A DNA stretch of 64,000 bases from IMG/VR virus record IMGVR_UViG_3300042350_002797, positions 124,001 to 188,000 of that record. One strand, given 5' to 3'. Of this stretch, positions 1 through 64,000 are shown one piece after another. The notes beneath the pieces are model-generated. The model ran no database searches. It worked only from the letters and a program-made list of their open reading frames with translations, and was not told the origin of the DNA. Each line of letters begins with the position of its first letter. Position 1 is the first letter of the stretch. The translations under genes were made by a program, and so were the position numbers.

Positions 1-1475
1 GATTTGTTGGATCTGCTACTAATAGTGAAAAATTAGGCGGCATTGATGCAAGTAATTTTGTTAGAAACGATATTAATAGTACTACGAACGGTAGTTTTAG
101 CATTAGAAATAATGCTGGATTAATTTTAGGTTCAGATTTATCTGTAAGTCTGTCAAATACTTCAACCGGCGCCACTGTTTTATACAATAAAACTGAGGGA
201 TCCAGCATCTTTATAAGAACTAATCAAGATGGTGCAGCTCAAGATGTTATCACAGTTAGCGGAACTAATGTAGGTATTAATAAAACAAATCCAGTGTATG
301 AATTAGATATCAATGGCACATTACGTACTAGTGATAATCTGTTTGTTAATGGTACAAATAATGCAGTAGATTTAAATACTGGATCAATCAGAACTGCTGG
401 CGGATTAAGCGTACAAAAAAGTATTCATGTTGGTCAAGGAATTAAAGTTACTGGTAATATTGTTAGCAATAATATTATTCCAGAAACAACTGCTGTATAT
501 GATTTAGGCACAGAAGATACTACTTTTAGAAATATATATGCAACAAAAGTTGTTTCATCTAACTTTGAAGGTTCTTTTTCAGGACAATTAATCGGTTCAG
601 TAACAGGTAGTGCCAGTCGATTAGCAAGCGCCACTAATTTTAGACTAGTAGGTGAAGTAACTAGTAATACTGTAAGTTTTAATGGATTACAACCTAGTGG
701 ATTAGCAGAATTTACAGCCACAGTTAGTGCAGATTTTATTGGAAATAAAACACTTGTAAGTTCAGTCAATGACGATGATTTATTATTAATACAACGACCA
801 GCAACAGGTTTACAAAAAGTAACTACTGCGGCATTCTTTTCAAGAGCAGGCGTATTACCAATTGGATCGTTAATGCCGTTTGCTGGTACAGTTGCTCCGA
901 ATGGATTCGTATTGTGTGACGGAAGCGAATACTTAATCAGTGAATATACAGAGTTATGGCAAATTATTGGATATACTTATAAACCACTAGGAGCATTACA
1001 AGGATTGAATACATTCGCTGTGCCTGATTTAAGGGGAAGATTTCCTTTAGGTTTAGATAATATGTTTAGTAATGTTAAAGTTCCTAAGAATGATGGGTCA
1101 GGAGATCTAATTTATACAATTGGAACAAGTGCATCGAGAGTTAATGCTTCTGCTGCAAATAACATAGGTTCAGGAAGCGGAACTCAAGATACTCAGTTGC
1201 AAATTAGTCAGTTACCAGAACATACACACGATATGAGGGGACTAACATCTACAGGAGAAAAAGGCCAGCAGTACTATGCAATTAGAAATAGCTCTGATCC
1301 TGCAGGAGATGTTAATACTGTAAGCCATACTACAAAAGGTCCGTCGCTGCCAAATGAAGGGCAATTTTTGCCTAACAGCGGTGGTGTCAATAACGCACTT
1401 TTAGGTGAAGCAGTTTCATTAATGAATCCTTATATAAGTTTAAATTATATAATCTATACCGGAAAGTTTATCTAA
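1..1475 (+). CDS. Tail fibre protein with C-terminal phage tail collar domain (5'-truncated by window)
   Basis: Frame is open from position 3 (FVGSATNSEKLGGIDAS...), so the real start is upstream of the window. Collar motif GSLMPFAG..APNGFVLCDG...VPDLRGRFPLG; ends in the typical NPYISLNYII. Confidence 0.85.
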   Translation, partial: FVGSATNSEKLGGIDASNFVRNDINSTTNGSFSIRNNAGLILGSDLSVSLSNTSTGATVLYNKTEGSSIFIRTNQDGAAQDVITVSGTNVGINKTNPVYELDINGTLRTSDNLFVNGTNNAVDLNTGSIRTAGGLSVQKSIHVGQGIKVTGNIVSNNIIPETTAVYDLGTEDTTFRNIYATKVVSSNFEGSFSGQLIGSVTGSASRLASATNFRLVGEVTSNTVSFNGLQPSGLAEFTATVSADFIGNKTLVSSVNDDDLLLIQRPATGLQKVTTAAFFSRAGVLPIGSLMPFAGTVAPNGFVLCDGSEYLISEYTELWQIIGYTYKPLGALQGLNTFAVPDLRGRFPLGLDNMFSNVKVPKNDGSGDLIYTIGTSASRVNASAANNIGSGSGTQDTQLQISQLPEHTHDMRGLTSTGEKGQQYYAIRNSSDPAGDVNTVSHTTKGPSLPNEGQFLPNSGGVNNALLGEAVSLMNPYISLNYIIYTGKFI

Positions 1476-1485
1476 GGAAATATGA

Positions 1486-3342
1486 ATGACTTATCAGATT
1501 AATTTAACTAACGGATCTTTATTAACAGAAATTGTTGATAGTTCTATTGACCAGCAAGCCACAGATTTAACCTTAATAGGTAAGAACGTTTCTGGGTATG
1601 GCGAATATATTAATGAAAATTTTATAAAAATATTAGAAAATTTTGCGGCAGAAACTGAACCAAACAATCCATTAATTGGACAAATATGGTTTGATACTGC
1701 TGAAAATCGATTAAAAGTATACGACGGTAACGGATTTAAAATAGGATCAGGGCCAATAGTAAGTGGAACTCGACCTCTTAGTTTCAGTCAAGGGGATTTG
1801 TGGATCGACAGTACTCAAAATCAACTGTATTTTTATGACGGAATAGATCTTCAATTAGCAGGTCCTATTTACAAAGAGTCTCAAGGACGTTGTGGGTTTG
1901 TTGTAGAGGATATTGTTGATACAAACGGCTCAGCAAAAACTATTGTTAAACTTTTAGTTAATGATGTTTTATTAGGAATTTTTAGTACTTCGTCCTTATC
2001 TTATACACCATCGGCACCTATATCAGGATATACTGGTGATATATACCCAGGGTTTAACGAAGGAACATTACCAGGATCTAAATGGAGATTAACTGCAACT
2101 AAAGCAGATGCATTATTAGACGTTACAGGACAACTAAAAACTCCGTCTAACTTTATGAAAACGGATGAAAACACTGCTACAACAGGCACTTTAAGTGTTG
2201 TTAATCCAACTCCGTTAATCTTAGGAACAGACAGTAATATAGAAGTAACCACAGATCCATTTTTAACTCTTTATCAGCATAACGCATTAAATGCAAACGT
2301 TAGATTTAAAATACGAAACAATGCTGGTTATCAAGAACCGTTAACATTTATTGCTTCAACTAAAAAAGTTGGAATATTTACACCTAATCCGGCCTATACA
2401 TTAGATGTCACAGGCGATGCTAGAATTACCGGAAGTCTTATTGTAAACGGCAGTACTACTTCTATTAGCACATCAAATTTATCAATTCAAGATCATCAAA
2501 TAGAATTAGCAGTCAACGATGATAGTAGCGTTAGTGATACGTATGCTGATCAAGGTGGACTAGTACTTAGAGGCACGACAAATCATACTATTATTTGGGA
2601 TCAAGGATCTACTTCTTGGAGAATGAGTGAAAATCTTGATATAAGAGAAGCTAGTTCAGGTGCTAGGGCATATAAAATTAATGGTGTAAACGTATTAGAA
2701 TATACAGGTTCAATATTTCAATTATCTGCTTCGGTTACTTCTGCACCTGGGATCACTAGTTTTGGACCTCAAACTAGTCTAACAGTTGATAACATTTTTA
2801 TAGATAATAATCGCATTTCTAGCACAAATGCAAACGGCGATGTGGAAATTGAACCTAACGGATCAGGAAATGTAGTACTGATAGGAAGTCCAAAAATAAC
2901 AGGATTATCAGATCCTATCGCAGCCACAGATGCAGTTACAAAACAATATGTTGATAACAGTATTTCCAGTAGAAATATTTGTTTTAGTATGGATATTACT
3001 GGTTTAAATGATACTCAAATTGCAGATCAGTTAGAACAAATAGCGCCTTCGAATTACTACGAGATCGGCACAGAAGCTAGAATTCACTGCACTATACAGA
3101 ATGTATCTTACACAAATATTCAATTTACTGCATCGCCTACAGGAGATTTTGTTAAGAGTTATGTAAGTGTTGATAAATCAGATAATGTAGGCACCCAACC
3201 AAGCGAGCCAGTGCTACAAGATTTTAGCATAAACCCCATTAATTTAGGTCCTGCGACTATTACAGTAACAAGAGTAAACAAATTATTTGAATTAGTATCC
3301 GATAGTACCACTTCGGTATGGCAATGGCAAATGAATTTTTAA
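1486..3342 (+). CDS. Tail fibre / baseplate-attached structural protein
   Basis: N-terminal module LIGKN..GYGE..NENF+..LENF....P..P+.GQ+W+D shared with the next gene; DAVTKQYVD fibre motif; S/T/G-rich. Confidence 0.75.
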   Translation: MTYQINLTNGSLLTEIVDSSIDQQATDLTLIGKNVSGYGEYINENFIKILENFAAETEPNNPLIGQIWFDTAENRLKVYDGNGFKIGSGPIVSGTRPLSFSQGDLWIDSTQNQLYFYDGIDLQLAGPIYKESQGRCGFVVEDIVDTNGSAKTIVKLLVNDVLLGIFSTSSLSYTPSAPISGYTGDIYPGFNEGTLPGSKWRLTATKADALLDVTGQLKTPSNFMKTDENTATTGTLSVVNPTPLILGTDSNIEVTTDPFLTLYQHNALNANVRFKIRNNAGYQEPLTFIASTKKVGIFTPNPAYTLDVTGDARITGSLIVNGSTTSISTSNLSIQDHQIELAVNDDSSVSDTYADQGGLVLRGTTNHTIIWDQGSTSWRMSENLDIREASSGARAYKINGVNVLEYTGSIFQLSASVTSAPGITSFGPQTSLTVDNIFIDNNRISSTNANGDVEIEPNGSGNVVLIGSPKITGLSDPIAATDAVTKQYVDNSISSRNICFSMDITGLNDTQIADQLEQIAPSNYYEIGTEARIHCTIQNVSYTNIQFTASPTGDFVKSYVSVDKSDNVGTQPSEPVLQDFSINPINLGPATITVTRVNKLFELVSDSTTSVWQWQMNF

Positions 3343-3348
3343 TAAATA
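3342..3348 (+). promoter_or_regulatory. T4-late-like promoter motif ATAAATA
   Basis: ATAAATA about 20 nt upstream of AAGGAG-ATG(3369); the same motif precedes several other genes. The AT-rich background limits certainty. Confidence 0.5.
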
Positions 3349-3368
3349 TAAAGTAAGGAGTATAGTAA

Positions 3369-4859
3369 ATGGCATATGTAATAGATAGATATAATGGTAC
3401 AACTTTAGCTACAGTGGAAGATGGCACCATTGATGCTACTCTTGATATAAAACTTATTGGGAAAAATTACGCTGGCTATGGCGAAATACAAAATGAAAAT
3501 GCATTACATATGTTGGAAAATTTTTCCGGAGAAACAGCACCTCCTCGTCCAATAAGTGGGCAATTATGGTATGATAGTCTTGCAAAAAAAGTCAAATTTT
3601 ACAATAATTCAGCTTGGAAAACTATTGGAGCAGAACCTGCAGGTACAAAACCTGCCGGTGGTACCGTAGGAGACCTTTGGTGGGACAGTGCTAATAAGCA
3701 ATTATACACCCATGACGGAACAGATTTTTATTTAGTAGGCCCGCAGGCCGCTGAAGGTCTAGGCACAACACAAATGAGGTCTCGATCAGTACTTGATGAC
3801 ACAGATGTTGCCCATGCTATTATTGAAGCTATTGTAGATGAAGAAGTAGTTTATATAATTGCCACAGAAGAATTTACGTTAAATGGAGCAGTGAATCCAA
3901 TTCTAGGATTTACAGTTATTAAAGCTGGTTTAACTTTAATTAACACAGGTGCTACTGGCATAACTAGTAGCACTCATAGATATTGGGGCACAGCCGCTAA
4001 TGCAGAAAAATTAGGCGGGCAAACTTCTGCTAATTATGTAACAAAAACCAGCGCAAGTTTCTTAGATGCTGCAACATTTGTTGATGCAGGATTTACGGTA
4101 GGCGACAGTAACGATTTAGCTGTATATATTACTGGTAGCGATGCATATGTAAGAAATCAAATTGGTGATAGGATTGTTTTTCAAACAACGTCTGCAGGAA
4201 CACAAACGCCTTTAATACTTTTAGGCAGTTCTATTTTACCAGGAACTACACTTTATTCAAATATTGGCAGTAGCTCTTTTCAGTACAACAACATTTATGC
4301 CAGTTATTTGTATGGAACTTCTCAGCAATCAGATGCATTATCAGTAAGTGGTGTGTATAGAATTGCAGCAGTTAGTCAACCAGATATTGGAGATCCTGAC
4401 ACTATTGCATGTAGAGACGGCAGCGGAAATCTAAGAGCAACAGAATTTCAAGGAACAGCAACAGCAGCATACTTTGCTGACTTAGCAGAAAAATATCTAG
4501 CCGATCAAGAATATGAAGTAGGCACCGTAGTTGCAGTAGGAGGCTCAGCAGAAGTCAGAGCTTGTCAAATTGGTGACAGAGCATTTGGAGCAGTAAGTGC
4601 AAATCCAGCATTTAAGATGAATGACGGATTATTGGGCGGTACATATATTGCATTAAAAGGCAGAGTTCCTGTAAAAGTTTCTGGACCTGTTGAAAAAGGT
4701 GATAAGTTAATGGCAGCAAGTAACGGAACGGCTGCACCAGCACATTTAATTTTGAGAGGCCAGCAAGTAACTTCAAGAAGTTTCCCTGATACATTCGCTA
4801 TCGCATTAGAAACTAATCTTGACGAAGGTGTAAAGTTAGTTGAGTGCGTCGTATTGTAA
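3369..4859 (+). CDS. Tail fibre protein with C-terminal intramolecular-chaperone/autoproteolytic domain
   Basis: N-terminus paralogous to 1486..3342; C-terminal ADLAEKY...GTVV..GG..EV...GAVS.NPAF.MN...IALKGRVPVKV.G.V.KGD.L pattern. Confidence 0.75.
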   Translation: MAYVIDRYNGTTLATVEDGTIDATLDIKLIGKNYAGYGEIQNENALHMLENFSGETAPPRPISGQLWYDSLAKKVKFYNNSAWKTIGAEPAGTKPAGGTVGDLWWDSANKQLYTHDGTDFYLVGPQAAEGLGTTQMRSRSVLDDTDVAHAIIEAIVDEEVVYIIATEEFTLNGAVNPILGFTVIKAGLTLINTGATGITSSTHRYWGTAANAEKLGGQTSANYVTKTSASFLDAATFVDAGFTVGDSNDLAVYITGSDAYVRNQIGDRIVFQTTSAGTQTPLILLGSSILPGTTLYSNIGSSSFQYNNIYASYLYGTSQQSDALSVSGVYRIAAVSQPDIGDPDTIACRDGSGNLRATEFQGTATAAYFADLAEKYLADQEYEVGTVVAVGGSAEVRACQIGDRAFGAVSANPAFKMNDGLLGGTYIALKGRVPVKVSGPVEKGDKLMAASNGTAAPAHLILRGQQVTSRSFPDTFAIALETNLDEGVKLVECVVL

Positions 4860-4871
4860 GGATAAAATATT

Positions 4872-5855
4872 ATGGCAATTACAGCAGCAGATTATAATAA
4901 CATAAGAAATAAAGTAATTACAGTGTTAGGCACTGGATCAACTGGTTACGGTCAAACTCCAGTTAGTTCGTCCGCTACCCAATCAACAGCAATTAGTGCT
5001 ACACTGTGGAATAACTTAAGAACAGATATGCTTAAAGCAAGACAGCATCAAACTGGGAGAGATGAAACACCTTTCGCTCCTGCTGTTCTAAATCGAACTA
5101 CTACAATTACTGAAGCTATTCGAGTAGCATTTGATAATTATGCGAATCAAATTGTAACCGATCAGAGATTGCTAGGATTGGATCCTATTTCTCAAGCACA
5201 GTCCGAATTGTTTTTTACTAGTACGCAATACGTAGCTAATTGGAACCAAACTTTATATTATCGTGCAAGAGTAAAGTTTGCTGATAATTTACAAGCAAGA
5301 TATTTTTTCAATGCTGGCGGTCAAATTAGATTTTATGCTGCAAAAATAGATAGAACTTCTAGTCTAACAAAAGATATAGAATGGGATAACATACTTGGAA
5401 CCTCTACTACTAAAAATGGTACTAGCCCAGGTTCAGGTTTTGGAAAGGTAGTTTATAAGTATAATTCTGTAGAACAATTGGCTGGATCATTTGCTACAGC
5501 AGGCACTTTAACTCCGCAGTATAGTTTTTATACAGCAGCATCTAGCTATGTGACTAGTAACTTACCTACAACCGCTACTACAATTTTTACTAAATCTGCC
5601 AGTGCATACAGTTCTAATATCTATGATATTAGAATGTATTCGGACAGTGCTGCTAGTCCAACACAATTAACATTTTTAATTAGATTTCAGGATCTAGCAG
5701 GTGGTAATGTAGATGAACAAAATACTGGAAAATTAACACAATATGTTGAAATTTTAAGACCAGTAGTAGCTGGAGGCGTCACAGTTAGCGGACCAAGCCT
5801 AGCACTATCTGCACAAGCTGGCATTACTAACGATATTTCTGTAGCTGGATCGTAA
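4872..5855 (+). CDS. Putative virion structural (tail-associated) protein
   Basis: S/T/A-rich; ITAADYN / ISATLWNNL repeats; RYFFNAGGQI motif; contiguous with the fibre genes. Confidence 0.55.
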   Translation: MAITAADYNNIRNKVITVLGTGSTGYGQTPVSSSATQSTAISATLWNNLRTDMLKARQHQTGRDETPFAPAVLNRTTTITEAIRVAFDNYANQIVTDQRLLGLDPISQAQSELFFTSTQYVANWNQTLYYRARVKFADNLQARYFFNAGGQIRFYAAKIDRTSSLTKDIEWDNILGTSTTKNGTSPGSGFGKVVYKYNSVEQLAGSFATAGTLTPQYSFYTAASSYVTSNLPTTATTIFTKSASAYSSNIYDIRMYSDSAASPTQLTFLIRFQDLAGGNVDEQNTGKLTQYVEILRPVVAGGVTVSGPSLALSAQAGITNDISVAGS

Positions 5856-5877
5856 TCAGAAATATCTTTAAAAAACT

Positions 5878-5912
5878 AACCTCTGCATAATTAATAAGTG
5901 CGGAGGTTTTTT
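5878..5912 (+). terminator. Hairpin + U-tract that also sequesters the SD of the next gene
   Basis: AACCTCTGCA-(TAATTAATAAG)-TGCGGAGGTT-TTTT, 10-bp stem with one G-U; GGAGG lies in the 3' arm, ATG at 5914. Confidence 0.65.
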
Positions 5913-5913
5913 A

Positions 5914-6261
5914 ATGACTAATAATTTTGAAGCTGCATTTGATTTGGCTAATCTTATGTCAGCAATATCGACTCAAAAAAAAATACTAAAAGAAGAATTT
6001 GAATTATCTACATTATATTTTTGTAATGGTGGAACTTTTAAAATTGATCAACAGCTAATCTCTTTTGTTACATCGTTAAAAATATTGCATCAAACAACCG
6101 CAGTAATTATTGATCAAAATAATTTACCAATTTTTATTGATAACGTTTCTATATTTTTAGAAAATATTTTACATCAATATACATTTGCTTCTAATAAATT
6201 TTTAACAGATTATAAACTGCTTCAAAATACTAGAAAAACAGAAAGTATTTTAGATTTATGA
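5914..6261 (+). CDS. Hypothetical protein (possible tail-fibre assembly chaperone)
   Basis: 115 aa with GGAGG SD, directly after the fibre genes; NGGTFKID and IIDQNNLPI segments. Confidence 0.45.
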   Translation: MTNNFEAAFDLANLMSAISTQKKILKEEFELSTLYFCNGGTFKIDQQLISFVTSLKILHQTTAVIIDQNNLPIFIDNVSIFLENILHQYTFASNKFLTDYKLLQNTRKTESILDL

Positions 6262-7085
6262 ACAGAGGGGTAATTCTATTTGCTTTTCAGTCAACAGTTG
6301 ATTATGTCTCGTTGGCAATTTTTTCTGCTGAACGTATAAAAAAACATTTAAAATTACCTGTTTCTTTAGTAACAGATTCTAAAAGTTATTTAGAAAATTT
6401 AGATAAAACTGAAATATTCGATGAAATTATAGAGATAGAAGATTCCACAATTCAAAAGAAAGTATTTAATAACGGCACTGCTGAATTTCAGAATATCATT
6501 TGGAAAAATTCCAATAGATCATTAGCGTATGATTTAACACCATATGAACATACTATTGTATTAGATGTAGATTACATAATTAATTCAGATTTTTTATTAA
6601 AATGCCTAGATATAAACAAAGATTTTCTAATTTTTAAAGATTCATGCGATTTATCATTTTGGAGAAATTCAAAAGAATTTACTTATGTATCAGAGTTTTC
6701 TATTCCTTTTTATTGGGCTACTGTTTTAATTTTTAAGAAATCTGAAAAAAATAAAACTTTTTTTCAACTAGTTAAAGAAATTAAAAATAATTGGAATTAT
6801 TATAGATCTTTATATCAAATTCCAGATTCAAAATTTAGAAATGACTTTGCATTTAGTATAGCTATACATATTACTTCTGGATTTGTTTCTAATAATTTTA
6901 ATAATATAATTCCTTCAAAAATTTATTATACTCTTGATAAAGATTATTTGTATAATATAACAGATAATTCTTGTTCGTTTTTAATTGAAAAACAAAATTC
7001 AGGAGGTCAGTATATACCTACTAAGGTCAATAATGTTGATGTTCATGTAATGAATAAATTCAGTCTTATTGAAAGTATTATATGA
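6258..7085 (+). CDS. GT-A fold nucleotide-diphospho-sugar transferase (GT8-like)
   Basis: YDLTPYEHTIVLDVDY (DxD motif), FYWATV, FRND.AF, HVMNK. Confidence 0.7.
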   Translation: MNRGVILFAFQSTVDYVSLAIFSAERIKKHLKLPVSLVTDSKSYLENLDKTEIFDEIIEIEDSTIQKKVFNNGTAEFQNIIWKNSNRSLAYDLTPYEHTIVLDVDYIINSDFLLKCLDINKDFLIFKDSCDLSFWRNSKEFTYVSEFSIPFYWATVLIFKKSEKNKTFFQLVKEIKNNWNYYRSLYQIPDSKFRNDFAFSIAIHITSGFVSNNFNNIIPSKIYYTLDKDYLYNITDNSCSFLIEKQNSGGQYIPTKVNNVDVHVMNKFSLIESII

Positions 7086-7903
7086 AAGGTCATTTAATTT
7101 TTGCACAAAATTCAGATGTTGATTATGTTAAACAAGCATATGCTCTTGCTTTGACTATTAAAAAAAATAATTCTATTAATAATGTAGCCATAGTAACAAA
7201 TAATTTGATACCAAAAAAATATAAACATGTATTTGATTACATTATAGAAATACCATGGGACGATGATGCTAAAGATTCTCATTGGAAAATTGAAAATCGT
7301 TGGAAACTAATACATACTTCTCCTTTTGATGAAACAATGGTTTATGATTCAGATATGTTGTTATTAACTTCTAATGATGACTGGTGGGATATTTTAGAAA
7401 AACACGATGTATTTTTAACTTCAGAAGTTTTAGATTATCGTAATAATATAATCAAAGATACTAAACTTCGAAAGGTGTTTACAGAAAATAGTTTACCAAA
7501 TGTTTATTTTGGATTTCATTATTTTAAAAAAACTAAGAGAGCATATGAATTTTACAAATGGTTAGAAGTAATTGTAAAAAATTATAAAGTTTTTTATAAA
7601 AAATTTACACCAATTTCTAATCAAAATTTTTGTAGCATGGATGTTAATGTTGCAATAGCTACTAAAATATTAGATGCAGTCGAAGAATTTACCTTGCCAA
7701 ATAGTCCTATAAAATTTGTACATATGAAAAAAGAACTACAAAACTGGCAAGAAATACCTGCTTCATGGTCTTCGTGTCTATTGATAAATTTTACTAAAAA
7801 TTTTAAATTTTATCTATCTAATAATTTACAAAATGGATTGTTTCATTACACAGAAGATGAATTTTTAACAGAAGAAATAATAGGAATAATTGAGAATGAA
7901 TAA
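7082..7903 (+). CDS. GT-A fold glycosyltransferase-like, paralog of the upstream gene
   Basis: SPFDETMVYDSDML (DxD motif), LPNVY.GFHYFKK, FVHMK. Confidence 0.7.
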   Translation: MKGHLIFAQNSDVDYVKQAYALALTIKKNNSINNVAIVTNNLIPKKYKHVFDYIIEIPWDDDAKDSHWKIENRWKLIHTSPFDETMVYDSDMLLLTSNDDWWDILEKHDVFLTSEVLDYRNNIIKDTKLRKVFTENSLPNVYFGFHYFKKTKRAYEFYKWLEVIVKNYKVFYKKFTPISNQNFCSMDVNVAIATKILDAVEEFTLPNSPIKFVHMKKELQNWQEIPASWSSCLLINFTKNFKFYLSNNLQNGLFHYTEDEFLTEEIIGIIENE

Positions 7904-8435
7904 TCTAGTTTATGTAATATACGATGATGAAATGAATCTTTTACAAATTACTTCTATATTACCAGAAACAAACAATTATTTTCAAATTGAACAATCGAAA
8001 GTAAAAGATTTTTATCTTGGATTTAAAAGTTATCCAGGGCATTATGTAAAAAATCATGGATTTAATAAATTTACAATAGAAGAAAAAGTTAACACCGCTG
8101 GCATATATAGATATAATGATTTAATTGATCTAACTGTACAAAAAGATAGTGCAGATTTAATGATAAAATACAATATTGAAACGTTTACTTGGAAGTTTAT
8201 GTTAGATACAGATGTGGCAAATTTAATAGAAACGAATCATTATGATAAGCTATTAGAATTTTATTTGGTAAAACGTGATCAACATAATTTTCTAGTTAGA
8301 ACTTTTGTAATTAAACTTGCAGATTTGATAAATGACACACTTGAATTCCGGTTCGAAACTGAATATGAACACTTTTTTGAAAATTTATTAATAAAAAGCA
8401 AACAACATTTTGATAAAATTGGAATATATGTATGA
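7896..8435 (+). CDS. Hypothetical protein
   Basis: ORF overlapping both neighbours; ATG at 7896 preferred over TTG 7890. Confidence 0.55.
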   Translation: MNNLVYVIYDDEMNLLQITSILPETNNYFQIEQSKVKDFYLGFKSYPGHYVKNHGFNKFTIEEKVNTAGIYRYNDLIDLTVQKDSADLMIKYNIETFTWKFMLDTDVANLIETNHYDKLLEFYLVKRDQHNFLVRTFVIKLADLINDTLEFRFETEYEHFFENLLIKSKQHFDKIGIYV

Positions 8436-9355
8436 CTAAACAATTTAAAATATTAGAGCACGACGTTGTTTTTTTAAGTTATGATGAACCTAATGCTGAA
8501 AAAAATTATGCGGATTTGTTAACTAAGTGTCCTTGGGCAAAAAGAGTTCATGGTGTCGAAGGGTCTGATTCTGCTCATAAAGCTTGTGCAGAATTAGCTC
8601 AAACAGAAAGAGTAATAATTATTGATGCTGATAATATTGTAGACTTAAAGTTTTTTGAACAAATAATAGAAGTCGAATCAGAAGAATTATACAACAAAAG
8701 TGTAATTTCTTGGTGTGGGTTAAATGTTATTAATGGTTTAAAATATGGTAACGGAGGTATTAAATGTTGGCCCAGAGAGTTCATATTGAATATGAAAACT
8801 CATGAAAATGCAGATAGTCCTCAAAGCCAAGTTGATTTTTGTTGGGATATAAATTACATAACATTAGACGAATGTATGAGTTTAGTATATAACAATGCTA
8901 CTCCGTGGCAAGCTTGGCGAGCAGGATTTCGAGAAGGTGTTAAAATGAGTTTATATGATGGTATAAAGCCTTCTTTTGATAAATTGTTTTCTAAGAGAAT
9001 ACATAAAAAGAATTATCATAGATTGTTAACATGGTTAAATGTAGGAGCAGATGTAGATAACGGTCGTTGGGCGATTCTAGGAGCGAGACAAGGTTGCTAC
9101 ATGACTAATTGTACAGATTGGGATTATGTCAATGTGAGAGATTTTAGCTGGTTAAATGAATTTTGGAGAACAGATGTAAGTTTAATTAATGAAACTATAC
9201 TCGATGAAGAGATAAGTAAATTTGGTGAAAAGTTGGCTCAAGATTTACATATACCTATTGATGAGCCATTAACTGCTATGCAATCTAAATTTTTTAAAGA
9301 AGTATTTACTAACCCTTCTAGGGTTCCTAACGGTGCAAGGATTATTAAAAAGTAA
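8432..9355 (+). CDS. GT2-like glycosyltransferase-fold protein
   Basis: DVVFLSYDEP, RVHGVEG, IIDADN (DxD), NGLKYGNGGIK, AWRAGFREGVK. Confidence 0.65.
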   Translation: MTKQFKILEHDVVFLSYDEPNAEKNYADLLTKCPWAKRVHGVEGSDSAHKACAELAQTERVIIIDADNIVDLKFFEQIIEVESEELYNKSVISWCGLNVINGLKYGNGGIKCWPREFILNMKTHENADSPQSQVDFCWDINYITLDECMSLVYNNATPWQAWRAGFREGVKMSLYDGIKPSFDKLFSKRIHKKNYHRLLTWLNVGADVDNGRWAILGARQGCYMTNCTDWDYVNVRDFSWLNEFWRTDVSLINETILDEEISKFGEKLAQDLHIPIDEPLTAMQSKFFKEVFTNPSRVPNGARIIKK

Positions 9356-10032
9356 TGTATGATATTGTTTTTATAAGCTATCAAGAACCTCATGCTGATA
9401 TAAATTATCAAAATTTATTGGAAAGATTTTCAACAGCAAAACGTGTTCACGGAGTCACCGGAATTCATCAAGCACATATTGAAGCTGCTAAACTTGCGTT
9501 AACAAAGATGTTCTGGGTAGTAGATGGTGATTCACAAGTGTTAGATGATTTTTGTTTTGATTATAAAGTAGAAGAAAAATTTTTAGAACATGTGCATGTG
9601 TGGAGAAGCATTAATCCAATAAACGGTCTTACATACGGATATGGCGGAATTAAATTATTACCTCGTAATTTAACATTATATATGGATATATCTAAACCAG
9701 ATATGACTACTAGCATAAGTAGACATTTCATACCTGTTCAGAAAGTTAGTAATATTACTGCATTTAATACAGATCCTTTTAATACATGGAAAAGTGCGTT
9801 TAGAGAATGTGTTAAATTAAGTAGTAAAGTGATTGATAGGCAGAAATCTAATGAAACAGAAGAAAGATTGCACACTTGGTGCACAGTGGGTAAAGATAAA
9901 TTGTTCGGAAAATATGCAATTCAAGGAGCACATGAAGGTGTAGAATATGGAATAATGAATAAAGGCAATATTGATGCGTTAAAAAAGATAAACGATTTCG
10001 AATGGTTAAAGGAACGATTTAATGGAAATTAA
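9355..10032 (+). CDS. GT2-like glycosyltransferase-fold protein, paralog of the upstream gene
   Basis: DIVFISYQEP, RVHGVTG, WVVDGD, NGLTYGYGGIK, TWKSAFRECVK. Confidence 0.65.
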   Translation: MYDIVFISYQEPHADINYQNLLERFSTAKRVHGVTGIHQAHIEAAKLALTKMFWVVDGDSQVLDDFCFDYKVEEKFLEHVHVWRSINPINGLTYGYGGIKLLPRNLTLYMDISKPDMTTSISRHFIPVQKVSNITAFNTDPFNTWKSAFRECVKLSSKVIDRQKSNETEERLHTWCTVGKDKLFGKYAIQGAHEGVEYGIMNKGNIDALKKINDFEWLKERFNGN

Positions 10033-11125
10033 GGATTTGTTAGACAGGTTTGAATTATTATTTCCCGACAACACAAAAATATCGAACTTACGCAGGTCTT
10101 ACACTGATAAAGATTTCTCCAGCATTTTTAGATTAGTCGAGAACGAAGATTTAAGAAAAGCTGTTATTGAAAAAAATCTACACAGTATTTTTAGATTAAT
10201 TGGAGATAATGAAACAGTTGATGAATTAAGAAAAGCTGTTATCGAAAAAAATTTGCATAGTATTTTTAGATCGATGAATAATTTTAATGATATCGAAGAT
10301 TTAAGAAAAGCAGTCACTGAAGAAAATTTAAATAGCATTTTTAGACTGATCGAGAACGAAGATTTAAGAAAGTCAGTTGTTGAGGAAAATCTACACAGTA
10401 TTTTTAGATTAGTGAATAATGAAGATTTAAGAAAACTATTATTAGAGAATAATTACTGGAGTCTTTGGAAATTGTTATCGAAAGAATTAGATACGCAATT
10501 CGTTGCTGCTTTTAAGTATTTTTATTCAGAGAACATTGATTATGATACTGACTGTTTTTCTCAAGGGCAGTTATTAAGTAAAAGATGGTTGATTTCTGAG
10601 TTAAAAAAACTTGATTTAGATTTAGGAACTGTATTTTTATGTGCTGGCTGGTACGCTACTTTAGCTGTTATGATATTTGAAAATAATTTAAAAGTTAATA
10701 AAATTAGAAGTTTTGACATTGATCCTAGCTGTGTTAATATAGCAGAAAGATTTAATAAACCATGGGAAATAGATCAATGGAAATTTAAAGCTGCTACTGC
10801 TGATATTTTAAATTTAAACTATAATAAAACAACATACGAAGTTAACAAACTCGATGGGTCAGAGTTAACATTAACTGATGTTCCTGACACAATAATTAAT
10901 ACTAGTTGTGAACATATAGAAAATTTTAATCAATGGTATGACAGTATACCAAACGGAAAATTACTTGTGCTTCAAACTAATGATTATTTTGGCATTGAAG
11001 ATCACGTAAATTGTGTTAACTCTTTAGACGAATTTTCTGATATGACACCGATGAAAGAATGTTTGTATCGAGGAGAATTAGAATTACCCAAGTATAGGAG
11101 ATTTTTGAGAATTGGATATAAATGA
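10022..11125 (+). CDS. Class I SAM-dependent methyltransferase-like protein with N-terminal tandem helical repeats
   Basis: VFLCAGWY (motif I-like), RSFDIDP, TADI, IINTSCEH; N-terminal repeats DLRKAV.E.NLHSIFRL. Confidence 0.65.
   Translation: MEIKDLLDRFELLFPDNTKISNLRRSYTDKDFSSIFRLVENEDLRKAVIEKNLHSIFRLIGDNETVDELRKAVIEKNLHSIFRSMNNFNDIEDLRKAVTEENLNSIFRLIENEDLRKSVVEENLHSIFRLVNNEDLRKLLLENNYWSLWKLLSKELDTQFVAAFKYFYSENIDYDTDCFSQGQLLSKRWLISELKKLDLDLGTVFLCAGWYATLAVMIFENNLKVNKIRSFDIDPSCVNIAERFNKPWEIDQWKFKAATADILNLNYNKTTYEVNKLDGSELTLTDVPDTIINTSCEHIENFNQWYDSIPNGKLLVLQTNDYFGIEDHVNCVNSLDEFSDMTPMKECLYRGELELPKYRRFLRIGYK
10120..10445 (+). repeat. Imperfect in-frame tandem repeat, about 5 units of 60-75 bp
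   Basis: Recurrent (c/t)agyatttttaga...gaagatttaagaaaa, encoding SIFRL..NEDLRKAV.E.NL. Confidence 0.9.
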
Positions 11126-11336
11126 TTTCGATTTAAGAACTCTTCAGAAAGAATCTGCAAGGGCGTTATCTGCCATGGAGGCTACAAATAACAACATCTT
11201 TAAATTTAATCAACAAGCTCATCACGACAGTCAGAACTGGTACAAAGCAGTTATTAAATGGTATATTGATGAGTACGGAGGATTACCCAGTCAAGTAGGT
11301 CCAGGTAAAAATGTAAATTTGGTGTATGATAATTGA
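11112..11336 (+). CDS. Small hypothetical protein (74 aa)
   Basis: Overlaps both neighbours in the operon; TTG start. Confidence 0.55.
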   Translation: MDINDFDLRTLQKESARALSAMEATNNNIFKFNQQAHHDSQNWYKAVIKWYIDEYGGLPSQVGPGKNVNLVYDN

Positions 11337-11704
11337 TGTTAGAATTTGTTAAACCTTTAAAGATTTATTTGTTTAAAGAAACTAATGAAGTTAGTTTCAG
11401 TATACTTGTGAGCCCTAATAGCGTCAATACGTATATTTTAAAAGTAACAGAATTTGAAAAAATTTTAGAATTATGGGATAAAAAAGGCGGAGCAGAAATA
11501 CGCACAGATACTGCATCATGGCATATACAATATAAAACAAGAGGCCCAAGACCTGAATCTAAAATTGTATCTTATGTTAGAATAGCTATATATTATAAAG
11601 ATCAATCATTTCATTATAGAGTTGATTATAATGAAATGATTGAAATATCTAAAGATTATTTTTATCAAAAAAATAATAAAATGTATTGGGATAAAGATCA
11701 ATGA
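11336..11704 (+). CDS. Hypothetical protein
   Basis: TGATG coupling with the upstream ORF and ATGA coupling with the downstream radical SAM gene. Confidence 0.6.
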   Translation: MLEFVKPLKIYLFKETNEVSFSILVSPNSVNTYILKVTEFEKILELWDKKGGAEIRTDTASWHIQYKTRGPRPESKIVSYVRIAIYYKDQSFHYRVDYNEMIEISKDYFYQKNNKMYWDKDQ

Positions 11705-12963
11705 CAGACCGAGACGAATTTATAGAAAGATTTTCTCCTGCTAAACACCCGACAATGTGTCTTTTGCCCTTTATGCATTTTAGTACAGAAACTAGTGGTG
11801 AAATTAAACTGTGTTGTGAAGCAAGACCTAATATAGATATTAATTTAGTAGATGGAAGATCTAAAAAAATAATAGAAATTTTTAACAACGAATACTATAA
11901 CACTGCTAGAAAAAAGTTAATTAACGGAGAAAAAATACCAGAATGTAATTCTTGTTGGTTCAAAGAAAAACAAGGATTTAAATCTAAAAGATTAGAGGAG
12001 TGGGAAGTATTTTACAAACATAACAAAAGTACTTTACCTACAGATTTTTTTCAGTGGGAAAAACGTGGAACTGATTTAATACCAACTTATTATAATTTAC
12101 AAGTTGCAAGAACTTGTAATTATGCTTGTATTATGTGTTCTACTGATTGGAGCTCTCTTATAACTTCTATAGGACAAAAAATGGGAGTAGAAAAAAGAAC
12201 CATGTTGATGAATCAACGTTGGTGGACACTTACTCCAGCGCAATCTCAGTTAGATAAGAGCGAAATATTTTGGCAAGGATTAAAAGAAATAGTTAGTAAA
12301 CTTGAATATCTTTATGTAACAGGAGGGGAACCATTTATAATAAAACCTTTGTGGGAATTTATAAATTATCTCGTAGAAAAAGATTATGCGAAAAATATAG
12401 TATTTTGGTGTAACACTAATACTTCTCAGTTTACTGAACATCAACTTTTTCTATTAAAACAGTTTAAACGTGTAGAATTAAATCTAAGTATAGATGCATA
12501 CGGAGAACTTAATGAATATCTTCGAACAAGTTCAAATTGGAATGACATTGAGAACAATATCAATTTAGCTATTAAAAATGTTAGCAGTAATTTTTATTTA
12601 ACATTGGTGCCAGTAGTAAGCGGATTAAATATAAGATATTTGCATGAACTAATTTATTGGTGGAGAAACAAAGTAGGACAAAATAATCGTTGCGCGATAA
12701 ACCCTATTCTATTAGTAGCCCCAAGATCAATGTCAACAAATGTACTACCGAAGAAGTACATTGATGAAATAAAAAAATCTTTAACAACCGCGATTCAGGA
12801 TTGTAAATTAGATTCTGAATCAAATTTTGAAAATGTCTTCAATTTATTAGATAATCATGAATTTAGTTATAGAGCTAGCACCAAGTTAAAAGAAGAATTT
12901 GAATATTTTAAAGAAGCTGTAAATAAAGATTATTTTACAAAGTTTAATTATTTGTTTGAATGA
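11701..12963 (+). CDS. Radical SAM protein with N-terminal Twitch/SPASM-like Cys cluster
   Basis: CNYACIMC (CxxxCxxC), TGGEP, NTN, SIDA; N-terminal CLLPF...CC...CNSC. Confidence 0.9.
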   Translation: MTDRDEFIERFSPAKHPTMCLLPFMHFSTETSGEIKLCCEARPNIDINLVDGRSKKIIEIFNNEYYNTARKKLINGEKIPECNSCWFKEKQGFKSKRLEEWEVFYKHNKSTLPTDFFQWEKRGTDLIPTYYNLQVARTCNYACIMCSTDWSSLITSIGQKMGVEKRTMLMNQRWWTLTPAQSQLDKSEIFWQGLKEIVSKLEYLYVTGGEPFIIKPLWEFINYLVEKDYAKNIVFWCNTNTSQFTEHQLFLLKQFKRVELNLSIDAYGELNEYLRTSSNWNDIENNINLAIKNVSSNFYLTLVPVVSGLNIRYLHELIYWWRNKVGQNNRCAINPILLVAPRSMSTNVLPKKYIDEIKKSLTTAIQDCKLDSESNFENVFNLLDNHEFSYRASTKLKEEFEYFKEAVNKDYFTKFNYLFE

Positions 12964-12964
12964 A

Positions 12965-14137
12965 ATGATATATCAATATAACGAAATAAAAACAGTGCAT
13001 TTAGAAGTTACAGATAGTTGTAACGCTGCTTGTCCAATGTGTGCAAGAAATATCAATGGAGGAGAGGATAATCCTCAATTGCCTAATACAGAATTATTTT
13101 TAGAAGATATAAAAAAAATATTTTCTGTTGATTTTATTAATCAACTAGATAGGATCTACATGTGCGGCAATTATGGGGATCCTATTGCTGCTCGTGATAC
13201 ATTAGAGATTTTTCAATATTTTCGAAATATTAGTTCTAAAATAAATTTAAGTATGCACACGAATGGCAGTGCTAAAAAACCTGACTGGTGGAAAAAACTA
13301 GCAGAAATTATAGGAAATAATGGATATGTTGTGTTTAGTATTGACGGGCTCGAGGATACTAATCATCTTTATAGACAAAATACTATATGGTCAAAAATTA
13401 TGGAAAATGCTCAGGCGTTTATATCTGCTGGTGGGCAAGCAAGATGGGATTACATTGTATTTGAACATAATCAACATCAAGTCGATGATGCTAAAATTTT
13501 AAGTGAGCAAATGGGTTTTAAAAAATTTCAGTTTAAAAAATCGGCAAGATTTTTTAGTAATGTTTCTGGCGCTACTAAAGATGCACATCAGGCTGCTAAT
13601 AGGAAAGGTCAAACAACATTATTAAAGCCTCCTACTGAAGAAAAATACAAAAATAGTTCTTTAGTCGAGTTAAGTAAGATTGATAAAATAGAAGATGCGA
13701 TTGATTTTGTTCCTAATACTGCAAAGGAAGTTGTTCTTGTACAGACAGTACAGAAATTTAATAGCGACCCTGATAAGAAAAAACCAATGGAAAAATATTG
13801 GGACGAAGTGCCTATACGTTGTAAAGTTTCAGAAGAAAAAAGTCTTTACATATCTGCTGAAGGCATAGTTCAGCCTTGCTGCTGGACAGCTGGCCAAATG
13901 TATGTTTGGTATTGGTTACCAGGAGGTTCTCAAATTTGGAAAGCAATAAATCAAATAGGCAAAGAAAAGCTAAATGCAAAAAAATACGATTTAGAATCTA
14001 TTGTAAATGGATTATATTTTCAAGATATAATTCCCAATAGTTGGAAAAAGTCTAGTTGTGCAGAAGGTAAGCTACAAGTTTGTGCTAAGACTTGCGGTGT
14101 TAAAAATGACATGTTTAATGATCAGTTCTCTAAATAA
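12965..14137 (+). CDS. Radical SAM protein with C-terminal Cys cluster
   Basis: CNAACPMC, CGNYGDP, HTNG, FSIDG; C-terminal C...PCC...C..C...C. ATG at 12965 (ORF track starts at TTG 12956). Confidence 0.9.
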   Translation: MIYQYNEIKTVHLEVTDSCNAACPMCARNINGGEDNPQLPNTELFLEDIKKIFSVDFINQLDRIYMCGNYGDPIAARDTLEIFQYFRNISSKINLSMHTNGSAKKPDWWKKLAEIIGNNGYVVFSIDGLEDTNHLYRQNTIWSKIMENAQAFISAGGQARWDYIVFEHNQHQVDDAKILSEQMGFKKFQFKKSARFFSNVSGATKDAHQAANRKGQTTLLKPPTEEKYKNSSLVELSKIDKIEDAIDFVPNTAKEVVLVQTVQKFNSDPDKKKPMEKYWDEVPIRCKVSEEKSLYISAEGIVQPCCWTAGQMYVWYWLPGGSQIWKAINQIGKEKLNAKKYDLESIVNGLYFQDIIPNSWKKSSCAEGKLQVCAKTCGVKNDMFNDQFSK

Positions 14138-14153
14138 CGTTAAATAATCTACC

Positions 14154-15557
14154 ATGAAAAAATATCCATCAGACACATTCTGTATTCTACCTTGGATACA
14201 TTTAAGTACAAGACCCGACGGTAGTATGCGAGTTTGCTGCACTGCTAATGCTAGTGGTGTTGGCTCAACTAATGACGAAACCGGTGGCCATGTCGGAATT
14301 TTAAAAACTGAAGAAGGAAAGCCTGCTAATTTAAATGTAAGCGATTTACAATCAGGTTGGAATAGCACTTACATGAAAAATGTAAGAAAAATTATGTTGG
14401 CAAATGGCAAACCTGAAAGTTGTTCAAAGTGTTATAAAGAAGAAGATTCCGGACATTTAAGTAAGCGTCAATGGGAAACTAATTATTGGGCACAGCGAGT
14501 GAATATTGATCAGTTAGTTGCACAAACTACAGACGACGGACAGGTTCCTCCAAACTTGAAATATATTGATTTAAGATTTGGATCTAAATGTCAATTAGCT
14601 TGTGTCATGTGCTCTCCTCATGATAGTAGTGGTTGGATTCCTGAATGGAATAAAATTTATCCTATAGTACAAAATAAAGAATTAAGTAAAACAATGGCTT
14701 GGGAAAATAAAGGCAGTGTTAATGGATCTAGTTTTAACTGGCATAAAAACAATCCTGTATTTTGGCAGCAGTTTAATGAACAAATACCTAACATGCAGCA
14801 ATTATACTTTGCCGGAGGTGAGCCATTAATTATTGACGAACATTACGACATTTTAGAAGAATGTATAAGACAAGGCCATGCTAAAAATTTAGAAGTAAGA
14901 TATAATAGTAACGGAATAGAGTGGAGAGAAGATTTATTCGATTTATGGAAAGAATTTAAGCTTGTAAGATTTCATTATAGTGTAGATGCCATAGGTAAGA
15001 AAAATGATTACATAAGATATCCCAGTGACTGGAAAAGAACAGAAGAAGTGTTTAGAATTCTGGATAATGAAACATCAAATAATGTAGAAGTGACTGTTGC
15101 TTGTGCAGTACAAGCGTTAAACATTTATTATATTCCTGAATTTATAAAATGGAAACTAGAACAAAATTATAAAAAAATTAATATGTGGCCTTTTGGAGCA
15201 GGAGGAATAAACCATCATTTTGTATATTGGCCTGCACATTTAAATGTAAAAATATTGCCTCGGTGGTTCAAAGATAAGTGCGAACAACATTACGAAGAAT
15301 TTATTCCTTGGTGGACAGAAAATTGGGAATTAGGAATTCCTTCGTGGTACAAAGGAAAAATTACTAAAGAACAGTGGATTAATGCAGAATACGGAATTAA
15401 AAGATTACGTGGTATGATTAAATTTATGAAGTCAGAAGATTGGAGTAATAGACTTCCTGAAACTGCTGAATACTTAAAACTACTAGATCAACAAAGAAAT
15501 TTAAAATTTGAAGATATTTTTACAGAAATGAAAGGAGTATTCGATGGAATACATTAA
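14154..15557 (+). CDS. Radical SAM protein with N-terminal Twitch/SPASM-like Cys cluster
   Basis: CQLACVMC, FAGGEP, YNSNG, SVDA; N-terminal CILPW...CC...CSKC; paralog of 11701..12963. TAAATA occurs twice just upstream (14131, 14141). Confidence 0.9.
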   Translation: MKKYPSDTFCILPWIHLSTRPDGSMRVCCTANASGVGSTNDETGGHVGILKTEEGKPANLNVSDLQSGWNSTYMKNVRKIMLANGKPESCSKCYKEEDSGHLSKRQWETNYWAQRVNIDQLVAQTTDDGQVPPNLKYIDLRFGSKCQLACVMCSPHDSSGWIPEWNKIYPIVQNKELSKTMAWENKGSVNGSSFNWHKNNPVFWQQFNEQIPNMQQLYFAGGEPLIIDEHYDILEECIRQGHAKNLEVRYNSNGIEWREDLFDLWKEFKLVRFHYSVDAIGKKNDYIRYPSDWKRTEEVFRILDNETSNNVEVTVACAVQALNIYYIPEFIKWKLEQNYKKINMWPFGAGGINHHFVYWPAHLNVKILPRWFKDKCEQHYEEFIPWWTENWELGIPSWYKGKITKEQWINAEYGIKRLRGMIKFMKSEDWSNRLPETAEYLKLLDQQRNLKFEDIFTEMKGVFDGIH

Positions 15558-16446
15558 TGATTTTAGAAGAGAGCATTATATGCTGCCCATGGATCATCCT
15601 ATTGCTATTGAAAACATGCGTAGGCATATTAGTCGTGCAGATAAATCCAGTGATCCTATGTTTTCTAAAGAGGAACTAGATTGGATTTGGAAATTTGCCT
15701 TTGCCGGCGGCAAAGAAGTAAGAATGAATAAAAATGGAACAGTATTAGTTGCCGGACAACTGCACGAAGTGTATTTAAAATTTAAAGACAGGATTGATAG
15801 TTGTTTAGGCATCGACGCAGGAAAGAGTCCTCAAGTAGGCGGAAATTATTTTATTACTCCTCAGCAATACGGATTGCATAATGATAGTATACGTCCAGAA
15901 GATTTTACTACTACATTTAATAAAATACCTTTAAATCACGAACAAAGAAAATACACTTGTTGGAAAAATTGGCTTCTTCCTTTATGGATAGGCACACATT
16001 TAGAAGAAGAAGATGGCGGGCAAATCGTGTTTTTTGATCAAAGACATATCGATTGGGCGCATGTATATAATGGTGGCGGGCTTGTACCTAATATTGCCAG
16101 TGTTTACAAAATCACAACTGATTATACAGAATTACAATTTCATGATGGTCAAGGAAATGTAATTTCTAAAGAGAACAATGCAGTTCCTTTTGACAAAGCA
16201 GTTTTTAATCAAGTAATGAATACACCTTATGAACGCCTGCGAGGATTAAGTGCAGAAACTATTTTAGATTGGGAACCAGGAAAACCAATGTGGTTCGATG
16301 CTGTGCAATTACATAATACCAATGAAGGCACTAAAACTAAAGGAAAAAAGTTATGGAATGCTAAAATGGGATTACTATTAACTTTTTTAATCGAGTTAGA
16401 CGACGATTTGCTTTTAGAATGGCGCAGAGAACAATCCAAAATGTAA
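15544..16446 (+). CDS. Putative 2OG-Fe(II) dioxygenase
   Basis: HxD (LHNDS) and distal H (FDAVQLHNT) in a double-stranded beta-helix-like arrangement. Confidence 0.55.
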   Translation: MEYINDFRREHYMLPMDHPIAIENMRRHISRADKSSDPMFSKEELDWIWKFAFAGGKEVRMNKNGTVLVAGQLHEVYLKFKDRIDSCLGIDAGKSPQVGGNYFITPQQYGLHNDSIRPEDFTTTFNKIPLNHEQRKYTCWKNWLLPLWIGTHLEEEDGGQIVFFDQRHIDWAHVYNGGGLVPNIASVYKITTDYTELQFHDGQGNVISKENNAVPFDKAVFNQVMNTPYERLRGLSAETILDWEPGKPMWFDAVQLHNTNEGTKTKGKKLWNAKMGLLLTFLIELDDDLLLEWRREQSKM

Positions 16447-17166
16447 TTACAAGTAGGGGAGAATTTTAGGAACGATTAAATTCTCCGCTACTACTCTGTT
16501 ACCTTCATTGTCAAAATGATGTCCGTTGTCGTAAATAAACTTATTAAAATTTTCTTTTAATTCTGTTTGAACATCAAAATCTACAATAGAATTTATAAAT
16601 TCATTAAACAAAACATGGTGAACTTCCCAATGAGGAGTGCAGTGAGTGTATATTAAATGCGGTATAGAGCACTGTTCTAATATTTTTTTAATCGCACACA
16701 TATATGAAAAATAAATACTTTGATCATCACAGTCATACAAATAACTGTTTTTGGCTATTTCTTTATATCTTGATGCACGTTGCGGCCAAAAAGCATTAAT
16801 GATTTGTTCATAGTTTGGATTCCAAAATACAAAATTATCTCTTACCGACATATCACATTTGTAAATATTTTGATATGTTTCGCTAAAGGTCCACTTTAAT
16901 TGTTTAGAATTTATTCTAATATGTTTTCTTCTATCGTTGGTAATTTGAAATATGATAAAATCGTAATTATTTTTTATTTCAGATTTAAGTATTTCAAATT
17001 GAGTACCAATATCGCACCCTCCGTGCGCTGCACTGTAGTATCTAACATTAATCGAATTTTCTTTTAAGACGTCCACTACATTTTCAGGAATACCATGTTT
17101 TCCTTCGTGATTGTATTGACTAAAACTACAACCTAGATGTAATATTTTCTTTATATGTTTTTTCAT
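16447..17166 (-). CDS. SGNH/GDSL-like hydrolase or acyltransferase
   Basis: LGCSFS (block I-like) and C-terminal DNGHHFDNEGN (DxxH). Confidence 0.6.
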   Translation of the reverse strand: MKKHIKKILHLGCSFSQYNHEGKHGIPENVVDVLKENSINVRYYSAAHGGCDIGTQFEILKSEIKNNYDFIIFQITNDRRKHIRINSKQLKWTFSETYQNIYKCDMSVRDNFVFWNPNYEQIINAFWPQRASRYKEIAKNSYLYDCDDQSIYFSYMCAIKKILEQCSIPHLIYTHCTPHWEVHHVLFNEFINSIVDFDVQTELKENFNKFIYDNGHHFDNEGNRVVAENLIVPKILPYL

Positions 17167-17866
17167 AGCTTTCTATAATTAAATTTCTGTAGTTTCTATA
17201 TTGTTGAATAGGCCACCCATGAATAATCATGTGTATTCTAGGAGTGAAACTATTATTCCAAACTGCATGAACTGTACTAATATCAATTAACCTAACATCT
17301 CCAGGACTCCATGGAATAAGACCATAATTTTCCATTCCAAAATTACAGTCTTCTGGATTATTTAACGCAATATTAATTGCTTGTAATTTTCTTTTATCAT
17401 TATCTTTATGAGGCATAATATAACCTCCAGGTTCCAATAACATAAAACGAACTCTGAGAAATTTATCTAAAAATGAGTTTTGTTTTAGCCAAGAAGTTGT
17501 AATCGGACATTTATCTGCAATTTCAGTCCAATGATAATCAGGAAGATCTTTTAAATTTTCGTATTGATCGTCGCCTTGTGTTATATGTTTTCCTCGACCA
17601 TGAATTACCAGACTTTTCCAACCTTTATGAGACTCGCCTTCTTCCCTGTGGGAATAAAATTCTTCTAATAATTTAAGAGATTCTTGATACATCTCTTGAT
17701 ACGGTATAGATATGTTTAATTTTAGACTTCGTAGGTTAGACTCTTCGATTATCCATTTATACTGATCGTCGGCACTAAAATTTAGAGGTATCGATTCTAG
17801 GTTGTAATAATGTTTCTCTAACTTCCTTTTTTCGAAGAACTTTGAGATATTCTGTATAGTACTCAT
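17126..17866 (-). CDS. Aspartyl/asparaginyl beta-hydroxylase-family 2OG oxygenase
   Basis: RVRFMLLEPGGYIMPHKD...HAVWNNS.TPRIHMI; likely start ATG 17866 (track gives 17929). Confidence 0.8.
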   Translation of the reverse strand: MSTIQNISKFFEKRKLEKHYYNLESIPLNFSADDQYKWIIEESNLRSLKLNISIPYQEMYQESLKLLEEFYSHREEGESHKGWKSLVIHGRGKHITQGDDQYENLKDLPDYHWTEIADKCPITTSWLKQNSFLDKFLRVRFMLLEPGGYIMPHKDNDKRKLQAINIALNNPEDCNFGMENYGLIPWSPGDVRLIDISTVHAVWNNSFTPRIHMIIHGWPIQQYRNYRNLIIESYEKTYKENITSRL

Positions 17867-19154
17867 ATAATTGTTGTCTCCAAGGAAAATTAAATTCTTC
17901 ATCGGGATATAAGTTGATGTCTTTAACACTTAATAATCCATACCCTCTCATATTACCTTCACTAGTAGGTAAAATTCCTAAAAAATAGCTATCATTTTTA
18001 TTAATTCTTTCGGCACTAGCCAATGTTTTTATCATTAAATTAAAATGTATTTGACTATACAAATAGGCAGTTTTTCTATATGATAAGATATTACTAAATG
18101 CGTAGAGAGTATTATCTTTTATTCTATGAATGGTATCTTCTATTTCGAAAAAACTTTCCTTATAAAAATTTAATTTAACATCTGAAAGACGAAACTGCAT
18201 TTCAGAGAAAGGTTCAATTAGTCCTCCAAGAAAATCTTTTTCTGATTTTTTTATTTCATCTATATCTGAAACCTGTAAGTTGTATCCGCTAGCAAAACAC
18301 AATTGATCATAATCTTTTCCATTATAATCGTAGATTACTTTTTTAGTAAAATCAATAGCAGGCTGACTAATATCTCTAAAATCTACAGCATGAGCATTAG
18401 GACATTTGTCTAAAATTTGTAGAGCTTGTAATCCATTAGCAGGTGTTACTAGTCGTTTTATACTAGGCAATTCAAATCTAATAATTGGCTCGTTAGTGCA
18501 ATTAAAGATAGTATCATCAAATGTACATTCGATACGTAGATATGATCCATATTTTAATACTAAATCGTTGTAAAGATAGAATTTATGTTTTCTCTCTTCG
18601 TCGGTCCAGGGTCTTATTTTAAAACCATGTTCTAACAATTTACTAATTATTAGTCCTCCAGGTTTAATTTTTTTAAAGGTCTGCGACTCTTGACCTTTTT
18701 CTATAAACATTGGTGTGTAATCGTCGTGAAAATTATCAGTACTTCTATGTATGTTTACACAGACTTGATTAGTTAGAGCATCGTAAGCAGGAGACCCACA
18801 TCTTTTCCAATCTTCTACATTTAGGATAAAACATTGATTATGTAATTCGTAATATTCAGATTTTCTGTCTAAGATATGTCCTATTAAAGAATAATCGGAA
18901 TCTTTAGACACAAGTTGAGTTAGCCATAAAGGGTCAAATGTATTTCCGGGTCTTGTGAATATAACTTTAGGTGCTTGTTCAGATTTTAAGCTTTCGAAAG
19001 CATCTTGATACGATAAAAAGTACTTATACATTATATCGTGTCTTACAGATGCTTCTAAAAGATTGTAACCAATTTCGCGACCTAGTGTATCTTTATATGA
19101 TTCGTTATCGTCTACAATATAAATTATATAAGTTTTTCTGATTAATTTTCTCAT
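17775..19154 (-). CDS. Hypothetical protein (possible GT-A-like N-terminal half)
   Basis: 459-aa ORF; GHILDR...YELHNQCFILN..W segment; no certain family. Confidence 0.55.
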   Translation of the reverse strand: MRKLIRKTYIIYIVDDNESYKDTLGREIGYNLLEASVRHDIMYKYFLSYQDAFESLKSEQAPKVIFTRPGNTFDPLWLTQLVSKDSDYSLIGHILDRKSEYYELHNQCFILNVEDWKRCGSPAYDALTNQVCVNIHRSTDNFHDDYTPMFIEKGQESQTFKKIKPGGLIISKLLEHGFKIRPWTDEERKHKFYLYNDLVLKYGSYLRIECTFDDTIFNCTNEPIIRFELPSIKRLVTPANGLQALQILDKCPNAHAVDFRDISQPAIDFTKKVIYDYNGKDYDQLCFASGYNLQVSDIDEIKKSEKDFLGGLIEPFSEMQFRLSDVKLNFYKESFFEIEDTIHRIKDNTLYAFSNILSYRKTAYLYSQIHFNLMIKTLASAERINKNDSYFLGILPTSEGNMRGYGLLSVKDINLYPDEEFNFPWRQQLYEYYTEYLKVLRKKEVRETLLQPRIDTSKF

Positions 19155-19179
19155 TTTATTTTGACACTTTGATTGTTTA

Positions 19180-19191
19180 ATAAATATTTAT
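19180..19191. promoter_or_regulatory. Palindromic, bidirectional late-promoter-like motif ATAAATATTTAT
   Basis: Perfect 12-bp palindrome giving ATAAATA on both strands, between divergent genes 19154(-) and 19217(+). Confidence 0.5.
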
Positions 19192-19216
19192 GTGATACTA
19201 TTATAGTACAAAAAAA

Positions 19217-20404
19217 ATGGAAAAATCCGAATACGATTTTAAAAAGATACCGTTCGACGACATTGTTCGAGTTGGGCAACGAAACATGTTATACAGAGAC
19301 CTGTTTACAGTTAGTTGGCTACTAGGAAGATATTGTAATTACAGATGTAGTTATTGTTGGCCTTATGCTAGAAGCGACAAGAAAGATCATAGACCAACCG
19401 AACTATGTATTAAAACTATTGACGAAATAAAACGTCAAGCACGTGAACGAGGATTCAATAGTTTTCATTTTAGTCTCAGCGGCGGCGAGCCTACGTTTCA
19501 TCCAGGATATATTGATATTCTAAATCATTTGAATGATGATGCATCGAATACCAATTATACCAGTGTTCATATGACCACTAACATGAGTCGAACATTAAAA
19601 TGGTTTGAGCAAGAATACTGTTCCGCTGTAAGTAAATTTCATAGAGCCAGTATTACTGCTAGTCTACATACTGAACATGTAAACACTCCGGAAAAAATGA
19701 AAGAGTTTGGAGATAAATTGGAACTATGTCAGGAATATGATGTTCAAGTAACTATAAACATGGTAATGGTTCCTGAATGGTTTGATCGTGATTATGAAAA
19801 TGCATTGTATTTTCACAATAGAGGTATCAATGTTACATTAAAACCTCAAAGCGATCCTACTGCCAGCAGAGTAGTAGATGGTTATACATCGGAGATGTTA
19901 GAAAAACTACACAATGGAATGCCTCAACGAGCTTTTACAGAACACAAGGCCACTAAAGCTAAGTTAGTATCAAGGCCTGCTCCGACTTTTGTAAAAATGC
20001 CAGATCCATTATATAAGAATGAAAACAAAGACATACCTCAACACTTTCAAGTAGAGTTTATAGATAAGAATAAAAAAGTTTGGTATATGGATCAAGCAGA
20101 ACGATTCAACGCATTTAACTTTAACAAATTCCAAGGATGGGAGTGCTCTAGTGGTTTTAGAGGCGTTATTATTAGAGAACCAGACGGAAGTATAAAAAGA
20201 AGTTACAGTTGCTATGATAAACCTCTAGGAAATATAGAAACAGGATTTAAACTATTTGACACACCGGAGATGTGTATTACACCAAGTTGTGTAAGCAGTG
20301 CTGATAGTAAAATTCCCAAAAGAGCTCCAGGAACACAGTTGCCATTGTATCCTGGAGATACAAGTTATTCTGAAATAAAATCAGATGTCATAGGAAATAC
20401 TTGA
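19217..20404 (+). CDS. Radical SAM protein with C-terminal Twitch/SPASM domain
   Basis: CNYRCSYC, LSGGEP, TTN, ASLH; C-terminal C..G...C...LGNI...C...C. Confidence 0.9.
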   Translation: MEKSEYDFKKIPFDDIVRVGQRNMLYRDLFTVSWLLGRYCNYRCSYCWPYARSDKKDHRPTELCIKTIDEIKRQARERGFNSFHFSLSGGEPTFHPGYIDILNHLNDDASNTNYTSVHMTTNMSRTLKWFEQEYCSAVSKFHRASITASLHTEHVNTPEKMKEFGDKLELCQEYDVQVTINMVMVPEWFDRDYENALYFHNRGINVTLKPQSDPTASRVVDGYTSEMLEKLHNGMPQRAFTEHKATKAKLVSRPAPTFVKMPDPLYKNENKDIPQHFQVEFIDKNKKVWYMDQAERFNAFNFNKFQGWECSSGFRGVIIREPDGSIKRSYSCYDKPLGNIETGFKLFDTPEMCITPSCVSSADSKIPKRAPGTQLPLYPGDTSYSEIKSDVIGNT

Positions 20405-21033
20405 GCAATTACTGCCGCACAAGCTTTAGCAACTTCTTGATGTTCTTTTTGTGTACCGTTAGCACTACGCAATTCGATAAAGTGAACCCAACTACGTAGT
20501 GTGCCATTCATATAGATTTTGCTTTCAATTAAGCCTTCGGGTAACACAACACGAGCTTGCTCTTTAGCAATGCCGTTTTCGATAGCCCAGTTATAGGCCA
20601 TACGTGCTTCTGTGATAACATTATTTTGCCATCTGTCCCAACGTTTTTGTAAATCTTCGTCGTCAGTTTCTATACTATTTTGTCTATTAGTGGTGTCTTG
20701 AAGTCTTGCTTCTCGTCTAACGAAGTTAAGATCTTTTGTAGGGTCTGCATATCTCTGACTGAACTCCTGGAAACTGAAACTTCTGTGACGAAGGATTTGC
20801 CTTGCAATATCTCGTGTCGTCGTAATTTCCAAGCAAGCTGAAACCATTTCGAGTGGACTCCAGTGTTTGTGTCGTACGAGGTACCTGATGAGCTTGCTAC
20901 TGGTGTCGTTGTTGAGCTGGTTACTCGGGTTTGAGACTCTGGCACAGAACGCGATGAGTTCCTGTGCATCGGTGATTCCCAAGGAGGCAAACTCGCTAGT
21001 TGGCTGACTGTATGATAAAAGTCTGACATGCAT
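20365..21033 (-). CDS. thyX: Flavin-dependent thymidylate synthase
   Basis: HWSPLE, ThyX motif RHRSFSFQEFSQRY, KEQAR..LP. Confidence 0.97.
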   Translation of the reverse strand: MHVRLLSYSQPTSEFASLGITDAQELIAFCARVSNPSNQLNNDTSSKLIRYLVRHKHWSPLEMVSACLEITTTRDIARQILRHRSFSFQEFSQRYADPTKDLNFVRREARLQDTTNRQNSIETDDEDLQKRWDRWQNNVITEARMAYNWAIENGIAKEQARVVLPEGLIESKIYMNGTLRSWVHFIELRSANGTQKEHQEVAKACAAVIAQVFPMTSDFISE

Positions 21034-21342
21034 TTATTTAATCTTTCTTTGTTTTAAAAATTGGTTAGTTTTTTTAATAATATCTTTTTTAATTCTTTCT
21101 GTATCTAGTTTAAAGTCTACGTTGTCTATTTCGTTTTCATAAGAGGTAAACCATTCTTTGATTTCTGATTCAAATATTTCTTTACTTTTCCCATTAAGAC
21201 TTACCTCCCAAGTTTTACCATTTTTAAAAGTGACTATTATTGAATGTAAATAATCAATTGGTATTGCATTAAATGAAATATCTTCAAATATTTCGGGCCA
21301 ATGTTTTACAATATCTTCGGGAAATTTTTTCCCTTTAGTCAC
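21034..21342 (-). CDS. Hypothetical protein
   Basis: 102-aa ORF in a coupled operon. Confidence 0.6.
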   Translation of the reverse strand: MTKGKKFPEDIVKHWPEIFEDISFNAIPIDYLHSIIVTFKNGKTWEVSLNGKSKEIFESEIKEWFTSYENEIDNVDFKLDTERIKKDIIKKTNQFLKQRKIK

Positions 21343-21971
21343 TCTTTTACAGCTACCTTTTTCTTAGTAGGAACTAGCTCTTCGGCTAGTCTGCGTAGTT
21401 GAGCAGCTTCTTTGCTTAATCTATCAGCGTCGCTTCTGTATTTTTTAGCCATTTCTTCATCAGTTAGAACTTGTGGTCCAGTTACATCAGTAGATGTAGT
21501 TTTAGCTTGATCGATTACTGGTTCTGTATTGTCTTGTACAGGGCTAATATCCTTAGCTGTTGCAACTTGTTGAACTTCTACAGGGCTTCTTAGTGCTAAA
21601 TCTTGTACACTAACACCTTTTTGTTCAGCTATCATTTGATTTAATTCGGCTAACACTACACTAATGTTTGAATTAGGCGTCATTTCTATTTGATCAGTTG
21701 GAACTTTTTGTAAAAGCCCTTGTCTATGCAGCGAAGGAAGGACTGTAGTACCATCAGGAAAAAATGCTCTAGCAAATACTTCTGAAAGTTCTGACGATGT
21801 TTGACTAGCATTACTTTCCACTAGACTAATTAATGAATCGTGATAGCTAGGAGTCAAAGATTCTGTTAATACTGCTAGGCAATTAAATGCATCACCAGGC
21901 AAAGTTCTAAATACTACAATACACTTCTTTCCGTTATTCTTAATTCTTCCTACATGTTTAATGTCACTCAT
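21339..21971 (-). CDS. Hypothetical protein with C-terminal coiled coil
   Basis: 210 aa; C-terminal AKKYRSDADRLSKEAAQLRRLAE. Confidence 0.65.
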   Translation of the reverse strand: MSDIKHVGRIKNNGKKCIVVFRTLPGDAFNCLAVLTESLTPSYHDSLISLVESNASQTSSELSEVFARAFFPDGTTVLPSLHRQGLLQKVPTDQIEMTPNSNISVVLAELNQMIAEQKGVSVQDLALRSPVEVQQVATAKDISPVQDNTEPVIDQAKTTSTDVTGPQVLTDEEMAKKYRSDADRLSKEAAQLRRLAEELVPTKKKVAVKE

Positions 21972-21973
21972 AA

Positions 21974-22195
21974 TTAGTTTCCTTGTTGTTTTGTAACACT
22001 AGACAAAAATTTAGTAAGTTTTGTGTATACCTGCCCTACAGCTATCATTTCGTTAGGTTTAAATGCACCTCTTGAACTAGCGATGTCAATAATGGTTTTC
22101 ATTGCATTAAGATCATTTACATTGAGATCTGAAGACTCTGCTTCAGCAGCTTCGGGTGTTGCGGGCATTTCTTGTTGTTTGATTTCTTCTGTCAT
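21974..22195 (-). CDS. Small hypothetical protein
   Basis: 73 aa, AGGAG SD; IIDIASSRGAFKPNE..AVG..Y motif. Confidence 0.65.
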   Translation of the reverse strand: MTEEIKQQEMPATPEAAEAESSDLNVNDLNAMKTIIDIASSRGAFKPNEMIAVGQVYTKLTKFLSSVTKQQGN

Positions 22196-22234
22196 AAGAA
22201 CTCCTATAGTAAGTAATATTACTAGTTATCTATT

Positions 22235-22519
22235 TTAGATATACGGGCAGGCAATATTGAAAAAGCTTACTTCTTTTTCTACTTCGAATCCGATCTCAGT
22301 TACGTATTGGATACTGTTGTTAATAAGGGAAAGATTGGATCCTATATAGTATCTTCCATTAAGATTTTCGTATATCCATTTATCTAAAGATAGTAGTAAC
22401 CCAGGAGTAGCTTTGTTTATAATGATAAATTTAAAATGTTTTGCAGGAAAACTTACTTTACGCACATTAAGTGCGTTAAGTAAGTTTATTTTTCCTTTAC
22501 TTAAATTCGTAGTATGCAT
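22235..22519 (-). CDS. Hypothetical protein
   Basis: Probable start ATG 22519, overlapping the end of the vWA gene; W+..N..GRYY...IGFE..KE pattern. Confidence 0.55.
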   Translation of the reverse strand: MHTTNLSKGKINLLNALNVRKVSFPAKHFKFIIINKATPGLLLSLDKWIYENLNGRYYIGSNLSLINNSIQYVTEIGFEVEKEVSFFNIACPYI

Positions 22520-23663
22520 GAGTACCAAAAGGAGGAACGATTGTATCGTTGCCATGAATAATGAATACAGTATCGCAGTAATCTGGATCACCCCAGCTAT
22601 CCCAAGGATAACCGTCAGTGAACATAATCAATTTTTTAGGATTGATATCGTGTTCCTTCATGTAACTCCAATTACACATAAAATCAGTGCCGCCACCGCC
22701 CATTAGTTCATAGCCCATGATATCATCATTGTAGCCATCGAAGTCTGCTTCGTTATAGACTTTAGTATCAAAGCACCACAATTTAATTTTATAGTCTTTG
22801 TATTCTTCCATGATGCCCTTGATTTCACTGATGAAGTCTTTGCCCATTTCATCAGTGATAGATCCTGACATGTCGATGGAGCAACAGATGTCGATAGTTT
22901 CATCAAATTGGGTGCCCGGAAGAATAGCACTCATATGCCAAGCTTTGCGACTAGGACGTATGAAAGTGTAATCGTTTTTGATCACACTTTGAATTTGCTG
23001 ACGTAAAATTTCTCGCCAGTTCATCTTAGGTTCGGTCAGCTCTTTAATCATCCGTTGAACAGATGCTGGAGTATTACCTGCACCAGCAGCTTGAGCTGCC
23101 TGAATAGTAGCTTCTTTTATCTCGTCACGAATTTGTTTGAGCTCTTCTTTAGTGTAAGAAGGCCGACCGTCTTTACCTTCTTTCTCCCAATCGATGTGTT
23201 CATCTAACAATTGACCTAGAGCTGCTAATTGTTCTTCATCATATTTGTCAAAAATTTCATCATAGATTTGCTCAGTGCCTTTACCGTAGTGCTGAGGATC
23301 GTGAAAGATTTTAATGTCTGGAGGTACTTCTCCAATTCGATCACGAATTAATTGACCATTAACACTGTAATCAGCAGCCGCATTCCAGATAAAACGATCT
23401 CGACCTTCCACACGCATCATATGATCGAATACGTTATGAAGGATTTCGTGTGCTACAACGAACTCTACTTGTTTATTAGTCAGTTTATCAAAAAATTCTC
23501 GATTGTAATAAAGATTACGTCCGTCGGTTGCTGCTGTTGGGCACCAATCGCTACCATCTATAATCTTAAGACGAGTAGCCATATTGCCAAAAAATGGATG
23601 ACGCAGTAGCAGTCCGACTCGTGCTACCACAATTTTATCAATTACAGGGTCCAAATAACTCAT
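22497..23663 (-). CDS. Metallopeptidase-like (HExxH) + vWA domain protein (DUF2201-type)
   Basis: TAATDG, AHEILH, MIDAS IDMSGSI, GGGGTDF, FTDG. Confidence 0.9.
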   Translation of the reverse strand: MSYLDPVIDKIVVARVGLLLRHPFFGNMATRLKIIDGSDWCPTAATDGRNLYYNREFFDKLTNKQVEFVVAHEILHNVFDHMMRVEGRDRFIWNAAADYSVNGQLIRDRIGEVPPDIKIFHDPQHYGKGTEQIYDEIFDKYDEEQLAALGQLLDEHIDWEKEGKDGRPSYTKEELKQIRDEIKEATIQAAQAAGAGNTPASVQRMIKELTEPKMNWREILRQQIQSVIKNDYTFIRPSRKAWHMSAILPGTQFDETIDICCSIDMSGSITDEMGKDFISEIKGIMEEYKDYKIKLWCFDTKVYNEADFDGYNDDIMGYELMGGGGTDFMCNWSYMKEHDINPKKLIMFTDGYPWDSWGDPDYCDTVFIIHGNDTIVPPFGTHAYYEFK

Positions 23664-23693
23664 ATTTGCTCCGTTTAATTACTGTACTTATAC

Positions 23694-23722
23694 ATTATAA
23701 CAGGGCCCGCAGGCCCTGTCAA
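23694..23722 (-). promoter_or_regulatory. Consensus sigma70 promoter with a perfect inverted repeat in its spacer
   Basis: TTGACA-17 nt-TATAAT with TG extension; ACAGGGCC-TGCG-GGCCCTGT spans the spacer and half of the -35 box. Confidence 0.85.
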
Positions 23723-23733
23723 TGGATTTTGGA

Positions 23734-24825
23734 TTAGTTTCGATCTGTAGCCGCTGCAATATACTTACCATATTTTGCATGGAACTGATCAAAGCACTCA
23801 ATTTCGTCCGGATCCAACGGCAATTGATACTGAGTAAGTGCCAACTTAGTACCCATAACAACTAATTCAGTTTCAAAATTGTTCATAATGAAATTAAAGA
23901 AATTGTTAACTTTCTTATTCCAATCTTTTTCTTGCTTGTCGCAAGAATCTTTGAGTTCGTAGCACAGACTAACAGTTAAAGAGTACATAGCTGAAATCTC
24001 TTTAGACTCCATTTTAGTAACCTTGCCGCTCAAGATATCTTCCGGCTTAGGCATTTTGCTAGCAATTTTACGATGCGCCATAAATTTAACAGCAAGACCT
24101 TCACCTACAGCACCAGACACTAGATCGGTAAGTGTGCCTTCATCTTCTTCATCATCGAATAACAGTTCAGAAACGAATGCCCATGAACGGGGAGTAGCAA
24201 ATGCACGACTACCGCTCTTTGGATCGAAGTCGTATAGATCCTTCTTGCTGAAAGAAAGGAAACCAAGTACGTCTTTATGAATACGATTATCAGTGGCCCA
24301 ACCAAAATAATCATCCCAGTCTACACGCATTTCTAAGTGTACAAAACGATTAGCCAGCGGAGCAGGCATACGATAAGTAACACCCTTGTCGCTTTCACGG
24401 TTGCCCGCCGCAACAATTAATACATTGTCTGGCAAGTAGTAAGTGCCAACACGTCGATTGAGAACTAGCTGATAAGCAGCAGCCTGTACAGCGGGAGCCG
24501 CAGAGTTCATTTCATCCATGAACAAGATAATTTGTTTATGTTTTTTTGCCATAACAGCATCAGGCAATTCGATTGGAGGTGCCCAAGACATTTTTCCATT
24601 GTCACTGTCAAAATATGGAATACCTTTAATATCGGTAGGTTCCCACAAGCTCAGTCGAATATCGATAACATGAGCATCTAGTTCTTCGCCCATTTGTTTA
24701 ATAATGTCGGACTTACCAATACCGGGGGGACCCCAAAGAAAGATAGGGCGTTTAGCTTTAAAAGCACGACGCAGAGATTTTTTAGCGGCCTTAGGACCAA
24801 CTTGACGCGATGAAATTTCGCTCAT
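23734..24825 (-). CDS. MoxR-like AAA+ ATPase
   Basis: Walker A GPPGIGKS, Walker B LFMDE, AAGN, LANRF, TPRSW; adjacent vWA partner. Confidence 0.9.
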   Translation of the reverse strand: MSEISSRQVGPKAAKKSLRRAFKAKRPIFLWGPPGIGKSDIIKQMGEELDAHVIDIRLSLWEPTDIKGIPYFDSDNGKMSWAPPIELPDAVMAKKHKQIILFMDEMNSAAPAVQAAAYQLVLNRRVGTYYLPDNVLIVAAGNRESDKGVTYRMPAPLANRFVHLEMRVDWDDYFGWATDNRIHKDVLGFLSFSKKDLYDFDPKSGSRAFATPRSWAFVSELLFDDEEDEGTLTDLVSGAVGEGLAVKFMAHRKIASKMPKPEDILSGKVTKMESKEISAMYSLTVSLCYELKDSCDKQEKDWNKKVNNFFNFIMNNFETELVVMGTKLALTQYQLPLDPDEIECFDQFHAKYGKYIAAATDRN

Positions 24826-24879
24826 TTATTTGCCTTTCGTTGTAAAAAATGTTGTGTGTTTTTGTATTGCAGTGTCGTT

Positions 24880-24908
24880 ATTGTATGATAAATTGCTTGA
24901 AATGTCAA
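24880..24908 (-). promoter_or_regulatory. sigma70 promoter
   Basis: TTGACA-17 nt-TACAAT upstream of the AAA gene. Confidence 0.8.
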
Positions 24909-24921
24909 CGACTTTTTGAAT

Positions 24922-25323
24922 TTATTCTTCAGTTTGATTAGATTGATTTTGGCGATTTATAGCCTTTACTAGACCAAATTTTCTTATATCATCGGAAAAC
25001 ATATATAATTCAAAACTTTTTCTTTCCGAAAAAACAATTATTGCTGAATTAGTAAGAAAATATGGACAATCCATATGCCTATCAAAAAAAATTATTACTT
25101 GTGGACTTAAATCTATTTCTTCAGTAAATGGTACAGTATAACTTTTTATTTGTAATTCGTTTGATAAAAAATTCAAACCTTCCTCGGTTAACCTAAGACC
25201 ACCCGAATTCTTATTACGGTGACTTTGCCACCATTTGTGTAGATGTAATTTAATATTGGCTGTATCTATACTTTTGTTAGCTTCTTTAAGAAAAATTTTT
25301 GTAAATGTTTCTTTATTGATCAT
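24922..25323 (-). CDS. Hypothetical protein
   Basis: 133 aa, GGLRLTEEG motif; ATGA overlap with the upstream gene. Confidence 0.65.
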   Translation of the reverse strand: MINKETFTKIFLKEANKSIDTANIKLHLHKWWQSHRNKNSGGLRLTEEGLNFLSNELQIKSYTVPFTEEIDLSPQVIIFFDRHMDCPYFLTNSAIIVFSERKSFELYMFSDDIRKFGLVKAINRQNQSNQTEE

Positions 25324-25604
25324 TTAATGATTTCGCCAGAAGTTAGTTTAACAACTTCAAAGTCTTCGGTGCTAAATGTTTGATTTAATTTTTTAGCCAG
25401 ATTGTGAGCATGTCCAGGATTAGAGAAACTTACTTTTTTATACTTCGGTCCAGGATAGTTTGTAAGACTGTTTGAGGATTTTAAATTAAAAGGTTCACCT
25501 TTATAAAAAACTGCCCAAATGGCCTCGGCTTCTAGAATCTGTTCACTCTTATAGTTTTTTTTATTAATATATTCTAACAATATAGTTGGTTTAGGACGAC
25601 TCAT
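25320..25604 (-). CDS. Conserved-looking hypothetical protein
   Basis: MSRPKP...IWAVFY.G.P.NL...GPKYKKVSFSNPGHA.NLA.KLN. Confidence 0.7.
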   Translation of the reverse strand: MSRPKPTILLEYINKKNYKSEQILEAEAIWAVFYKGEPFNLKSSNSLTNYPGPKYKKVSFSNPGHAHNLAKKLNQTFSTEDFEVVKLTSGEIIK

Positions 25605-25635
25605 ATACGACTCCGATAAGTACGTATATATTTAT
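25603..25635 (-). promoter_or_regulatory. Late-promoter motif overlapping an SD-sequestering hairpin
   Basis: Minus strand ATAAATA overlaps the 5' arm of ATATACG-T-ACT-(TATCGG)-AGT-CGTATAT; the 3' side holds GGAG and the AT of the start codon. Confidence 0.55.
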
Positions 25636-25642
25636 GTAAAAT

Positions 25643-25879
25643 CTATTTAAATCCGCCACCATCCATTTGAACGGTAACAGCCTGTCCTGAGCTTTGTAAC
25701 AGTTTGTTTAATAAAGAGTCATAGTCTTCTAGTAGTTTTGCATTTACTTCTCCTAAACAATAAGCAAGATTTTTAGCTGTTTTAATATCCAATCTGATTT
25801 CTTTTTGTTGTGACAAGTCTGCTGCTTTTACTTGTTGTAAAAATTGTTGTATTGGAAAAGTATTAATCGGATTTGACAT
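25643..25879 (-). CDS. Small hypothetical protein
   Basis: 78 aa ending VQMDGGGFK. Confidence 0.65.
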   Translation of the reverse strand: MSNPINTFPIQQFLQQVKAADLSQQKEIRLDIKTAKNLAYCLGEVNAKLLEDYDSLLNKLLQSSGQAVTVQMDGGGFK

Positions 25880-26339
25880 TGTTTAATGCTTGCCTCATTT
25901 CTAATTCTGTTTTAAAAGGACCACGGTACTCGTAACGTTCTATTGTTATTAATTTTGGACAAAAACTTTTTACCCACCCTTTTTCAAATTTGATTGTATA
26001 GTATCCTGCACAATACAAACTTTTACTAGATTTGCTTTTTGTGAACAATGGAAGTTTTTTTTGAATATTAAACAACACATTATACGGAGTTGAACTAGAA
26101 GGAAATCCGTAAACTTCCTTTATAGAAGTAGTACTGACTGTAGACTTAATTTTAGTTTCAAAAAACTCCTTACCAAACAATTTTGTTAATTCGTCTTTTT
26201 TAGAAAAATATTTTTCTGTTCCTTTTGAGCTCAACATAAATTTATTATTTTCTTTTTTATGAAGAACACCAATTTTTTCTCCATTTTCTTCTACAATCCA
26301 AAATTTTCCATCTACTATAGGTTTTGCTTTTATATTCAT
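25863..26339 (-). CDS. Hypothetical protein
   Basis: 158 aa; LPLFTKS.KSKS.YCAGYY...W..SFCPKL.T+..Y...GPFKT. Confidence 0.65.
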   Translation of the reverse strand: MNIKAKPIVDGKFWIVEENGEKIGVLHKKENNKFMLSSKGTEKYFSKKDELTKLFGKEFFETKIKSTVSTTSIKEVYGFPSSSTPYNVLFNIQKKLPLFTKSKSSKSLYCAGYYTIKFEKGWVKSFCPKLITIERYEYRGPFKTELEMRQALNNVKSD

Positions 26340-27334
26340 TGTGTCCTTTCTAATGCATACTTTGCTTGGAATGGTTCTGCGTAGCTCTGAATCGAATCTA
26401 TAATTTTATTCATTTCATACAATTGGCAAAATTTCATCAATCGTATTCCTACTTGGCTTATGTTTTTTGACTCTTTAATTTGGGAATCGATTGTTTCTTG
26501 AATAATACTTTTAATATTTTCAGGTTGATAATTCAAATCAATGAGTCTGCGATTTCTTTCGTAATCGTCAATTACTCGATGCTCGTTACCAGTATGATCA
26601 GTCCAACGTTGCAACATGAGATTGTTCCAGGCATATCCTTTTTTATTTTTGTCTTCGAATGCTTCTTGTAGTCCTACTTTGTTTTTAGTTCCTTTAGTTC
26701 TAACTCCAGGATATGCACTAAACACATTATCGCTAGTATCGCCTCGCATACATTTTTCAAAAAGAATCCATTCTGGGTTAGGCGCAGCTACCTCAGTTTT
26801 AGTCTTTTTATCAATTATTCTTTTACCTTTTTTGTCAAAAATACCTTCGTGTGTAGTCAATGTGTCTGCAACACCGTTATATTGCTTAACATTTGGTGCA
26901 ATGAGTTGATGAAAATCGCTGTCGGTGCTAATAATAACATGATTCTCGTTAGGATGATTTTGAATAAATCCTGCAATTAAATCGTCTGCTTCTAATTGAG
27001 GGTGATGTAACACAGTACAATTTGTTTTTTCTGTAACGAATTCTTTAAATTTATCAAATGTTTCCCAGAACAATTTATCTTCTTCTTGCTCTTTAGCAGT
27101 CATTGCGGCTCTAGTTTCTGCTCGATTAGCCTTATAAGGCGCATAAAAGTCTTTACGCCAGCTACGACCTTCGAGACAGAATACGACATGGCTACCGTTA
27201 AAATCTTGCCAAGCTTTTTTAATGCTATTAAAGGTAATATGTAACGCCATACCAAGTTTAATATCAGCATCACCTCGTACTACATGACGAGCACGAAAAA
27301 ATGTATTAGCAGTATCAACTAGAATATAAGTCAT
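26336..27334 (-). CDS. rnh: T4 RNase H-like 5'-3' exonuclease / flap endonuclease
   Basis: LVDTAN, SWRK...YKANR, EADD, STDSDF.QL, GD.SDN. Confidence 0.9.
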   Translation of the reverse strand: MTYILVDTANTFFRARHVVRGDADIKLGMALHITFNSIKKAWQDFNGSHVVFCLEGRSWRKDFYAPYKANRAETRAAMTAKEQEEDKLFWETFDKFKEFVTEKTNCTVLHHPQLEADDLIAGFIQNHPNENHVIISTDSDFHQLIAPNVKQYNGVADTLTTHEGIFDKKGKRIIDKKTKTEVAAPNPEWILFEKCMRGDTSDNVFSAYPGVRTKGTKNKVGLQEAFEDKNKKGYAWNNLMLQRWTDHTGNEHRVIDDYERNRRLIDLNYQPENIKSIIQETIDSQIKESKNISQVGIRLMKFCQLYEMNKIIDSIQSYAEPFQAKYALERTQ

Positions 27335-27780
27335 GAAACTTCTGAACGACCTTTCTCGATAGGAATGACATTAATGTAACCGGCACCGCGGGTAATATCT
27401 TGCCCTTCCTCTGCCAAAATATTACGTGCTAAGTCGCGAAACCAACGATCAACAATTTCTTCTTCTGGATCTCCATCGAATCCATATCCAGCTTGCTTCA
27501 ATTGTACAATAAAATGCTCATTCCAGTCAAGTTCAAAAAAGCCATTTCTAATATTATCTGGATTTACTTTAGTATCTAAAACTGCTACCCAAGGTTCGTT
27601 ATTAGCAGTAGCTCTTTCTTTCGGAGTCATTTTAGCTAATTCTTCTTGCCGCCGAGCTTCCTCTTCTTTGGCTAAAGCTTCGGCTGCACGAACTAGTGCT
27701 TCAGAAGTTTCTTTTTTTGCTCGTTCTCGTTCTTCCTCGAGTTTTTTAATACCTGTTATTTTTTTAATAAAATCTTTCAT
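27331..27780 (-). CDS. Hypothetical protein
   Basis: Likely start ATG 27780 (TAATG coupling to queE); EPWV.V...GFFELDWN..F motif. Confidence 0.65.
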   Translation of the reverse strand: MKDFIKKITGIKKLEEERERAKKETSEALVRAAEALAKEEEARRQEELAKMTPKERATANNEPWVAVLDTKVNPDNIRNGFFELDWNEHFIVQLKQAGYGFDGDPEEEIVDRWFRDLARNILAEEGQDITRGAGYINVIPIEKGRSEVS

Positions 27781-28628
27781 TAGGTTCCCCATGCATTTTT
27801 GAATAATGGAACTTGTAGTCTGTCACTGTATCTTAGTCCGTGTTTCATTGCTAATTCTGCAACACGGCGATTATTAAGAGCGTATACATTTTCGATACCC
27901 CCAACAGGCATTAAATAAATGTGCCCGCCAAAATCTTCCTGTTTATAAATTTCGATAACTTCTAATGCTTCGTTGACATCGTCTTCGCTAGCAACTACAA
28001 ATTTTAGATATGTATGTCCTAGCTCTTCATAACTTTTTACAATATCTGGTCGTATAGCATCTTCTCTTCTCTCTCCACTAACACTTAACTTTGGGCTCAC
28101 ACTAAATGTAAGATTATGATAGCCGTGTTTATGTGTCCATTTTTCTAGATATTTTCTAAAATCTTTTGATATTTCTTGAGTACCATTAGTTTCAAATGTG
28201 ATATCTTTCAATTTTTTTAATTTATCGTTATCTAATAAATCAGGATAGCTACGTTGCCACCCTAACAAAGGTTCTCCACCTGTTATAACTAAATGTATTC
28301 CTCTCCATTTATTATCAGGTAATAGATCTATCATTCTATTTGCTATGGCATCCACAGTGAGAACAGGACTTAGATCTTTAAATCTTGGATCCCAACTTGC
28401 ATAACTGTCGCATCCAGTTTCTACAATAGGAAGTTCCTCATATTTGTTGTACAAATGTACTACTTCTGCAATATCATCGTTGGCAGTGCTACGTTCTCCA
28501 GGAGGCATGCCGAACCCAGCACAGGTAAAGTTGCAACCAAATGTGCGTAAGAAAATAGAAGGAACACCCATGAAGCGTCCTTCTCCTTGTATACTATAAA
28601 ATAGTTCTGCTATTTTAATTTTACTCAT
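27780..28628 (-). CDS. queE: 7-carboxy-7-deazaguanine synthase (radical SAM)
   Basis: ELFYSIQGEG, FLRTFGCNFTC...CDS (third Cys after an insertion), ITGGEP, ETNGT, SVSPKL, LKFVV, YLMP, RLQ. Confidence 0.92.
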   Translation of the reverse strand: MSKIKIAELFYSIQGEGRFMGVPSIFLRTFGCNFTCAGFGMPPGERSTANDDIAEVVHLYNKYEELPIVETGCDSYASWDPRFKDLSPVLTVDAIANRMIDLLPDNKWRGIHLVITGGEPLLGWQRSYPDLLDNDKLKKLKDITFETNGTQEISKDFRKYLEKWTHKHGYHNLTFSVSPKLSVSGERREDAIRPDIVKSYEELGHTYLKFVVASEDDVNEALEVIEIYKQEDFGGHIYLMPVGGIENVYALNNRRVAELAMKHGLRYSDRLQVPLFKNAWGT

Positions 28629-28912
28629 TGTTTTAGTACCTCCAATGTAGCTATTTTGGCAATTCGCTCTCCAAAGTCATCATCTTTACCAATGATGTAC
28701 ATTTGTGTGTGAGTACGATCTTTCAGTCTATCATGATATCTAAATTCTACAATTTTGCCACCAATAGCATTGTAAATTGTAAAATTAAGAACGGGCTCAC
28801 TACGCATTGAATTACTTTCAACAACAATATCTTGTCCTACAATTTCTCTTCCACTTTCCCATGCTTCTTTAGACCATTCTTTGAATTTTTTCTTAAACCA
28901 TTTTTTAATCAT
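28625..28912 (-). CDS. Hypothetical protein
   Basis: 95 aa, coupled ORF. Confidence 0.6.
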   Translation of the reverse strand: MIKKWFKKKFKEWSKEAWESGREIVGQDIVVESNSMRSEPVLNFTIYNAIGGKIVEFRYHDRLKDRTHTQMYIIGKDDDFGERIAKIATLEVLKQ

Positions 28913-29126
28913 CTTTCATTCCTTCTAGAAATTCGTCAACTCGACGTTCCGCTTCAACTCTGTCCACAGCCATTAATGTTACAGTTAACATATTATCTTT
29001 GTCAAGTTTAATATCGTAAGGCATTTTTCCATTGAGAACAAACTCGTCAGCCAGAGGCCGAACTACTTTATATTCTTTGAGATTCTTCATTCTGAAAATT
29101 ACATCGTCGACATTATGCTTATTCAT
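28905..29126 (-). CDS. Hypothetical protein
   Basis: 73 aa, coupled ORF. Confidence 0.55.
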   Translation of the reverse strand: MNKHNVDDVIFRMKNLKEYKVVRPLADEFVLNGKMPYDIKLDKDNMLTVTLMAVDRVEAERRVDEFLEGMKDD

Positions 29127-29317
29127 TAACTATCTCTTTCCATGGAAGTAATTTCTGTTACTAGAGCAATAACTTGCTCTAAGTTTTGGCAGAGAATTCT
29201 AGCACTTTTATATTCGCCATCTGGATCTCGTCCACTTACGTCTACCATAAATCCGTTATCGTACATGTTAACAGTAAAACTATCCGAAACTTTTTCTAAT
29301 TTATCACTTACATTCAT
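29126..29317 (-). CDS. Hypothetical protein
   Basis: 63 aa, coupled ORF. Confidence 0.55.
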   Translation of the reverse strand: MNVSDKLEKVSDSFTVNMYDNGFMVDVSGRDPDGEYKSARILCQNLEQVIALVTEITSMERDS

Positions 29318-29318
29318 T

Positions 29319-29816
29319 TTAATTTTCCTCTTTAAAATCTATTACATCACCATTCTCGTCAGCACAAATAATTTTAACTTTGTTACCGTTTTCATCCTCG
29401 ATAAGAATTGGTCCCCAAATCCACGCCTCACATTCGTTTTGGCTCCATCCTTCTTCGTCTTCCAGTACTTCATATACACTGGATTCTTCAAAACGTTCTT
29501 TTAGTGCTTCTTGTAGTTCCTCGTCCATATCTTCTGGAAACTCTATATCTTCCCAACAGCCGTCCCACATAGTATCAAGTTCGACATTTTCGATATTATT
29601 ATAACAGCAATCGTACATATTGATGCTGTCTTTATTCTTGTCGCCTCCTGGAACATATGTGAATTCGAATTCAGGAGGATTATCATTATTTGTTTCTACA
29701 AAAAAACTACAACCACGGAATCCTGTTTTACGAATAATTGTTTTTCCATCTTTAACATAATGCTCGTGTTCTTCGCATGATTTTTTGTAGTAAGTCGATA
29801 CTTTCCAATTAGCCAT
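29319..29816 (-). CDS. Acidic hypothetical protein
   Basis: 165 aa, E/D-rich, AGGA SD. Confidence 0.65.
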   Translation of the reverse strand: MANWKVSTYYKKSCEEHEHYVKDGKTIIRKTGFRGCSFFVETNNDNPPEFEFTYVPGGDKNKDSINMYDCCYNNIENVELDTMWDGCWEDIEFPEDMDEELQEALKERFEESSVYEVLEDEEGWSQNECEAWIWGPILIEDENGNKVKIICADENGDVIDFKEEN

Positions 29817-29824
29817 GATTTTCC

Positions 29825-30601
29825 TTATCTAGGAGCAAAGTCCTGTTGTAGTTTAATGTTGTCAAAGAATTCTTTTTTAGTTCCTTGATCATCTTTAAAA
29901 GCACCTTTTAATACTGTAGTCTGTGTAAGACTGCTATGTGCCATAATTCCGCGATTTTCACAGCAGCCATGTGTGGCTTGTATGTAAACACCTACATCTT
30001 TGGCATCGGTCGCCTTCATAATCTCTCTAGCAATGTCATTAGCTAATTCTTCTTGTAAAGTGCCACGGCGAGCACACCACTGAGCAATACGAGTATACTT
30101 ACTGAGACCGATAAGTTTATTAGCGGCGATAATACCGATATAAGCAACACCAGATACAGGTTGGTGATGGTGACTACACATACTACGAAGTTCACTGCGA
30201 ACAACAAGCATGCCTTCGTACCGATCTGTGCTGTCATTAGGAAATGCTGTGCAATCTGGTGCCAGTTCGTATCTACCCGCCATAATTTCATTGTAATACA
30301 TCTTAGCTAGTCGTCTTGCTGTTCCTTGACTGTTAGGATCGGTTTCTCGATCAATTAATAGTGCATCCAATACATGTTCGAATGCCACAGTAGCTTCGTC
30401 AATTAACTGTTGTCGAGTTGAGTCTGCGTAGATGTATTCACTAATATTGTCGCCTGCCCAGAATCTTTTACCATCTCGCTTCATTTTAAAACGAAGTTGA
30501 TCGCTTACTTTGCCTTCTGAGTAGCCACCATTTCCAGCCATTGCGTCTACTCCTGATTCGTGAATATCATCGTTACTTACATACATTTTGTTATAAACCA
30601 T
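29825..30601 (-). CDS. folE: GTP cyclohydrolase I
   Basis: T..R.AKMY, SMCSHH, IGLSKY.R, QE.L, HGCCENRG. Confidence 0.95.
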   Translation of the reverse strand: MVYNKMYVSNDDIHESGVDAMAGNGGYSEGKVSDQLRFKMKRDGKRFWAGDNISEYIYADSTRQQLIDEATVAFEHVLDALLIDRETDPNSQGTARRLAKMYYNEIMAGRYELAPDCTAFPNDSTDRYEGMLVVRSELRSMCSHHHQPVSGVAYIGIIAANKLIGLSKYTRIAQWCARRGTLQEELANDIAREIMKATDAKDVGVYIQATHGCCENRGIMAHSSLTQTTVLKGAFKDDQGTKKEFFDNIKLQQDFAPR

Positions 30602-30619
30602 AAGTTGTCCTTTCTTGCT

Positions 30620-30648
30620 ATTTTATTATATTATTTAGGTTTTGTCAA
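30620..30648 (-). promoter_or_regulatory. sigma70 promoter for folE, with an embedded TAAATA
   Basis: TTGACA-17 nt-TAAAAT; CCTAAATAA inside the spacer. Confidence 0.7.
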
Positions 30649-31428
30649 TCGCAAAAGAGTATTTTTCTTTACTGCGGCACCTAATGTATTTAGGTTTATG
30701 CCACGGTCTTCAGAATATTTTAGTAGTGCTTCTGTATCTTTAGGAAAACAGGCACCGCCAAAACCATAGTATCCATCTGGACCAGGCACTTGAGTATGAC
30801 TATCGCCTATACGTCGATCCATTCTTATTAGGTAGGCAAGGTGTTTCCAATCATAATTATGAGTGTTTGCTAGTTGATTTAATTCATTCATAAAAACAAC
30901 TTTAGTTGCTAGGAATGTATTAATAGAATATTTTACAAATGCCGCTTCGCCTATACCACAATATTCTACGTGTTTAATACCTGGTTGTATTTCTTTTAAA
31001 ATACGTGCTGTGTCACGTTGATAGGCTACCACAGAACCACCTATAATAACCCATTCTGTATTACCAAAATCTGTAACACTAGATTCTGCCCGTAAGAATT
31101 CAGGAACATATACTAAATTAGGTAATTTTTTATTCCATAATTCGTAAAAATCCGGAGGAGCAGTGACTTTGCTAATAATAGTGCCGTTATATCCTTCTAG
31201 ATTTTTTAAAACTTCTTCTACTATACTGGTATCGCAATATCCATTGGTGCCTTGCGGACTAGGAACACAAACAAATACACTAGAACATTCTTTTTTAATT
31301 TGATTGTAAGTAGCTGTATAACCTTTAGCAGGATCTAAAATTATAGGTTCGAAAGATGTTATCAAGTTTTGAGTTATAGCTTCGCCTACGTACCCGTGCC
31401 CAATAATGCCAATTTTTTCATAAATCAT
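30631..31428 (-). CDS. UDP-glucose/GDP-mannose dehydrogenase-family protein (short form lacking the C-terminal domain)
   Basis: GIIGHGYVG, FVCVPSP, PEFLR, KY..N.FLA.KV.F.NE, GFGGACFPKD (catalytic Cys). Confidence 0.9.
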   Translation of the reverse strand: MIYEKIGIIGHGYVGEAITQNLITSFEPIILDPAKGYTATYNQIKKECSSVFVCVPSPQGTNGYCDTSIVEEVLKNLEGYNGTIISKVTAPPDFYELWNKKLPNLVYVPEFLRAESSVTDFGNTEWVIIGGSVVAYQRDTARILKEIQPGIKHVEYCGIGEAAFVKYSINTFLATKVVFMNELNQLANTHNYDWKHLAYLIRMDRRIGDSHTQVPGPDGYYGFGGACFPKDTEALLKYSEDRGINLNTLGAAVKKNTLLRLTKPK

Positions 31429-31640
31429 AAGTATTCACTTAATAATATTGTACATAAGCGATAATCGTTTTCTGTTTTAAATCTAAAAATTAAATGCATG
31501 GTAGACGACGCAGTAATGTAACGGTGTCCTGGCAATCCAAACACTTCCAACACCTTAACACAGATCTCATTCCACGGCATATCATCTTTTTTCCAATCGA
31601 TCCAAATATTGAACGAAGTATCTGACATGTCTTTAGACAT
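31425..31640 (-). CDS. Small hypothetical protein
   Basis: Start ATG 31640 coupled (TAATG) to an upstream 57-aa ORF; WNEIC..V.EVFGLPG.RY. Confidence 0.6.
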   Translation of the reverse strand: MSKDMSDTSFNIWIDWKKDDMPWNEICVKVLEVFGLPGHRYITASSTMHLIFRFKTENDYRLCTILLSEYL

Positions 31641-31813
31641 TATTCGACAAGTTCCATTTCCTCTATCATAGGATAATAGATCCAATTCATTTTTTCTTTT
31701 AATTCTTCGCACATAGCCTGAGCAGCTTCTTCTGCACGTTCTTTAGTATAATAGAGTCTTTCCATAGCTCTGTCGCCCTCAGTATTTGTAGCCGATGCAA
31801 GGTAAACTATCAT
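31640..31813 (-). CDS. Small hypothetical protein (57 aa, not in ORF track)
   Basis: MIVYLASATNTEGDRAMERLYYTKERAEEAAQAMCEELKEKMNWIYYPMIEEMELVE*; ATGA overlap with the HIT stop and TAATG overlap with the next gene. Confidence 0.65.
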   Translation of the reverse strand: MIVYLASATNTEGDRAMERLYYTKERAEEAAQAMCEELKEKMNWIYYPMIEEMELVE

Positions 31814-32181
31814 TTTCTATAATTCCCTTTATCCGGAATGACATGTCTAACTCCTCCTCTTGGATCTTCCATATCGCCTTTGCGTCGAGGTATCATATGC
31901 ACATGCGGATACATTACTGTTTGGCCAGCTGCTTCTCCAACATTTTGGCCGATGTTAAAAGCATCCCACCTTTCAGCTTCAACACCTTCGTGTCCGAACT
32001 TGTAGGCTGCTTTGTAGCATTCCCAGAGATTGTTCCAGTTTTCTTCGGTAGGCACAAATAACAAATGCCCTGGGGTAACTGCGTAAGCGTCTCTAAAGAC
32101 CCAGAAGTCTTTAGTTCTGTATTCAATTTCTGTCCACGGTGCTCTTTTTTCATTTAAGGCCTTTTCAATATCTGTCAGCAT
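31810..32181 (-). CDS. HIT-family nucleotide hydrolase
   Basis: D.Y.VTPGHLLFVP, N.G..AGQTV..PHVHMIPR. Confidence 0.92.
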   Translation of the reverse strand: MLTDIEKALNEKRAPWTEIEYRTKDFWVFRDAYAVTPGHLLFVPTEENWNNLWECYKAAYKFGHEGVEAERWDAFNIGQNVGEAAGQTVMYPHVHMIPRRKGDMEDPRGGVRHVIPDKGNYRK

Positions 32182-32545
32182 ACTCGTTCCAAACCATATT
32201 CATTAATGTAGAATAATTATCCCAGGCCTTTTTAACAGCAGGATTATTATTTCTTGCTTTAATCTCAATCATTTCTTTACGCTTCATATGATTGATGTAA
32301 TCTTGATCTCCACGAGATTTAACAATTACGTCATTCATTCTTTGATCAATTTCGGCTAAGGCATGAAAGTTATCTTTAGGTATTAGAATATCATAACACT
32401 CTAACTCTTCTGTAGCAAAATAAAAATCATGTGCATCCTGATAAGTGCTAACCTGTGGTGGTTTAGCCTTTCTAATAGTGCGTGAACTATGACGTAATTG
32501 AATATCCCAATTACAGCAGAAACGATCTAGTTCTTTATTATCCAC
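32165..32545 (-). CDS. Hypothetical protein
   Basis: Probable GTG start at 32545; C-terminal NPAVKKAWDNY helix. Confidence 0.55.
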   Translation of the reverse strand: MDNKELDRFCCNWDIQLRHSSRTIRKAKPPQVSTYQDAHDFYFATEELECYDILIPKDNFHALAEIDQRMNDVIVKSRGDQDYINHMKRKEMIEIKARNNNPAVKKAWDNYSTLMNMVWNEYADRY

Positions 32546-33113
32546 GCCAAAATTCCTCCCAGGGATAGACAATCCAACAGTCTTCTTCGGCTTTGTTAAT
32601 TTCTATAGTTGAATAATCTACTTCTTCTTTGCTAGCAAGATTATTATGAATCACGGCAAATCTTACGTTGTTATGAAAGATATTTTTCCAAGCATGATTA
32701 TTTGGAAGGCATCCACTGGGCCAGTCTTTTTTAATCCAGGCAATAGTAGCACCGGTATCGTTAATGTCATCTACTATCAAAATCTTTTTACGTAGATCTC
32801 GATTAGTAGGATCGTGACGTACAGGCAATCCAGTAATCTCAAAATGCTCATACCCTCGATCATTCATAGGAACATATCCAAAAGCATCTTCGGCCATGCC
32901 TAAGTCGCTCACACACTCGCCACCGTCACGTAAACTGACCTGTAATGGTCGCATAGGAATATCGAGGTATTGACTAAGCATTACAGCAGGAACAGCACCA
33001 CCGCGTGTGATTCCTACAATGTAATCTGGACGCCAGTTATCTTTTTGTAATTGCCTAGCAATTTCGATAACACTGCCTTGAATATCCGACCAAGTTACAT
33101 GTATTTTTTTCAT
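32538..33113 (-). CDS. Type I phosphoribosyltransferase (Gpt/xanthine-guanine-like)
   Basis: IVGITRGG.VPA, PRPP loop ILIVDDINDTGAT, WIVYPWE; likely start ATG 33113. Confidence 0.9.
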   Translation of the reverse strand: MKKIHVTWSDIQGSVIEIARQLQKDNWRPDYIVGITRGGAVPAVMLSQYLDIPMRPLQVSLRDGGECVSDLGMAEDAFGYVPMNDRGYEHFEITGLPVRHDPTNRDLRKKILIVDDINDTGATIAWIKKDWPSGCLPNNHAWKNIFHNNVRFAVIHNNLASKEEVDYSTIEINKAEEDCWIVYPWEEFWRG

Positions 33114-33322
33114 CTTACACCATTTGCTAAGGTTGTCCAAAGTTTAGAGACTTCTTCTTGATTTAGAAAGAAATCGTATGTACTAGAATTGGTTAATTCG
33201 CCTTTGTCGTTATACTGTTCCCCAGTAAACATAAGATGTTTAAGTCCGTCTGGTTTCATACAGTCATTAACTTTTAAACGAAGCTTCCAAGCCGGTTGAT
33301 CTGTTATTAGTTGTTCAATCAT
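33110..33322 (-). CDS. Small hypothetical protein
   Basis: Likely start ATG 33322 (ATGA overlap). Confidence 0.55.
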   Translation of the reverse strand: MIEQLITDQPAWKLRLKVNDCMKPDGLKHLMFTGEQYNDKGELTNSSTYDFFLNQEEVSKLWTTLANGVR

Positions 33323-33681
33323 TTTGAGTCCTTTAAAGTTTCCCAAGTTTTATATTCTGCTAACGCTTTGTTGTATTCATCATTAATTTTCTTAAGCTTT
33401 GAATACTTCTCCTCCATTATAGCATCTCTTGTAGGAATGTTCAACATAGTTTCTATTCGTTTTAATCTTTCGTGCAGATCGTCACCATTCCATTCTATCT
33501 TGCCGTTAATTTTAATACTGGGATTACTACTATTCGGAATTTCCATAACAGGTTTTCCGTTATTGTTTCCAAATTGAGTAGTTGGATGAATTGTATTGGA
33601 CCATACTGCACTGCCACCAGACCCACTAGGGCTTACATAAATTTGACCAGTAGTTGTAGCAGGTATAGTAAACGTTGTCAT
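33319..33681 (-). CDS. Hypothetical protein
   Basis: Likely start ATG 33681; T/S/G-rich N-terminus, helical C-terminus. Confidence 0.6.
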   Translation of the reverse strand: MTTFTIPATTTGQIYVSPSGSGGSAVWSNTIHPTTQFGNNNGKPVMEIPNSSNPSIKINGKIEWNGDDLHERLKRIETMLNIPTRDAIMEEKYSKLKKINDEYNKALAEYKTWETLKDSK

Positions 33682-33682
33682 A

Positions 33683-34078
33683 CTACTTGTATCCTTTACG
33701 TTCTCTTTCTTTTCCGTCAAAATCTTCTTTAACCATTTTATAAACTTCTTTAAATTTTCTGTATGCGATTTCCAGTCCAGGATATTCTTTACACATTTCT
33801 TGAACACGTTCGTAATCTGGAAATCTACCATCAAACTCGTCTTTATAAAAATTAGTAAAAGTAGTAAAAGAATCGATACCAGTTAAATCTACTGTTTCTA
33901 TATTGCCTATTGTATAAGATCCTGAATTATAAGGTGTACCTGTTAATGTTATAATGTCCGATGTGTTCAAACTTGGGAGGCTATTCACATCCCAAGTTAC
34001 AGTGATATCATCAGATTTTAAAGATTCTGTTTCATCTAAGGTTACTGTATAAATTGGTTCCTGAGAAGAATTGTTCAC
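33683..34078 (-). CDS. Hypothetical protein
   Basis: T/S-rich N-terminus; C-terminal MCKEYPGLEIAYRKFKEVY. Confidence 0.6.
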   Translation of the reverse strand: MNNSSQEPIYTVTLDETESLKSDDITVTWDVNSLPSLNTSDIITLTGTPYNSGSYTIGNIETVDLTGIDSFTTFTNFYKDEFDGRFPDYERVQEMCKEYPGLEIAYRKFKEVYKMVKEDFDGKERERKGYK

Positions 34079-35126
34079 GTAAAGCCTCCGTTTGTTTGTA
34101 CAACATTGGCAATCTTGTTTCGTAAAAATTCATGTGATCTATTATTGTTTTTACTAACATCTGCCTATGATCCATATAATGGTCCCACGTATCCGTCCAG
34201 TTGCTAGGATATTTGAAATTGTTAAAGTACATTTCTGTATATGAAAGTCTGTCTGGCACCATAGGAATAGCATTAAGAACACAACCTTCGTAACAACTAA
34301 TTCCTAGTGTTTCTTGTAGATTAGCACTAAACACAATTTTTGCTTCACCCAATAAGTTATGATATTCATTTTTCGTCAAGTCTTGTTCTTGGCAAATTAT
34401 AAATTCATACTGAGGTAGTAATTCTTTTAAATCTCTAAAAATATTCACCTGCTTTTCTGGAGCAAGTCTGTGTGGGAAAAGAATCAGATCTCTTTTTTTC
34501 ATTCCTTGATATTGTGTAAAAATATCTTGGAAATACTCCATAGGCCAGCCAGAACGAATTATTTTTTGACTGTTTAATAAGTCTTCGAAATCCTCTTGAT
34601 ACCAAGGATTTTCACTCTTTAAACCATTCATTAATAAATTGTCTACAAACATCTTAATATGAAAATCTGTAGCAAAATAATTATGATCGATAGCATCAAA
34701 GAATGACTTTTCAGCATATCGAACCCACGGCTTATTGCCAATAAGTCTGCCTAAAAAGTCTTGGGGATCATAACTACCGGCGTGCCACAGTGCGTGTATT
34801 TTAACAGGTATACTAAGTAAGCTACTCATGTATTTTAAATTAATAATACCTGGATGCCAAGCATCTGTAAATAAAAAATGATCGTGAGCTTTTATTTTGC
34901 CAGTAGTAAATAATCGGCTAATCTCTTCAATTTGACAAGACTTGTAGATATTAGTGCCACCAAAATTAAGGAAGGCGCCAGGAGTAGTGGCACGAGGAAT
35001 ATCCTCAGGGCCAGAGATAACTTCAACATTTTTATGAACCTTTCGTAATGTTCGGGGTAAATGTTCTTTCCATTGAGCAGTATAACGTGTTTCTACTGCT
35101 TCTAAGTCTACAATATAGATAGTCAT
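34032..35126 (-). CDS. GT-B fold glycosyltransferase (GT4-like)
   Basis: WHAGSYD, FPHRLAPEKQ, FSANLQETLGISCYEG (ExxGxxxxE donor-binding motif), P+VP.RLSY.EM. Confidence 0.85.
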   Translation of the reverse strand: MTIYIVDLEAVETRYTAQWKEHLPRTLRKVHKNVEVISGPEDIPRATTPGAFLNFGGTNIYKSCQIEEISRLFTTGKIKAHDHFLFTDAWHPGIINLKYMSSLLSIPVKIHALWHAGSYDPQDFLGRLIGNKPWVRYAEKSFFDAIDHNYFATDFHIKMFVDNLLMNGLKSENPWYQEDFEDLLNSQKIIRSGWPMEYFQDIFTQYQGMKKRDLILFPHRLAPEKQVNIFRDLKELLPQYEFIICQEQDLTKNEYHNLLGEAKIVFSANLQETLGISCYEGCVLNAIPMVPDRLSYTEMYFNNFKYPSNWTDTWDHYMDHRQMLVKTIIDHMNFYETRLPMLYKQTEALREQFFSGTNLYSNLR

Positions 35127-35350
35127 TAGCGATCTTTTTGTTTACGATAGTTATTGTTACGACCTTTGAAATTCCTGTTAGCTTGTAGAAATCTCTTCCA
35201 TACATCGCTTTCTTTATTATAAAGATCTGCCTGATTAAAAGGCAGTAACTCGAAACGACAAAAGTCGAGCAATGCTTCTAAGTCGTCAAAGATTTTAACG
35301 ATGTTAGGATTGTTATCGAAGTATGCATAGCCTTTGTAATTTTTAGCCAT
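35126..35350 (-). CDS. Small hypothetical protein
   Basis: Start ATG 35350 with AAGGA SD; IFDDLE..LDFCR....FN.ADLY. Confidence 0.65.
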   Translation of the reverse strand: MAKNYKGYAYFDNNPNIVKIFDDLEALLDFCRFELLPFNQADLYNKESDVWKRFLQANRNFKGRNNNYRKQKDR

Positions 35351-35372
35351 TTTTGTTTCCTTGTTTATTAAA

Positions 35373-35768
35373 TTAATATTTGATAAAACTACCATTTTCT
35401 CCATCTTCGGAGACCTCGATCCAAACTTCTCTATTTGGATACTTTTTTGAAATCATGTCATACAAATCATCTGACATCATTTCGCAACTTTTATAATCTA
35501 ATTGCAATACAGCTTGGTCGCCATTATACAATTCTTCAAGCCATCTTTTAAACTGGATGAACTCAATGTCTCTGTCATTGTGATTAACGCCAATCCAGAC
35601 ACGAAAATGAAAGATATGGCGATGAGGATGGCCGAGGAACGAAACGTCATATTTGTCTCCTGTTGCTAGGTTAGGATCAGTTAATGCTGCTGGATATTTA
35701 TGAATACCTTCTTTACGAAAGGTAACCCAAATCATTTTATTTGGTCTTATGTCTTGTTTGATTATCAT
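35373..35768 (-). CDS. QueD-like T-fold protein of the DpdL (CDG decarboxylase) type
   Basis: LGHPHRHIF (LxxxHRHxF) instead of the QueD CxxxHGH motif; DRDIEF, SCE, VSEDGENG. Confidence 0.7.
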   Translation of the reverse strand: MIIKQDIRPNKMIWVTFRKEGIHKYPAALTDPNLATGDKYDVSFLGHPHRHIFHFRVWIGVNHNDRDIEFIQFKRWLEELYNGDQAVLQLDYKSCEMMSDDLYDMISKKYPNREVWIEVSEDGENGSFIKY

Positions 35769-36307
35769 TTGTATTCAAAAAAATCGTTAAAGGTTGATTT
35801 ACTCATTGATTCAATTTTCTTCATAGATCCTACAGGTATTCGAAATACATAAGAATTTTCTGTTCTTTGTTCAAAATGACCGTATTCTGATCCTCTTATG
35901 TATGAAGACCTATCTCCATTAATTATTTTCTGTCTTCCAATTTCGTAAGCTTCTTCTATTTTTTCTTGTATGTATGGATCTGTAAAATCGAATAAATCTT
36001 GGTTCGTGACTATTCCATCGGCAGTAGTTATTCTAAATTGCTTTTGTAGTTTTTCAAAAATATGAGTTTGTTTATAAGATAAAGAACAAATATCTTGAAC
36101 AGTTATAGTTCCTACACTATTGGCAGAACCAGAATTTACATCTTTAGTTTTAACTTCTATACCAATCTGTTGTAAATCTGCGCCAGGGCCTTGGTTAATG
36201 TTCCACCCATCTCTAGACATAACTTGTTCAAATTGTTTTCCTCGAATACTATGATCTTTAGATAATACAGTACCAGTATAATCTTTTTTGATTCGTTTAA
36301 TTTTCAT
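35765..36307 (-). CDS. MutH/Sau3AI-like PD-(D/E)xK endonuclease
   Basis: RGKQFE...N.GPGADL..IGIEVKT; downstream EKI..AYE..RQKIING and YVFRI resemble the Sau3AI/MutH layout. Start ATG 36307 (ATGA overlap). Confidence 0.65.
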   Translation of the reverse strand: MKIKRIKKDYTGTVLSKDHSIRGKQFEQVMSRDGWNINQGPGADLQQIGIEVKTKDVNSGSANSVGTITVQDICSLSYKQTHIFEKLQKQFRITTADGIVTNQDLFDFTDPYIQEKIEEAYEIGRQKIINGDRSSYIRGSEYGHFEQRTENSYVFRIPVGSMKKIESMSKSTFNDFFEYK

Positions 36308-36837
36308 ACTGGGCTGTCCTGTGTATATTGATCCCAATGTGTATACTTAGTTTTACGCATTAGATCGTGTAGTTGATGGGTCCATACTCCAGGATTAGTA
36401 GCACCCCAAGTACGGTCGTCAATTTTAAGTGTTGCGTTGTAGTTGTAAAGTTTAATGTAAGGTAATTTTACACTAATCATAGGAATAAATCTATCTTGTT
36501 CGCACCACCCTTCTTCGTGTATTTCTTCAGCATATTTGACATCGAAGTCTAAGCAGACCCAATATCCTGCCTCCAAGCATCCCATAATCCTGTTATCCCA
36601 AATTTTCCAGTTATCATATGTTGCCGGATTAAAACTTTGACTAGTACCAAAGTAAATTTGTTTAATACGTTTATCTTTATCTTCGAAGCTTTGAGAATCT
36701 TCTGCTATTGCAAGAATGTCTTTTAGACTCGGTGTTCCTACAACGAACAATGTGTACATACCGTGAGCTACAGTATGTTCTACTTCATAGCCTGTGAAAT
36801 AAGTTACATCTTGCCTTTGTTCTGTGTTTAATCCCAT
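36304..36837 (-). CDS. Conserved-looking hypothetical protein within the deazaguanine cluster
   Basis: FTGYEVEHT..GM.TLFVVG, IYFG..QSF, LKIDD..W.ATNPGVW. Confidence 0.65.
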   Translation of the reverse strand: MGLNTEQRQDVTYFTGYEVEHTVAHGMYTLFVVGTPSLKDILAIAEDSQSFEDKDKRIKQIYFGTSQSFNPATYDNWKIWDNRIMGCLEAGYWVCLDFDVKYAEEIHEEGWCEQDRFIPMISVKLPYIKLYNYNATLKIDDRTWGATNPGVWTHQLHDLMRKTKYTHWDQYTQDSPV

Positions 36838-37739
36838 TTAATATATCCTCTACTGTAGCCTTGTGGTCTGTTTAATCCATCTTCGAATGCTTGTTGCCAT
36901 TCAGTGTTGCGATTATAGCACTTAGTCCAGAATGTGTCAACTTTTAAATTATTTGTTTTTACCCAAAGCTCTGCTTCGTACATTGCATTATAAAATCCGT
37001 TATGTCTTGGACTAGGCATAGCAATAGTATTGGCATTCCAAAGTAGTTCGCTAAATGTAGTTGTGAATGATTCTTTTTCCGCAGCTATAATCCAAACGCC
37101 TTGCGGAGCCAACAGTTTACGTTTCAGCACTTCTGTGTGTTCTCTAATGTCAATAATCACATCATATTTTTCGTAACTTGGCTCTTGTACTAATACATTC
37201 TCATTTGCCCACAGTTCGTGATTGCTATTCCCCCAAACTTCAATAGTACCAAATTTGTAATAATCTAGTTTTAGTGTGTTGTAAGCAACCCAGGCAAGAA
37301 AGCCACTACCAATTATCAAACATTTAGATAGTTGTAGTATTTTGCTTTGAAGTAATGTGCTGTTTTGTTTGACAATGTTAATACCACAAGCTACTGGTTC
37401 TAAAATATATTTAGGCTCGGCGCTAGGAACTACTATAAATTCTCTAGCTCTAACATTGTAATAGTCGGCATATGCAGGCTCTCCTCGAGTCGCTACATAA
37501 TCGCCTTCTTTAACATTGAGTATTTGTCCACCAACTTTGGTAACAATACCTAATCCTTCGTGACCACTCATATGAGCAGGCAATGTAGGAAATTTGCCTG
37601 TCATCATATCTATATCACTACGGCAAACACCAGTCATAACAGCTTTAACTTCAATTTCAGTATCAGCAGGTTCTGGTTTAGTCCATTCTTCTTCTACAAA
37701 CTTACCATCACTGTATGTTCTAAGTAAACGTACTTTCAA
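36828..37739 (-). CDS. Zn-dependent (MDR) alcohol/sugar dehydrogenase
   Basis: GVCRSD, GHEG.G.V..VG, EPVAC, IIGSGF; likely TTG start at 37739 with GGAGA SD. Confidence 0.88.
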   Translation of the reverse strand: MKVRLLRTYSDGKFVEEEWTKPEPADTEIEVKAVMTGVCRSDIDMMTGKFPTLPAHMSGHEGLGIVTKVGGQILNVKEGDYVATRGEPAYADYYNVRAREFIVVPSAEPKYILEPVACGINIVKQNSTLLQSKILQLSKCLIIGSGFLAWVAYNTLKLDYYKFGTIEVWGNSNHELWANENVLVQEPSYEKYDVIIDIREHTEVLKRKLLAPQGVWIIAAEKESFTTTFSELLWNANTIAMPSPRHNGFYNAMYEAELWVKTNNLKVDTFWTKCYNRNTEWQQAFEDGLNRPQGYSRGYIKWD

Positions 37740-38611
37740 AAGTTCTCCATTCTTTCGTGAATCCAATAATCTATTGTATTTTGTTTACTCCAGAATTTGT
37801 CATTATCGAGATTACGTATTGCATCGTCGATCATACGTTCGTAAGCATCTTCTGGGCATAATCCTAATTCATATGTAAATGTGCTATTGCCGAAATCCAT
37901 TTCAATGTTACGTTTGTCTTTATCTAATGTGCGCCAGTCTGCGGTCAATTTCCATTTGTTACTAAATCGTATTTGAGCAAAGTCGTCTACATCGTATGTA
38001 CCATCTGAATTAACTGTGCCGTATTCTGTGTTTAATAAATCTTTTAAATGGTATCTCATCAAACTAGAACGATTATTCATAGCAGTAGTTAACCAGTCAG
38101 GGTTTAACGCTATATACAAGCTCAGTAAGTGAGGCATTAGATCTCTACTAACTCCACCATAAGCAAGTTTTTTTGTAGTAAACCAGCTTCCAGGACTAGG
38201 CACACGATCTTGATTTAACCAATTAAGTCTGACCCTGTCCGCCGATTGAGCAGATTCTTGTAATTCTTTGATGTTACTACGCCACATATTATTCTTCACC
38301 ATCATAAAACGTGTATCAGGAAAGGAGTGAACAAGAGTCATCCAATTACTAGCCGTGGCCACACCAGGCTTTTCGATAAACACAATTTTACATTCGTGGG
38401 AAATTTTTACAGCTAATTGAAAATGTGTAAAATTTGGTGTACAGATGTGAGCAGTATCAAAAGGGCCTCTAGCTAGTATAGCTGATACAGCATCAGGAAA
38501 GTCTGCTTTTTTACTAATATCAGAATCTACTGTTACAATCTCGGCTCCTAGATTGGTCAGTACATTTTTGTATAATTGACCGATACCCATGCCTATAATA
38601 AGACTTTTCAT
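37736..38611 (-). CDS. Gfo/Idh/MocA-family oxidoreductase
   Basis: IIGMGIG, ICTPNFTH, IEKPG, GG..RDLMPH, DVDD. Confidence 0.88.
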   Translation of the reverse strand: MKSLIIGMGIGQLYKNVLTNLGAEIVTVDSDISKKADFPDAVSAILARGPFDTAHICTPNFTHFQLAVKISHECKIVFIEKPGVATASNWMTLVHSFPDTRFMMVKNNMWRSNIKELQESAQSADRVRLNWLNQDRVPSPGSWFTTKKLAYGGVSRDLMPHLLSLYIALNPDWLTTAMNNRSSLMRYHLKDLLNTEYGTVNSDGTYDVDDFAQIRFSNKWKLTADWRTLDKDKRNIEMDFGNSTFTYELGLCPEDAYERMIDDAIRNLDNDKFWSKQNTIDYWIHERMENF

Positions 38612-39111
38612 TGAATTTTAAGTTCTTCTCTAAGAATGTTTTCTACTAATTCGTTTAGAGTAATATCTTGTTCGTGCGCAATTCTGAAAAGTTTATTTAA
38701 TAAATTGTCTGGAAGGTCTAATGGTACTTGCACACGTTCATCATAATCGATACCCATAACAATATGTGTAGCTTTTTCTATGATGTCATCAGCTAAATCA
38801 ATATCTACAAAGTTAACATGATCATATGCTTCTTTAACATCTACACCTCTGGTTTTAGATTCGTTATTATGTGCTTCTCTAAATTCAGGATGTATCCACC
38901 GATAACTGTTTTCTTTATCATAATCGTGTGCTTCGAATTTATATACAGTAGTAGTTTTAGTATCAAATACAATACCGATACTAAAACCGTCGTGATCTCC
39001 ATTCCAGCAATCTAATGCATGAGCGTTCGGACCAAAACAGTTCCATAGATAGTCGCTTCCTTCAGTGATACGATAATCTACACATTCCATAAAATCTTTA
39101 ATTGTAATCAT
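38608..39111 (-). CDS. Hypothetical protein with C-terminal ribbon-helix-helix-like segment
   Basis: VPLDLPDNLLNKLFRIAHEQDITLNELVENILRE. Confidence 0.6.
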   Translation of the reverse strand: MITIKDFMECVDYRITEGSDYLWNCFGPNAHALDCWNGDHDGFSIGIVFDTKTTTVYKFEAHDYDKENSYRWIHPEFREAHNNESKTRGVDVKEAYDHVNFVDIDLADDIIEKATHIVMGIDYDERVQVPLDLPDNLLNKLFRIAHEQDITLNELVENILREELKIQ

Positions 39112-39353
39112 TTTACATTTTCCTCATACTGTTTAAAAAGTCTAGTTACTGGTTCCATTCTTTCTTGAAAAATATCAGGACTTGTTTGAGATGTTTTATT
39201 CATATCATAATAATCAGGATAGTGTCGTAGACACCATCTTGCTTCATCTCTGATAATTTTAGGAACTCGGGGAGTATGCTGTGGGTTACACAAGTTTACT
39301 AACAGCTCTCTTGTTCTAAGCACAGCTCGAAATCTTTCATCTGGCAAAGTCAT
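39108..39353 (-). CDS. Small conserved phage protein
   Basis: MTLPDER.RAV...TPRVPK.IR..A...LRHYP motif. Confidence 0.65.
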   Translation of the reverse strand: MTLPDERFRAVLRTRELLVNLCNPQHTPRVPKIIRDEARWCLRHYPDYYDMNKTSQTSPDIFQERMEPVTRLFKQYEENVK

Positions 39354-40894
39354 TTTATACTTTCTTCAAGTTCATCAAGTTTATCTTCGGAAAAGTCTTC
39401 AACGACGTCAGATTGTACATTATCATTATCATTATCGTCAAAGAATTTGGCAAAATTGGTATTTGCGTTTATAGTGCGTTTTCCTGTGTAACCTCTAGTG
39501 CCAGGAATTGCCATCCAAAACTTACTAAATTCTTCTACGATTTGATCAGCAACTCCTCTATCACTAGTTGCAAAAATTGCATCTATTACGTCTTTAAAAA
39601 AGATTCTATCAAATTTTTCTTGAACTAGCATACCAGGACATAAACCCGCATCATATTGTCGATTGGCTTCTTGAACAGAACTAAGATGCATCCAAACATT
39701 ATGCCCCATGAGAATAGCATAAGTGAAACTATCCCAACTAGTTTTATTTTCTTTACCCATCCTATTTAGGTTACCAGGAGCGTAAACACAAACTTCGTTA
39801 GTTTTAACACCATCTAATACAGGGCTATTTTCTACATACTTGAATATCCCATCTTGAATTAATGTATCTCTAAATAATCTTGTATCTGTTGCGTATTGTT
39901 TATTATCTAAAGTAGGTAACATTCTATATAACCACTTCTTACGATCTTCAATTTCTGTCTGTATGTACATTTGGCCATTAGCAGTGGCCAAAAATGGACT
40001 TGCACAATCAAAACTAATAGTAAAGTTTTCATTATGATATTTTCTTACAGCACGTTGAATATCGGTAAGTAATAATGCCCATTCCAATTTACTTGTTCCT
40101 AAGAAGTGCATCCAGTCTTGTTTACCTTTTTCTAATAAACCGTCAAATCTTAAAGATACAAGTCTTTTCAAAGTGAGATGCAAATCGCACATATTTTGTC
40201 CACCCATAGCCCAACCGTTAAAATGTGCATCTGGAAATACCTTCGGATCGCAATAGTGTTTCATACGTTGATACCAATCTTCAGCATCTGAATGATTTTC
40301 ACCTTGTAACACGTTTAAAAATTTACAATTACCATTTCGATTTTTAATAAAGTAGTCATTATTTAGATATGTGCCTTGAACTGCTTCCATATAGGAATTA
40401 ATTTTACTAGCAGCAGCGCCTTCAGGACTACGAGCTACCCAAGCAGGAATATCTAAACACATTCCATAATCCATTAGACTGTCCATCCAAGTCAATACTT
40501 GACTACGTTTTTTCTGTGCAGCCGGACAATTAGGATCTTTCCAGTCGGCTTCCCACTTTCCTTTACCTATCTGGAATCCTCCAGAGTCCCCAAGAACCCA
40601 ACTGTCTCCATTTCTTGGACGATTCCTGAACATAGATTCTCTATCATCATTTTTAGCTAAATCTAAATTTGCGTGACCAGCAGAATATAAACACCACTTA
40701 TAATAGAATAATCCTTTTTGAGGATCTAGATAATTAAGTCCTTCGACATCGTTAATAAAGTTTTGTGGTATTCTGCTAGGTTGTACATAAGGATATCTAT
40801 GTCTCTGATATCCAATGAACGATGCATAAAAGCCGCTAGTAGCAGGTAAAAATAATGCATAATCGTTTTGTGTGGCAGTTAAATCTGTATTCAT
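39350..40894 (-). CDS. dpdA: tRNA-guanine transglycosylase-like DNA base-exchange enzyme (DpdA family)
   Basis: GDSGGFQ, LDIP, NVLQG, GWAMGG, HFLG, FDCASP, late HN; context of queE/folE and of clamp/polymerase. Confidence 0.82.
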   Translation of the reverse strand: MNTDLTATQNDYALFLPATSGFYASFIGYQRHRYPYVQPSRIPQNFINDVEGLNYLDPQKGLFYYKWCLYSAGHANLDLAKNDDRESMFRNRPRNGDSWVLGDSGGFQIGKGKWEADWKDPNCPAAQKKRSQVLTWMDSLMDYGMCLDIPAWVARSPEGAAASKINSYMEAVQGTYLNNDYFIKNRNGNCKFLNVLQGENHSDAEDWYQRMKHYCDPKVFPDAHFNGWAMGGQNMCDLHLTLKRLVSLRFDGLLEKGKQDWMHFLGTSKLEWALLLTDIQRAVRKYHNENFTISFDCASPFLATANGQMYIQTEIEDRKKWLYRMLPTLDNKQYATDTRLFRDTLIQDGIFKYVENSPVLDGVKTNEVCVYAPGNLNRMGKENKTSWDSFTYAILMGHNVWMHLSSVQEANRQYDAGLCPGMLVQEKFDRIFFKDVIDAIFATSDRGVADQIVEEFSKFWMAIPGTRGYTGKRTINANTNFAKFFDDNDNDNVQSDVVEDFSEDKLDELEESIK

Positions 40895-41379
40895 TTTGCC
40901 TCTAATTTTTCTAACAATGATCCTACTTGTACATCTATCTGATTCATAGCTTGTGCTTTAAATGTATCTGAAGTGCTAGATCCGCTTATGATAGTTCCAG
41001 GAGGTATAGTACCAGGCAATGTAGTAGGCCAATGAGTTTGCCCAGGATGTACAGGAGGATTAGTACCGGTCCATGGTCCAGAAGGCACAGCAGTTCCTGG
41101 AGATGTTATTGTTGTAGGTGCATAAGTTGATCTATATGCTCCTGCATTTTCTAAATTACTTAATCGTCTAGTAATATTATTAATATCATCTACTATTCTA
41201 CGTAATGGACCTTTACGTAGTCCTTCAGGATTTTGTTGTGCATTAACCATAGCACTAATTAACACTAAATTTTTTAGTGCTCGTTGTACTGCCGGATTAT
41301 CTGAACTCATTGCTGTATCAAATAAATCCACAAATGTTTCTAAATCAAAATCTGCTTGATCTTTTTCTCTCATTCCCAT
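40891..41379 (-). CDS. Hypothetical protein with P/T/G-rich C-terminal half
   Basis: Likely start ATG 41379 (TAATG); NPAVQRAL helix. Confidence 0.6.
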   Translation of the reverse strand: MGMREKDQADFDLETFVDLFDTAMSSDNPAVQRALKNLVLISAMVNAQQNPEGLRKGPLRRIVDDINNITRRLSNLENAGAYRSTYAPTTITSPGTAVPSGPWTGTNPPVHPGQTHWPTTLPGTIPPGTIISGSSTSDTFKAQAMNQIDVQVGSLLEKLEAK

Positions 41380-41582
41380 TATTGCCTTCCCCATTTAATT
41401 TTTAACCATATACGTTCGTGTATGTAATAATCGATACTCAAAAGTATATGCAGTGCTGTAGCAAACCCTGTACTTTTTGCTACATCACCTATAAATAACC
41501 AAGTCCAAAAGATAGTGAATAACCAAGCAGTGATTCTATATGTTATCATTCGCACTATAGTTCGTGTTTTTGTTTCAATCAT
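41379..41582 (-). CDS. Small membrane protein (DUF2061-like)
   Basis: RT+.R..TYR...two hydrophobic segments...YYIHERIW..+.WG. Confidence 0.7.
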   Translation of the reverse strand: MIETKTRTIVRMITYRITAWLFTIFWTWLFIGDVAKSTGFATALHILLSIDYYIHERIWLKIKWGRQ

Positions 41583-42322
41583 TTTGTATGTGCTGGCAAA
41601 ATGTAATCATAACTGGCTAAACCGCTGTTTACTGTGATCATCATTGCACCTGCATCTGCAATTTTCATTACTTTATCTCCGTCTAGACTAAGAATGTTTA
41701 GCACTTGAGAAATCGGCCAACTCCATACTTGTTTCAATTTTCCAGTTACACCTGCTTCAAAAATAAAACTTCCTGCATGAGTACTTGCATCTCCAAAGAA
41801 GAATACTAAGTTTCCATTTTCAGTTTTTACTTGAAATACAGGTTCTTCACTATGCACTTGAGACTGTAATTTTAATCTTGTAATAGCAGCTAAACTAGGT
41901 TCTAATTCTATATCCCAACTTGCTCCTTTAAATTTCACAGTTTTTAATTTTTCATTAATAATTTGTTGATTCATAAATCTGTAATCATTAACAAAGTCTC
42001 CTGTACTATTTTCAAAGTGTAAACTTACAGGAATTTCTTCACCATTTCTTTCTGCTATAATTACTTCGATTTTAGCATTTTCTTTATATTCAGGATTTCT
42101 TAAATGCAAACTTAGCTTATCTAAGTTAGGCATACCGAATGTTCCAGTAAATTCAGTCACAGGGCTATTAGTTTTAGCATTGATAATTACGCTACGATCT
42201 TCTGCCATAGACTCAATAATAGTTTCTGCTTCGTTTCCAGTAATTTTAACTAAAGGAATATTTCCTAAAGTATGTGTATGACTTACAATGTCTGTTAAAA
42301 TATCTTTCATTTTATTCTCCAT
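41579..42322 (-). CDS. DNA polymerase sliding clamp (gp45-like)
   Basis: About 245 aa directly downstream of the polymerase; FGMPNL, YRFM, terminal YILPA. Confidence 0.7.
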   Translation of the reverse strand: MENKMKDILTDIVSHTHTLGNIPLVKITGNEAETIIESMAEDRSVIINAKTNSPVTEFTGTFGMPNLDKLSLHLRNPEYKENAKIEVIIAERNGEEIPVSLHFENSTGDFVNDYRFMNQQIINEKLKTVKFKGASWDIELEPSLAAITRLKLQSQVHSEEPVFQVKTENGNLVFFFGDASTHAGSFIFEAGVTGKLKQVWSWPISQVLNILSLDGDKVMKIADAGAMMITVNSGLASYDYILPAHTK

Positions 42323-42336
42323 AAGGTTATTTAGGT

Positions 42337-45000
42337 TTACATTTCGAAAAGACTATTAAATGTATTCTTTTCTTCGGTACTTCTGATGTTCCAATTTAAA
42401 ACACCAATAAGATTTTCTAATTTTTTATCGATGATAGTTGCCTCCATTTCTCCATGATCGAATGGCAAATCTTTAAACCATTGCGGCAAACGTAATTCAT
42501 CAACCGGGTATGCTACACTAGAATACTCTAAAGGGTTATCTTTTAATTTACACACAATAACTTTAGCTCCGTCTGTAATATTCATACTGTATTTGTCATC
42601 GAACATACGTTTTAATGTGTTCCAATTAATGCTAGCACGAACATGTCCTGGCATATTGGCCTTTCCTTGCCTTTCTTCTTTATTTTGATATTCCGTGATA
42701 TTATTTGCACGTTTGGGAGAACCTTTCTCCCAGCCAGGGCGAGCCTTAAATGCGATTCTAAATTCACTAATAAAATCTAAAACTTCTCTTTCAGAAGATC
42801 CAGTTAATACCATTTCTAACACATCACTTAAGAAGTCTTGAATAAATTCTGGAGTATCGCTGCGTTTTAGATCTAACCCCATGGCCTTAATTTTACCAGG
42901 CTTACCGTCTACGTCTACTCGTTTGCCTTCTTTATCATAATAAAGAACAGCATAACGTTTTTTTGTAATAAACAATGCTTTAGATCCGACAATTTCTCTT
43001 CCTGCCTTTATAACTTCTCCTCTACTAGTAGGACAATGAAATACATCTTGCATAAATTTAGGAAAAGTTTTATTAACTTCTTCTCCAATTTGATCATACA
43101 ATGACGTTATGGTTTCTTTTGACCACGGAATTTTTCCAGCGTCGATATCCTTTTTAAGCGTCTTATAAGCAGAAAAATAACAACTATCAGTATCGCCGTA
43201 GATAATAGCTTTTCCAACATGATTATATTCTCCTGTTATAATTTCATTTACTTTACTGGCCATGTGTTTGGCAATTTGTCTACCAACTAGTGTAGTACTT
43301 TGTCCAATTCGTTTATCAAAGAATCTGCAACCAGGATTAAGAATAGCACCATACAAACTGTTCAAGTTAATTTTTTTAACTAGTTGTCGTTTATCCCAAT
43401 ACTCTTCTTCGATCTTATTTCCGTTAGAAATACATTCTTTTAGTTTTGCCTGCATTTCTTTACGTTCCGCATACCATCGTTTTAATAATCCAGGTATAAT
43501 ACCTTCTTTTTCATATGTAAAGATTGTACCATTACTGCTTAACATAAATGGCTGATTACTTTCGAATATTAATTTATAAACTTCAGCAGCACTTAAAATG
43601 TCATGAGTATCATCTTCCCAGTCAATAACAACCTCTGTTCCTATTTCTTTATTCATTACAGCTTCATATTCGAGAGAACCAAATTTTCCCTCCCAACTAG
43701 CTGCGAAGCTTTTTCCTTTGGCCATTAAATTTTGTATGTATTCTTCGGTCATAGTTTGACGTAATTGTCCAACAATAGTTTCTGGCCCCATATTAAGCGC
43801 ACGAATAGCACTCGGGTATAGACTGTTAATATCCAGACTTCCTACCCAATCTTGTAATCCTTCTTTAGGATAAGCAACATATGCACCGGCAGCAGCAGTG
43901 TCTTCACGTTCACTCATCTTTGTTCTATTAGGAACTTGAAATCCTCTTCGATGTGCTTCATTGATAATAGCTTGCTCTGTAACAGCTACCGCACCCATAG
44001 TTGTTTGTAGAAGTACAGTATTTTCATGAGCCAGTTTGTTACTTAAATCTAAGAATTTTAATTTTTTATCTAACTTATCAAGCAGCGCACAGTCTTGTCT
44101 ATTGTATCGTATAAATTCTTTGAAGTCATTGTTATACAATTGATCTAACGTACCTTCGTACGGGACTTTTCTTTCACCAAGTTCATATTCCGCGATGGCA
44201 TCCAATCTATAGGAATGTCTTTCTTCGTAAGTATATTTGCGGTATAGTTCGAGGTAGTCAAGGTGTACCCGTCCAACCAAGTCATAGGTTTGTGCTGTTT
44301 TTCCGTAACGTTCATATTCTCTCTTTCTAGGATGTAGATTCCATAGACAAAATCTTCGTGTGTCGTCTTTGCTTAGGGTTTTAGTTACTCGATTCACGGT
44401 ATATGGAATATCGAATCCTTCACTATTCCAGCCACTTAATATATCTGCATCTTGTATTAAATTAAGAAAAGTATCTAACATATCTGCTTCGTTATCAAAC
44501 AAATGAGTGTTAGGAAATTCTTCAACAAGCTTTTTAGCATCTTCCATACTGACACCCTTTGGAGGAATAGCCAAACAAACCATAGTTTCTAGCCATTGAA
44601 GATATACTGCTATAGCAGTAATCGGCATAAAAGCATCGTCGGGGCTTGCATAACCTCTTTCAGGATCGAAGTCTACTTCAATATCGAAAAATGCTGCATT
44701 TAGCTTAGGAGCGTCTTGTCCTAAGTAATGCTCGCTTAGAGATACAAATATAGGGTTAATATCTGCTTCGTACAGAGTTTGATTACTATGTATTTTTAGT
44801 TCTTTGTGAAAATCTTTGCTAGTTTTGCAAACGATTCTACTTAGGGGATCCCCATAGATGCTGGTAAATTTACCTCGAGCATCCGGGTAATAAAAAGTGT
44901 ATTTTACTGGATATTCTTTGAAAACTCTTTTACCATGTTCATTGCGTTCAACAATATGTATGATATCAGAGTCGCGGTTAAAGTATGCGTCTACGTACAT
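42337..45000 (-). CDS. Family B DNA polymerase (T4 gp43-like)
   Basis: Exonuclease motifs FFDIE, GWNS..FD, YN..D; polymerase motifs DINSLYPS, K..LNSLYG, YGDTDS, KKRY. No intein seen. Confidence 0.97.
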   Translation of the reverse strand: MYVDAYFNRDSDIIHIVERNEHGKRVFKEYPVKYTFYYPDARGKFTSIYGDPLSRIVCKTSKDFHKELKIHSNQTLYEADINPIFVSLSEHYLGQDAPKLNAAFFDIEVDFDPERGYASPDDAFMPITAIAVYLQWLETMVCLAIPPKGVSMEDAKKLVEEFPNTHLFDNEADMLDTFLNLIQDADILSGWNSEGFDIPYTVNRVTKTLSKDDTRRFCLWNLHPRKREYERYGKTAQTYDLVGRVHLDYLELYRKYTYEERHSYRLDAIAEYELGERKVPYEGTLDQLYNNDFKEFIRYNRQDCALLDKLDKKLKFLDLSNKLAHENTVLLQTTMGAVAVTEQAIINEAHRRGFQVPNRTKMSEREDTAAAGAYVAYPKEGLQDWVGSLDINSLYPSAIRALNMGPETIVGQLRQTMTEEYIQNLMAKGKSFAASWEGKFGSLEYEAVMNKEIGTEVVIDWEDDTHDILSAAEVYKLIFESNQPFMLSSNGTIFTYEKEGIIPGLLKRWYAERKEMQAKLKECISNGNKIEEEYWDKRQLVKKINLNSLYGAILNPGCRFFDKRIGQSTTLVGRQIAKHMASKVNEIITGEYNHVGKAIIYGDTDSCYFSAYKTLKKDIDAGKIPWSKETITSLYDQIGEEVNKTFPKFMQDVFHCPTSRGEVIKAGREIVGSKALFITKKRYAVLYYDKEGKRVDVDGKPGKIKAMGLDLKRSDTPEFIQDFLSDVLEMVLTGSSEREVLDFISEFRIAFKARPGWEKGSPKRANNITEYQNKEERQGKANMPGHVRASINWNTLKRMFDDKYSMNITDGAKVIVCKLKDNPLEYSSVAYPVDELRLPQWFKDLPFDHGEMEATIIDKKLENLIGVLNWNIRSTEEKNTFNSLFEM

Positions 45001-45011
45001 TAATTCTCCTA

Positions 45012-45059
45012 TACCATTTGTGGCTGGTAAATACCAAAATAATCATTTATGGCTGATTA
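45012..45059 (-). promoter_or_regulatory. Twin stem-loops upstream of the polymerase SD (candidate translational operator)
   Basis: TAATCA-GCCATAAA-TGATTA and TACCA-GCCACAAA-TGGTA, then T-AGGAGA-ATTA-ATG. Confidence 0.65.
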
Positions 45060-45214
45060 GACCTTGCTCTGAGATATTTAGCAAAATTACTTATAAGGTC
45101 AGAAATTTTTTCACATAAAATAGCAATGTTAAGACCAATATCTAAAAGTATAAACATTACTAGACCCATGCCAATCCAACTTAAGAGTATTTCGAATAGT
45201 ATCTGAGCTATCAT
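45047..45214 (-). CDS. Small membrane protein (55 aa, not in ORF track)
   Basis: MIAQILFEILLSWIGMGLVMFILLDIGLNIAILCEKISDLISNFAKYLRARSNQP*; ATGA overlap with the upstream gene. Confidence 0.5.
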   Translation of the reverse strand: MIAQILFEILLSWIGMGLVMFILLDIGLNIAILCEKISDLISNFAKYLRARSNQP

Positions 45215-45495
45215 AACATTCTTACTAGACCTACAATATCAATGGTAACTAACAACATATAATTTGCTAACATCCCAAACGACCTGCGAGTCCAAGCTGC
45301 CCAAGCGTACATAGAACAACCGCTAATCCAAATAGGATAAAGAATAAGCAACGGCGGATTAGGGACGGTTGCTGCCATAGCGATACTACAACCAATACTA
45401 AGGACCCAAGCAAACAACTCGACAGTAAAACGTATACGATTAGATCGCCAATCATCTTTTATCCATTGAAATATGTTATAAACAATATCGTTCAT
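45211..45495 (-). CDS. Small multi-pass membrane protein
   Basis: Three hydrophobic segments in 94 aa. Confidence 0.7.
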   Translation of the reverse strand: MNDIVYNIFQWIKDDWRSNRIRFTVELFAWVLSIGCSIAMAATVPNPPLLILYPIWISGCSMYAWAAWTRRSFGMLANYMLLVTIDIVGLVRML

Positions 45496-45758
45496 TAGTC
45501 TTGAGGCAAGTTTTTAGTAACTCCTAGGATAGTTTCGATCTCATCCCATTCTTCTTCGTGTACCTTCCAGTTATCTTTATGAGCAATTTTGATTGCTTTG
45601 TTGATAATACTAGGTTTAACATTTAATTCTTCTGCAACTGCTTTAACGGTTTCTTTAAGACCTTCTTGTAAATCTTCGATTTCCCTTAAAACGGTTGATC
45701 CTTCATTAATCAATCGTTCTAGTTTAGATTTTTCTTCGGGTCCATACATTCTACTCAT
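45495..45758 (-). CDS. Small dsDNA-binding protein (T4 DsbA/GapR-like)
   Basis: Helical L.E+EDL.EGLKE.VK..AEEL..KP..+NKAIK+AHK; first gene after a consensus promoter. Confidence 0.6.
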   Translation of the reverse strand: MSRMYGPEEKSKLERLINEGSTVLREIEDLQEGLKETVKAVAEELNVKPSIINKAIKIAHKDNWKVHEEEWDEIETILGVTKNLPQD

Positions 45759-45780
45759 AGCATACTCCTATAAAAGCTTT

Positions 45781-45809
45781 ATTATAAGTTAGTAAATTTA
45801 TAATGTCAA
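45781..45809 (-). promoter_or_regulatory. Consensus sigma70 promoter for the replication operon
   Basis: TTGACA-17 nt-TATAAT. Confidence 0.85.
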
Positions 45810-45826
45810 TGTTTATTATATTTTTG

Positions 45827-45850
45827 TTAACCAAAAATTTAACCAAAAAT
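45827..45850. repeat. Tandem 12-bp direct repeat between divergent promoters
   Basis: TTAACCAAAAAT x2, abutting the -35 box of the + strand promoter. Confidence 0.75.
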
Positions 45851-45851
45851 C

Positions 45852-45880
45852 TTGATTTATTTTGTATTCGAACTTATAAT
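45852..45880 (+). promoter_or_regulatory. sigma70 promoter
   Basis: TTGATT-17 nt-TATAAT upstream of ATG 45913. Confidence 0.7.
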
Positions 45881-45912
45881 ACTTGGACTGTGTTAACTTT
45901 CTTACTTACATT

Positions 45913-46236
45913 ATGAAGACTAAAACTATTGCTTTTTCTTTAATTTTTGCTGTTAACAGTGTGTGGGCCAATGCTTGGGATAATCCAAATACGCCATTTG
46001 ACACCAAAAGAAACTTTACTGAATCGTCTACTATTCGTTGGGTGACAGTGGATAATGTACAAGAAGCCTGTGAAAAAGAATCACGTAGCAGAGGCTATAA
46101 TGGTTTTGGTATGAGTGTGTTGGCTTGCTCTTTTTTCAAAGGAGATCAGTGTACAATCATTACTGGTAAGAAAACAACCATGCACACTTTAGGACATGAA
46201 GTTAGACACTGTTTTCAAGCAGATTGGCACAAATAA
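45913..46236 (+). CDS. Secreted small HExxH protein (minimal zincin-like)
   Basis: Signal peptide MKTKTIAFSLIFAVNSVWA; four Cys; TLGHEVRHCF. Confidence 0.7.
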   Translation: MKTKTIAFSLIFAVNSVWANAWDNPNTPFDTKRNFTESSTIRWVTVDNVQEACEKESRSRGYNGFGMSVLACSFFKGDQCTIITGKKTTMHTLGHEVRHCFQADWHK

Positions 46237-46260
46237 AAAAGCCCCTTGCGGGGCTTTTTT
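46235..46260. terminator. Bidirectional intrinsic terminator
   Basis: AAAAAAGCCCC-TTGC-GGGGCTTTTTT between convergent genes. Confidence 0.92.
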
Positions 46261-47098
46261 ATTGAATAGATTTTATATCTACCCCTTTTTGTTTAAGAAG
46301 TATAAGAGCTTGAGCCATTTCTCCACCTGAAAGATCTCCCTTCAGGCCTTGCATTAATGTTTCGCCTGTGTATTCTTGATATTGTTTAGATACACTTTGA
46401 TACTGTTTAGCATCTTTGATTGATTGTAAGACTTTAAATACTGCTTTATTATCTGTTCCGATTCCTTCTATGGCATTTTTTAATTGCCATGCGAGGGACT
46501 TATCTGTTTTCCAAAGTGCAGGTTCTGTCTTAGTTGCATTTGGATCTGTCTTGGTTGCATTTGGATCTGCCATAGGTGCTTGTCCGGATACAGGAAATCC
46601 GTGTTTTTTAGCAATATCTGGATATTTCTTCATAGCTTGTCTAGTTTTGCTATTTGGACCTCCAAGATTTCCGTCAATGCCGTCTTTGTTGGAACCATAA
46701 GTGCCTAAGTCTGCACCTGCTGCTTTTAGATCTTTCTGCATTTTCATAACTGCAAATTGATTTCCAGCGAGAGGTTTATCTCCACCTGTTTTGGTTTTTT
46801 CTCCAGGCATAGGCTGTCTTGGTACTTCCGGCATGCCTGGTTTATCAGATCCGGGAGTAACTGTTGAAGTAGAGTATTTGCTAATTTCATTACTAACACT
46901 GTTGTAACGATCTATTTCTCTATTTAGATCTTGAATGTTTGGGTAATTTGTATATCTTGAATCTTTGCCGAGGTCTTTAAGTTTCAAATATAATGTATTA
47001 AGTTCTGTTTGCTCAGCTGATGAAATTACTTCATATACTGGAGCGTCTATTCGATTTTCAATTTCTGACAATTTTGTCATTAAGTCTTTAATATTCAT
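46259..47098 (-). CDS. Putative internal virion protein: peptidoglycan-binding domain + annexin-like repeat
   Basis: VMKMQKDL..AG.DLG..G...DGIDG.LG...T..AM (PG_binding_1-like); LAWQLKNAIEGIGTD..AVF.VL...Q...+...Y...TG..L...LKGDLSG (annexin-like). Confidence 0.7.
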   Translation of the reverse strand: MNIKDLMTKLSEIENRIDAPVYEVISSAEQTELNTLYLKLKDLGKDSRYTNYPNIQDLNREIDRYNSVSNEISKYSTSTVTPGSDKPGMPEVPRQPMPGEKTKTGGDKPLAGNQFAVMKMQKDLKAAGADLGTYGSNKDGIDGNLGGPNSKTRQAMKKYPDIAKKHGFPVSGQAPMADPNATKTDPNATKTEPALWKTDKSLAWQLKNAIEGIGTDNKAVFKVLQSIKDAKQYQSVSKQYQEYTGETLMQGLKGDLSGGEMAQALILLKQKGVDIKSIQ

Positions 47099-47113
47099 TT
47101 TAGTCCTCTGATC

Positions 47114-48193
47114 TTATTTTCTTGCTGTTCCAGCATATTTCATAATCATAGCTGCATCGTCTGTGCCATAAGGATCAGTATATTCTGGTTCAGGCTCAGA
47201 CTTCTTAGGGTCTGGAACTATTTTTTGATCAGGCACTATTCGTTTTTTAGGATCAGGCTGAGGATTTTGACCACTTGGTTCCTTCATTAATGACTTATCT
47301 AACAGCTCTTTAAATCTAGCCACTGCTGTTTTAAGTTCCTCGGGAGTCATTAACGGATCCTCGCCTGCTGGCTGCTCTGCTTGCCCAGTTGGCTTTTCTG
47401 GCTCTGCTGGTTTTTCAGGAGTAGGTGCTGGAGTTGCTTCTGCACCTTTTTGTAATGCCATATAACGATCTACTAGAGTTTTGACATCAGGGCGTTGATC
47501 TTTCATCGGTCCTAGCTTGCTCATTACATCTGTAAGTTGCTTTTGTTCTTCAGGGCTTAAATCTTTTAATGCTTCAAAAACATAACCAAAAGATTCTACT
47601 AGTTTTCTAGAAATACTTTCGATAGTTACTGGTGCTGCATTTTTACCTTCTGCTTTGTCTAATAGTTTTATTGCAGTAGCAATGTCTTTAGCTAATTCGT
47701 CTTGCTCTTTCTTTCCTGGAGGAAGGTTTATACCTATATCTGTATTTTGACCTTGTGTAGGTTCAGGTTCTGGACTCTTTTGATCGACACCAGTGTAATT
47801 ACTGGTTTTCTTCTGGTCATCAGTTGGTAATGTATCCATTGTACCAGGTTCTTGTTTTTCTTGATTAAAAGTTTTCCATGTGACACCTTCTGGATAATCA
47901 ACAGGCTTGCCATTAACAAACTCTCCGTCGATACTAGTAGGATTAACAGCAGATCTGTCTTCAGGATCAAATTTAGCAAAGTTCCATTTAGCAATTTCTT
48001 GTCTACCTTGATTAGGATACTGCCCTTGTTTCATATGATAGAAATTTCCATCGCTGTGTAACATTAAGGATGTTCTTCCACCGAAGTTATTTTTATGAAA
48101 ATGTGTAGGTTTAAATTCTGTAGGTGCTGCTTCAGATAGTGTCGCACCACTTTCAATTTCTTGTAATTTTGTAATTAAGGATTGTAAGTCCAT
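47114..48193 (-). CDS. Putative internal virion protein, modular and P/E/K-rich
   Basis: N-terminus MDLQSLITKLQEIE parallels the neighbour's MNIKDLMTKLSEIE; LSE|A and VFE|A candidate cleavage sites. Confidence 0.6.
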   Translation of the reverse strand: MDLQSLITKLQEIESGATLSEAAPTEFKPTHFHKNNFGGRTSLMLHSDGNFYHMKQGQYPNQGRQEIAKWNFAKFDPEDRSAVNPTSIDGEFVNGKPVDYPEGVTWKTFNQEKQEPGTMDTLPTDDQKKTSNYTGVDQKSPEPEPTQGQNTDIGINLPPGKKEQDELAKDIATAIKLLDKAEGKNAAPVTIESISRKLVESFGYVFEALKDLSPEEQKQLTDVMSKLGPMKDQRPDVKTLVDRYMALQKGAEATPAPTPEKPAEPEKPTGQAEQPAGEDPLMTPEELKTAVARFKELLDKSLMKEPSGQNPQPDPKKRIVPDQKIVPDPKKSEPEPEYTDPYGTDDAAMIMKYAGTARK

Positions 48194-48215
48194 ATTTCTT
48201 TCCTATTATTATTCT

Positions 48216-48296
48216 TGCTCACTTTTAAGTTACACGGTAGCGAATCGTTTCACTAAGGCAGCAGCCGCCTACGCACCATAGCGGTCCTAAGGTGTG
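48216..48296 (-). ncRNA. Candidate structured RNA (unknown class)
   Basis: 42/81 GC in an AT-rich intergenic gap; three stem-loops, a GAA/GUA E-loop-type internal loop, and a possible pseudoknot. Confidence 0.55.
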
Positions 48297-49061
48297 TTAT
48301 TTTGGAACACAGTTTGGAACTGTGCGTCCGTTCTTTTGTTTTGTTCCTACAGGCTTGTAACCTTTCCAACATGGATTATCTTTCGGATCTCTAAGACCTT
48401 CTTCAACTTCTTTACATCTACAGCCTTTTACATGGTCTCCAGGAATAGGACTTTTACTATCATTTGGAGGCGCTGTGTAATATTCTTCTAATTGTGATAT
48501 CTGTTCGTCTAGTTGATTTTTTAGTTGTCTAATATTGTCTAAAATATCTTCTACTTGTACAACAGGTTTACCTTGAGTATTTGAAGCTCTGCCTGTGCGG
48601 CTAGCTTTCATTTTATCTCCACTACCGCCAATGTGTTTACTAGCTAAACTTAGTCCTGCCTTACGAGGGCCTTTACTTGCTTTGCCCTGTTTAACTTCGC
48701 CACCTTTGGATAGATAATCTTTTACTGCGGAATCTACGTCAGCAGTTTTTTCGTTAATTTTTCTAGAGATTCTTTCTGCTAGTTGTTTGGCACGGTCTTT
48801 ATATCTTTCTTCTGATTCGGATATTTCGTCTTCTATTTTTTTAAAGTATTTTCCGATCATGCTTGGTTTAGCGTCTTTTTCTTTATTAAGAACCGGATTA
48901 GTAATATCTTTTTGATAGTGTTGAACAGCCATTAATTCTGCTGTACTTAGTCTGTTGTTTGATTCATTAACAATAGACAAAAACTTCTCCATATCTTTAG
49001 AAGAAGTTTTGTTAGGTGCCGACGCTCCATCTACAGCAGCTAAGAATTTTTTCATATCCAT
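48297..49061 (-). CDS. Putative internal virion polyprotein
   Basis: Modules separated by VNE|S, INE|K, VEE|G; C-terminal PCWKGYK.VG.K.K.G+.VPNCVP module. Confidence 0.6.
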   Translation of the reverse strand: MDMKKFLAAVDGASAPNKTSSKDMEKFLSIVNESNNRLSTAELMAVQHYQKDITNPVLNKEKDAKPSMIGKYFKKIEDEISESEERYKDRAKQLAERISRKINEKTADVDSAVKDYLSKGGEVKQGKASKGPRKAGLSLASKHIGGSGDKMKASRTGRASNTQGKPVVQVEDILDNIRQLKNQLDEQISQLEEYYTAPPNDSKSPIPGDHVKGCRCKEVEEGLRDPKDNPCWKGYKPVGTKQKNGRTVPNCVPK

Positions 49062-49064
49062 AAT

Positions 49065-50090
49065 TTATTTCTTAGCCGTTTTAGCTGCATCCTTCCAATC
49101 TTTAGCATTAGGTGCTTTAGGATGATTTTTGTCTCTACTAGTTCCTGCTGCTTTACGTTTGTTTACATTATAGTAAAGGCCTTTCTTAACTGCTTCTTCC
49201 ATAGGACACTCTTTTAAACCATGTACTGGACAGCTCTTGCCCTCCATAGTTTGATTACACCCTTTTGACATTTCGTTTGTTTTCTTACGATAAACATCTA
49301 CAGGGCCATGCTTACTACCTTTTTTAGGTAGATGTACTTCGTCGGGAGGTGATGGTAATTTGTCACCACCTTCTTTTATTTTCTTGTCTTTAAGAGCCTT
49401 TTTCATTGGCTCTTTTTTGTTACCATCTTTGTCGAAGTCAAGATAATCTGGCTTAGACGATTCTTTAACTTTTTTATCCTTCTTCGGCTTTTCATCTTCC
49501 TCGTCCTCTTTATCTGCTGCTTGTTTACTACCGCCATAGCGGGATCCTTTTTTAATTCCACTACCGCCACTAGGTTGAGGGCCTCGTTTTTTCTCAAGAT
49601 ACTTTTGCATCTCTTCAAAGCCTTCTTTGACATCCTTTTCTTTGTCATCGTCTTTCTGTTTGCTGCCACCGTATGCCTTGCCTTGCTTTTTTCCAGCACC
49701 GCCGCTTGGCTTCGGTTTATCTTTTTCTTTCATATACTTTTCTAAGTCGTCAAATCCTTCTTCGACTTTGTCAGTTTGTTTTTTAACTTTTTCAGCTTGA
49801 CGCTTTGCTTCCATTAATTTTTGTTGAAATGCAAGACGTACACTTTCACTGTAGACATCGCTGTTTTCTAATTTATCGCCATATTCGCTAGCTTTCATTT
49901 CATATTCCATAAAATGGTATACACTAGCAATATAATCAGCTGCTTTAGTAATCTTAGCCTGCACCCAACCTTCTAGTTCTTGACCTTCTCGGATCATTTT
50001 AAATAATTTCATAGAATAGTTGGCTAATTTGTATAGATCAGCACGGGCCATTGCAGCTTCGTGATTATCTGGACGTCTATCTAAATTCAT
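49065..50090 (-). CDS. Putative internal virion polyprotein, K/E-rich
   Basis: LEGWVQAKITKAADY domain; duplicated GF..+.KY.....P.PSGG.G.K.G..YGGSKQ modules after VEE|G and VKE|G; PDYLDFDKDG; CPVHG; GLYYNVNKR modules. Confidence 0.65.
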   Translation of the reverse strand: MNLDRRPDNHEAAMARADLYKLANYSMKLFKMIREGQELEGWVQAKITKAADYIASVYHFMEYEMKASEYGDKLENSDVYSESVRLAFQQKLMEAKRQAEKVKKQTDKVEEGFDDLEKYMKEKDKPKPSGGAGKKQGKAYGGSKQKDDDKEKDVKEGFEEMQKYLEKKRGPQPSGGSGIKKGSRYGGSKQAADKEDEEDEKPKKDKKVKESSKPDYLDFDKDGNKKEPMKKALKDKKIKEGGDKLPSPPDEVHLPKKGSKHGPVDVYRKKTNEMSKGCNQTMEGKSCPVHGLKECPMEEAVKKGLYYNVNKRKAAGTSRDKNHPKAPNAKDWKDAAKTAKK

Positions 50091-50111
50091 GAGTTTTTCT
50101 CCAATACGTTA

Positions 50112-50118
50112 TATTTAT
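50112..50118 (-). promoter_or_regulatory. Late-promoter-like ATAAATA
   Basis: CGATAAATAT about 22 nt before GGAG-ATG(50090); identical CGATAAATAT at 56943-56952. Confidence 0.55.
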
Positions 50119-50372
50119 CGTTTGACGGCACCACCGCCGAATATGTTATTTTTTATATCTAATGCATTCTTAGCAGTACCGTCTGGGTTCTTAACTTGAA
50201 CAGTTTTGGGAACACTAGGTGCCTTAGTTCCAGATTTACCCGGAGTTCCTGTGTAGCTTTTTTTGCCTCGGTCTTTACCTATAGCAACATGGGGACTGAC
50301 CACTGAAGCAATATTACCGGCACTAGTAGCACCAGCAGTGGCAGTTTCTCCTAATAGTTCCCTTAAACGCAT
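50115..50372 (-). CDS. Small putative internal virion protein
   Basis: Leader MRLRELLGE followed by a basic G/K/T-rich peptide. Confidence 0.6.
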   Translation of the reverse strand: MRLRELLGETATAGATSAGNIASVVSPHVAIGKDRGKKSYTGTPGKSGTKAPSVPKTVQVKNPDGTAKNALDIKNNIFGGGAVKR

Positions 50373-50374
50373 GA

Positions 50375-51010
50375 TTAGCCCTCAAATGCATCTAATGCAT
50401 CATTCCAATGTTTAATACGATCTTCCATGCCAATCGTGCCACCGTTGATTCTTTTACTTAATAAGACAATGTCACCTTTGTCGCAAATTGCATTTAGTTG
50501 ATTCTTATACCAGAACCAGCAAGCACTAAGGGTCGCATATTCTGGAGTTCTTAGTAAGTCCGGATCATTTGCTAATGTATCGTCGCCGAATAAATCTCGA
50601 CTGCATTTAGTATAATTGTCACGTCCAGTTAATTGTAGAATACCTCTACCGCGGAATTTCCAACCATCTCCGCTAGATTCAGGCCCATTGCCCATACGAC
50701 TACTATAGATTTTGTTAGCGATCTTTTCAGGTTTACGCTCATAGGCTTTTGCTGTAGCATCGTCCGGAAAGTATTTTCCAAATAATCCACGAAGCCCTTT
50801 AGCTCCGTAGTTTAAATTTTCTTGTAGTGCAGTAAAATCGGCACTTTCGTGTTGACATTGTGCAATAAATCCTGCTACTCTAGCAGGTGTAGTAATCATA
50901 AATTTTGGTAAGTACATATTAAACGCATTATACCAAAGCTCTAATTCTTTGTTTTTATGTACTACTTTTTTAAGATTGTTTAATGTAAAATCAAATTCAA
51001 ATCCACTCAT
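50375..51010 (-). CDS. Glycoside hydrolase family 19 endolysin
   Basis: R.A.F+AQC.HES, ENLNY, GDGWKFRGRG..QLTGR.NY, SACWFW, RINGG..G..DR. Confidence 0.93.
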   Translation of the reverse strand: MSGFEFDFTLNNLKKVVHKNKELELWYNAFNMYLPKFMITTPARVAGFIAQCQHESADFTALQENLNYGAKGLRGLFGKYFPDDATAKAYERKPEKIANKIYSSRMGNGPESSGDGWKFRGRGILQLTGRDNYTKCSRDLFGDDTLANDPDLLRTPEYATLSACWFWYKNQLNAICDKGDIVLLSKRINGGTIGMEDRIKHWNDALDAFEG

Positions 51011-52830
51011 TTGCTACTCCTTTTTTTACCTTGCCTCATATTTATTTGCCAATGGGCTAATTGTTTTTTACGAGGACTTGCTGTGTCACTGCTTCTAATT
51101 TTTTTTAGTGTTGAGATACTGGATTTTTTTGGAATCCCGTGTCTTGCACTATCGCCTTTATCTTGAGGATTTTTACCATCTGCAAAATTTTCATCAATAT
51201 CGTGTGTATCTAATCCTAGTTGTTTAAGATATTTGATATATTCGTGTTCCAGAGGTTCACTGCCAAATGATAATACAGTTTGAGGAGGTCCTTGACCGAA
51301 ATCGTGTTTACCTAACCCTTTTAAATTACTAATATGCTGACCTAATTTATACCAGTCATATGTGTCACTAACATCTACTTTTACAGTGCCTTTAGGCCAT
51401 GGAATTAAATCTCCTTCTTTAATAGGAGTATTCATAGTTTTTAGGTAATTTTGAAATATTCCGTGACGTTTTTGTAAACCAGCTAGTCCAGGATTAATAT
51501 ACCTAGTTACAGTTCTTGTATCAGTAAAGTTTTTAACATTAGGCTGGACTCTATTTTTCCAGAACCACACACTGGCTTTGGCAGCGATTTCTGGTTTTTC
51601 TAATAATTCGGGTTTGTTATCCAAAGGAAGACCTAGTGCTTGACCGGCTTGAGTATAATTCCATCGACCTGTTAATTGAATAAACCCGCGACCTTTAAAT
51701 CTTTGTCCGTCTCCAGACATAGTATTACCTAACTCTTTGGCCTTATCAGGACTAAATTGTTTATCGTATTTTTTTAAAAATTCGTCAGATGTACCAAATT
51801 CTACAAGTGTTGCATAATTTGCTGTTTCGTGTGCGCACTGTGCTAAAAATTGTGCAAGCTCTTTGCCTTTGATGCCTGCCTTTAAAGCAAAATTTCTTAG
51901 CGTAGATTCTAAAGGATTGCCAGTTATTGGAGCAGGTTGAGCTGCCTGACCTGATATTTTTTTGTCTACAGAAGTAGGTTGTTTTTTCTTTTGTATATTA
52001 GAAATTAAATCACCAATTGGGTCGCCTTTAACATTACCATATGAATCTAATTTTTCTTTAATAGATTCAGCTTCTCCGCCACCATCTCCGCTGTATCCAC
52101 TGTCGTATCCATAACCACCGTAAGGTCCAGGACCCCATGCTCCATAACCGCCATAAGTATTTCTACTAAAAAGTGAATTTTGTTTTCGTTGACGAGATTT
52201 TTTCTTTCTACGGCTTTCGCTTACTACAGCAACACTACCAGAAGATTTTACAAAATATGCATCAAAATCTACATTAGGGTATTCTTGTTCTAAACTTTTG
52301 AATACTTTTAAATTTGTCATCGAATCATCAATAAGATTCACTCTGTTATACTTGCCGGTATTTAGATACTTTCTTACCCATACGGCTTTTTTATAAGCCG
52401 GCGGTTCGTCACCAGGTAAATTGCCTGCACGATGAACATGTATACGACTCATATCAATACCATACTTTTCAAACGTACTTAAAAATTTATCTTTATCATC
52501 AAAGTCGGCACGAGCAGTTAACATAATTACTTTGGTATTAGCTGCCCGGTCTAGGATACGTTTTAATGTGTTGATCATTGGTTTAATTGGTTCGCTTTCT
52601 TTAGCAAACTTTTCAGCACTACGAAACTCGCCGAAGTCAAATTCTTCACCAGGTTGTAATTCGTAATTATTAAATTCTTGATTAGTTAAACTACGTACTA
52701 CTTTACCGTCTTTGATTACTTTAATCTGAGCAGTAGTATGAAATAATGTATCATCAATGTCGAAGATTGTTAAGCCCATATTACCCTTAGGCATTTCTTG
52801 TCGTTCGGTAATAATATCTAATATTTTCAT
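51007..52830 (-). CDS. Multidomain protein: HAD-family phosphatase + GH19 lysozyme + small modules
   Basis: FDIDDTL, LTAR, IDD (HAD); AQFLAQCAHET, GDG.RFKGRG.IQLTGR.NY (GH19); domain borders at VSE|S, IKE|K, IKE|G, IDE|N. Confidence 0.85.
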   Translation of the reverse strand: MKILDIITERQEMPKGNMGLTIFDIDDTLFHTTAQIKVIKDGKVVRSLTNQEFNNYELQPGEEFDFGEFRSAEKFAKESEPIKPMINTLKRILDRAANTKVIMLTARADFDDKDKFLSTFEKYGIDMSRIHVHRAGNLPGDEPPAYKKAVWVRKYLNTGKYNRVNLIDDSMTNLKVFKSLEQEYPNVDFDAYFVKSSGSVAVVSESRRKKKSRQRKQNSLFSRNTYGGYGAWGPGPYGGYGYDSGYSGDGGGEAESIKEKLDSYGNVKGDPIGDLISNIQKKKQPTSVDKKISGQAAQPAPITGNPLESTLRNFALKAGIKGKELAQFLAQCAHETANYATLVEFGTSDEFLKKYDKQFSPDKAKELGNTMSGDGQRFKGRGFIQLTGRWNYTQAGQALGLPLDNKPELLEKPEIAAKASVWFWKNRVQPNVKNFTDTRTVTRYINPGLAGLQKRHGIFQNYLKTMNTPIKEGDLIPWPKGTVKVDVSDTYDWYKLGQHISNLKGLGKHDFGQGPPQTVLSFGSEPLEHEYIKYLKQLGLDTHDIDENFADGKNPQDKGDSARHGIPKKSSISTLKKIRSSDTASPRKKQLAHWQINMRQGKKRSSK

Positions 52831-53468
52831 TTCACCAGTCCAGCTAATTGTTTTATTCTATGTAAATCTTTTACAGTCTCGGCTACTCGAGGTTTTATAG
52901 TAGGTGCCGCTGCTACCGGTGGTTTAGTTGTAGATGCCACGGGTGCCGGCACAGCAGCGGGTGCCTGTGCTACTGCCTGAGGTGCAGCAGGTGTGCCTTT
53001 AAATTTTGCCATTGCTATATCAACTTCTTGTTTTATAGTATTGGTAATATTACCTACCAAAGTATTAAGTCTTTGTTTAGTGCCTTGCGGATCAGCAACT
53101 AAATCTTGTTCTAAGGTTACTAGTTCTCCTTTAGGACCTGCAAATGCTTCTGCATATAGTTCTCGAGCCATGGCATACGCTGTGGCAGGAATAGTAGTAA
53201 CAAACGAGCCAAATGTACTAGCTACATCTAATCCTGCTCCTACAATATCGCCACCAGTAATACTTTGCCCACTGTTCCATATGGCTTTTAATTTATCATA
53301 GGCACCTTTTAATGCAACTACAGTGCCTACAACTGGAATACTTTTAGCAACTATACTAGCTATTTTTGAACCTATTTTTTGTTTGACTATACCGGCTAGA
53401 GCTGTGCTTGCGAGTTTAGGCACTCGCTGTACAGCAGTATTTTCATGAATAATTTGGTAATCAGTCAT
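52827..53468 (-). CDS. Putative virion protein with hydrophobic helical hairpin
   Basis: Likely start ATG 53468; KSIPVVGTVVAL...GDIVGAGLDVAS; C-terminal LHRIKQLAGL. Confidence 0.6.
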   Translation of the reverse strand: MTDYQIIHENTAVQRVPKLASTALAGIVKQKIGSKIASIVAKSIPVVGTVVALKGAYDKLKAIWNSGQSITGGDIVGAGLDVASTFGSFVTTIPATAYAMARELYAEAFAGPKGELVTLEQDLVADPQGTKQRLNTLVGNITNTIKQEVDIAMAKFKGTPAAPQAVAQAPAAVPAPVASTTKPPVAAAPTIKPRVAETVKDLHRIKQLAGLVK

Positions 53469-53685
53469 TTTTCCTAATACCTGATCCAATAGGTTTTTCA
53501 CCGGTAAGTTTGGGCAAGCTAAACCACAGTTGAAACCATTCAGGAGTTCCTGGTTTAATATTATGCTTCTTCATAAGACGACCTTTTTCGTCGCCAGTAA
53601 TACTGATATTGCTCCCCTCCCAGACATGCCATCCTTTATATTCATTTATACCAGCAAGTTTTTTAATTTGATCTAATTCATCCAT
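53461..53685 (-). CDS. Small putative virion protein
   Basis: MDELDQIKKLAGINE leader; IKPGTPEWFQLWFS. Confidence 0.65.
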   Translation of the reverse strand: MDELDQIKKLAGINEYKGWHVWEGSNISITGDEKGRLMKKHNIKPGTPEWFQLWFSLPKLTGEKPIGSGIRKND

Positions 53686-54118
53686 TTTTTAAACTTGCCC
53701 TTAACATCCACCCATGTTTACGATGTGCATCTATTCTGCCTGCTACAAAATCACTAAATCCATATTCTCCATTTTTTTCAGATTCTTGAAATACTAATTT
53801 GAGAACTTTAATAATTTTTTCGTTGTCTTCTAATAATTCTTGTAACATTGATTCGGGCGGAAGAATATTAGTTTCGTCGTCGATTTGTGTTAGCATACTA
53901 AATCGTTGAAAACTACCTGGAACATATGTGCCTTGACTACGAATTTGTTCTGCAAATACGTCTATACTACCATATACTTCTTCATAGATAGCACCAAAAA
54001 GATCATGTAATTCTTTAAAATGAATGCCTTCGACGTTCCAATGAAAGTTGTGTGCTTTTAAATAGAAACTAAAAGTACTGGCAAATGCTACTTTACTGGC
54101 TTTTTGTAATTCTTCCAT
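53678..54118 (-). CDS. dps: Dps / DNA-binding ferritin-like protein
   Basis: KAHNFHWNVEG..F..LH.LF..IYE.....D..AE.IR, H.K..WML. Confidence 0.93.
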   Translation of the reverse strand: MEELQKASKVAFASTFSFYLKAHNFHWNVEGIHFKELHDLFGAIYEEVYGSIDVFAEQIRSQGTYVPGSFQRFSMLTQIDDETNILPPESMLQELLEDNEKIIKVLKLVFQESEKNGEYGFSDFVAGRIDAHRKHGWMLRASLKNG

Positions 54119-54127
54119 TGTTGATCC

Positions 54128-54832
54128 TTAGACTAATTTAAATGCTTTTAAATTTTTTCTTGGTGTATTCTTGTTGACATCTACTGTGGTATTTTGTTTT
54201 GTAATTATACCCACTCCAGCGGCTTCTTCTTTTTTAACTTTGGCTTTTTTCTTTGCTTCCTTTTCTCTTTCTTTTTCTACTTGTGGAAACAAATAATGTG
54301 CAACTAAATCAAAATATGGTTGGCCAGCTATTTCTGTATTCGCATCAACACCAGCAGCTTTTGTAAAAGCATCTCGATCTCCTGCTACTACGGCATTTCT
54401 TAAATCTGTAGCACTGCTTAATCTTGGTGTGGCTTGGGGCTGTATGTTTGAAAATTTATAAAAACCATGAGGACCTTCTTTTCCGTTATACTGAACCAGT
54501 GTTTTAATTACCCACTCTTCATCTGTGTATACATTAAGAAGAATATCTCCATACTCTTTATAAACTTTGCTGGCTAGGGTAAGCCAACTTGTTTCTGCAA
54601 CAATATTTCCTTTGATAGGAGGAAAGATTTTTTTCATTACTTCTACTTTTACTTTAAAAGGTAATGGATCCTTAGGACCTTCTGTACTTTGATTAGTACC
54701 CACAAACCAATAATTATTTTCAGAAGCCATTTTCCAAGCCGCTCTATGACCTTGGTGCGGAGGATTAAATCTTCCAAAAATAATACCTACGGATTCAGAT
54801 TGGGCATTTTCAAACAATTCTCTTAGTAGCAT
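54128..54832 (-). CDS. Cytidylyltransferase-like (HxGH) nucleotidyltransferase
   Basis: FGRFNPPHQGH, DPL....K, SSATDLR; leader MLLRELFE. Confidence 0.85.
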   Translation of the reverse strand: MLLRELFENAQSESVGIIFGRFNPPHQGHRAAWKMASENNYWFVGTNQSTEGPKDPLPFKVKVEVMKKIFPPIKGNIVAETSWLTLASKVYKEYGDILLNVYTDEEWVIKTLVQYNGKEGPHGFYKFSNIQPQATPRLSSATDLRNAVVAGDRDAFTKAAGVDANTEIAGQPYFDLVAHYLFPQVEKEREKEAKKKAKVKKEEAAGVGIITKQNTTVDVNKNTPRKNLKAFKLV

Positions 54833-54833
54833 T

Positions 54834-55172
54834 TTATTTCTCGTCGTATTGTTTTGTTTTAAAATTTTCCATCTCTGTTTCTAAAATTTTTGAACATATG
54901 TCATCTATAGCAGATTTTTCTAGATCTTTGTCTAAATTTTTAACAGGAAATTTTTCTTTATATGCACTATAAGCATGTTTAACTATAGGACTGAGACTAG
55001 AAGAGTCTAATTCTTGACCTCTGTCATGATGCAATTTCATTTTTATAATAGAAGGATAATAATGTCTTCTATAGAAATCTGGATCGTTGTTCATAAAAAA
55101 GATTAGATCATCTTGAAGATCATATTCTTCTACATTAAATTTTTCAGGATTAACTAATTCGTCTATTCTCAT
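54834..55172 (-). CDS. Hypothetical protein
   Basis: Likely start ATG 55172 (MRIDEL); DDL.FFM.ND..FYR. Confidence 0.65.
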   Translation of the reverse strand: MRIDELVNPEKFNVEEYDLQDDLIFFMNNDPDFYRRHYYPSIIKMKLHHDRGQELDSSSLSPIVKHAYSAYKEKFPVKNLDKDLEKSAIDDICSKILETEMENFKTKQYDEK

Positions 55173-55176
55173 AATT

Positions 55177-56925
55177 TTACCATGCTCTGCAAGACCAGTA
55201 CCGTGCTTTCCACCGTGGACCAGGATTAGCACAATTGTGTCTAGCTCTAAAACTTTTACGACGTTTTGGATTAGACTTTTTAATAGTCATTTTTTTGTCA
55301 CCAAAATTCACTTTAACTACTTTGCCGTTAGGTTTTTTAACATATACTTTAGATTTTTTAACATCTCCAGCCATACGTTTGCCTAGAGGAACTTTACGTC
55401 CTTGATATTCTGCTTCTGTTAAATCATCATGGAATGTACAACCATGAGCTTCTAATAATTTAAGTGTAGTTGCATCTGCTTCGATCAATACTGATTCTGT
55501 CCATTCAGCTATGACCCAAGTTTCAATGCCTTCATCCTCTGCTAATTCGATATGAAAATAATCTCCAGAACTCAACGGTCCTTCATTTTCAATCGCTTCA
55601 ATATGTTCTAAAAGACTTTTATTAGAAAGTCTTGATTCTTTAAATGAACTAGGACCTCCTGTTTGAGGATCAGGTAATTCTCTTTTGTATTGTAGTAGAG
55701 CAGCCATTTCTGGAGTATTAGGCTGTGCTTTAAATACCCAAGGGTTTAATTTGTGCATAAGTTTAAAGGCAACATCGCCATTTAACCACATAGCTTGACC
55801 TTGAGGAAGTGCTATGGCTTGGGCTATAGATTCCCAACCACTCATAGGACTATCATCCTTAGGTACTCCATCGCCTTTATAGGCTGCACCAGATTGTCCT
55901 CTTACATCGCTTACTAATTTAGCAAAAGGATGCGTCTGTGTATCCAAAGTTCCAATATTGTCAGGATCGTACCAACTTCCGCCTTGCTCGCCACTGGCTG
56001 CTTGTTTAAGAAAACCTTGCATTCTATCTAATTGTTTTTGATAAATCTGTGCAGCCTGTGTCTTACCTTGTTTGGTAAGGTTATCAATAGTAGCTTTATA
56101 TTTTGCAATTCCTGCCTCATAAGATTTTATATCTTGTTGAACCTCTTCAGGGCTACTGCCTTGAGCACCTATACCTGAAGATACTTGACTTACATCCTTA
56201 TATTCAGCTTTAAGCTGTGCGGCTGTGGGTAGCAAAAGTTTAAATTTGGTTTGAGCTGCTGGTGCTGCTGGTGCTGCTGGTGCTGCTGGTGCTGCTGGTG
56301 TCGGAGCAGCGTTAGGTCCTACTCCTGGAGTAGGACCTTCATTTAGTATATCTAAATATTTTCTTAATGACATTTTATTAGATTCCTTCATTAACACACC
56401 TAGCTCTTGTTGCGATGGTTTTCTACCAACGAAACTTTGTTTATCTGGTTCTTGTCTTTTATCTTCTGGATCGGGACCAGTTACGCTATAAATTTTGTTA
56501 CCACCTTGTTCAACATCCTTGCCTGCACCGCCAAATCCTATACCTTGATCCATCGAAACAGTATTAGCACCAACAGAAGTACTAGCACTAGTAACTGTGC
56601 TCTGATCTGGACGCTGTTTAGTAGACATTTTAATGTCGCCTACCTGCACATCTGTATTAACAAGGCCGGTTTGAAGATCAATCTCTTTTCCAAATCCGCC
56701 TAGATTAGGAGTGGCATATTTTATTGCCTTGCCGGATTTATCATATGTAAATTTGCCAAATGCTCCAGCATATGATCTTGTACCATCGGGATTAGAATAG
56801 ACTTTTGCGCCTTCATCTTCTCCGTCTGTTGGAGGAAGAGCAGGAATTGGAGGTACTTTGACTTGATTAGATTGTTGTTCGTTTAAAATATCTAGATAAT
56901 TTCTAAGTATAGACCCTGAAGTCAT
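55177..56925 (-). CDS. Putative internal virion polyprotein
   Basis: LR.YLDILNE| occurs twice; LTE|AEYQG then a basic C-terminal VNFGD...RRKSFRARHNC...ARYWSC module. Confidence 0.65.
   Translation of the reverse strand: MTSGSILRNYLDILNEQQSNQVKVPPIPALPPTDGEDEGAKVYSNPDGTRSYAGAFGKFTYDKSGKAIKYATPNLGGFGKEIDLQTGLVNTDVQVGDIKMSTKQRPDQSTVTSASTSVGANTVSMDQGIGFGGAGKDVEQGGNKIYSVTGPDPEDKRQEPDKQSFVGRKPSQQELGVLMKESNKMSLRKYLDILNEGPTPGVGPNAAPTPAAPAAPAAPAAPAAQTKFKLLLPTAAQLKAEYKDVSQVSSGIGAQGSSPEEVQQDIKSYEAGIAKYKATIDNLTKQGKTQAAQIYQKQLDRMQGFLKQAASGEQGGSWYDPDNIGTLDTQTHPFAKLVSDVRGQSGAAYKGDGVPKDDSPMSGWESIAQAIALPQGQAMWLNGDVAFKLMHKLNPWVFKAQPNTPEMAALLQYKRELPDPQTGGPSSFKESRLSNKSLLEHIEAIENEGPLSSGDYFHIELAEDEGIETWVIAEWTESVLIEADATTLKLLEAHGCTFHDDLTEAEYQGRKVPLGKRMAGDVKKSKVYVKKPNGKVVKVNFGDKKMTIKKSNPKRRKSFRARHNCANPGPRWKARYWSCRAW
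56255..56299. repeat. 9-bp tandem repeat x5 (Pro-Ala-Ala linker)
   Basis: (GCTGCTGGT)5 on the + strand. Confidence 0.95.
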
Positions 56926-56965
56926 AAAAAAGCCCCTTTATGATATTTATCGTATTGGGGTCTTT
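56926..56965 (-). promoter_or_regulatory. Hairpin/terminator with a late-promoter motif in the loop and the SD in the 3' arm
   Basis: AAAGACCCC-(AATACGATAAATATCATAAA)-GGGGCTTTTTT-ATG. Confidence 0.65.
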
Positions 56966-56977
56966 AATCTACAGATT

Positions 56978-57610
56978 TTAAGCTCTAACTACATTCTCTA
57001 CTTTTGTAATTGTACGCCCTAAAAACATCTTAACCATAGTGAGATTTTTGTCATCTTTGACGTAAAAATACCCCCCGCCAGGGCTATAATCCTTACATAA
57101 ATCCTTAGCAGCACGTTTTGGTAGTCTGATTTTGTTATTGTTTTTACACCATTCTACAAAGCTTATGTAATTTTGAGTAGTTGCTCCTAATGTAACTTTA
57201 AAAGCATAATCTAAGTTTTTAACCAGCACAGTGCCTTCTGTTAATTTGCTTTCGGTTTTAGGATCAGGTATTTCTACATATTTTATTTTATTCTTACAGT
57301 TTTTGACTACTATTTCTAGATCTGTTTCTGTATCAACATAGATAGTAACGAACGGAGTTTCTACTCTTGCTTGCCAGTTTTCAATTGATTCAAGAACTTT
57401 ACTTAATTTGTTGGCATGATTTTTCTCTCCTGCTGTGGCTTGCCTTGAATAGTAATATTGATCGCTGTTTTCATACATATGTTGGATCTTAATTGCGTCA
57501 GATCCGCGAAACCAGCCAGCTACTCCAGAAGTAAACACTACTTTAAATTTGTATTTGTTCTGGAATAGCTTAGTACTATACTTTACATTATGCGATTTCA
57601 AGAATTTCAT
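56978..57610 (-). CDS. Hypothetical protein
   Basis: 210 aa, last gene of the dnaJ-def-clpA unit. Confidence 0.65.
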   Translation of the reverse strand: MKFLKSHNVKYSTKLFQNKYKFKVVFTSGVAGWFRGSDAIKIQHMYENSDQYYYSRQATAGEKNHANKLSKVLESIENWQARVETPFVTIYVDTETDLEIVVKNCKNKIKYVEIPDPKTESKLTEGTVLVKNLDYAFKVTLGATTQNYISFVEWCKNNNKIRLPKRAAKDLCKDYSPGGGYFYVKDDKNLTMVKMFLGRTITKVENVVRA

Positions 57611-59840
57611 GTTCTAATACTGATTGTTTAGCTTTAGATTTAAATGTAAGTTGATCATTTTCTACAGCTATAGTGAGCACTCCACTGTTTTTTAAGTCTC
57701 CGAATAATAGCATTTTAGACAATGGTCGTTTAATTTCTTTATCAATAACACGTTGTAGAGGTCTTGCACCCATCTTCTTATCAAATCCTCGTTCGATTAA
57801 CCAATTTATAGCATCTTTATTAATCTTAAGTTTAACACCTTTTTCTCTGACTTTTTCACGTACCTCATCGATAAATTTAGTTACAATTTTACCCATAACT
57901 TCTTTTGAAAGTTTGTTAAATGTAACGATCCCGTCTAATCTATTACGGAATTCTGGAGCAAAGAATTTTTTAAGTTCTTTATCTTCGTAAGTCTTTTCTT
58001 GACTGCCGAATCCAATAACATTTTTTTCTGCTTCTTGAGCTCCGGCATTAGTGGTAAGAATCAGCACTAAATTTCTACAATCTGCACGTTTACCATTACT
58101 ACCTGTGACGAATCCATTGTCCATGATTTGTAATAAAATTGTACTTACATCTGGATGACTCTTTTCAATTTCATCCAATAATAAAACACAATTAGGATTT
58201 TCTTGAATCTGAGTAATTAGCAATCCAGCATTTTCTTCAAATCCAACATAGCCTGGAGGACTGCCGATAAGTTTACTAATACTGTGTTTTTCTTGATATT
58301 CACTCATATCAAATCGAACAAGTTTTACACCTAAGTGTTTAGATAATGCTTTGGCTGTTTCAGTTTTTCCACAACCAGTCGGCCCCATAAACACAAAGCT
58401 ACCTATTGGCTTGTCATCGGATTTCAGTCCAGCTCGGCTTACAAGAATTTTATCTACAATATCTGTAATAGCAGTATCTTGTCCGTATACATCTTCTTTA
58501 ATTTTACTTTCTAAGTTAGCAAGATTATTAGTTTCGCTTTCTGCAATTGTTTCTGTAGGTATGTTAATCATCTTGCTAAGTTCAAACTCGATCTCAGTAG
58601 CAGTAATAGTTCTACTATCAGCTAATTTTAAATTAAACCGACTAGCCGCACAATCAATAAGATCGATAGCTTTATCAGGCAATTTTTTATCTGCTTGATA
58701 TTTTACACTTAGTTTGATTGCTGCTTGTATGGCGTCGTCTTTAATTTTAACATTATGATGTTGTTCATAATATTTTTTAATACCTTTAAGTATCTGTACA
58801 GTCATTTCTGATGTAGGTTCATCTACACTAATTCTTTGGAATCTACGCATCAATGCACGATCTTTTTCAAAATACTTACGATATTCTTCCCATGTTGTAC
58901 TGGCCACTACCTTTATATTGCCTTTACTCAATGCCGGCTTCATCATGTTACTCAAATCGTTAGCATTGTTATTTGCAGATCCTGCACCACTTACCATGTG
59001 TGCTTCGTCAATAAACAGAATAGTTTTGCCTTTCTTTTCTAAACTTTTCAGTACTGCCTTGAACCTTTCTTCAAAATCGCCTCGGTATTTACTGCCTGCT
59101 AACATAGCACTAATATCGAGATTGTATACAGTATATTTTTTTAGAAATTCTGGTACAGCACCTTTTACTATATTATAGGCAAGGCCTTCTGCTATAGCAG
59201 TTTTGCCTACTCCAGGATCTCCTACCAATAATACATTACTTTTTGTTCTGCGACCCAAACAAAGTGCTACATTTTCAAGTTCTTCTATTCTACCAATTAC
59301 TGGATCTATTTTATTCTTTTTAACTTCGTCGTTTAAATTAACAGTAAATGCTCTAAGAGCACGATCATTGTGATGTGACTCCACACCGGCTTCCTCTTCA
59401 ATTTCAACTACTTCATTATTCAAATAATCACTAAATTTATCTTTATCAATACCTGCTTGCTGTATATAATAAAAGGCATAACTTCTTTTTTCAGACATCA
59501 TGGCTAAAAACACATCTGCAGATTCAATTTTTTGTCTGCCGTTAAACAACACCTGTGTGAAAGATTTATTTAGAATACGTTCAACTGCTTGTGTTTTTCT
59601 AGGTTTTACATCCTGCTGCTCGGATACTATGTTTTGACATTTATTTTTTAAATAGTGCTCGAGATTTTTCTTTAGAAATTCAGGATCTGCTCCGTAGCCA
59701 GTTAAACAATTTGAAAAATTTTCCTCGCATAGCATAGCGAATAGCAAATGCTCTATGGTCAAATAATCGTGTTTTAATTGTGTAGCTACTTTGATTGATT
59801 TTTCAAATACTAGTTGAAGTTCGTTGCTTGGTTCTACCAT
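57588..59840 (-). CDS. clpA: ATP-dependent Clp protease ATP-binding subunit ClpA
   Basis: Clp-N EHLL; GDPGVGKT / FIDEAH; GPTGCGKT / LLDEIEK; IGF ClpP-docking loop; GARPL; no ClpB middle domain. Confidence 0.95.
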   Translation of the reverse strand: MVEPSNELQLVFEKSIKVATQLKHDYLTIEHLLFAMLCEENFSNCLTGYGADPEFLKKNLEHYLKNKCQNIVSEQQDVKPRKTQAVERILNKSFTQVLFNGRQKIESADVFLAMMSEKRSYAFYYIQQAGIDKDKFSDYLNNEVVEIEEEAGVESHHNDRALRAFTVNLNDEVKKNKIDPVIGRIEELENVALCLGRRTKSNVLLVGDPGVGKTAIAEGLAYNIVKGAVPEFLKKYTVYNLDISAMLAGSKYRGDFEERFKAVLKSLEKKGKTILFIDEAHMVSGAGSANNNANDLSNMMKPALSKGNIKVVASTTWEEYRKYFEKDRALMRRFQRISVDEPTSEMTVQILKGIKKYYEQHHNVKIKDDAIQAAIKLSVKYQADKKLPDKAIDLIDCAASRFNLKLADSRTITATEIEFELSKMINIPTETIAESETNNLANLESKIKEDVYGQDTAITDIVDKILVSRAGLKSDDKPIGSFVFMGPTGCGKTETAKALSKHLGVKLVRFDMSEYQEKHSISKLIGSPPGYVGFEENAGLLITQIQENPNCVLLLDEIEKSHPDVSTILLQIMDNGFVTGSNGKRADCRNLVLILTTNAGAQEAEKNVIGFGSQEKTYEDKELKKFFAPEFRNRLDGIVTFNKLSKEVMGKIVTKFIDEVREKVREKGVKLKINKDAINWLIERGFDKKMGARPLQRVIDKEIKRPLSKMLLFGDLKNSGVLTIAVENDQLTFKSKAKQSVLEHEILEIA

Positions 59841-60336
59841 TATATTTCCTTTGTTTTTTTAAAGCTAAATCTAATTTTAACCTACTAATGCGATCAATAA
59901 AGCAAATACCATCTAAATGATCTAATTCGTGCATGAAGCATCTAGCGTCAATGCCTGTTAGTTCTATTATATGCTGATTATTATCTCTGTCAAGAAACTC
60001 GACTAGAATAATTTTAGGTCGAGAAACTTTAAAAAATAATCCAGGAAAACTTAAACATCCTTCCTCTTCCAATTCAACTTCTTGGCTGACTTTTATTATT
60101 TTAGGATTAAAAACAGCAAAAGGCGTGTTCACATCTTTTATATTATGAGGATACATTACAAATACTCTGGCATTTACACCTACCTGATTAGCACTTAACC
60201 CTATGCCATTTTCTTCAGCCATAAGTGTAACCATAGATTCTTCTAGTATTAAGGGATCTATAATAGGATTAGAAAAATCAAAATCGTCTAATCTTTTATC
60301 TAAAATTTCATTAGGATAGTGAATTAAGTTGAGCAT
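59803..60336 (-). CDS. def: Peptide deformylase
   Basis: GIGLSANQ, EGCLS, HELDH. Confidence 0.95.
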   Translation of the reverse strand: MLNLIHYPNEILDKRLDDFDFSNPIIDPLILEESMVTLMAEENGIGLSANQVGVNARVFVMYPHNIKDVNTPFAVFNPKIIKVSQEVELEEEGCLSFPGLFFKVSRPKIILVEFLDRDNNQHIIELTGIDARCFMHELDHLDGICFIDRISRLKLDLALKKQRKYNGRTKQRTSTSI

Positions 60337-61141
60337 TTATATTTTCAATTTGTTTCAAGATTGTTTGATCATTTATTGTAGGAGTTATTACTTCTACAAC
60401 TACAATTAAATTGCCTGACCTGCCAGAAGAAAGATTAGTGAAGCCTCTTCCTTTACTGCTAAATTCAGTTCCAGAATTTACACCAGCTCGTATTTTTATT
60501 GGCATAACAGTTCCATCCAAACATTTGATTTCTTTAGTACATCCTAAAATTGCTTCGAATGAGTTTATTTGTATAATTTTACACAAGTCATCATTCCGAC
60601 GCATCCATTCTGGATCATTTTCTACCATGATCTGTACATTTAGATCGCCAGGAGGAAAATTACTGTAACTATCGTCACCCAGGCTAGGATGTCTGATAGT
60701 TTGTCCGGATTGTATACCAGCAGGTATATCTATAGTAACTTCTTTATTTTTTCCTGAAGGAGTTCTGTATTTTGCTATCATTTGAGCTCCTAGATAACTT
60801 TGTTTGAATGTAACATTCATTCTTATAGTTAGATCTCTATTTCTAGGAGCTCGTTGTTGAGCAAAGCCGTGTCCGAAATGAAATCCAAAAATATCTTCGA
60901 AGTTTGGAAAACCAGACCCTGATCTAATGTTTATAAAAGGATTCGTACCGTTTAATTCGGCATCATATTGTGATCGTTTATTAGGATCACTAAGTGTATC
61001 ATATGCTTGAGATATTTCTTGGAATTTTTTATTATCGCCACCACGGTCAGGATGATGTTTCATGGCCAATTTTTTATAGGCCTTTTTTATATCATCCTGA
61101 CTGGCTTTTTCATTTACTCCGAGTATTTCATAATAGTTCAT
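60311..61141 (-). CDS. DnaJ-class chaperone (CbpA-like, no Zn finger)
   Basis: YYEILGV...HPD J-domain; C-terminal DnaJ domains (IPAG, GDL, GRG). Confidence 0.93.
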   Translation of the reverse strand: MNYYEILGVNEKASQDDIKKAYKKLAMKHHPDRGGDNKKFQEISQAYDTLSDPNKRSQYDAELNGTNPFINIRSGSGFPNFEDIFGFHFGHGFAQQRAPRNRDLTIRMNVTFKQSYLGAQMIAKYRTPSGKNKEVTIDIPAGIQSGQTIRHPSLGDDSYSNFPPGDLNVQIMVENDPEWMRRNDDLCKIIQINSFEAILGCTKEIKCLDGTVMPIKIRAGVNSGTEFSSKGRGFTNLSSGRSGNLIVVVEVITPTINDQTILKQIENINAQLNSLS

Positions 61142-61148
61142 ACTACTA

Positions 61149-61177
61149 ATTATACAAGGACTTAAATCCTATGTCAA
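61149..61177 (-). promoter_or_regulatory. Consensus sigma70 promoter placing +1 at or near the dnaJ ATG
   Basis: TTGACA-17 nt-TATAAT-TAGTAGT-ATG. Confidence 0.85.
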
Positions 61178-61662
61178 TCTAATGGAGGAAAATCTTCGTC
61201 CAATGGCGGTCTGCTTGGTTGTGGTTTAGACATAGTTGGCATATCGCTGGCCATTGCTACAGGTGCTGCTGCCATCGGTGCCGCTGCCATGGTCATTGGA
61301 GCAGGACTAAATGGCTTCGGTGCCGACATAGGCGTTGGTGCAGGACTTACTGGCGGGGGTTTATTAGCAGCATCTAATGCTTTGGCTCTTAATTCTTTAT
61401 CGTCACCTGCTAACATGATTCCGCTTAAGGTTCCTGTTAAGAAAGTGGCGATCGGAATAATAAGTTCAAAAAACTTTTGATCCATTGGACTAATAGCGTT
61501 CATTGGTTGTGTAACAAAAATCAATGAATATAATACAACAAATACGATTCCAACTAATGTTAATGCTAAACAAATTCCAATAAAAAATTTTAGTCTAGCC
61601 ATTAACTCTTGTTCTGTGTAAATTGACATTTCTGTACCTTTATCGTCTACGTACTTTTCCAT
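61174..61662 (-). CDS. Two-TM membrane protein with Pro/Ala-rich tail (holin-like candidate)
   Basis: Two hydrophobic helices; next to the spanins; likely start ATG 61662 (TAATG). Confidence 0.55.
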   Translation of the reverse strand: MEKYVDDKGTEMSIYTEQELMARLKFFIGICLALTLVGIVFVVLYSLIFVTQPMNAISPMDQKFFELIIPIATFLTGTLSGIMLAGDDKELRAKALDAANKPPPVSPAPTPMSAPKPFSPAPMTMAAAPMAAAPVAMASDMPTMSKPQPSRPPLDEDFPPLD

Positions 61663-61907
61663 TATTTGCATCCTTTATCAATTGGTTTGGATTGAGTGAT
61701 CTGAGCCGGCGGATTTTCCGAACCTTTAAAAATGTGCTCAGGACATGTTCCTGTGACTTCACAATAAGGTTTTTGACACTGTTTCTCACCCCAATTTTCG
61801 GGATCTTGACACGGATATCTAAACCTATCCCCGCCACAGACTGCTAATATAATGGGCAATATTAAAAGCAGTCCTAACCATCTAAACATTTTTCTATCGT
61901 GGTTCAT
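61662..61907 (-). CDS. Small Cys-rich exported protein / lipoprotein
   Basis: Hydrophobic leader ending LAVC; RYPCQDP.NW....C..P.C...G.CP. Confidence 0.65.
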   Translation of the reverse strand: MNHDRKMFRWLGLLLILPIILAVCGGDRFRYPCQDPENWGEKQCQKPYCEVTGTCPEHIFKGSENPPAQITQSKPIDKGCK

Positions 61908-61952
61908 AACGCTCCTTTACTACTGTAATATGCTATTATTTATTTATTTTGG

Positions 61953-62222
61953 TTATTTTAACTGATCTGCTATACTTTTTTGTTCTTTATACCATTCTTG
62001 CCATGCTTCGTATTTAATTTTAAGTTCGTAATACAGTTTCGAATTAGCATTAGTAGTTTGAATAATATCGCTCATTTCTATTTTTTTATCTGCGGGCAAT
62101 TTGTTAAGATCCGCAGCAGGAGTCATCAAACTTGGCGGTGCATCGGGGAATTTCATCACAATAGGAACCGCAGTGCTAGAGCATCCTGATAAGAATATAC
62201 ATAATAATAAAATTAATCTCAT
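61953..62222 (-). CDS. o-spanin (Rz1-like lipoprotein)
   Basis: Lipobox LSGC, Pro-rich FPDAPPSLM.P, AWQEWY; overlaps the end of the i-spanin gene. Confidence 0.75.
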   Translation of the reverse strand: MRLILLLCIFLSGCSSTAVPIVMKFPDAPPSLMTPAADLNKLPADKKIEMSDIIQTTNANSKLYYELKIKYEAWQEWYKEQKSIADQLK

Positions 62223-62701
62223 TTTGTTTCTCCTGCAGGAGTTTGAAGTAATTCTGGGTTAGTCACTGATTTGTTAAACATTTCGATAGCATCAGGACTT
62301 ACATCGCAGTTAGCATTTATGAGTTTTTCTTTTTCTATTATTTCTTGTTTTATAACTTCTTTAACAACTTCTACAGTTTTAATTTTAGTTATAACTTTTG
62401 TTTCTATAACTTTTACAACTTCAGCCTGCCGTCCTTCTAATTCTTTAACTTTAGCCTGCACTTCTTGTACACGTTCTCTCCACATACGTTCTACGCCATA
62501 CCCGCCTGCATAAAAAGCTCCGACACCATATAATATTACACCAACTAATTCCATTGGTAATTTGTAACCTTTAATAAAGGGTATCCAAGCTACAACTTTA
62601 CTTAATATATAAAGTGTAATACCTGTAGCCAATATAGCGTATGTAGCTAATTCAATCCAGCTATCTGGTATTAAACTATACATGAATTGTAAATACCACA
62701 T
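62219..62701 (-). CDS. i-spanin (Rz-like)
   Basis: N-terminal TM helices, coiled coil, late Cys (NCDVSP), followed by a lipoprotein gene. Confidence 0.7.
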   Translation of the reverse strand: MWYLQFMYSLIPDSWIELATYAILATGITLYILSKVVAWIPFIKGYKLPMELVGVILYGVGAFYAGGYGVERMWRERVQEVQAKVKELEGRQAEVVKVIETKVITKIKTVEVVKEVIKQEIIEKEKLINANCDVSPDAIEMFNKSVTNPELLQTPAGETK

Positions 62702-63438
62702 TATACTCTCTCTAGTGTTAGTGCATAGTTTTCATTTTCAAATACAAAATAATCACTTATTTTATTAATATTATAATTACCTATATATTTTGTAAAAAAT
62801 AAAACTTCTGCTATATCTTTTGATTCTATCATTAACTTTCCAGTTAAATTTTTATATACAGATTCTTTTAATCCAAAATCTTTAATTCTCATACGCAAAG
62901 GTTCTGCATATTTCTTTTGAAAAAGTAGTGTATCGTTATCAACATCTATACTTTCTAAATAACTTTTATTAAAAAAATTAGAAAAGTTGTTTAATTTATT
63001 TTCTTGAATTTTTAATTGATATTCGTCTTTATTTGTAGGAACAGTTTCTTGTAAACTATCTTCTGTTACTTCTACACTATGGAAACTTTTATAATATCTG
63101 AATTTAAAATCATTGATATCGCAAAGTTTTCCAACTCCGTATAAAATTTCCATAATTTGTTCAGGAACACGTTGAGTTCTTTCCATTTCTACAAAAACTT
63201 TATATTTTCCGTTCTGTAGTTCGCCAGGAGTCGAATCTGCATCTAGTACAAATTCATAACCTCTTTCGATAAAATTGACAAGATCTTGTGCTGGTTCTTT
63301 TTGTTCTACAGTGAAAGATATTACTACTATGTCTTCGTCAGATCCCATCTTGCTGGCATAACTATCGATTTCAAAGATATTATCTACCAGCATACGCAAG
63401 TCGCCTGCTAGCAATTCTTCATTAAGCTGCTGGTGCAT
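62701..63438 (-). CDS. Conserved-looking phage hypothetical protein
   Basis: ID.Y.SKMG.D.D+.V+SF...PA.DL..F+E.GY.FVLDAD. Confidence 0.65.
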   Translation of the reverse strand: MHQQLNEELLAGDLRMLVDNIFEIDSYASKMGSDEDIVVISFTVEQKEPAQDLVNFIERGYEFVLDADSTPGELQNGKYKVFVEMERTQRVPEQIMEILYGVGKLCDINDFKFRYYKSFHSVEVTEDSLQETVPTNKDEYQLKIQENKLNNFSNFFNKSYLESIDVDNDTLLFQKKYAEPLRMRIKDFGLKESVYKNLTGKLMIESKDIAEVLFFTKYIGNYNINKISDYFVFENENYALTLERV

Positions 63439-63991
63439 TAGGAGCTCCTATAGGTGCCGCTGCCGGAGCTGCTGCCGGAGCTGATGCTGATTGTAATGCG
63501 GCTTGATCTGCTGCTTGTGCTGGTGCTGCTTCCGCTTTACTAGTTTTGCCTATACCCATACTTTCTCTCATTTTAGTCATATAACCGTTAGTTGTGTCTT
63601 CTACTAGTTTTTTAGGCATAGTAAGTTTTACAACCCAAACTGGTTTTCTGTCCAATTTACCTTTTTTAGTACCAGGTCTAAAATCATCAGGGTCCTTGAC
63701 TTTTCTGGGAGACAGTAAATGTGTTTCTTCGTACACTACTTTACATCCATAATCTAGTAGTCGTTTAGCTGCCATAGGATCGGGCATTTTGGATTTCGGC
63801 CACATAAAACTGGCAGTTACCCAGTGACGCTCGACCACAGGGCCTTCTACTAATTCTCCGTCAATCCAATTTTTATACACATACATATCCATCTCATCTA
63901 GTACACGTTCGATGTCTTTTAAGGTGCTTAGGCTTGAATTACTGTTGTAAATTGTTTGAATATTTTCAATGACGTCTAGGATATCTCTCAT
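63422..63991 (-). CDS. Conserved-looking phage hypothetical protein
   Basis: ERVLDE.D.YVY.NW..GEL..GP...RHWV...MPDP; Ala-rich tail. Confidence 0.65.
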   Translation of the reverse strand: MRDILDVIENIQTIYNSNSSLSTLKDIERVLDEMDMYVYKNWIDGELVEGPVVERHWVTASFMWPKSKMPDPMAAKRLLDYGCKVVYEETHLLSPRKVKDPDDFRPGTKKGKLDRKPVWVVKLTMPKKLVEDTTNGYMTKMRESMGIGKTSKAEAAPAQAADQAALQSASAPAAAPAAAPIGAPNAPAA

Positions 63992-64000
63992 AACAGGTTC

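What the first reader, a model, noticed from the sequence alone, without database searches (positions are those of the whole stretch)
35765..36307. MutH/Sau3AI-like restriction-type endonuclease embedded in the base-modification operon
Seen: G..FE...N....AD....GIEVKT core plus downstream segments resembling the MutH/Sau3AI layout, coupled by ATGA overlaps between the DpdL-type gene and the conserved 177-aa gene. GATC, the MutH/Sau3AI site, is common in this window (first at 10-13), so it is not avoided. Established: 7-deazaguanine modifications block many restriction enzymes, and T4 degrades unmodified host DNA with modification-sensitive nucleases. Inference: a phage-borne restriction-modification-like pair, in which the modified base protects self and the nuclease cuts host or competitor DNA.
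Basis: partly seen in the sequence, partly recalled or inferred. Interest (0 to 1): 0.75.

Follow-up and report, generated by a model that had tools for sequence, protein, structure and literature searches.

The report
Mobile MutH-fold nuclease beside dpdL
A small, intact nuclease with the fold of the repair enzyme MutH sits inside a giant phage's 7-deazaguanine DNA-modification operon, but related phages show that it is an optional, movable cassette, not a fixed partner of the modification genes.

Summary
Window 35765-36307 (-) encodes a 180-aa protein that no sequence library names. Its confident AlphaFold model matches MutH (Z 13.7) and Sau3AI (Z 10.9). The MutH catalytic residues E56, D70, E77, K79 and K116 have counterparts (E27, D44, E51, K53, K86) that are conserved across about 300 sequence clusters. 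The gene overlaps both neighbours by ATGA. It lies in a FolE/QueD/QueE/DpdL/DpdA-like cluster without QueC, the published gene set for 2'-deoxy-7-deazaguanine DNA. GATC is not avoided.

In 79 related loci the junction upstream of dpdL is empty in 30 and holds this gene in 10. In 39 it holds other genes: an HNH nuclease, a possible T5orf172-type nuclease, 2OG oxygenases and small ORFs. The cassette boundaries are exact. Its phylogeny is decoupled from its flanks, and a DpdA tree needs at least 6 gains or losses for 8 carriers. The gene is under purifying selection (dN/dS about 0.1). Every resolved copy lies inside this cluster.

Best reading (about 0.45): a free-standing, homing-type mobile endonuclease. 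Biochemistry is needed to decide.

The parts
35765..36307 (-). MutH/Sau3AI-fold endonuclease gene, 180 aa: the mobile cassette itself
   Evidence: ORF. AF2 model pLDDT 88. MutH Z 13.7 and Sau3AI Z 10.9. Homology with the closest relative L022 breaks at about window 35769-36316, which coincides with the ORF. GC3 is 16%, the lowest in the cluster.
36050..36229 (-). Codons of the catalytic residues E27, D44, E51, K53 and K86, the counterparts of MutH E56, D70, E77, K79 and K116
   Evidence: hhalign of the family profile against E. coli MutH. MutH numbering checked. D44, K53 and K86 are in 99-100%, E51 in 98% and E27 in 92% of 146 family representatives.
36304..36837 (-). Conserved 177-aa gene (o177), upstream neighbour; its stop overlaps the nuclease start (ATGA)
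   Evidence: Homologues sit beside DpdL in more than 70 viral contigs, in PA5oct and in ACP17. AF2 pLDDT 86 with no clear fold match.
35373..35768 (-). DpdL-type gene (proposed 7-carboxy-7-deazaguanine decarboxylase), downstream neighbour; its start overlaps the nuclease stop (ATGA)
   Evidence: LxxxHRHxF motif (PMC10516641). PHROG 17812 at E 5e-33. More than 600 viral contigs hold relatives; the 80 fetched are 80-99% identical.
36912..36940 (-). Perfect sigma-70-type promoter (TTGACA, 17 nt, TG-extended TATAAT) just upstream of o177. It could drive o177, the nuclease and dpdL.
   Evidence: 12 of 12 consensus match. This is a consensus match only; function is not shown.
39350..40894 (-). DpdA-like DNA guanine transglycosylase gene, 514 aa
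   Evidence: GDSGGFQ motif. Nearest named Atlas clusters are TGT (0.94) and DpdA PF23859 (0.89). 34% identical homologue in PA5oct next to QueE.
36828..38611 (-). ADH_N-type and GFO/IDH/MocA-type oxidoreductase genes, an optional module between the DpdA-like gene and o177
   Evidence: Pfam hits. Present in some relatives and absent in others.
27828..30601 (-). QueE homologue (27828-28616) and FolE (29825-30601), upstream steps of the 7-deazaguanine pathway
   Evidence: QueD/PTPS lies outside the window at G000 217584-217997. No QueC in the genome.

Best explanation
The gene encodes an active, single-domain endonuclease of the MutH/Sau3AI branch of the PD-(D/E)xK superfamily. It is carried on a discrete, optional cassette that moves among related giant phages and lodges at gene junctions of their 7-deazaguanine cluster, nearly always directly upstream of dpdL. 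I read it as a free-standing homing-type endonuclease. Shown: the fold; the conserved active site; purifying selection; exact cassette boundaries; patchy distribution; a phylogeny decoupled from the flanks; and bona fide homing-type nucleases at the same junctions in sister phages. Inferred: during co-infection the enzyme nicks or cuts the DNA of relatives that lack the cassette, near the very conserved start of dpdL, and repair from the carrier genome copies the cassette in. It is probably co-transcribed with o177 and dpdL from a strong early-type promoter. Whether 7-deazaguanine affects cleavage is not known.
For: Fold and active site.
Optional cassette: of 79 loci with DpdL at least 80% identical, 30 have o177 abutting dpdL, 10 carry the gene, and 39 carry other genes. 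The other genes include an HNH nuclease (L086, PF01844, E 9e-7) and a 170-193-aa family with a weak T5orf172 hit.
Exact swaps: L085 (MutH-like) and L086 (HNH) share a backbone that is 90-91% identical, and only the cassette differs. About 500 bp to its left and 700 bp to its right are 97-100% identical, against 77-98% further out. Window and L022 lose homology exactly over the ORF.
Decoupled phylogeny: L020 against L050 is 84% identical for the nuclease but 45% for DpdA and 50% for o177. L016 against L020 is 42% against 81% and 81%. Spearman correlations with the flanking genes run from -0.14 to 0.19.
Patchiness: a DpdA tree of 66 loci needs at least 6 gains or losses for 8 carriers, against a shuffled mean of 7.7.
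A second location (L010, between o247 and the DpdA gene) is a junction that holds NUMOD3 proteins in L102 and L104.
GC3 is 16%, against 20-37% in the neighbours.
Against: No target site or protective polymorphism was identified.
The protein has no extra DNA-binding domain, and its structural relatives read only 4-5 bp. This fits a short-site enzyme better than a classical long-site homing enzyme.
All 27 copies found are full length. The 69 junctions without the gene show no remnant, and dN/dS is 0.08-0.19. The decay phase of a homing-endonuclease cycle is therefore not seen.
The junction also holds non-nuclease cargo (2OG oxygenases, small ORFs). General recombination at a hot spot could therefore move the cassette without help from its own nuclease.
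Every resolved context is a dpd cluster, which a purely selfish element does not require.
Confidence: 0.45

Rival explanations
1. One reading: a restriction-like nuclease that depends on the modification. It cuts a short G-containing site (GATC or another) in unmodified DNA of the host or of competing phages. The phage's own 7-deazaguanine DNA is refractory because the N7 contacts are lost. The gene can persist only in genomes that carry the dpd cluster, so it travels with that cluster.
For: Every resolved context of the family, about 20 distinct loci, lies inside the DNA polymerase / o247 / DpdA-like / dpdL cluster, although the exact position varies: after o177, after ADH, after DpdA, or before DpdA. 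No copy was found elsewhere in 10 large related contigs totalling about 1.7 Mb.
The protein is a small single domain like the short-site enzymes MutH, BcnI and MvaI.
Purifying selection is strong and there are no pseudogenes.
GATC and the other palindromes checked have the same observed/expected ratios in carrier and non-carrier loci, as expected if self DNA is protected.
The genome has FolE, QueD, QueE, DpdL and a DpdA-like gene but no QueC, the published signature of dDG DNA, which fully replaces G in phage phiST (PMC10516641). The DNA of the relative PA5oct resists enzymes with G-containing sites (PMC12191111).
The gene is probably co-transcribed with dpdL.
Against: Only 13% of related clusters carry it, so the pair is not a conserved unit.
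Its place is taken by HNH and T5orf172-type genes in sister phages.
Adjacency to dpdL is not needed for protection that acts in trans.
DpdA acts after replication (PMC10516641), so nascent phage DNA would be exposed to such a nuclease.
Specificity and sensitivity to the modification are untested.
Confidence: 0.3
2. A MutH analogue keyed to 7-deazaguanine instead of Dam methylation. After replication the phage DNA is hemi-modified. The enzyme nicks the unmodified nascent strand to direct repair, to start recombination-dependent replication, or to open DNA for the DpdA-type base exchange.
For: The closest structural match is MutH bound to DNA. All five MutH catalytic positions are conserved. The modification is post-replicative (PMC10516641). 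The gene is embedded between modification genes.
Against: The gene is dispensable: 87% of related clusters, PA5oct and ACP17 lack it. No MutL or MutS partner was looked for. A low-confidence global alignment leaves the MutH hairpin that carries the methyl sensor Y212 without a counterpart.
Confidence: 0.07
3. General hot-spot cargo: a nuclease-fold protein moved passively by recombination at a plastic junction. Its role would be unrelated both to homing and to the modification, for example defence against other mobile elements or host take-over.
For: The same junctions carry unrelated cargo: 2OG oxygenases, a Na+/H+ exchanger and small ORFs. Flanking genes are themselves mosaic. A protein of the same fold but another sequence family exists in cyanophage S-CAM7.
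Against: It does not explain why every resolved copy is in a dpd cluster and nearly always abuts dpdL.
Confidence: 0.13

Closest known systems
E. coli MutH (mismatch-repair GATC nickase; PDB 2aoq, 2azo)
   Same: Best structural match: Z 13.7 with 168 of 180 residues aligned. Counterparts of E56, D70, E77, K79 and K116, with the same D-x6-E-x-K spacing. Single-domain protein.
   Different: About 50 residues shorter and 12-15% identical. The Pfam MutH model scores 12.8 bits against a cut-off of 23. The C-terminal DNA-reading part is shorter, and the Y212 methyl-sensor hairpin has no aligned counterpart (low confidence). It is phage-borne and sits in a base-modification operon. No MutL or MutS link was examined.
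Sau3AI (type II restriction enzyme, GATC; PDB 4pxg, 7xm0)
   Same: The N-terminal catalytic domain matches at Z 10.9 and the C-terminal effector domain at Z 8.8. It is the top Swiss-Prot model hit.
   Different: Sau3AI is 489 aa with two MutH-like domains and a cognate methyltransferase. Here there is one domain, no methyltransferase next to it, and the candidate protection is a deazapurine.
BcnI and MvaI (monomeric restriction enzymes of the MutH fold)
   Same: Same fold class (Z 7.2 and 4.2). They show that this fold reads short sites other than GATC.
   Different: Weaker matches, larger proteins and bacterial restriction-modification context.
Free-standing homing endonucleases of T4-like phages (Seg, Mob, Hef types)
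   Same: Sporadic presence between conserved genes. Exact presence/absence boundaries. Alternative nuclease genes at the same junction. Phylogeny decoupled from the flanks.
   Different: From my own knowledge, those are GIY-YIG or HNH enzymes, usually with NUMOD or other DNA-binding modules and long degenerate targets. This one is a bare PD-(D/E)xK domain. No target is known.
T4 endonucleases II and IV (host DNA degradation spared by modified phage DNA), and the bacterial Dpd restriction-modification system
   Same: The concept of a nuclease that spares DNA carrying the element's own base modification. In bacteria, 7-deazaguanine insertion by DpdA is coupled to restriction (abstract of PMC10164549).
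   Different: There is no sequence or fold relation to those nucleases, as far as I know. Modification sensitivity was not tested here. The gene is optional, not a fixed system component.

Membership tests
MutH/Sau3AI endonuclease family (PD-(D/E)xK) | MutH-type alpha/beta fold | tested here: met
   AF2 pLDDT 88. VIA-align Z 13.7 to MutH and 10.9 to Sau3AI, well above the next unrelated rows. Foldseek probability 1.00 to MutH and Sau3AI.
MutH/Sau3AI endonuclease family (PD-(D/E)xK) | Catalytic residues equivalent to E56, D70, E77, K79 and K116 | tested here: met
   hhalign pairs them with E27, D44, E51, K53 and K86 (E 3.4e-4). D44, E51, K53 and K86 are invariant in 63 diverse members, and E27 is in at least 90%.
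MutH/Sau3AI endonuclease family (PD-(D/E)xK) | Recognition by the Pfam MutH model PF02976 above its gathering score | tested here: not met
   12.8 bits against a cut-off of 23, E 0.028. It is nevertheless the only ORF of the 364-kb genome that the model touches. No Pfam hit at E up to 0.1 in hmmscan.
MutH/Sau3AI endonuclease family (PD-(D/E)xK) | GATC specificity and the methyl-sensing C-terminal hairpin (MutH R184, K186, Y212) | tested here: inconclusive
   A global hhalign puts the invariant R156 opposite R184 and leaves the Y212 hairpin unaligned, but confidence in that stretch is low. Specificity itself cannot be read from sequence.
Free-standing homing endonuclease gene | Sporadic presence at one conserved junction among close relatives, with exact boundaries | tested here: met
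   10 of 79 loci carry it and 30 junctions are empty. L085 against L086 and window against L022 show exact swaps. At least 6 gains or losses on the DpdA tree.
Free-standing homing endonuclease gene | Gene history independent of the flanking genes | tested here: met
   Pairwise identities are uncorrelated with o177, DpdL, DpdA and o247 (Spearman -0.14 to 0.19). Carriers in the two deep DpdA clades share an 82-84% identical nuclease.
Free-standing homing endonuclease gene | Cleaves the cassette-less allele near the insertion site and is copied in by repair | not testable with these tools
   Inspection of the junction sequences showed no discriminating site. This needs enzyme assays or phage crosses.
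Restriction-modification-like pair (nuclease plus protective base modification) | Genetic linkage of the nuclease to the modification genes | tested here: met
   All resolved contexts are in the DpdA-like/dpdL cluster. None was found elsewhere in 10 related contigs. One short contig, L009, is unresolved.
Restriction-modification-like pair (nuclease plus protective base modification) | Nuclease blocked by the cognate modification and active on unmodified DNA | not testable with these tools
   Only indirect evidence: GATC and other palindromes have the same observed/expected ratios in carriers and non-carriers.
dDG (2'-deoxy-7-deazaguanine) pathway as defined in PMC10516641 | FolE, QueD, QueE, DpdL (LxxxHRHxF) and a DpdA present; QueC absent | tested here: met
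   The base in the DNA was not measured.

The most novel reading that the evidence does not exclude
The enzyme reads the presence or absence of 7-deazaguanine. It would then be either a phage-borne restriction-type nuclease whose self-protection is a deazapurine, or a MutH analogue that nicks the unmodified strand of hemi-modified DNA. In either case it would be a minimal 180-aa enzyme usable as a reagent for mapping 7-deazaguanine in DNA. It would also be a mobile module that can spread only among genomes that already make the modified base.
Probability: 0.3. Interest if true: 0.8.

Novelty: new variant of a known kind. Interest (0 to 1): 0.55.

Why it matters
It defines an unannotated family of minimal MutH-fold nucleases: about 300 clusters at 50% identity, with no hit above threshold in Pfam, PHROGs, NCBIfam or PADLOC. 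So far the family is known only from the 7-deazaguanine clusters of uncultured giant phages. If it is a homing-type element, it adds the MutH fold to the short list of folds used by mobile phage endonucleases. It also marks dpdL as a recombination hot spot that shapes how these modification clusters evolve. If it is blocked by 7-deazaguanine, it is a phage-encoded restriction-like weapon and a candidate tool enzyme. Both outcomes can be tested with commercially available 7-deaza-dGTP.

Tried and rejected
Sequence-level identification failed. Pfam, PHROGs, NCBIfam and PADLOC gave no significant hit. phmmer and two profiles against PDB sequences gave only chance hits such as bL20 and phage p2 ORF16.

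megablast and tblastn against 50,697 phage records found nothing for the nuclease.

The 63-sequence alignment was too diverse for the search for related loci. The 10-sequence one worked.

I re-ran it without those rows.

The o177 model gave no convincing fold match, and the Atlas gave no usable hit.

A search for decayed copies in 69 junctions without the gene found none.

Palindrome statistics show no site depleted specifically in carriers. This neither identifies a recognition site nor shows self-avoidance.

Inspection of 60 nt upstream and 45 nt inside dpdL showed no polymorphism separating carriers from non-carriers.

I rejected the idea that the nuclease is a core enzyme of the modification pathway, because most clusters lack it. 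I rejected a chance ORF, because about 300 clusters conserve length, active site and frame, with dN/dS about 0.1.

I sent no complex prediction, because the report claims no protein-protein binding.

Full report
THE OBSERVATION

Window 35765-36307 (minus strand) is a 180-codon ORF with an ATG start. Its start overlaps the stop of the upstream 177-aa gene (o177, 36304-36837). Its stop overlaps the start of the downstream 131-aa gene (35373-35768). Both overlaps are ATGA.

The window is part of a 364,554-bp virus record that CheckV rates as complete. No sequence library names the protein. Pfam, PHROGs, NCBIfam and PADLOC gave nothing significant. Sequence searches of the PDB returned only chance hits. 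The 50,697 phage records gave no tblastn match.

FOLD AND ACTIVE SITE

Ten close homologues gave alignment A1. The AlphaFold2 model built on it has mean pLDDT 88.2 and pTM 0.82.
- An exhaustive structural comparison with 48,161 PDB chains ranks MutH bound to DNA first: 2aoq_A, Z 13.7, 168 residues aligned.
- Next come the catalytic domain of Sau3AI (Z 10.9) and its C-terminal domain (Z 8.8).
- BcnI follows at Z 7.2, and other restriction enzymes lie lower.
- Foldseek agrees against the PDB, Swiss-Prot models and AlphaFold DB clusters.

A profile search of 1.84 billion representatives found 302 clusters at E up to 0.001, nearly all 180-200 aa long. D44, K53, K86 and R156 are in 99-100% of 146 of them, E51 in 98% and E27 in 92%.

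hhalign of this profile against E. coli MutH (sequence taken from NC_000913) pairs E27, D44, E51, K53 and K86 with MutH E56, D70, E77, K79 and K116 (numbering checked). From my own knowledge of the MutH literature, these are the catalytic residues.

The Pfam MutH model touches only this ORF in the whole genome, but below threshold: 12.8 bits against a cut-off of 23. A forced global alignment puts the invariant R156 opposite MutH R184. It leaves the hairpin that carries the methyl sensor Y212 without a counterpart. Confidence there is low, so I treat this as a lead only.

THE OPERON

- The downstream gene has the published DpdL signature LxxxHRHxF (PMC10516641).
- The 514-aa gene at 39350-40894 has the GDSGGFQ motif. 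Its nearest named clusters are TGT and DpdA.
- The genome also has FolE, a QueE homologue (window 27828-28616) and a QueD/PTPS gene. It has no QueC.
- This is the gene set that PMC10516641 links to 2'-deoxy-7-deazaguanine, which fully replaces G in phage phiST.
- The relative PA5oct has homologues of the DpdA-like gene and of o177. A preprint reports that its DNA resists several enzymes with G-containing sites (PMC12191111).
- A perfect sigma-70-type promoter lies just upstream of o177.

The modified base itself was not measured.

COMPARATIVE GENOMICS

The DpdL gene is very conserved. More than 600 viral contigs hold relatives, and I fetched the best 80. In the 79 that also hold o177, the o177|dpdL junction falls into three classes:
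- Empty in 30 loci, where o177 abuts dpdL.
- Holding a member of this nuclease family in 10 loci.
- Holding other genes in 39 loci.

The other occupants are:
- a common 120-aa gene, with or without a 70-aa gene;
- an HNH endonuclease (L086, PF01844, E 9e-7);
- a 170-193-aa family with a weak T5orf172 hit (L022, L047, L082, L087);
- 2OG-Fe(II) oxygenases (L037, L045, L064).

The boundaries are exact.
- L085 and L086 share a backbone that is 90-91% identical. They differ only in that one has the MutH-like gene and the other the HNH gene.
- The 500 bp to the left and 700 bp to the right of the cassette are 97-100% identical, against 77-98% further out.
- The closest relative of the window (L022, DpdL 99% identical) loses homology over window 35769-36316, which is the ORF. 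It carries the 170-aa gene there instead.

The nuclease's history is decoupled from its flanks.
- L020 and L050 share an 84% identical nuclease but only 45% identical DpdA and 50% identical o177.
- L016 and L020 show the reverse: 42% against 81% and 81%.
- Rank correlations with four flanking genes run from -0.14 to 0.19.
- On a DpdA tree of 66 loci, the 8 carriers need at least 6 gains or losses, close to the shuffled mean of 7.7.

The ORF has the lowest GC3 of the cluster: 16% against 20-37%. PA5oct and Acidovorax phage ACP17 have the DpdA-like gene and o177 but no such nuclease.

WHAT SPEAKS FOR A LINK TO THE MODIFICATION

Every context I could resolve is inside this cluster.
- Most copies lie directly upstream of dpdL: after o177 (most loci), after the ADH-like gene (L103), or after the DpdA-like gene (the P0164 contig).
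- In one case the copy lies between o247 and the DpdA-like gene (L010).
- Ten large related contigs without the gene at the junction, about 1.7 Mb in all, have no copy elsewhere.
- One short contig (L009) has unrecognised neighbours.

All 27 copies are full length. No remnant exists in the other junctions. dN/dS is 0.08-0.19.

GATC is not avoided: O/E is 1.07 in the genome and 1.10 in both carrier and non-carrier loci. No other palindrome that I checked is depleted specifically in carriers.

The second junction, o247|DpdA, is itself variable. It holds NUMOD3 proteins, which are typical modules of homing endonucleases, and also a Na+/H+ exchanger.

INTERPRETATION

The well-supported part, which I rate at about 0.9, is this: an intact MutH-fold endonuclease, kept by selection, carried on an optional mobile cassette that is confined to 7-deazaguanine clusters.

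What the nuclease is for is not settled. I favour a free-standing homing-type endonuclease (0.45) for three reasons:
- the patchy distribution;
- the exact swaps with HNH and T5orf172-type genes at the same junction;
- the independent phylogeny.

The extreme conservation of dpdL would make it a good homing target. Against this reading:
- no target was found;
- the protein has no extra DNA-binding module;
- no decaying copies are seen;
- the junction also takes non-nuclease cargo.

It does not explain why adjacency to dpdL is kept, or why most clusters do without the gene. It must also deal with nascent, not yet modified phage DNA, because DpdA acts after replication. The two readings are not mutually exclusive: T4 endonuclease II, from my own knowledge, is related to GIY-YIG homing enzymes.

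A MutH-like nickase that reads hemi-modified DNA (0.07) and passive hot-spot cargo (0.13) remain possible.

COMPARISON WITH THE KNOWN

The protein works like a member of the MutH/Sau3AI branch in fold and active site. By sequence it falls below the family model. It is about 50 residues shorter than MutH and occurs in a new setting. I know of no described homing-type or phage-operon nuclease with this fold. Literature searches for MutH-like proteins in phages, and for homing endonucleases together with 7-deazaguanine, returned nothing on it. A 196-aa protein of cyanophage S-CAM7 shares the fold but belongs to another sequence family. I therefore rate the finding as a new variant of a known kind, of moderate interest. 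The interest would rise if the enzyme proves sensitive to 7-deazaguanine.

Noticed in passing
window 36304-36837 (-); L002 5995-6501; L021 7043-7441: The 177-aa gene o177 accompanies the DpdA-like gene and DpdL in more than 70 viral contigs. It is also in PA5oct (EST35_0364) and in Acidovorax phage ACP17 (ASD50402). It has no Pfam family. Its confident AF2 model (pLDDT 86) has no clear fold match; three QueE chains appear at Z 5.5-6.1. It is a candidate for the unknown extra factor that PMC10516641 says may be needed to make dDG.
   Followed up: partly
window 30631-35126 (-): Four genes travel with the cluster in many relatives: a xanthine/guanine phosphoribosyltransferase-like gene (32538-33140), a HIT-like gene (31810-32181), a UDP-glucose-dehydrogenase-like gene (30631-31428) and a 364-aa gene (34032-35126). 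This hints at nucleotide-level handling of the base or at sugar chemistry beyond plain dDG.
   Followed up: no
window 36828-38611 (-): The ADH_N-type and GFO/IDH/MocA-type oxidoreductase pair is an optional module. It is present between the DpdA-like gene and o177 in some relatives and absent in others. In PA5oct two genes of matching size lie next to the o177 homologue, 30 kb from the DpdA-like gene; they were not tested for homology.
   Followed up: partly
window 36912-36940 (-): A 12-of-12 sigma-70 consensus promoter with an extended -10 lies inside the 3' end of the ADH-like gene, just upstream of o177.
   Followed up: no
whole genome G000: Some hexamer palindromes are strongly avoided: CTGCAG O/E 0.21, GTGCAC 0.11, AGCGCT 0.09, GGATCC 0.48. 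GTGCAC is also nearly absent (0.03) from 712 kb of related loci. Avoidance of G-containing sites is unexpected if every G is protected.
   Followed up: partly
L085 4900-6700 against L086: Two phages whose backbones are 90-91% identical are 97-100% identical over o177, dpdL and o92, on both sides of a swapped cassette (MutH-like against HNH). Identity drops to 77-88% further right. This points to recent recombination focused on the junction.
   Followed up: partly
L053 2291-3460; L055 642-1814; L102 3315-4016; L104 3987-4694; L010 193-789: The o247|DpdA junction is a second variable site. It holds a Na+/H+ exchanger family protein, NUMOD3 proteins, small ORFs and, in L010, the MutH-like gene.
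   Followed up: partly
L037 5352-5999; L045 5310-5999; L064 4747-6011: 2OG-Fe(II) oxygenase genes (PF13759, DUF6445) occupy the o177|dpdL junction in some relatives.
   Followed up: no
window 33110-33346 (-): By eye, the 78-aa ORF resembles the roughly 70-aa family that sits directly upstream of dpdL in 18 related loci. This suggests that small genes shuffle within the cluster.
   Followed up: no
BFVD A0A7D5JWA5: An uncharacterised 196-aa protein of Synechococcus phage S-CAM7 has the same MutH-like fold (Foldseek E 4e-6, 15% identity). Small MutH-fold proteins may therefore be more widespread in T4-like phages.
   Followed up: no

Follow-up and report, generated by a model that had tools for sequence, protein, structure and literature searches.

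Phages that replace guanine in their DNA with 7-deazaguanine derivatives are known to use small substituents: cyano, amido, aminomethyl, methyl or formyl derivatives, carboxy, or nothing. In the DpdL/DpdA3 type of system, represented by Cellulophaga phage phiST, FolE, QueD and QueE are encoded together with a divergent TGT-superfamily transglycosylase and with DpdL, a QueD/PTPS paralogue in which the signature LxxxHRHxF replaces CxxxHGH; there is no QueC, and the DNA contains plain dDG (Cui et al. 2023, PMC10516641). DpdL is proposed to be a 7-carboxy-7-deazaguanine (CDG) decarboxylase, although this activity has never been shown, even in that study. The DNA of the Pseudomonas jumbo phage PA5oct (Wroclawvirus) resists restriction at G-containing sites and is targeted by a modified-G-specific nuclease, and the modified G is chemically undefined (PMC12191111). 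All known sugar-bearing DNA bases, in contrast, are pyrimidines, such as the 5-hydroxymethylcytosine glucosylated in T-even phages by GT-B alpha- and beta-glucosyltransferases. Two-enzyme epimerisation of sugars or cyclitols through a keto intermediate is exemplified by Bacillus subtilis IolG (NAD+) with IolW (NADPH), which convert myo- to scyllo-inositol; WbpB, WlbA and GnnA are UDP-sugar 3-dehydrogenases.

We analysed a 64,000-nucleotide window (positions 124,001 to 188,000 of IMG/VR record IMGVR_UViG_3300042350_002797) from a 364-kb jumbo phage. A first-pass annotation had noted two overlapping NAD(P)-dependent oxidoreductase genes between dpdA and the DpdL and glycosyltransferase (GT) genes, and a truncated UDP-glucose-dehydrogenase-family gene directly preceding folE. 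It inferred that the pair either makes an unusual NDP-sugar donor or remodels the sugar after transfer to DNA.

Results

The oxidoreductase pair and its neighbours

The observation is confirmed: both oxidoreductase genes, their overlap and their neighbours are as annotated (Table 1). One correction is needed, since two small ORFs lie between dpdA and the pair, and a 177-aa and a 190-aa ORF lie between the pair and DpdL. A nucleotide search with positions 36000-40000 against 50,697 phage records found nothing, and only protein-level searches found relatives. Pfam, PHROGs and NCBIfam gave no family for the 514-aa, 364-aa, 177-aa, 190-aa and 92-aa proteins.

Table 1. Features of the predicted deazaguanine modification cluster, in window coordinates
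Position	Strand	Length (aa)	Assignment	Supporting observations
39350..40894	-	514	DpdA-like protein, putative DNA guanine transglycosylase of the TGT superfamily	GDSGGFQ motif
39108..39353			small ORF	
38608..39111			small ORF	
37736..38611	-	291	Gfo/Idh/MocA-family NAD-dependent dehydrogenase, first gene of the pair	Pfam PF01408 (GFO_IDH_MocA), 29.2 bits against a cut-off of 24
36828..37739	-	303	Zn-type medium-chain dehydrogenase/reductase (MDR) of the polyol-dehydrogenase kind, second gene of the pair	Pfam ADH_N (PF08240), 42.3 bits against a cut-off of 23.5; longest ORF runs to 37766
36304..36837	-	177	protein of unknown function	more than 2000 homologues, none with a Pfam family
		190	ORF between the pair and DpdL	
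35373..35768	-		DpdL (QueD paralogue, proposed CDG decarboxylase)	LGHPHRHIF; 37% identity to phiST DpdL, 55% to ACP17
35126..35404	-	92	conserved small ORF between DpdL and GT	found in 67 of 120 loci at this position
34032..35126	-	364	putative GT-B/GT4-type glycosyltransferase	homologues annotated GT4 in phages PAC2 and Phosso
32538..33140	-		phosphoribosyltransferase (PRT)-domain protein	Pfam PF00156, E 1.7e-12; kept in the cluster in PA5oct and many loci
31810..32181	-		HIT-domain nucleotide hydrolase/transferase	Pfam PF01230, E 6.9e-9
30631..31428	-	265	UDP-glucose/GDP-mannose-dehydrogenase-like protein lacking the C-terminal UDP-binding domain	PF00984, E 3.5e-20; PF03721, E 9e-10; no PF03720
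29825..30601	-		GTP cyclohydrolase I (FolE)	phrog_2197, E 1.9e-45; Pfam PF01227 in public gene calls
27780..28628	-		QueE-like radical SAM CDG synthase	NCBIfam QueE models, E 1e-15 to 2e-8, all below the curated cut-offs; homologous to the annotated QueE of ACP17 and PAC2

The first enzyme has the N-terminal Rossmann domain of the Gfo/Idh/MocA oxidoreductases, although the Pfam match covers only profile positions 52-109 and the C-terminal Pfam domain scores below its cut-off (17.5 bits against 27). It shows GxGxG at residues 7-11, a VTVD acidic end of beta-2, the EKP motif (E80-K81-P82) and GGVSRDxxPH; across 37 relatives G7/G11, D29, K81-P82, D157 and H161 are invariant. The best PDB match of the family profile is DgpA (7xr9, E 7e-11), the 3''-oxidase of C-glucosides, followed by inositol 2-dehydrogenase and levoglucosan dehydrogenase (to E 7.5e-6). 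NCBIfam xylose, levoglucosan and inositol dehydrogenase models are also matched, whereas only 2 of the 37 members touch the UDP-GlcNAc 3-dehydrogenase model. All sequence matches to characterised enzymes are remote and far below the family cut-offs. The phage enzyme is 40-120 residues shorter than DgpA, levoglucosan dehydrogenase and inositol 2-dehydrogenase, and no DgpB/C-type lyase partner is present.

The likely start of the second gene is the TTG at 37739, which overlaps the TGA of the upstream gene as TTGA and has GGAGA seven bases upstream; one public gene call gives the same product. The overlap, in the form NTGA, is kept in 51 of 65 unique relatives. C39, H60, E61, E114, C118 and GSGFLA are invariant in the family, which supplies the predicted catalytic zinc ligands, and no acidic residue follows beta-2. 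By these motifs, both enzymes of the pair look active. ADH_zinc_N is not detected by sequence, but the structural model (pLDDT 92.5) aligns over its full length with MDR structures at TM 0.70-0.80. The Foldseek top hits are threonine, sorbitol, butanediol and glucose dehydrogenases (E 1e-17 to 1e-19), and TarJ is also among the structural relatives. There is no Cys cluster between residues 85 and 105 (GEPAYADYYNV), and hence no four-cysteine structural-zinc lobe, which excludes the classical tetrameric ADH type but not the superfamily, where many but not all members have this lobe.

The 514-aa DpdA-like protein has no Pfam, NCBIfam or PDB sequence hit, and a PDB profile search with its family alignment gave no usable hit. 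The GDSGGFQ motif, containing the catalytic Asp of the superfamily, is invariant, and hhalign gives 96.9% probability to a homologue on contig L146 (see below) that does hit PF01702 and 93.8% to the TGT-domain protein of Vibrio phage GR7B, whereas alignments of the family to ACP17 gp123 and to a 503-aa protein of contig L147 were not significant. The 364-aa GT4-type protein likewise has no Pfam hit, and a PDB profile search with its alignment gave no usable hit, but diverged homologues at 24-30% identity hit Glycos_transf_1 (PF00534), and it is adjacent or close to DpdL in all 9 contexts compared. No similarity to the T4 glucosyltransferases was detected by PHROGs, Pfam or the PDB profile search. 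The UDP-glucose-dehydrogenase-like protein, encoded directly upstream of folE, has the N-terminal NAD-binding and central domains with GxGxxG and the GFGGACFPKD cysteine motif, but is not a complete three-domain member of its family: it lacks the C-terminal UDP-binding domain, ends at residue 265 and scores below the NCBIfam cut-off (122.5 bits against 189.8). It is specific to this clade and its position varies.

The 177-aa protein is present in 58/60 loci, in PA5oct (41% identity) and in ACP17 (28%). It travels with the pair in PA5oct and in L133 (a locus described below), or with DpdA/DpdL in ACP17 and in a further record, G001. Its model has pLDDT 71 and no convincing fold match: an ESM Atlas feature search gave no usable hit, Foldseek against the PDB gave nothing at E <= 0.001, a wider structural comparison gave only Z about 6 to assorted beta/alpha barrels, which is background level, and hhalign to phiST CGPG_00066 was negative.

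FolE, QueE and the DpdA-like gene lie in the window, and QueD lies at genome position 217545-218138 (52.5% identical to ACP17 QueD), so that the gene set of a phage 7-deazaguanine DNA modification system is found in one genome. The genome has no QueC, no sugar nucleotidyltransferase and no thymidylate-synthase-like hydroxymethylase.

Linkage of the pair to DpdA, DpdL and the glycosyltransferase

That the pair is usually found away from dpdA/GT loci had been named as an outcome that would count against the interpretation, and the reverse was found. The linkage is seen in 79 unique IMG/VR loci. The two genes are adjacent in 78/79 loci, and in this clade the pair sits with DpdA in 66/72 loci, DpdL in 48/50 and GT in 43/45. 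The IMG/VR clade and PA5oct share a collinear replication module, however, and adjacency within that lineage therefore amounts to one evolutionary event. Six far more diverged phage contigs (L146 to L151; GC 26-51%, MDR identity 28-36%), with shuffled gene orders, all carry the DpdL signature and a GT4 within a few genes of the MDR; L146, L147, L148, L149 and L151 also keep a Gfo-type gene, whereas L150 does not and has DpdL directly beside the MDR. Sugar-nucleotide enzymes lie beside the pair elsewhere. L148 has the order NTP_transferase (a sugar-1-phosphate nucleotidyltransferase), Gfo-like, MDR, GT4, and L147 has an SDR epimerase and an RGP-family gene. A scan of genome contigs gave one relevant locus, L133, in which GH13, GT2 and GT2-DUF2064 genes follow the pair and no deazaguanine gene lies within its 6.2 kb; the rest were generic Gfo proteins.

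PA5oct has homologues of every part (Gfo 32%, MDR 35.5%, 177-aa protein 41%, DpdA-like 34.5%, GT 41% and DpdL 55.5% identity, plus QueE, FolE and PRT), but its Gfo-MDR-177-aa triplet lies about 25 kb from DpdA-GT-DpdL, and no UDP-glucose-dehydrogenase-like gene was seen in the two regions compared. The pair is also present in phage MIJ3. Two contigs have moved the pair beside a cupin and a radical-SAM gene, and PA5oct and the records G001 and G002 show that the pair can sit 25-108 kb from dpdA. Every sufficiently complete genome examined that has the pair also has DpdA, FolE and the rest. The MDR occurs beside DpdL-GT without a Gfo gene in L150 and probably on one further contig (P0175). Acidovorax phage ACP17, Phosso and the Xanthomonas and Burkholderia phages have DpdL and GT without the pair, and the pair is therefore not essential to the core. 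By tblastn, phiST has no GT4, Gfo, MDR or 177-aa homologue, and the main text of PMC10516641 does not mention a glycosyltransferase, as judged by a search requiring that term.

No member of the MDR family (E <= 1e-30) turned up in an ordinary bacterial context, and bacterial hits begin only where the profile fades into generic MDRs. Three MDR matches lay on contigs of 2-10 kb with little context, and P0232 and P0286 proved to be ordinary bacterial MDRs outside the family.

Discussion

The interpretation offered by the first-pass annotation is partly supported: comparative genomics ties the pair to the dpdA/GT system and to sugar chemistry, and the nucleotidyltransferase directly upstream of the pair in L148 fits the NDP-sugar donor option, but the substrate, the oxidise-then-reduce order and the timing relative to transfer are inferred. 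We favour, with moderate confidence, a model in which the two genes form a translationally coupled accessory tailoring unit of a conserved phage module. In this view, FolE, QueD and QueE would make CDG, DpdL would convert it, the DpdA-like transglycosylase would put the deazaguanine base into DNA, and the GT4 would add a sugar. The Gfo enzyme, probably NAD+-dependent, would oxidise a secondary hydroxyl of a sugar, and the Zn-MDR, probably using NADP(H), would reduce a keto group, with net epimerisation or a keto sugar as the result. Our preferred version is that the pair acts on a host-supplied NDP-hexose before the GT4 uses it, so that the DNA would carry an unusual sugar. As the genome lacks QueC and a sugar nucleotidyltransferase, the pathway should stop at the DpdL product and the sugar donor must come from the host, as is expected also for the T-even phages. 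What our analysis establishes is the family assignments (tentative for the DpdA-like and GT4-type proteins, where they rest on homologues), the intact catalytic motifs, the coupling, and the conserved linkage to DpdL, GT4 and DpdA. The sugar substrate, the cofactor split (read from motifs only), metal binding, the order of reactions, action on the donor rather than the product, the DpdL activity, the presence of a deazaguanine in the virion DNA, and that the GT4 targets the deazaguanine at all, are inferences.

The cofactor motifs follow the logic of IolG and IolW, an NAD-type oxidase with an NADP-type partner whose cofactor site lacks the acidic residue, but here the second enzyme is a Zn-MDR and not a second Gfo member or an aminotransferase. 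The occurrence of the MDR without a Gfo partner is not predicted by a strict two-enzyme oxidise/reduce cycle. The Gfo enzyme resembles enzymes acting on free or aglycone-bound sugars more than the known UDP-sugar 3-dehydrogenases. As in the T-even phages, a GT-B-type enzyme is encoded beside the base-modification genes, but here dedicated oxidoreductases accompany the GT. Also, unlike 5-hydroxymethylcytosine, the likely target is a purine analogue with no known hydroxyl. We considered that the GT might serve a ThyA-type hydroxymethyl-pyrimidine pathway, but set this aside because the genome has no thymidylate-synthase-like gene and the GT sits between DpdA and DpdL in ACP17.

An alternative, which we regard as unlikely, is that the pair remodels the sugar after transfer, the GT4 first attaching an ordinary host hexose to the deazaguanine, either as free base or nucleoside or already in DNA, after which the Gfo enzyme would oxidise a ring hydroxyl of the bound sugar and the MDR would reduce it, or a neighbouring position. 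The best solved relatives of the Gfo family, DgpA and levoglucosan dehydrogenase, act on aglycone-bound or free sugars and not on nucleotide sugars, the genome has no sugar nucleotidyltransferase, and the pair sits next to DpdA in most lineages. However, the gene order in L148 is typical of donor synthesis, the similarity to DgpA is remote, and Rossmann dehydrogenases are not known to work on sugars attached to duplex DNA.

It is less likely still that the pair works on the pterin or deazapurine precursor, for example by reducing keto groups of a polyol or diketo side chain on a tetrahydropterin or 7-substituted deazaguanine made with DpdL, which would create the hydroxyl that the GT4 then glycosylates. 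Something must supply an acceptor hydroxyl that 7-deazaguanine lacks; DpdL is a QueD/PTPS paralogue lying directly beside the MDR in L150; the structural neighbours of the MDR include butanediol and threonine dehydrogenases, which act on short vicinally substituted chains; and two reductases would match two carbonyls of a pyruvoyl-type side chain. Against this, phiST has DpdL without the pair or a GT and contains plain dDG, ACP17 has GT and DpdL without the pair, so that the pair cannot be the only source of an acceptor, and sugar-nucleotide genes accompany the pair elsewhere. That the pair is an auxiliary metabolic unit, for instance of host sugar or cyclitol metabolism, placed in the replication module only by inherited synteny, is very unlikely, because although the shared collinear module, the distant position of the pair in PA5oct, G001 and G002 and the context of L133 would allow it, the MDR is kept next to DpdL and GT4 in the six rearranged contigs of very different GC, five of them with a Gfo-type gene, the genomes with the pair that were sufficiently complete also have DpdA and FolE, and the MDR family was not found in an ordinary bacterial context.

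The final base of these phages is probably not plain dDG. It is possible, although this remains tentative, that a whole group of phages, including the cultivable PA5oct and abundant environmental jumbo phages, replaces guanine with a 7-deazaguanine carrying a rare or keto sugar, attached by the GT4 to a base without a hydroxyl, possibly as a C- or N-glycoside, and made or finished by the Gfo and MDR pair. This would be the first glycosylated purine analogue in DNA, with a dedicated redox tailoring step.

The components of the deazaguanine pathway are already known from phiST-type systems; what differs here is the addition of a GT4-type glycosyltransferase, the Gfo and MDR pair and the 177-aa protein, a gene set that joins deazaguanine modification to the glycosylation of DNA bases and probably specifies a modification not yet described chemically. 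It is widespread, as shown by the more than 2000 homologues of the 177-aa protein alone and by the 83 clusters of the MDR family at 50% identity, and it occurs in PA5oct, a phage-therapy candidate, which like ACP17, with the core but without the pair, is in culture. If the pair tailors the sugar, it would explain how these phages vary a DNA decoration under pressure from modification-dependent nucleases, and it would also supply new enzymes for making modified nucleotides.

Genomic setting of the oxidoreductase pair

The virus record from which bases 124001-188000 were examined is 364,554 bp long, is rated complete by CheckV and has a GC content of about 35%. The region around the Gfo/Idh/MocA and MDR genes is a dense run of minus-strand genes belonging to a replication module, which includes a family B polymerase, a 247-aa protein whose PA5oct-type homolog is annotated as PCNA, RNase H and a MoxR ATPase. 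The MoxR-type AAA ATPase sits beside a DUF2201 metallopeptidase/VWA protein, and these two are conserved in PA5oct at 44-53% identity. Just beyond the polymerase, public gene calls list an Annexin Pfam hit for a 279-aa protein and a Phage_DsbA hit for an 87-aa protein. Elsewhere in the window, one 2-kb interval drops to 23.7% GC against about 35% in the rest, and the sign of the GC skew changes near 16-20 kb.

Coordinates of the features discussed
Sequence	Coordinates	Strand	Feature
Window	6001-8000		Low-GC interval
Window	22497-24825	minus	MoxR-type AAA ATPase and DUF2201 metallopeptidase/VWA protein
Window	30631-31428	minus	UDP-glucose-dehydrogenase-like protein, 265 aa
Window	31810-32181	minus	HIT protein
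Window	32538-33140	minus	Phosphoribosyltransferase-domain (PRT) protein
Window	36304-36837	minus	P0003, 177 aa
Window	36828-37766	minus	MDR dehydrogenase ORF (303-aa product from the TTG start)
Window	37736-38611	minus	Gfo/Idh/MocA dehydrogenase, 291 aa
Window	38608-39111	minus	167-aa ORF between dpdA and the pair
Window	42337-45000	minus	Family B polymerase
Window	45495-45758	minus	87-aa protein, Phage_DsbA hit
Window	46259-47098	minus	279-aa protein, Annexin hit
Genome (C1), outside the window	217545-218138		QueD
L091 and L118 (loci of contigs G001 and G002)	8659-17612 (L091); 9132-14421 (L118)		Relocated Gfo-MDR pair and following genes
L131 (Acidovorax phage ACP17)	81.6-87.0 kb		QueD-FolE-P0003-gp123-GT-DpdL-QueE
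L133 (Bacteroidetes MAG contig JADFGB010000072.1)	2734-6201		Diverged Gfo-MDR pair with carbohydrate genes
L147	9923-11434		Protein of the 320-500-aa family
L148	10897-13361		Protein of the 320-500-aa family
L149	17356-18288		PRPP-synthetase-like gene
L150	10956-11987		Protein of the 320-500-aa family

The first ORF of the pair passes the Pfam GFO_IDH_MocA threshold and carries IIGMGIG, a VTVD acidic end of beta-2, FIEKPG and GGVSRDLMPH. The second passes the ADH_N threshold and carries GVCRSD, GHEG, EPVAC and GSGFLA. The stop codon of the first gene and a TTG start of the second share the four bases TTGA, with GGAGA just upstream, and one public gene call gives the same 303-aa product. Across relatives, the NTGA overlap is present in 51 of 65 unique sequence contexts.

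The 514-aa DpdA-like protein upstream has an invariant GDSGGFQ. It is recognized by none of the family libraries searched, although hhalign gives 96.9% probability against a homolog from another contig that does hit Pfam TGT, and 93.8% against a TGT-domain protein of Vibrio phage GR7B. The 131-aa protein downstream has the exact DpdL signature LxxxHRHxF defined by Cui et al. (PMC10516641) and is 37% identical to phiST DpdL. The 364-aa protein is assigned as a GT4-type glycosyltransferase from its annotated and Pfam-positive homologs. The UDP-glucose-dehydrogenase-like gene just upstream of folE encodes the NAD-binding domain with its Rossmann motif, the central domain and the catalytic-cysteine motif GFGGACFPKD of UDP-glucose dehydrogenases, but lacks the C-terminal nucleotide-sugar (UDP-binding) domain. 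It is restricted to this clade and its position varies, the gene sitting in related phages between PolB and the PCNA-like gene instead of next to folE.

The first-pass annotation, which placed two overlapping oxidoreductase genes between dpdA and the DpdL/GT genes and a truncated UDP-glucose-dehydrogenase-family gene directly before folE, is therefore confirmed in what it observed. One small correction is that short ORFs separate the pair from dpdA and from DpdL. One of these, the 167-aa ORF between dpdA and the pair, has a weak C-terminal Arc/CopG ribbon-helix-helix match (phrog_582, E 1.6e-4) and is present only in close relatives.

Another, the 177-aa protein P0003, is the best-conserved member of the neighborhood, with more than 2000 homologs at 72-98% identity, and with 41% identity to PA5oct and 28% to ACP17 gp122. 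It follows either the oxidoreductase pair or DpdA/DpdL, depending on the lineage. No Pfam, PHROG or PDB match was found for P0003, and its structural model looks like a partial beta/alpha barrel without a recognizable fold.

The phosphoribosyltransferase-domain protein and the HIT protein are kept inside the deazaguanine cluster here and in PA5oct (PRT), and a PRPP-synthetase-like gene lies near the cluster in L149, one of the diverged contigs described below, which hints at a nucleotide-level step for the modified base. The QueD gene of this phage, 52.5% identical to ACP17 QueD, lies about 57 kb from the rest of the deazaguanine genes.

Family relationships of the two enzymes

In 37 relatives of each protein the cofactor and catalytic residues are invariant, so both are under selection as enzymes. 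A profile of the Gfo family finds DgpA, the 3''-dehydrogenase of C-glucosides, first among solved structures (E 7e-11), followed by an uncharacterized oxidoreductase, inositol 2-dehydrogenase and levoglucosan dehydrogenase. All 37 Gfo members touch the NCBIfam xylose-dehydrogenase model, 36 touch the levoglucosan-dehydrogenase model and only 2 touch the UDP-GlcNAc 3-dehydrogenase model, although all of these scores are far below the curated cut-offs. The MDR structural model is confident (pLDDT 92.5) and superposes best on the polyol-dehydrogenase branch, comprising among its matches threonine, sorbitol, butanediol, xylitol and archaeal glucose dehydrogenases, YdjJ and TarJ. The MDR lacks the structural-zinc lobe. 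It also has no acidic residue after beta-2, which suggests NADP(H), whereas the Gfo enzyme has the Asp typical of NAD enzymes; this reading of the cofactors is an inference from motifs.

Conservation of the pair within the clade

Back-translated pattern scans of IMG/VR returned more than 120 loci, of which 79 carry the pair after removal of duplicates. The two genes are adjacent in 78 of the 79. Where the contig reaches far enough, DpdA is found within 2.5 kb upstream in 66/72 loci, the 177-aa gene follows in 58/60, DpdL in 48/50, GT in 43/45 and FolE in 27/30. Among 50,697 GenBank phage records, only the PA5oct group (Wroclawvirus) has the pair, again overlapping and followed by the 177-aa gene. 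PA5oct also has DpdA-like, GT4, DpdL, PRT and QueE genes in a block collinear with the window, but the Gfo-MDR-P0003 triplet lies about 25 kb away. A 2025 preprint reports that PA5oct DNA resists several restriction enzymes at G-containing sites and is attacked by a nuclease specific for modified G, the chemistry of the base being undetermined (PMC12191111).

Linkage of the pair in diverged contexts

All of these arrangements could descend from a single one, and we therefore looked for independent contexts. In contig G001 the pair has left the dpdA locus, which retains DpdA-P0003-DpdL-p92-GT, p92 being a small conserved protein, and now stands 108 kb away. Contig G002 has the same relocated pair, but it is a fragment that CheckV rates 16% complete and its dpdA locus could not be assessed. 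The relocated pair is followed by a cupin (152 aa), a radical-SAM protein (360 aa), two unknowns, two 2OG-Fe(II) oxygenases and a second radical-SAM protein, and a SAM methyltransferase lies upstream on the other strand. The window genome has none of these. The block is conserved between two contigs whose Gfo proteins are only 52% identical. The pair therefore moves as a unit.

A full HMMER search of 1.84 billion representatives with the MDR profile found 83 clusters at E <= 1e-30, and diverged members lying on long contigs were then examined in their gene context.

Gene order around diverged MDR homologs (L146-L151 are our designations for the contigs; x, intervening gene)
Contig	GC	Gene order around the MDR
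L146	49%	QueD-QueE-FolE-x-DpdL-GT-DpdA-Gfo-MDR
L147	30%	QueD-QueE-FolE-x-DpdL-GT-Gfo-MDR, then an SDR epimerase and an RGP-family gene
L148	39%	DpdL-NTP_transferase-Gfo-like-MDR-GT
L149	26.5%	DpdL-GT-Gfo-MDR-DpdA
L150	51%	QueD-FolE-DpdL-MDR-GT
L151	37%	QueD-QueE-...-FolE-DpdL-GT-x-Gfo-MDR-DpdA-PolB

Each of these DpdL candidates carries LxxxHRHxF, and clustering of all ORFs confirms the shared families. A further protein family of 320-500 aa follows the MDR or GT in L147, L148 and L150, the three contigs that lack the window-type DpdA. It may be an alternative transglycosylase, although hhalign of the L147 protein to the window's DpdA-like family was negative. A 6.2-kb contig binned with a Bacteroidetes genome (L133) has a diverged Gfo-MDR pair and a 75-aa P0003-like fragment, followed by a GH13 alpha-amylase-family enzyme, a GT2 and a GT2 fused to DUF2064 (a CofC-like nucleotidyltransferase), a carbohydrate context with no deazaguanine gene on the contig. 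The weaker hits of the MDR profile (E about 1e-14 to 1e-22) are ordinary bacterial MDRs in unrelated contexts, which marks the edge of the family. Linkage that survives this much divergence and reshuffling is good evidence that the MDR, and usually the Gfo enzyme, work with DpdL and the GT4.

Possible roles of the pair

The genome of the phage has no QueC, so the base pathway should end at the DpdL product. It has no sugar-1-phosphate nucleotidyltransferase, so the donor of the GT4 must come from the host, and it has no thymidylate-synthase-like hydroxymethylase, so no ThyA-type route to a hydroxymethyl-pyrimidine acceptor was found. The best-supported reading, which we consider somewhat more likely than not, is that the pair tailors the sugar within this module, through an NAD-type oxidation of a ring hydroxyl and an NADP-type reduction that would give an epimer or a keto sugar. 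Whereas the conservation of the genes and their linkage are what the comparisons show, the proposed chemistry is inferred. The NTP_transferase-Gfo-MDR-GT order in L148 favors action on the NDP-sugar donor, and the larger part of our confidence in sugar tailoring goes to this donor route. The resemblance of the Gfo enzyme to DgpA and levoglucosan dehydrogenase keeps remodeling of the sugar after transfer open, and this alternative, counted separately, is possible but unlikely. The proposal of the first-pass annotation, that the pair makes an unusual NDP-sugar donor or remodels the sugar after transfer to DNA, is supported only in part.

It is also formally possible that the enzymes work on a pterin or deazapurine side chain to create the hydroxyl that the GT4 needs. 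This deserves mention because 7-deazaguanine has none, but ACP17 and phiST argue against it and we regard it as improbable. A function unrelated to the module appears very unlikely.

The pair as an accessory to DpdL-type clusters

The system is a phage 7-deazaguanine module of the DpdL/DpdA3 kind (PMC10516641) with three additions, a GT4, the oxidoreductase pair and P0003, which were described in none of the papers that could be searched. phiST has DpdL with neither a GT nor the pair, and its DNA contains plain dDG (PMC10516641). The DpdL-GT core exists without the pair in ACP17, where gp123 is the presumed DpdA, in Phosso, and in the Xanthomonas (X1/BUDD) and Burkholderia (BCSR5) phages. L150 and, probably, the contig of protein P0175 have the MDR but no Gfo gene beside it. 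The pair is therefore an accessory layer on a GT-bearing variant of the DpdL pathway, and the MDR is its more constant member. We found no paper noting that a GT4 lies next to or near DpdL in several unrelated cultured phages that lack the oxidoreductase pair, an arrangement which suggests that glycosylation is a general feature of many DpdL-type clusters.

Follow-up and report, generated by a model that had tools for sequence, protein, structure and literature searches.

Autogenous translational control of a DNA polymerase is known in detail only for T4, RB69 and close kin, and no structure of that complex exists. In T4, the family-B polymerase gp43 represses its own translation through a single simple hairpin with a 5-bp stem and an 8-nt loop, located in the leader of gene 43 just upstream of the Shine-Dalgarno sequence (SD), with a promoter-like motif close upstream. 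The T4 loop is AAUAACUC with a UAAC core (UAAA in RB49), the 3' AA/AC loop bases are named as important for binding, there is no evidence for a pseudoknot in gene 43, and some T4-related polymerases do not autoregulate (PMC3014915). T4 gene 32 is also under autogenous translational control, but here a single 5' pseudoknot lies far from the ribosome binding site and nucleates cooperative binding along unstructured RNA (PMC3014915, PMC535899). Small pseudoknots of similar size to those discussed below bind the nucleic-acid cleft of a polymerase, as in SELEX aptamers against HIV-1 reverse transcriptase; such aptamers are the subject of PMC2588506. They are artificial ligands for an unrelated polymerase and serve only as a lead, which was not tested here. 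The guanidine-II (mini-ykkC) riboswitch has two tandem short hairpins with the same conserved loop upstream of an SD; its loops are ACGR tetraloops that kiss each other.

The locus described here lies in a window of 64,000 nucleotides (positions 124,001 to 188,000 of the IMG/VR virus record IMGVR_UViG_3300042350_002797), which is part of a 364,554-bp genome of 36% G+C. All genes in this part of the window run on the minus strand, and the RNA is described on that strand. Hairpin 1 (45059–45040) has the arms UAAUCA (45054–45059) and UGAUUA (45040–45045) around the 8-nt loop GCCAUAAA (45046–45053). A linker (45030–45039) follows, made of a UUUU spacer, GGU (45033–45035) and AUU (45030–45032). Hairpin 2 (45029–45012) has the arms UACCA (45025–45029) and UGGUA (45012–45016) around the loop GCCACAAA (45017–45024). 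After hairpin 2 come one U, the SD AGGAGA (45010–45005), AUUA, and the AUG (45000–44998) of an 887-aa ORF (42337–45000) with Pfam matches to DNA_pol_B (E 4.5e-37) and DNA_pol_B_exo1 (E 3.2e-20). The polymerase is 45–49% identical to those of the jumbo phages Phosso and Atu_ph07 and about 45% identical to those of the 121Q/PBECO4 group. At the DNA level, no match was found in the cultured-phage collection. The initial annotation had reported two hairpins with different stems and a shared loop before the polymerase SD, with the stop codon of a 55-aa ORF in the first loop, and this description is exact.

Taken alone, the window's copy is unremarkable. The minimum free energy of the 86-nt leader is −12.8 kcal/mol against −12.93 kcal/mol for dinucleotide shuffles (z = 0.05), the two hairpins are weak (−3.0 and −4.1 kcal/mol), and the octamer GCCAYAAA is not over-represented in the window (4 found, 5.35 expected). 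Thermodynamics alone therefore cannot support the finding. The 12-mer CAGCCAYAAATG occurs only at these two places in the genome. Hairpins with GCCNNAAN loops elsewhere in the genome are at chance level, and they lie inside genes or form a terminator-like hairpin.

Comparison with relatives settles the matter. Alignment of polB leaders had been proposed in advance as the check, with a lack of conserved stems or loop in relatives counting against the idea, and both proved to be conserved. A search with the polymerase gave 80 IMG/VR loci with 78–100% identical polymerases. All but one of these showed two hairpins directly before the SD, with different stems and the same loops; the exception, locus L078, carries the element further upstream. 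On 66 distinct leaders, RNAalifold predicted exactly these two hairpins without guidance, and seven of nine pairs show compensatory changes. In this alignment 98.5% of cells pair, against 15–42% when the partners are slid, 133 cells have both sides changed, and none of 500 shuffles reaches the observed score. In hairpin 1, all four stem pairs of the consensus structure covary (GC/AU/CG/UA types), with 97.3% of cells paired. In hairpin 2, 99.4% of cells are paired over five pairs; the middle two covary (CG/UA/UG and AU/CG/GC), and the outer U-A and G-C and the closing A-U are nearly invariant. In total, about 170 distinct leaders from 244 uncultured-phage contigs keep both hairpins. The pattern of different stems with the same loop thus does reflect a selected RNA structure.

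The element is restricted to polB. A covariance model of the 62-position element (R1) matches 45005–45067 with 70.3 bits (E 2e-17), covering a purine-rich AAGGU, the first hairpin or pseudoknot, the linker, the second hairpin or pseudoknot, and the SD. It is the only strong hit in the 364-kb genome, and the next hit scores 10.9 bits. The model gives one strong hit in each of five other large records of 172–372 kb and one in each of the 80 polB-selected loci, so that a genome-wide repeat or regulon is rejected. A motif scan of IMG/VR for the linker plus hairpin 2, blind to polB, returned at least 120 loci. In 80 of them the downstream region was inspected and each has a polB homologue directly downstream; the 40 further loci carry the same motif. 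Over all scans, 247 contigs carry the element. PolB is found downstream in 244 of them, and the other three end within about 100 nt. R1 found nothing in the T4 gene 43 leader, and the element is absent from the cultured relatives Phosso, Atu_ph07, 121Q, XbC2 and GAP32, whose polymerases are 43–49% identical; the polymerase family therefore does not require it. No Rfam family matches the element at E up to 10 in 40000–50000. A cluster of weak Rfam hits far below the gathering scores (Thr and Phe leaders, MicC) falls on both strands of 46170–46324 and suggests a strong symmetric hairpin, perhaps a bidirectional terminator, between genes.

Each hairpin is preceded by a conserved GGY triplet that is complementary to the first three loop bases, GCC. 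In the window, the first triplet is GGU (45061–45063), opposite GCC of loop 1 (45051–45053). In the relatives, AAGGY lies mostly 2 nt (range 0–4) before hairpin 1, and an invariant GGU followed by AUU lies before hairpin 2. We searched IMG/VR for elements whose third loop-1 base is not C. Every real element recovered has GCU in the loop and AGU instead of GGU upstream, on three different stem backgrounds (GAUCA, UAAUCA and GCGA). Because MAFFT and model-based alignments put the triplet in shifting registers, the combinations were counted by explicit parsing and not by alignment column. Across roughly 171 distinct leaders, about 160 are GGY/GCC, 7 (14 contigs) are AGU/GCU with no mixed forms, 2 are GGU/ACC, giving a U-A pair, and 3 are singleton exceptions: L196 (GGU/UCC), L026 (UGU/GCC) and L319, in which a 14-nt deletion between repeated GTTG removes the triplet but keeps the hairpin. 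On a quick FastTree of 330 residues of the polB N-terminus, there are five phylogenetically independent contrasts on supported branches. All five are concordant (p = 0.0625, the best that five pairs can give), although recombination of the leader relative to polB could inflate that count. No covarying variants at the middle pair of this helix were found in IMG/VR or the metagenome collection, where all extra pattern hits were chance matches. Unit 1 is thus probably a small H-type pseudoknot.

The geometry fits this fold. S1 is 3 bp, L1 is mostly 2 nt in unit 1 and AUU, GUU or UUU in unit 2, S2 (the visible stem) is 4–6 bp, and L3 is 5 nt and A-rich (NNAAA). For unit 2, the pseudoknot rests on analogy. 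In 66 polB-selected leaders the linker GG is invariant and the U at least 90% conserved, and no HGU variant exists in IMG/VR. The only variation is one-sided, a G-to-A change giving loop ACC in a more distant clade, where the linker stays GGU and a U-A pair results. No other variants occur in IMG/VR or the metagenome collection, and the support for pairing at unit 2 is one-sided only. The frequent U-G pair in S1 and the G-U pairs in the stems fit an RNA structure on this strand and not a double-stranded DNA palindrome or cruciform. Other pairings were considered and set aside. Kissing of the two loops, or pairing of loop 1 with the linker, fails on complementarity, since the loops are not self-complementary and CCAUAAA and GGUAUUU match only in parallel orientation. 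Pairing of loop-2 GCC with the GG of the SD is unlikely, because only 2 bp would form and the connecting loop is too short. Unit 2 seems to be the indispensable part: in locus L121, hairpin 1 is replaced by a longer terminator-like hairpin followed by a U run, while unit 2 is kept.

The stop codon in loop 1 is incidental. The UAA of the 55-aa ORF (45047–45214) occupies loop-1 bases 5–7, but an ORF ending there is seen only in the window and loci L005 and L007, plus a doubtful 46-aa ORF in L010 and L011. In most relatives an 85-aa ORF directly precedes the leader and ends about 30 nt upstream of loop 1, yet the AUAA of the loop is still conserved. Termination-coupled unfolding is therefore rejected as a general feature. 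The 85-aa ORF, which was not itself scanned, occupies the place of the window's DsbA-like gene at 45495–45758 (Pfam Phage_DsbA; phrog_639, 'transcriptional regulator'). The window has gained two small ORFs of 94 and 55 aa (45047–45495) between the DsbA-like gene and the leader, neither with a family match; the 55-aa ORF has no Pfam or PHROG match. Just upstream of the DsbA-like gene lies a perfect sigma-70 consensus promoter (45781–45809, minus strand; TTGACA, 17 nt, TATAAT; 12 of 12). Further upstream, a 279-aa ORF (46259–47098) has a Pfam Annexin repeat match (E 7.8e-8, residues 203–258), unusual for a phage, and no PHROG match.

Three observations tie the element to translation initiation. 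The SD-like GGAG/AGGA keeps its place, starting 0–6 nt (mostly 1–5) after hairpin 2. In five lineages (L078, L098, L106, L107 and L123), a small Cys-rich ORF of 40–63 aa (40 aa in L078) with a zinc-ribbon-like C..C ... C.C pattern has been inserted behind the element, and its stop overlaps the polB start (ATGA, or by 14 nt in L078), so that coupling is kept. A UUG start codon is used by polB in 43 of 173 distinct leaders (25%). In locus L179, an ORF of about 205 aa, whose family was not determined, lies between the element and polB (about 20–640 nt downstream of hairpin 2), and polB has its own SD about 10 nt after the stop. Upstream of the element, the promoter-like −10 type hexamer TAAATA (45075–45080) lies 11 nt before the first triplet, and TAAATA/TAAGTA/TATAAT-like hexamers sit at a modal 11 nt upstream in most of 172 distinct leaders. 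Several relatives have a perfect extended −10 (TGnTATAAT). This suggests a dedicated polB promoter that puts the fold at the 5' end of the mRNA, although its function was not tested and the transcript start is not mapped.

Compared with the T4 gene 43 operator, the element has the same position in the leader of a family-B polymerase gene next to the SD, and unit 2 has the same stem and loop size with similarly weak stability (−4.1 against −5.2 kcal/mol). Loop 1 also contains UAAA, the tetranucleotide reported in the RB49 loop (PMC3014915). However, there are two units instead of one, the loops are GCCAUAAN and GCCNNAAR, of which only the AA/UAAA part resembles the T4 family, covariation links an upstream triplet to loop 1, and the second hairpin ends 1 nt from the SD in the window against 7 nt in T4. 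The T4 loop is AAUAACUC, not GCCNNAAA, and the RNAs are not alignable. The proposal in the initial annotation, a duplicated gp43-type operator under autogenous control by the polymerase or another replication protein, is partly supported: right in spirit but, by descent and sequence, wrong as a classification. Part of the conserved loop, perhaps most of it, is explained by pairing of GCC with the upstream GGY and need not be a protein recognition sequence, which removes the main argument for a protein recognition loop. The gene 32 operator likewise has a small H-type pseudoknot in the leader of a replication gene, but here two are proposed, they abut the SD, and the gene is the polymerase and not the SSB. 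Compared with guanidine-II, the loops are 8 nt, are not self-complementary, and would pair with upstream triplets.

We consider a gene-specific translational operator to be the most likely function. In this view, a protein, most probably the polymerase itself when it is not engaged on DNA, binds the folded leader and blocks 30S access to the adjacent SD, holding polymerase synthesis at a set level. We give autogenous repression by the polymerase a probability of about 0.5. The structure, its conservation, its restriction to polB and its position next to the SD are established by the comparisons above, whereas the pseudoknot at unit 2, the repression and the identity of the binding protein are inferred; binding by the polymerase was not tested, and there are no binding, probing or expression data. 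One site per genome, at polB only, points to a gene-specific regulator, the simplest candidate being the product itself, for which T4 gp43 gives the precedent. The genome has no RegA or RegB homologue, while the RegA search was positive in T4 as a control. Since neither hairpin sequesters the SD, any control at this site needs a bound factor, which is only inferred, or acts through mRNA stability.

Other explanations appear less likely. The structure and SD proximity fit any RNA-binding regulator, such as the single-strand DNA-binding protein (T4 gp32 recognises a pseudoknot-containing operator; PMC3014915), the DsbA-like protein encoded just upstream, or ribosomal protein S1, which would repress or activate polB translation. 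This is unlikely, as a regulator that also controlled its own gene or a regulon would be expected to have further sites, and none was found in six large genomes; in addition, a ~100-aa gene upstream of polB is also found in phages that lack the element, such as 121Q, XbC2 and GAP32. A protein-independent leader is a slightly better but still doubtful alternative. A compact fold at the very 5' end would protect the polB mRNA from 5'-end-dependent decay, or keep the SD unpaired and set a fixed translation rate. The promoter-like hexamer, the single-stranded SD and the RNA–RNA contacts of the conserved loop bases fit this, but it does not explain why only polB out of hundreds of genes carries the element, why two units are kept, or why paired bases of unit 2 (U-A, G-C, A-U) and L1 (AUU) are conserved in sequence rather than only in pairing.

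A tandem mini-riboswitch, in which each pseudoknot would bind a metabolite such as a nucleotide-related compound and tune polymerase translation to precursor supply, is very unlikely. Small H-type pseudoknots with A-rich loops next to an SD are the architecture of several riboswitch classes, tandem arrangements occur, and the single-stranded bases are nearly invariant here. However, each unit is only about 24–26 nt, smaller than any known ligand-binding pseudoknot, two loop positions vary freely, no Rfam family matches, and no switching mechanism is evident because the SD is not part of either helix. A DNA-level element (cruciform, origin or protein-binding palindrome) or a chance pair of hairpins could be entertained from the unremarkable fold and loop octamer of the window's copy alone, but is effectively refuted: the stems covary while their sequences are not conserved, the opposite of a palindromic protein site, the U-G pairs are strand-specific, and orientation and distance to the SD are fixed in 244 contigs. 

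A bolder reading, which we hold to be possible but less likely than not, is that the leader is a previously undescribed class of cis-regulatory RNA, two tandem mini-pseudoknots of about 25 nt. It could then be the smallest known metabolite-sensing switch, or a primer-template mimic that captures idle polymerase; in the latter case, autogenous control of a viral replicase would have arisen independently of T4, with a different RNA fold.

The element is a second RNA in the position of the T4 operator, unrelated to it and much better sampled, and it probably controls how much polymerase is made. About 170 natural variants already map which bases must pair and which must stay fixed, which makes polymerase–RNA recognition directly testable, with built-in compensatory mutants. 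It is also a compact, well-supported new RNA motif for annotating uncultured jumbo phages, in which it marks the polB start, including the 25% of cases with UUG start codons.
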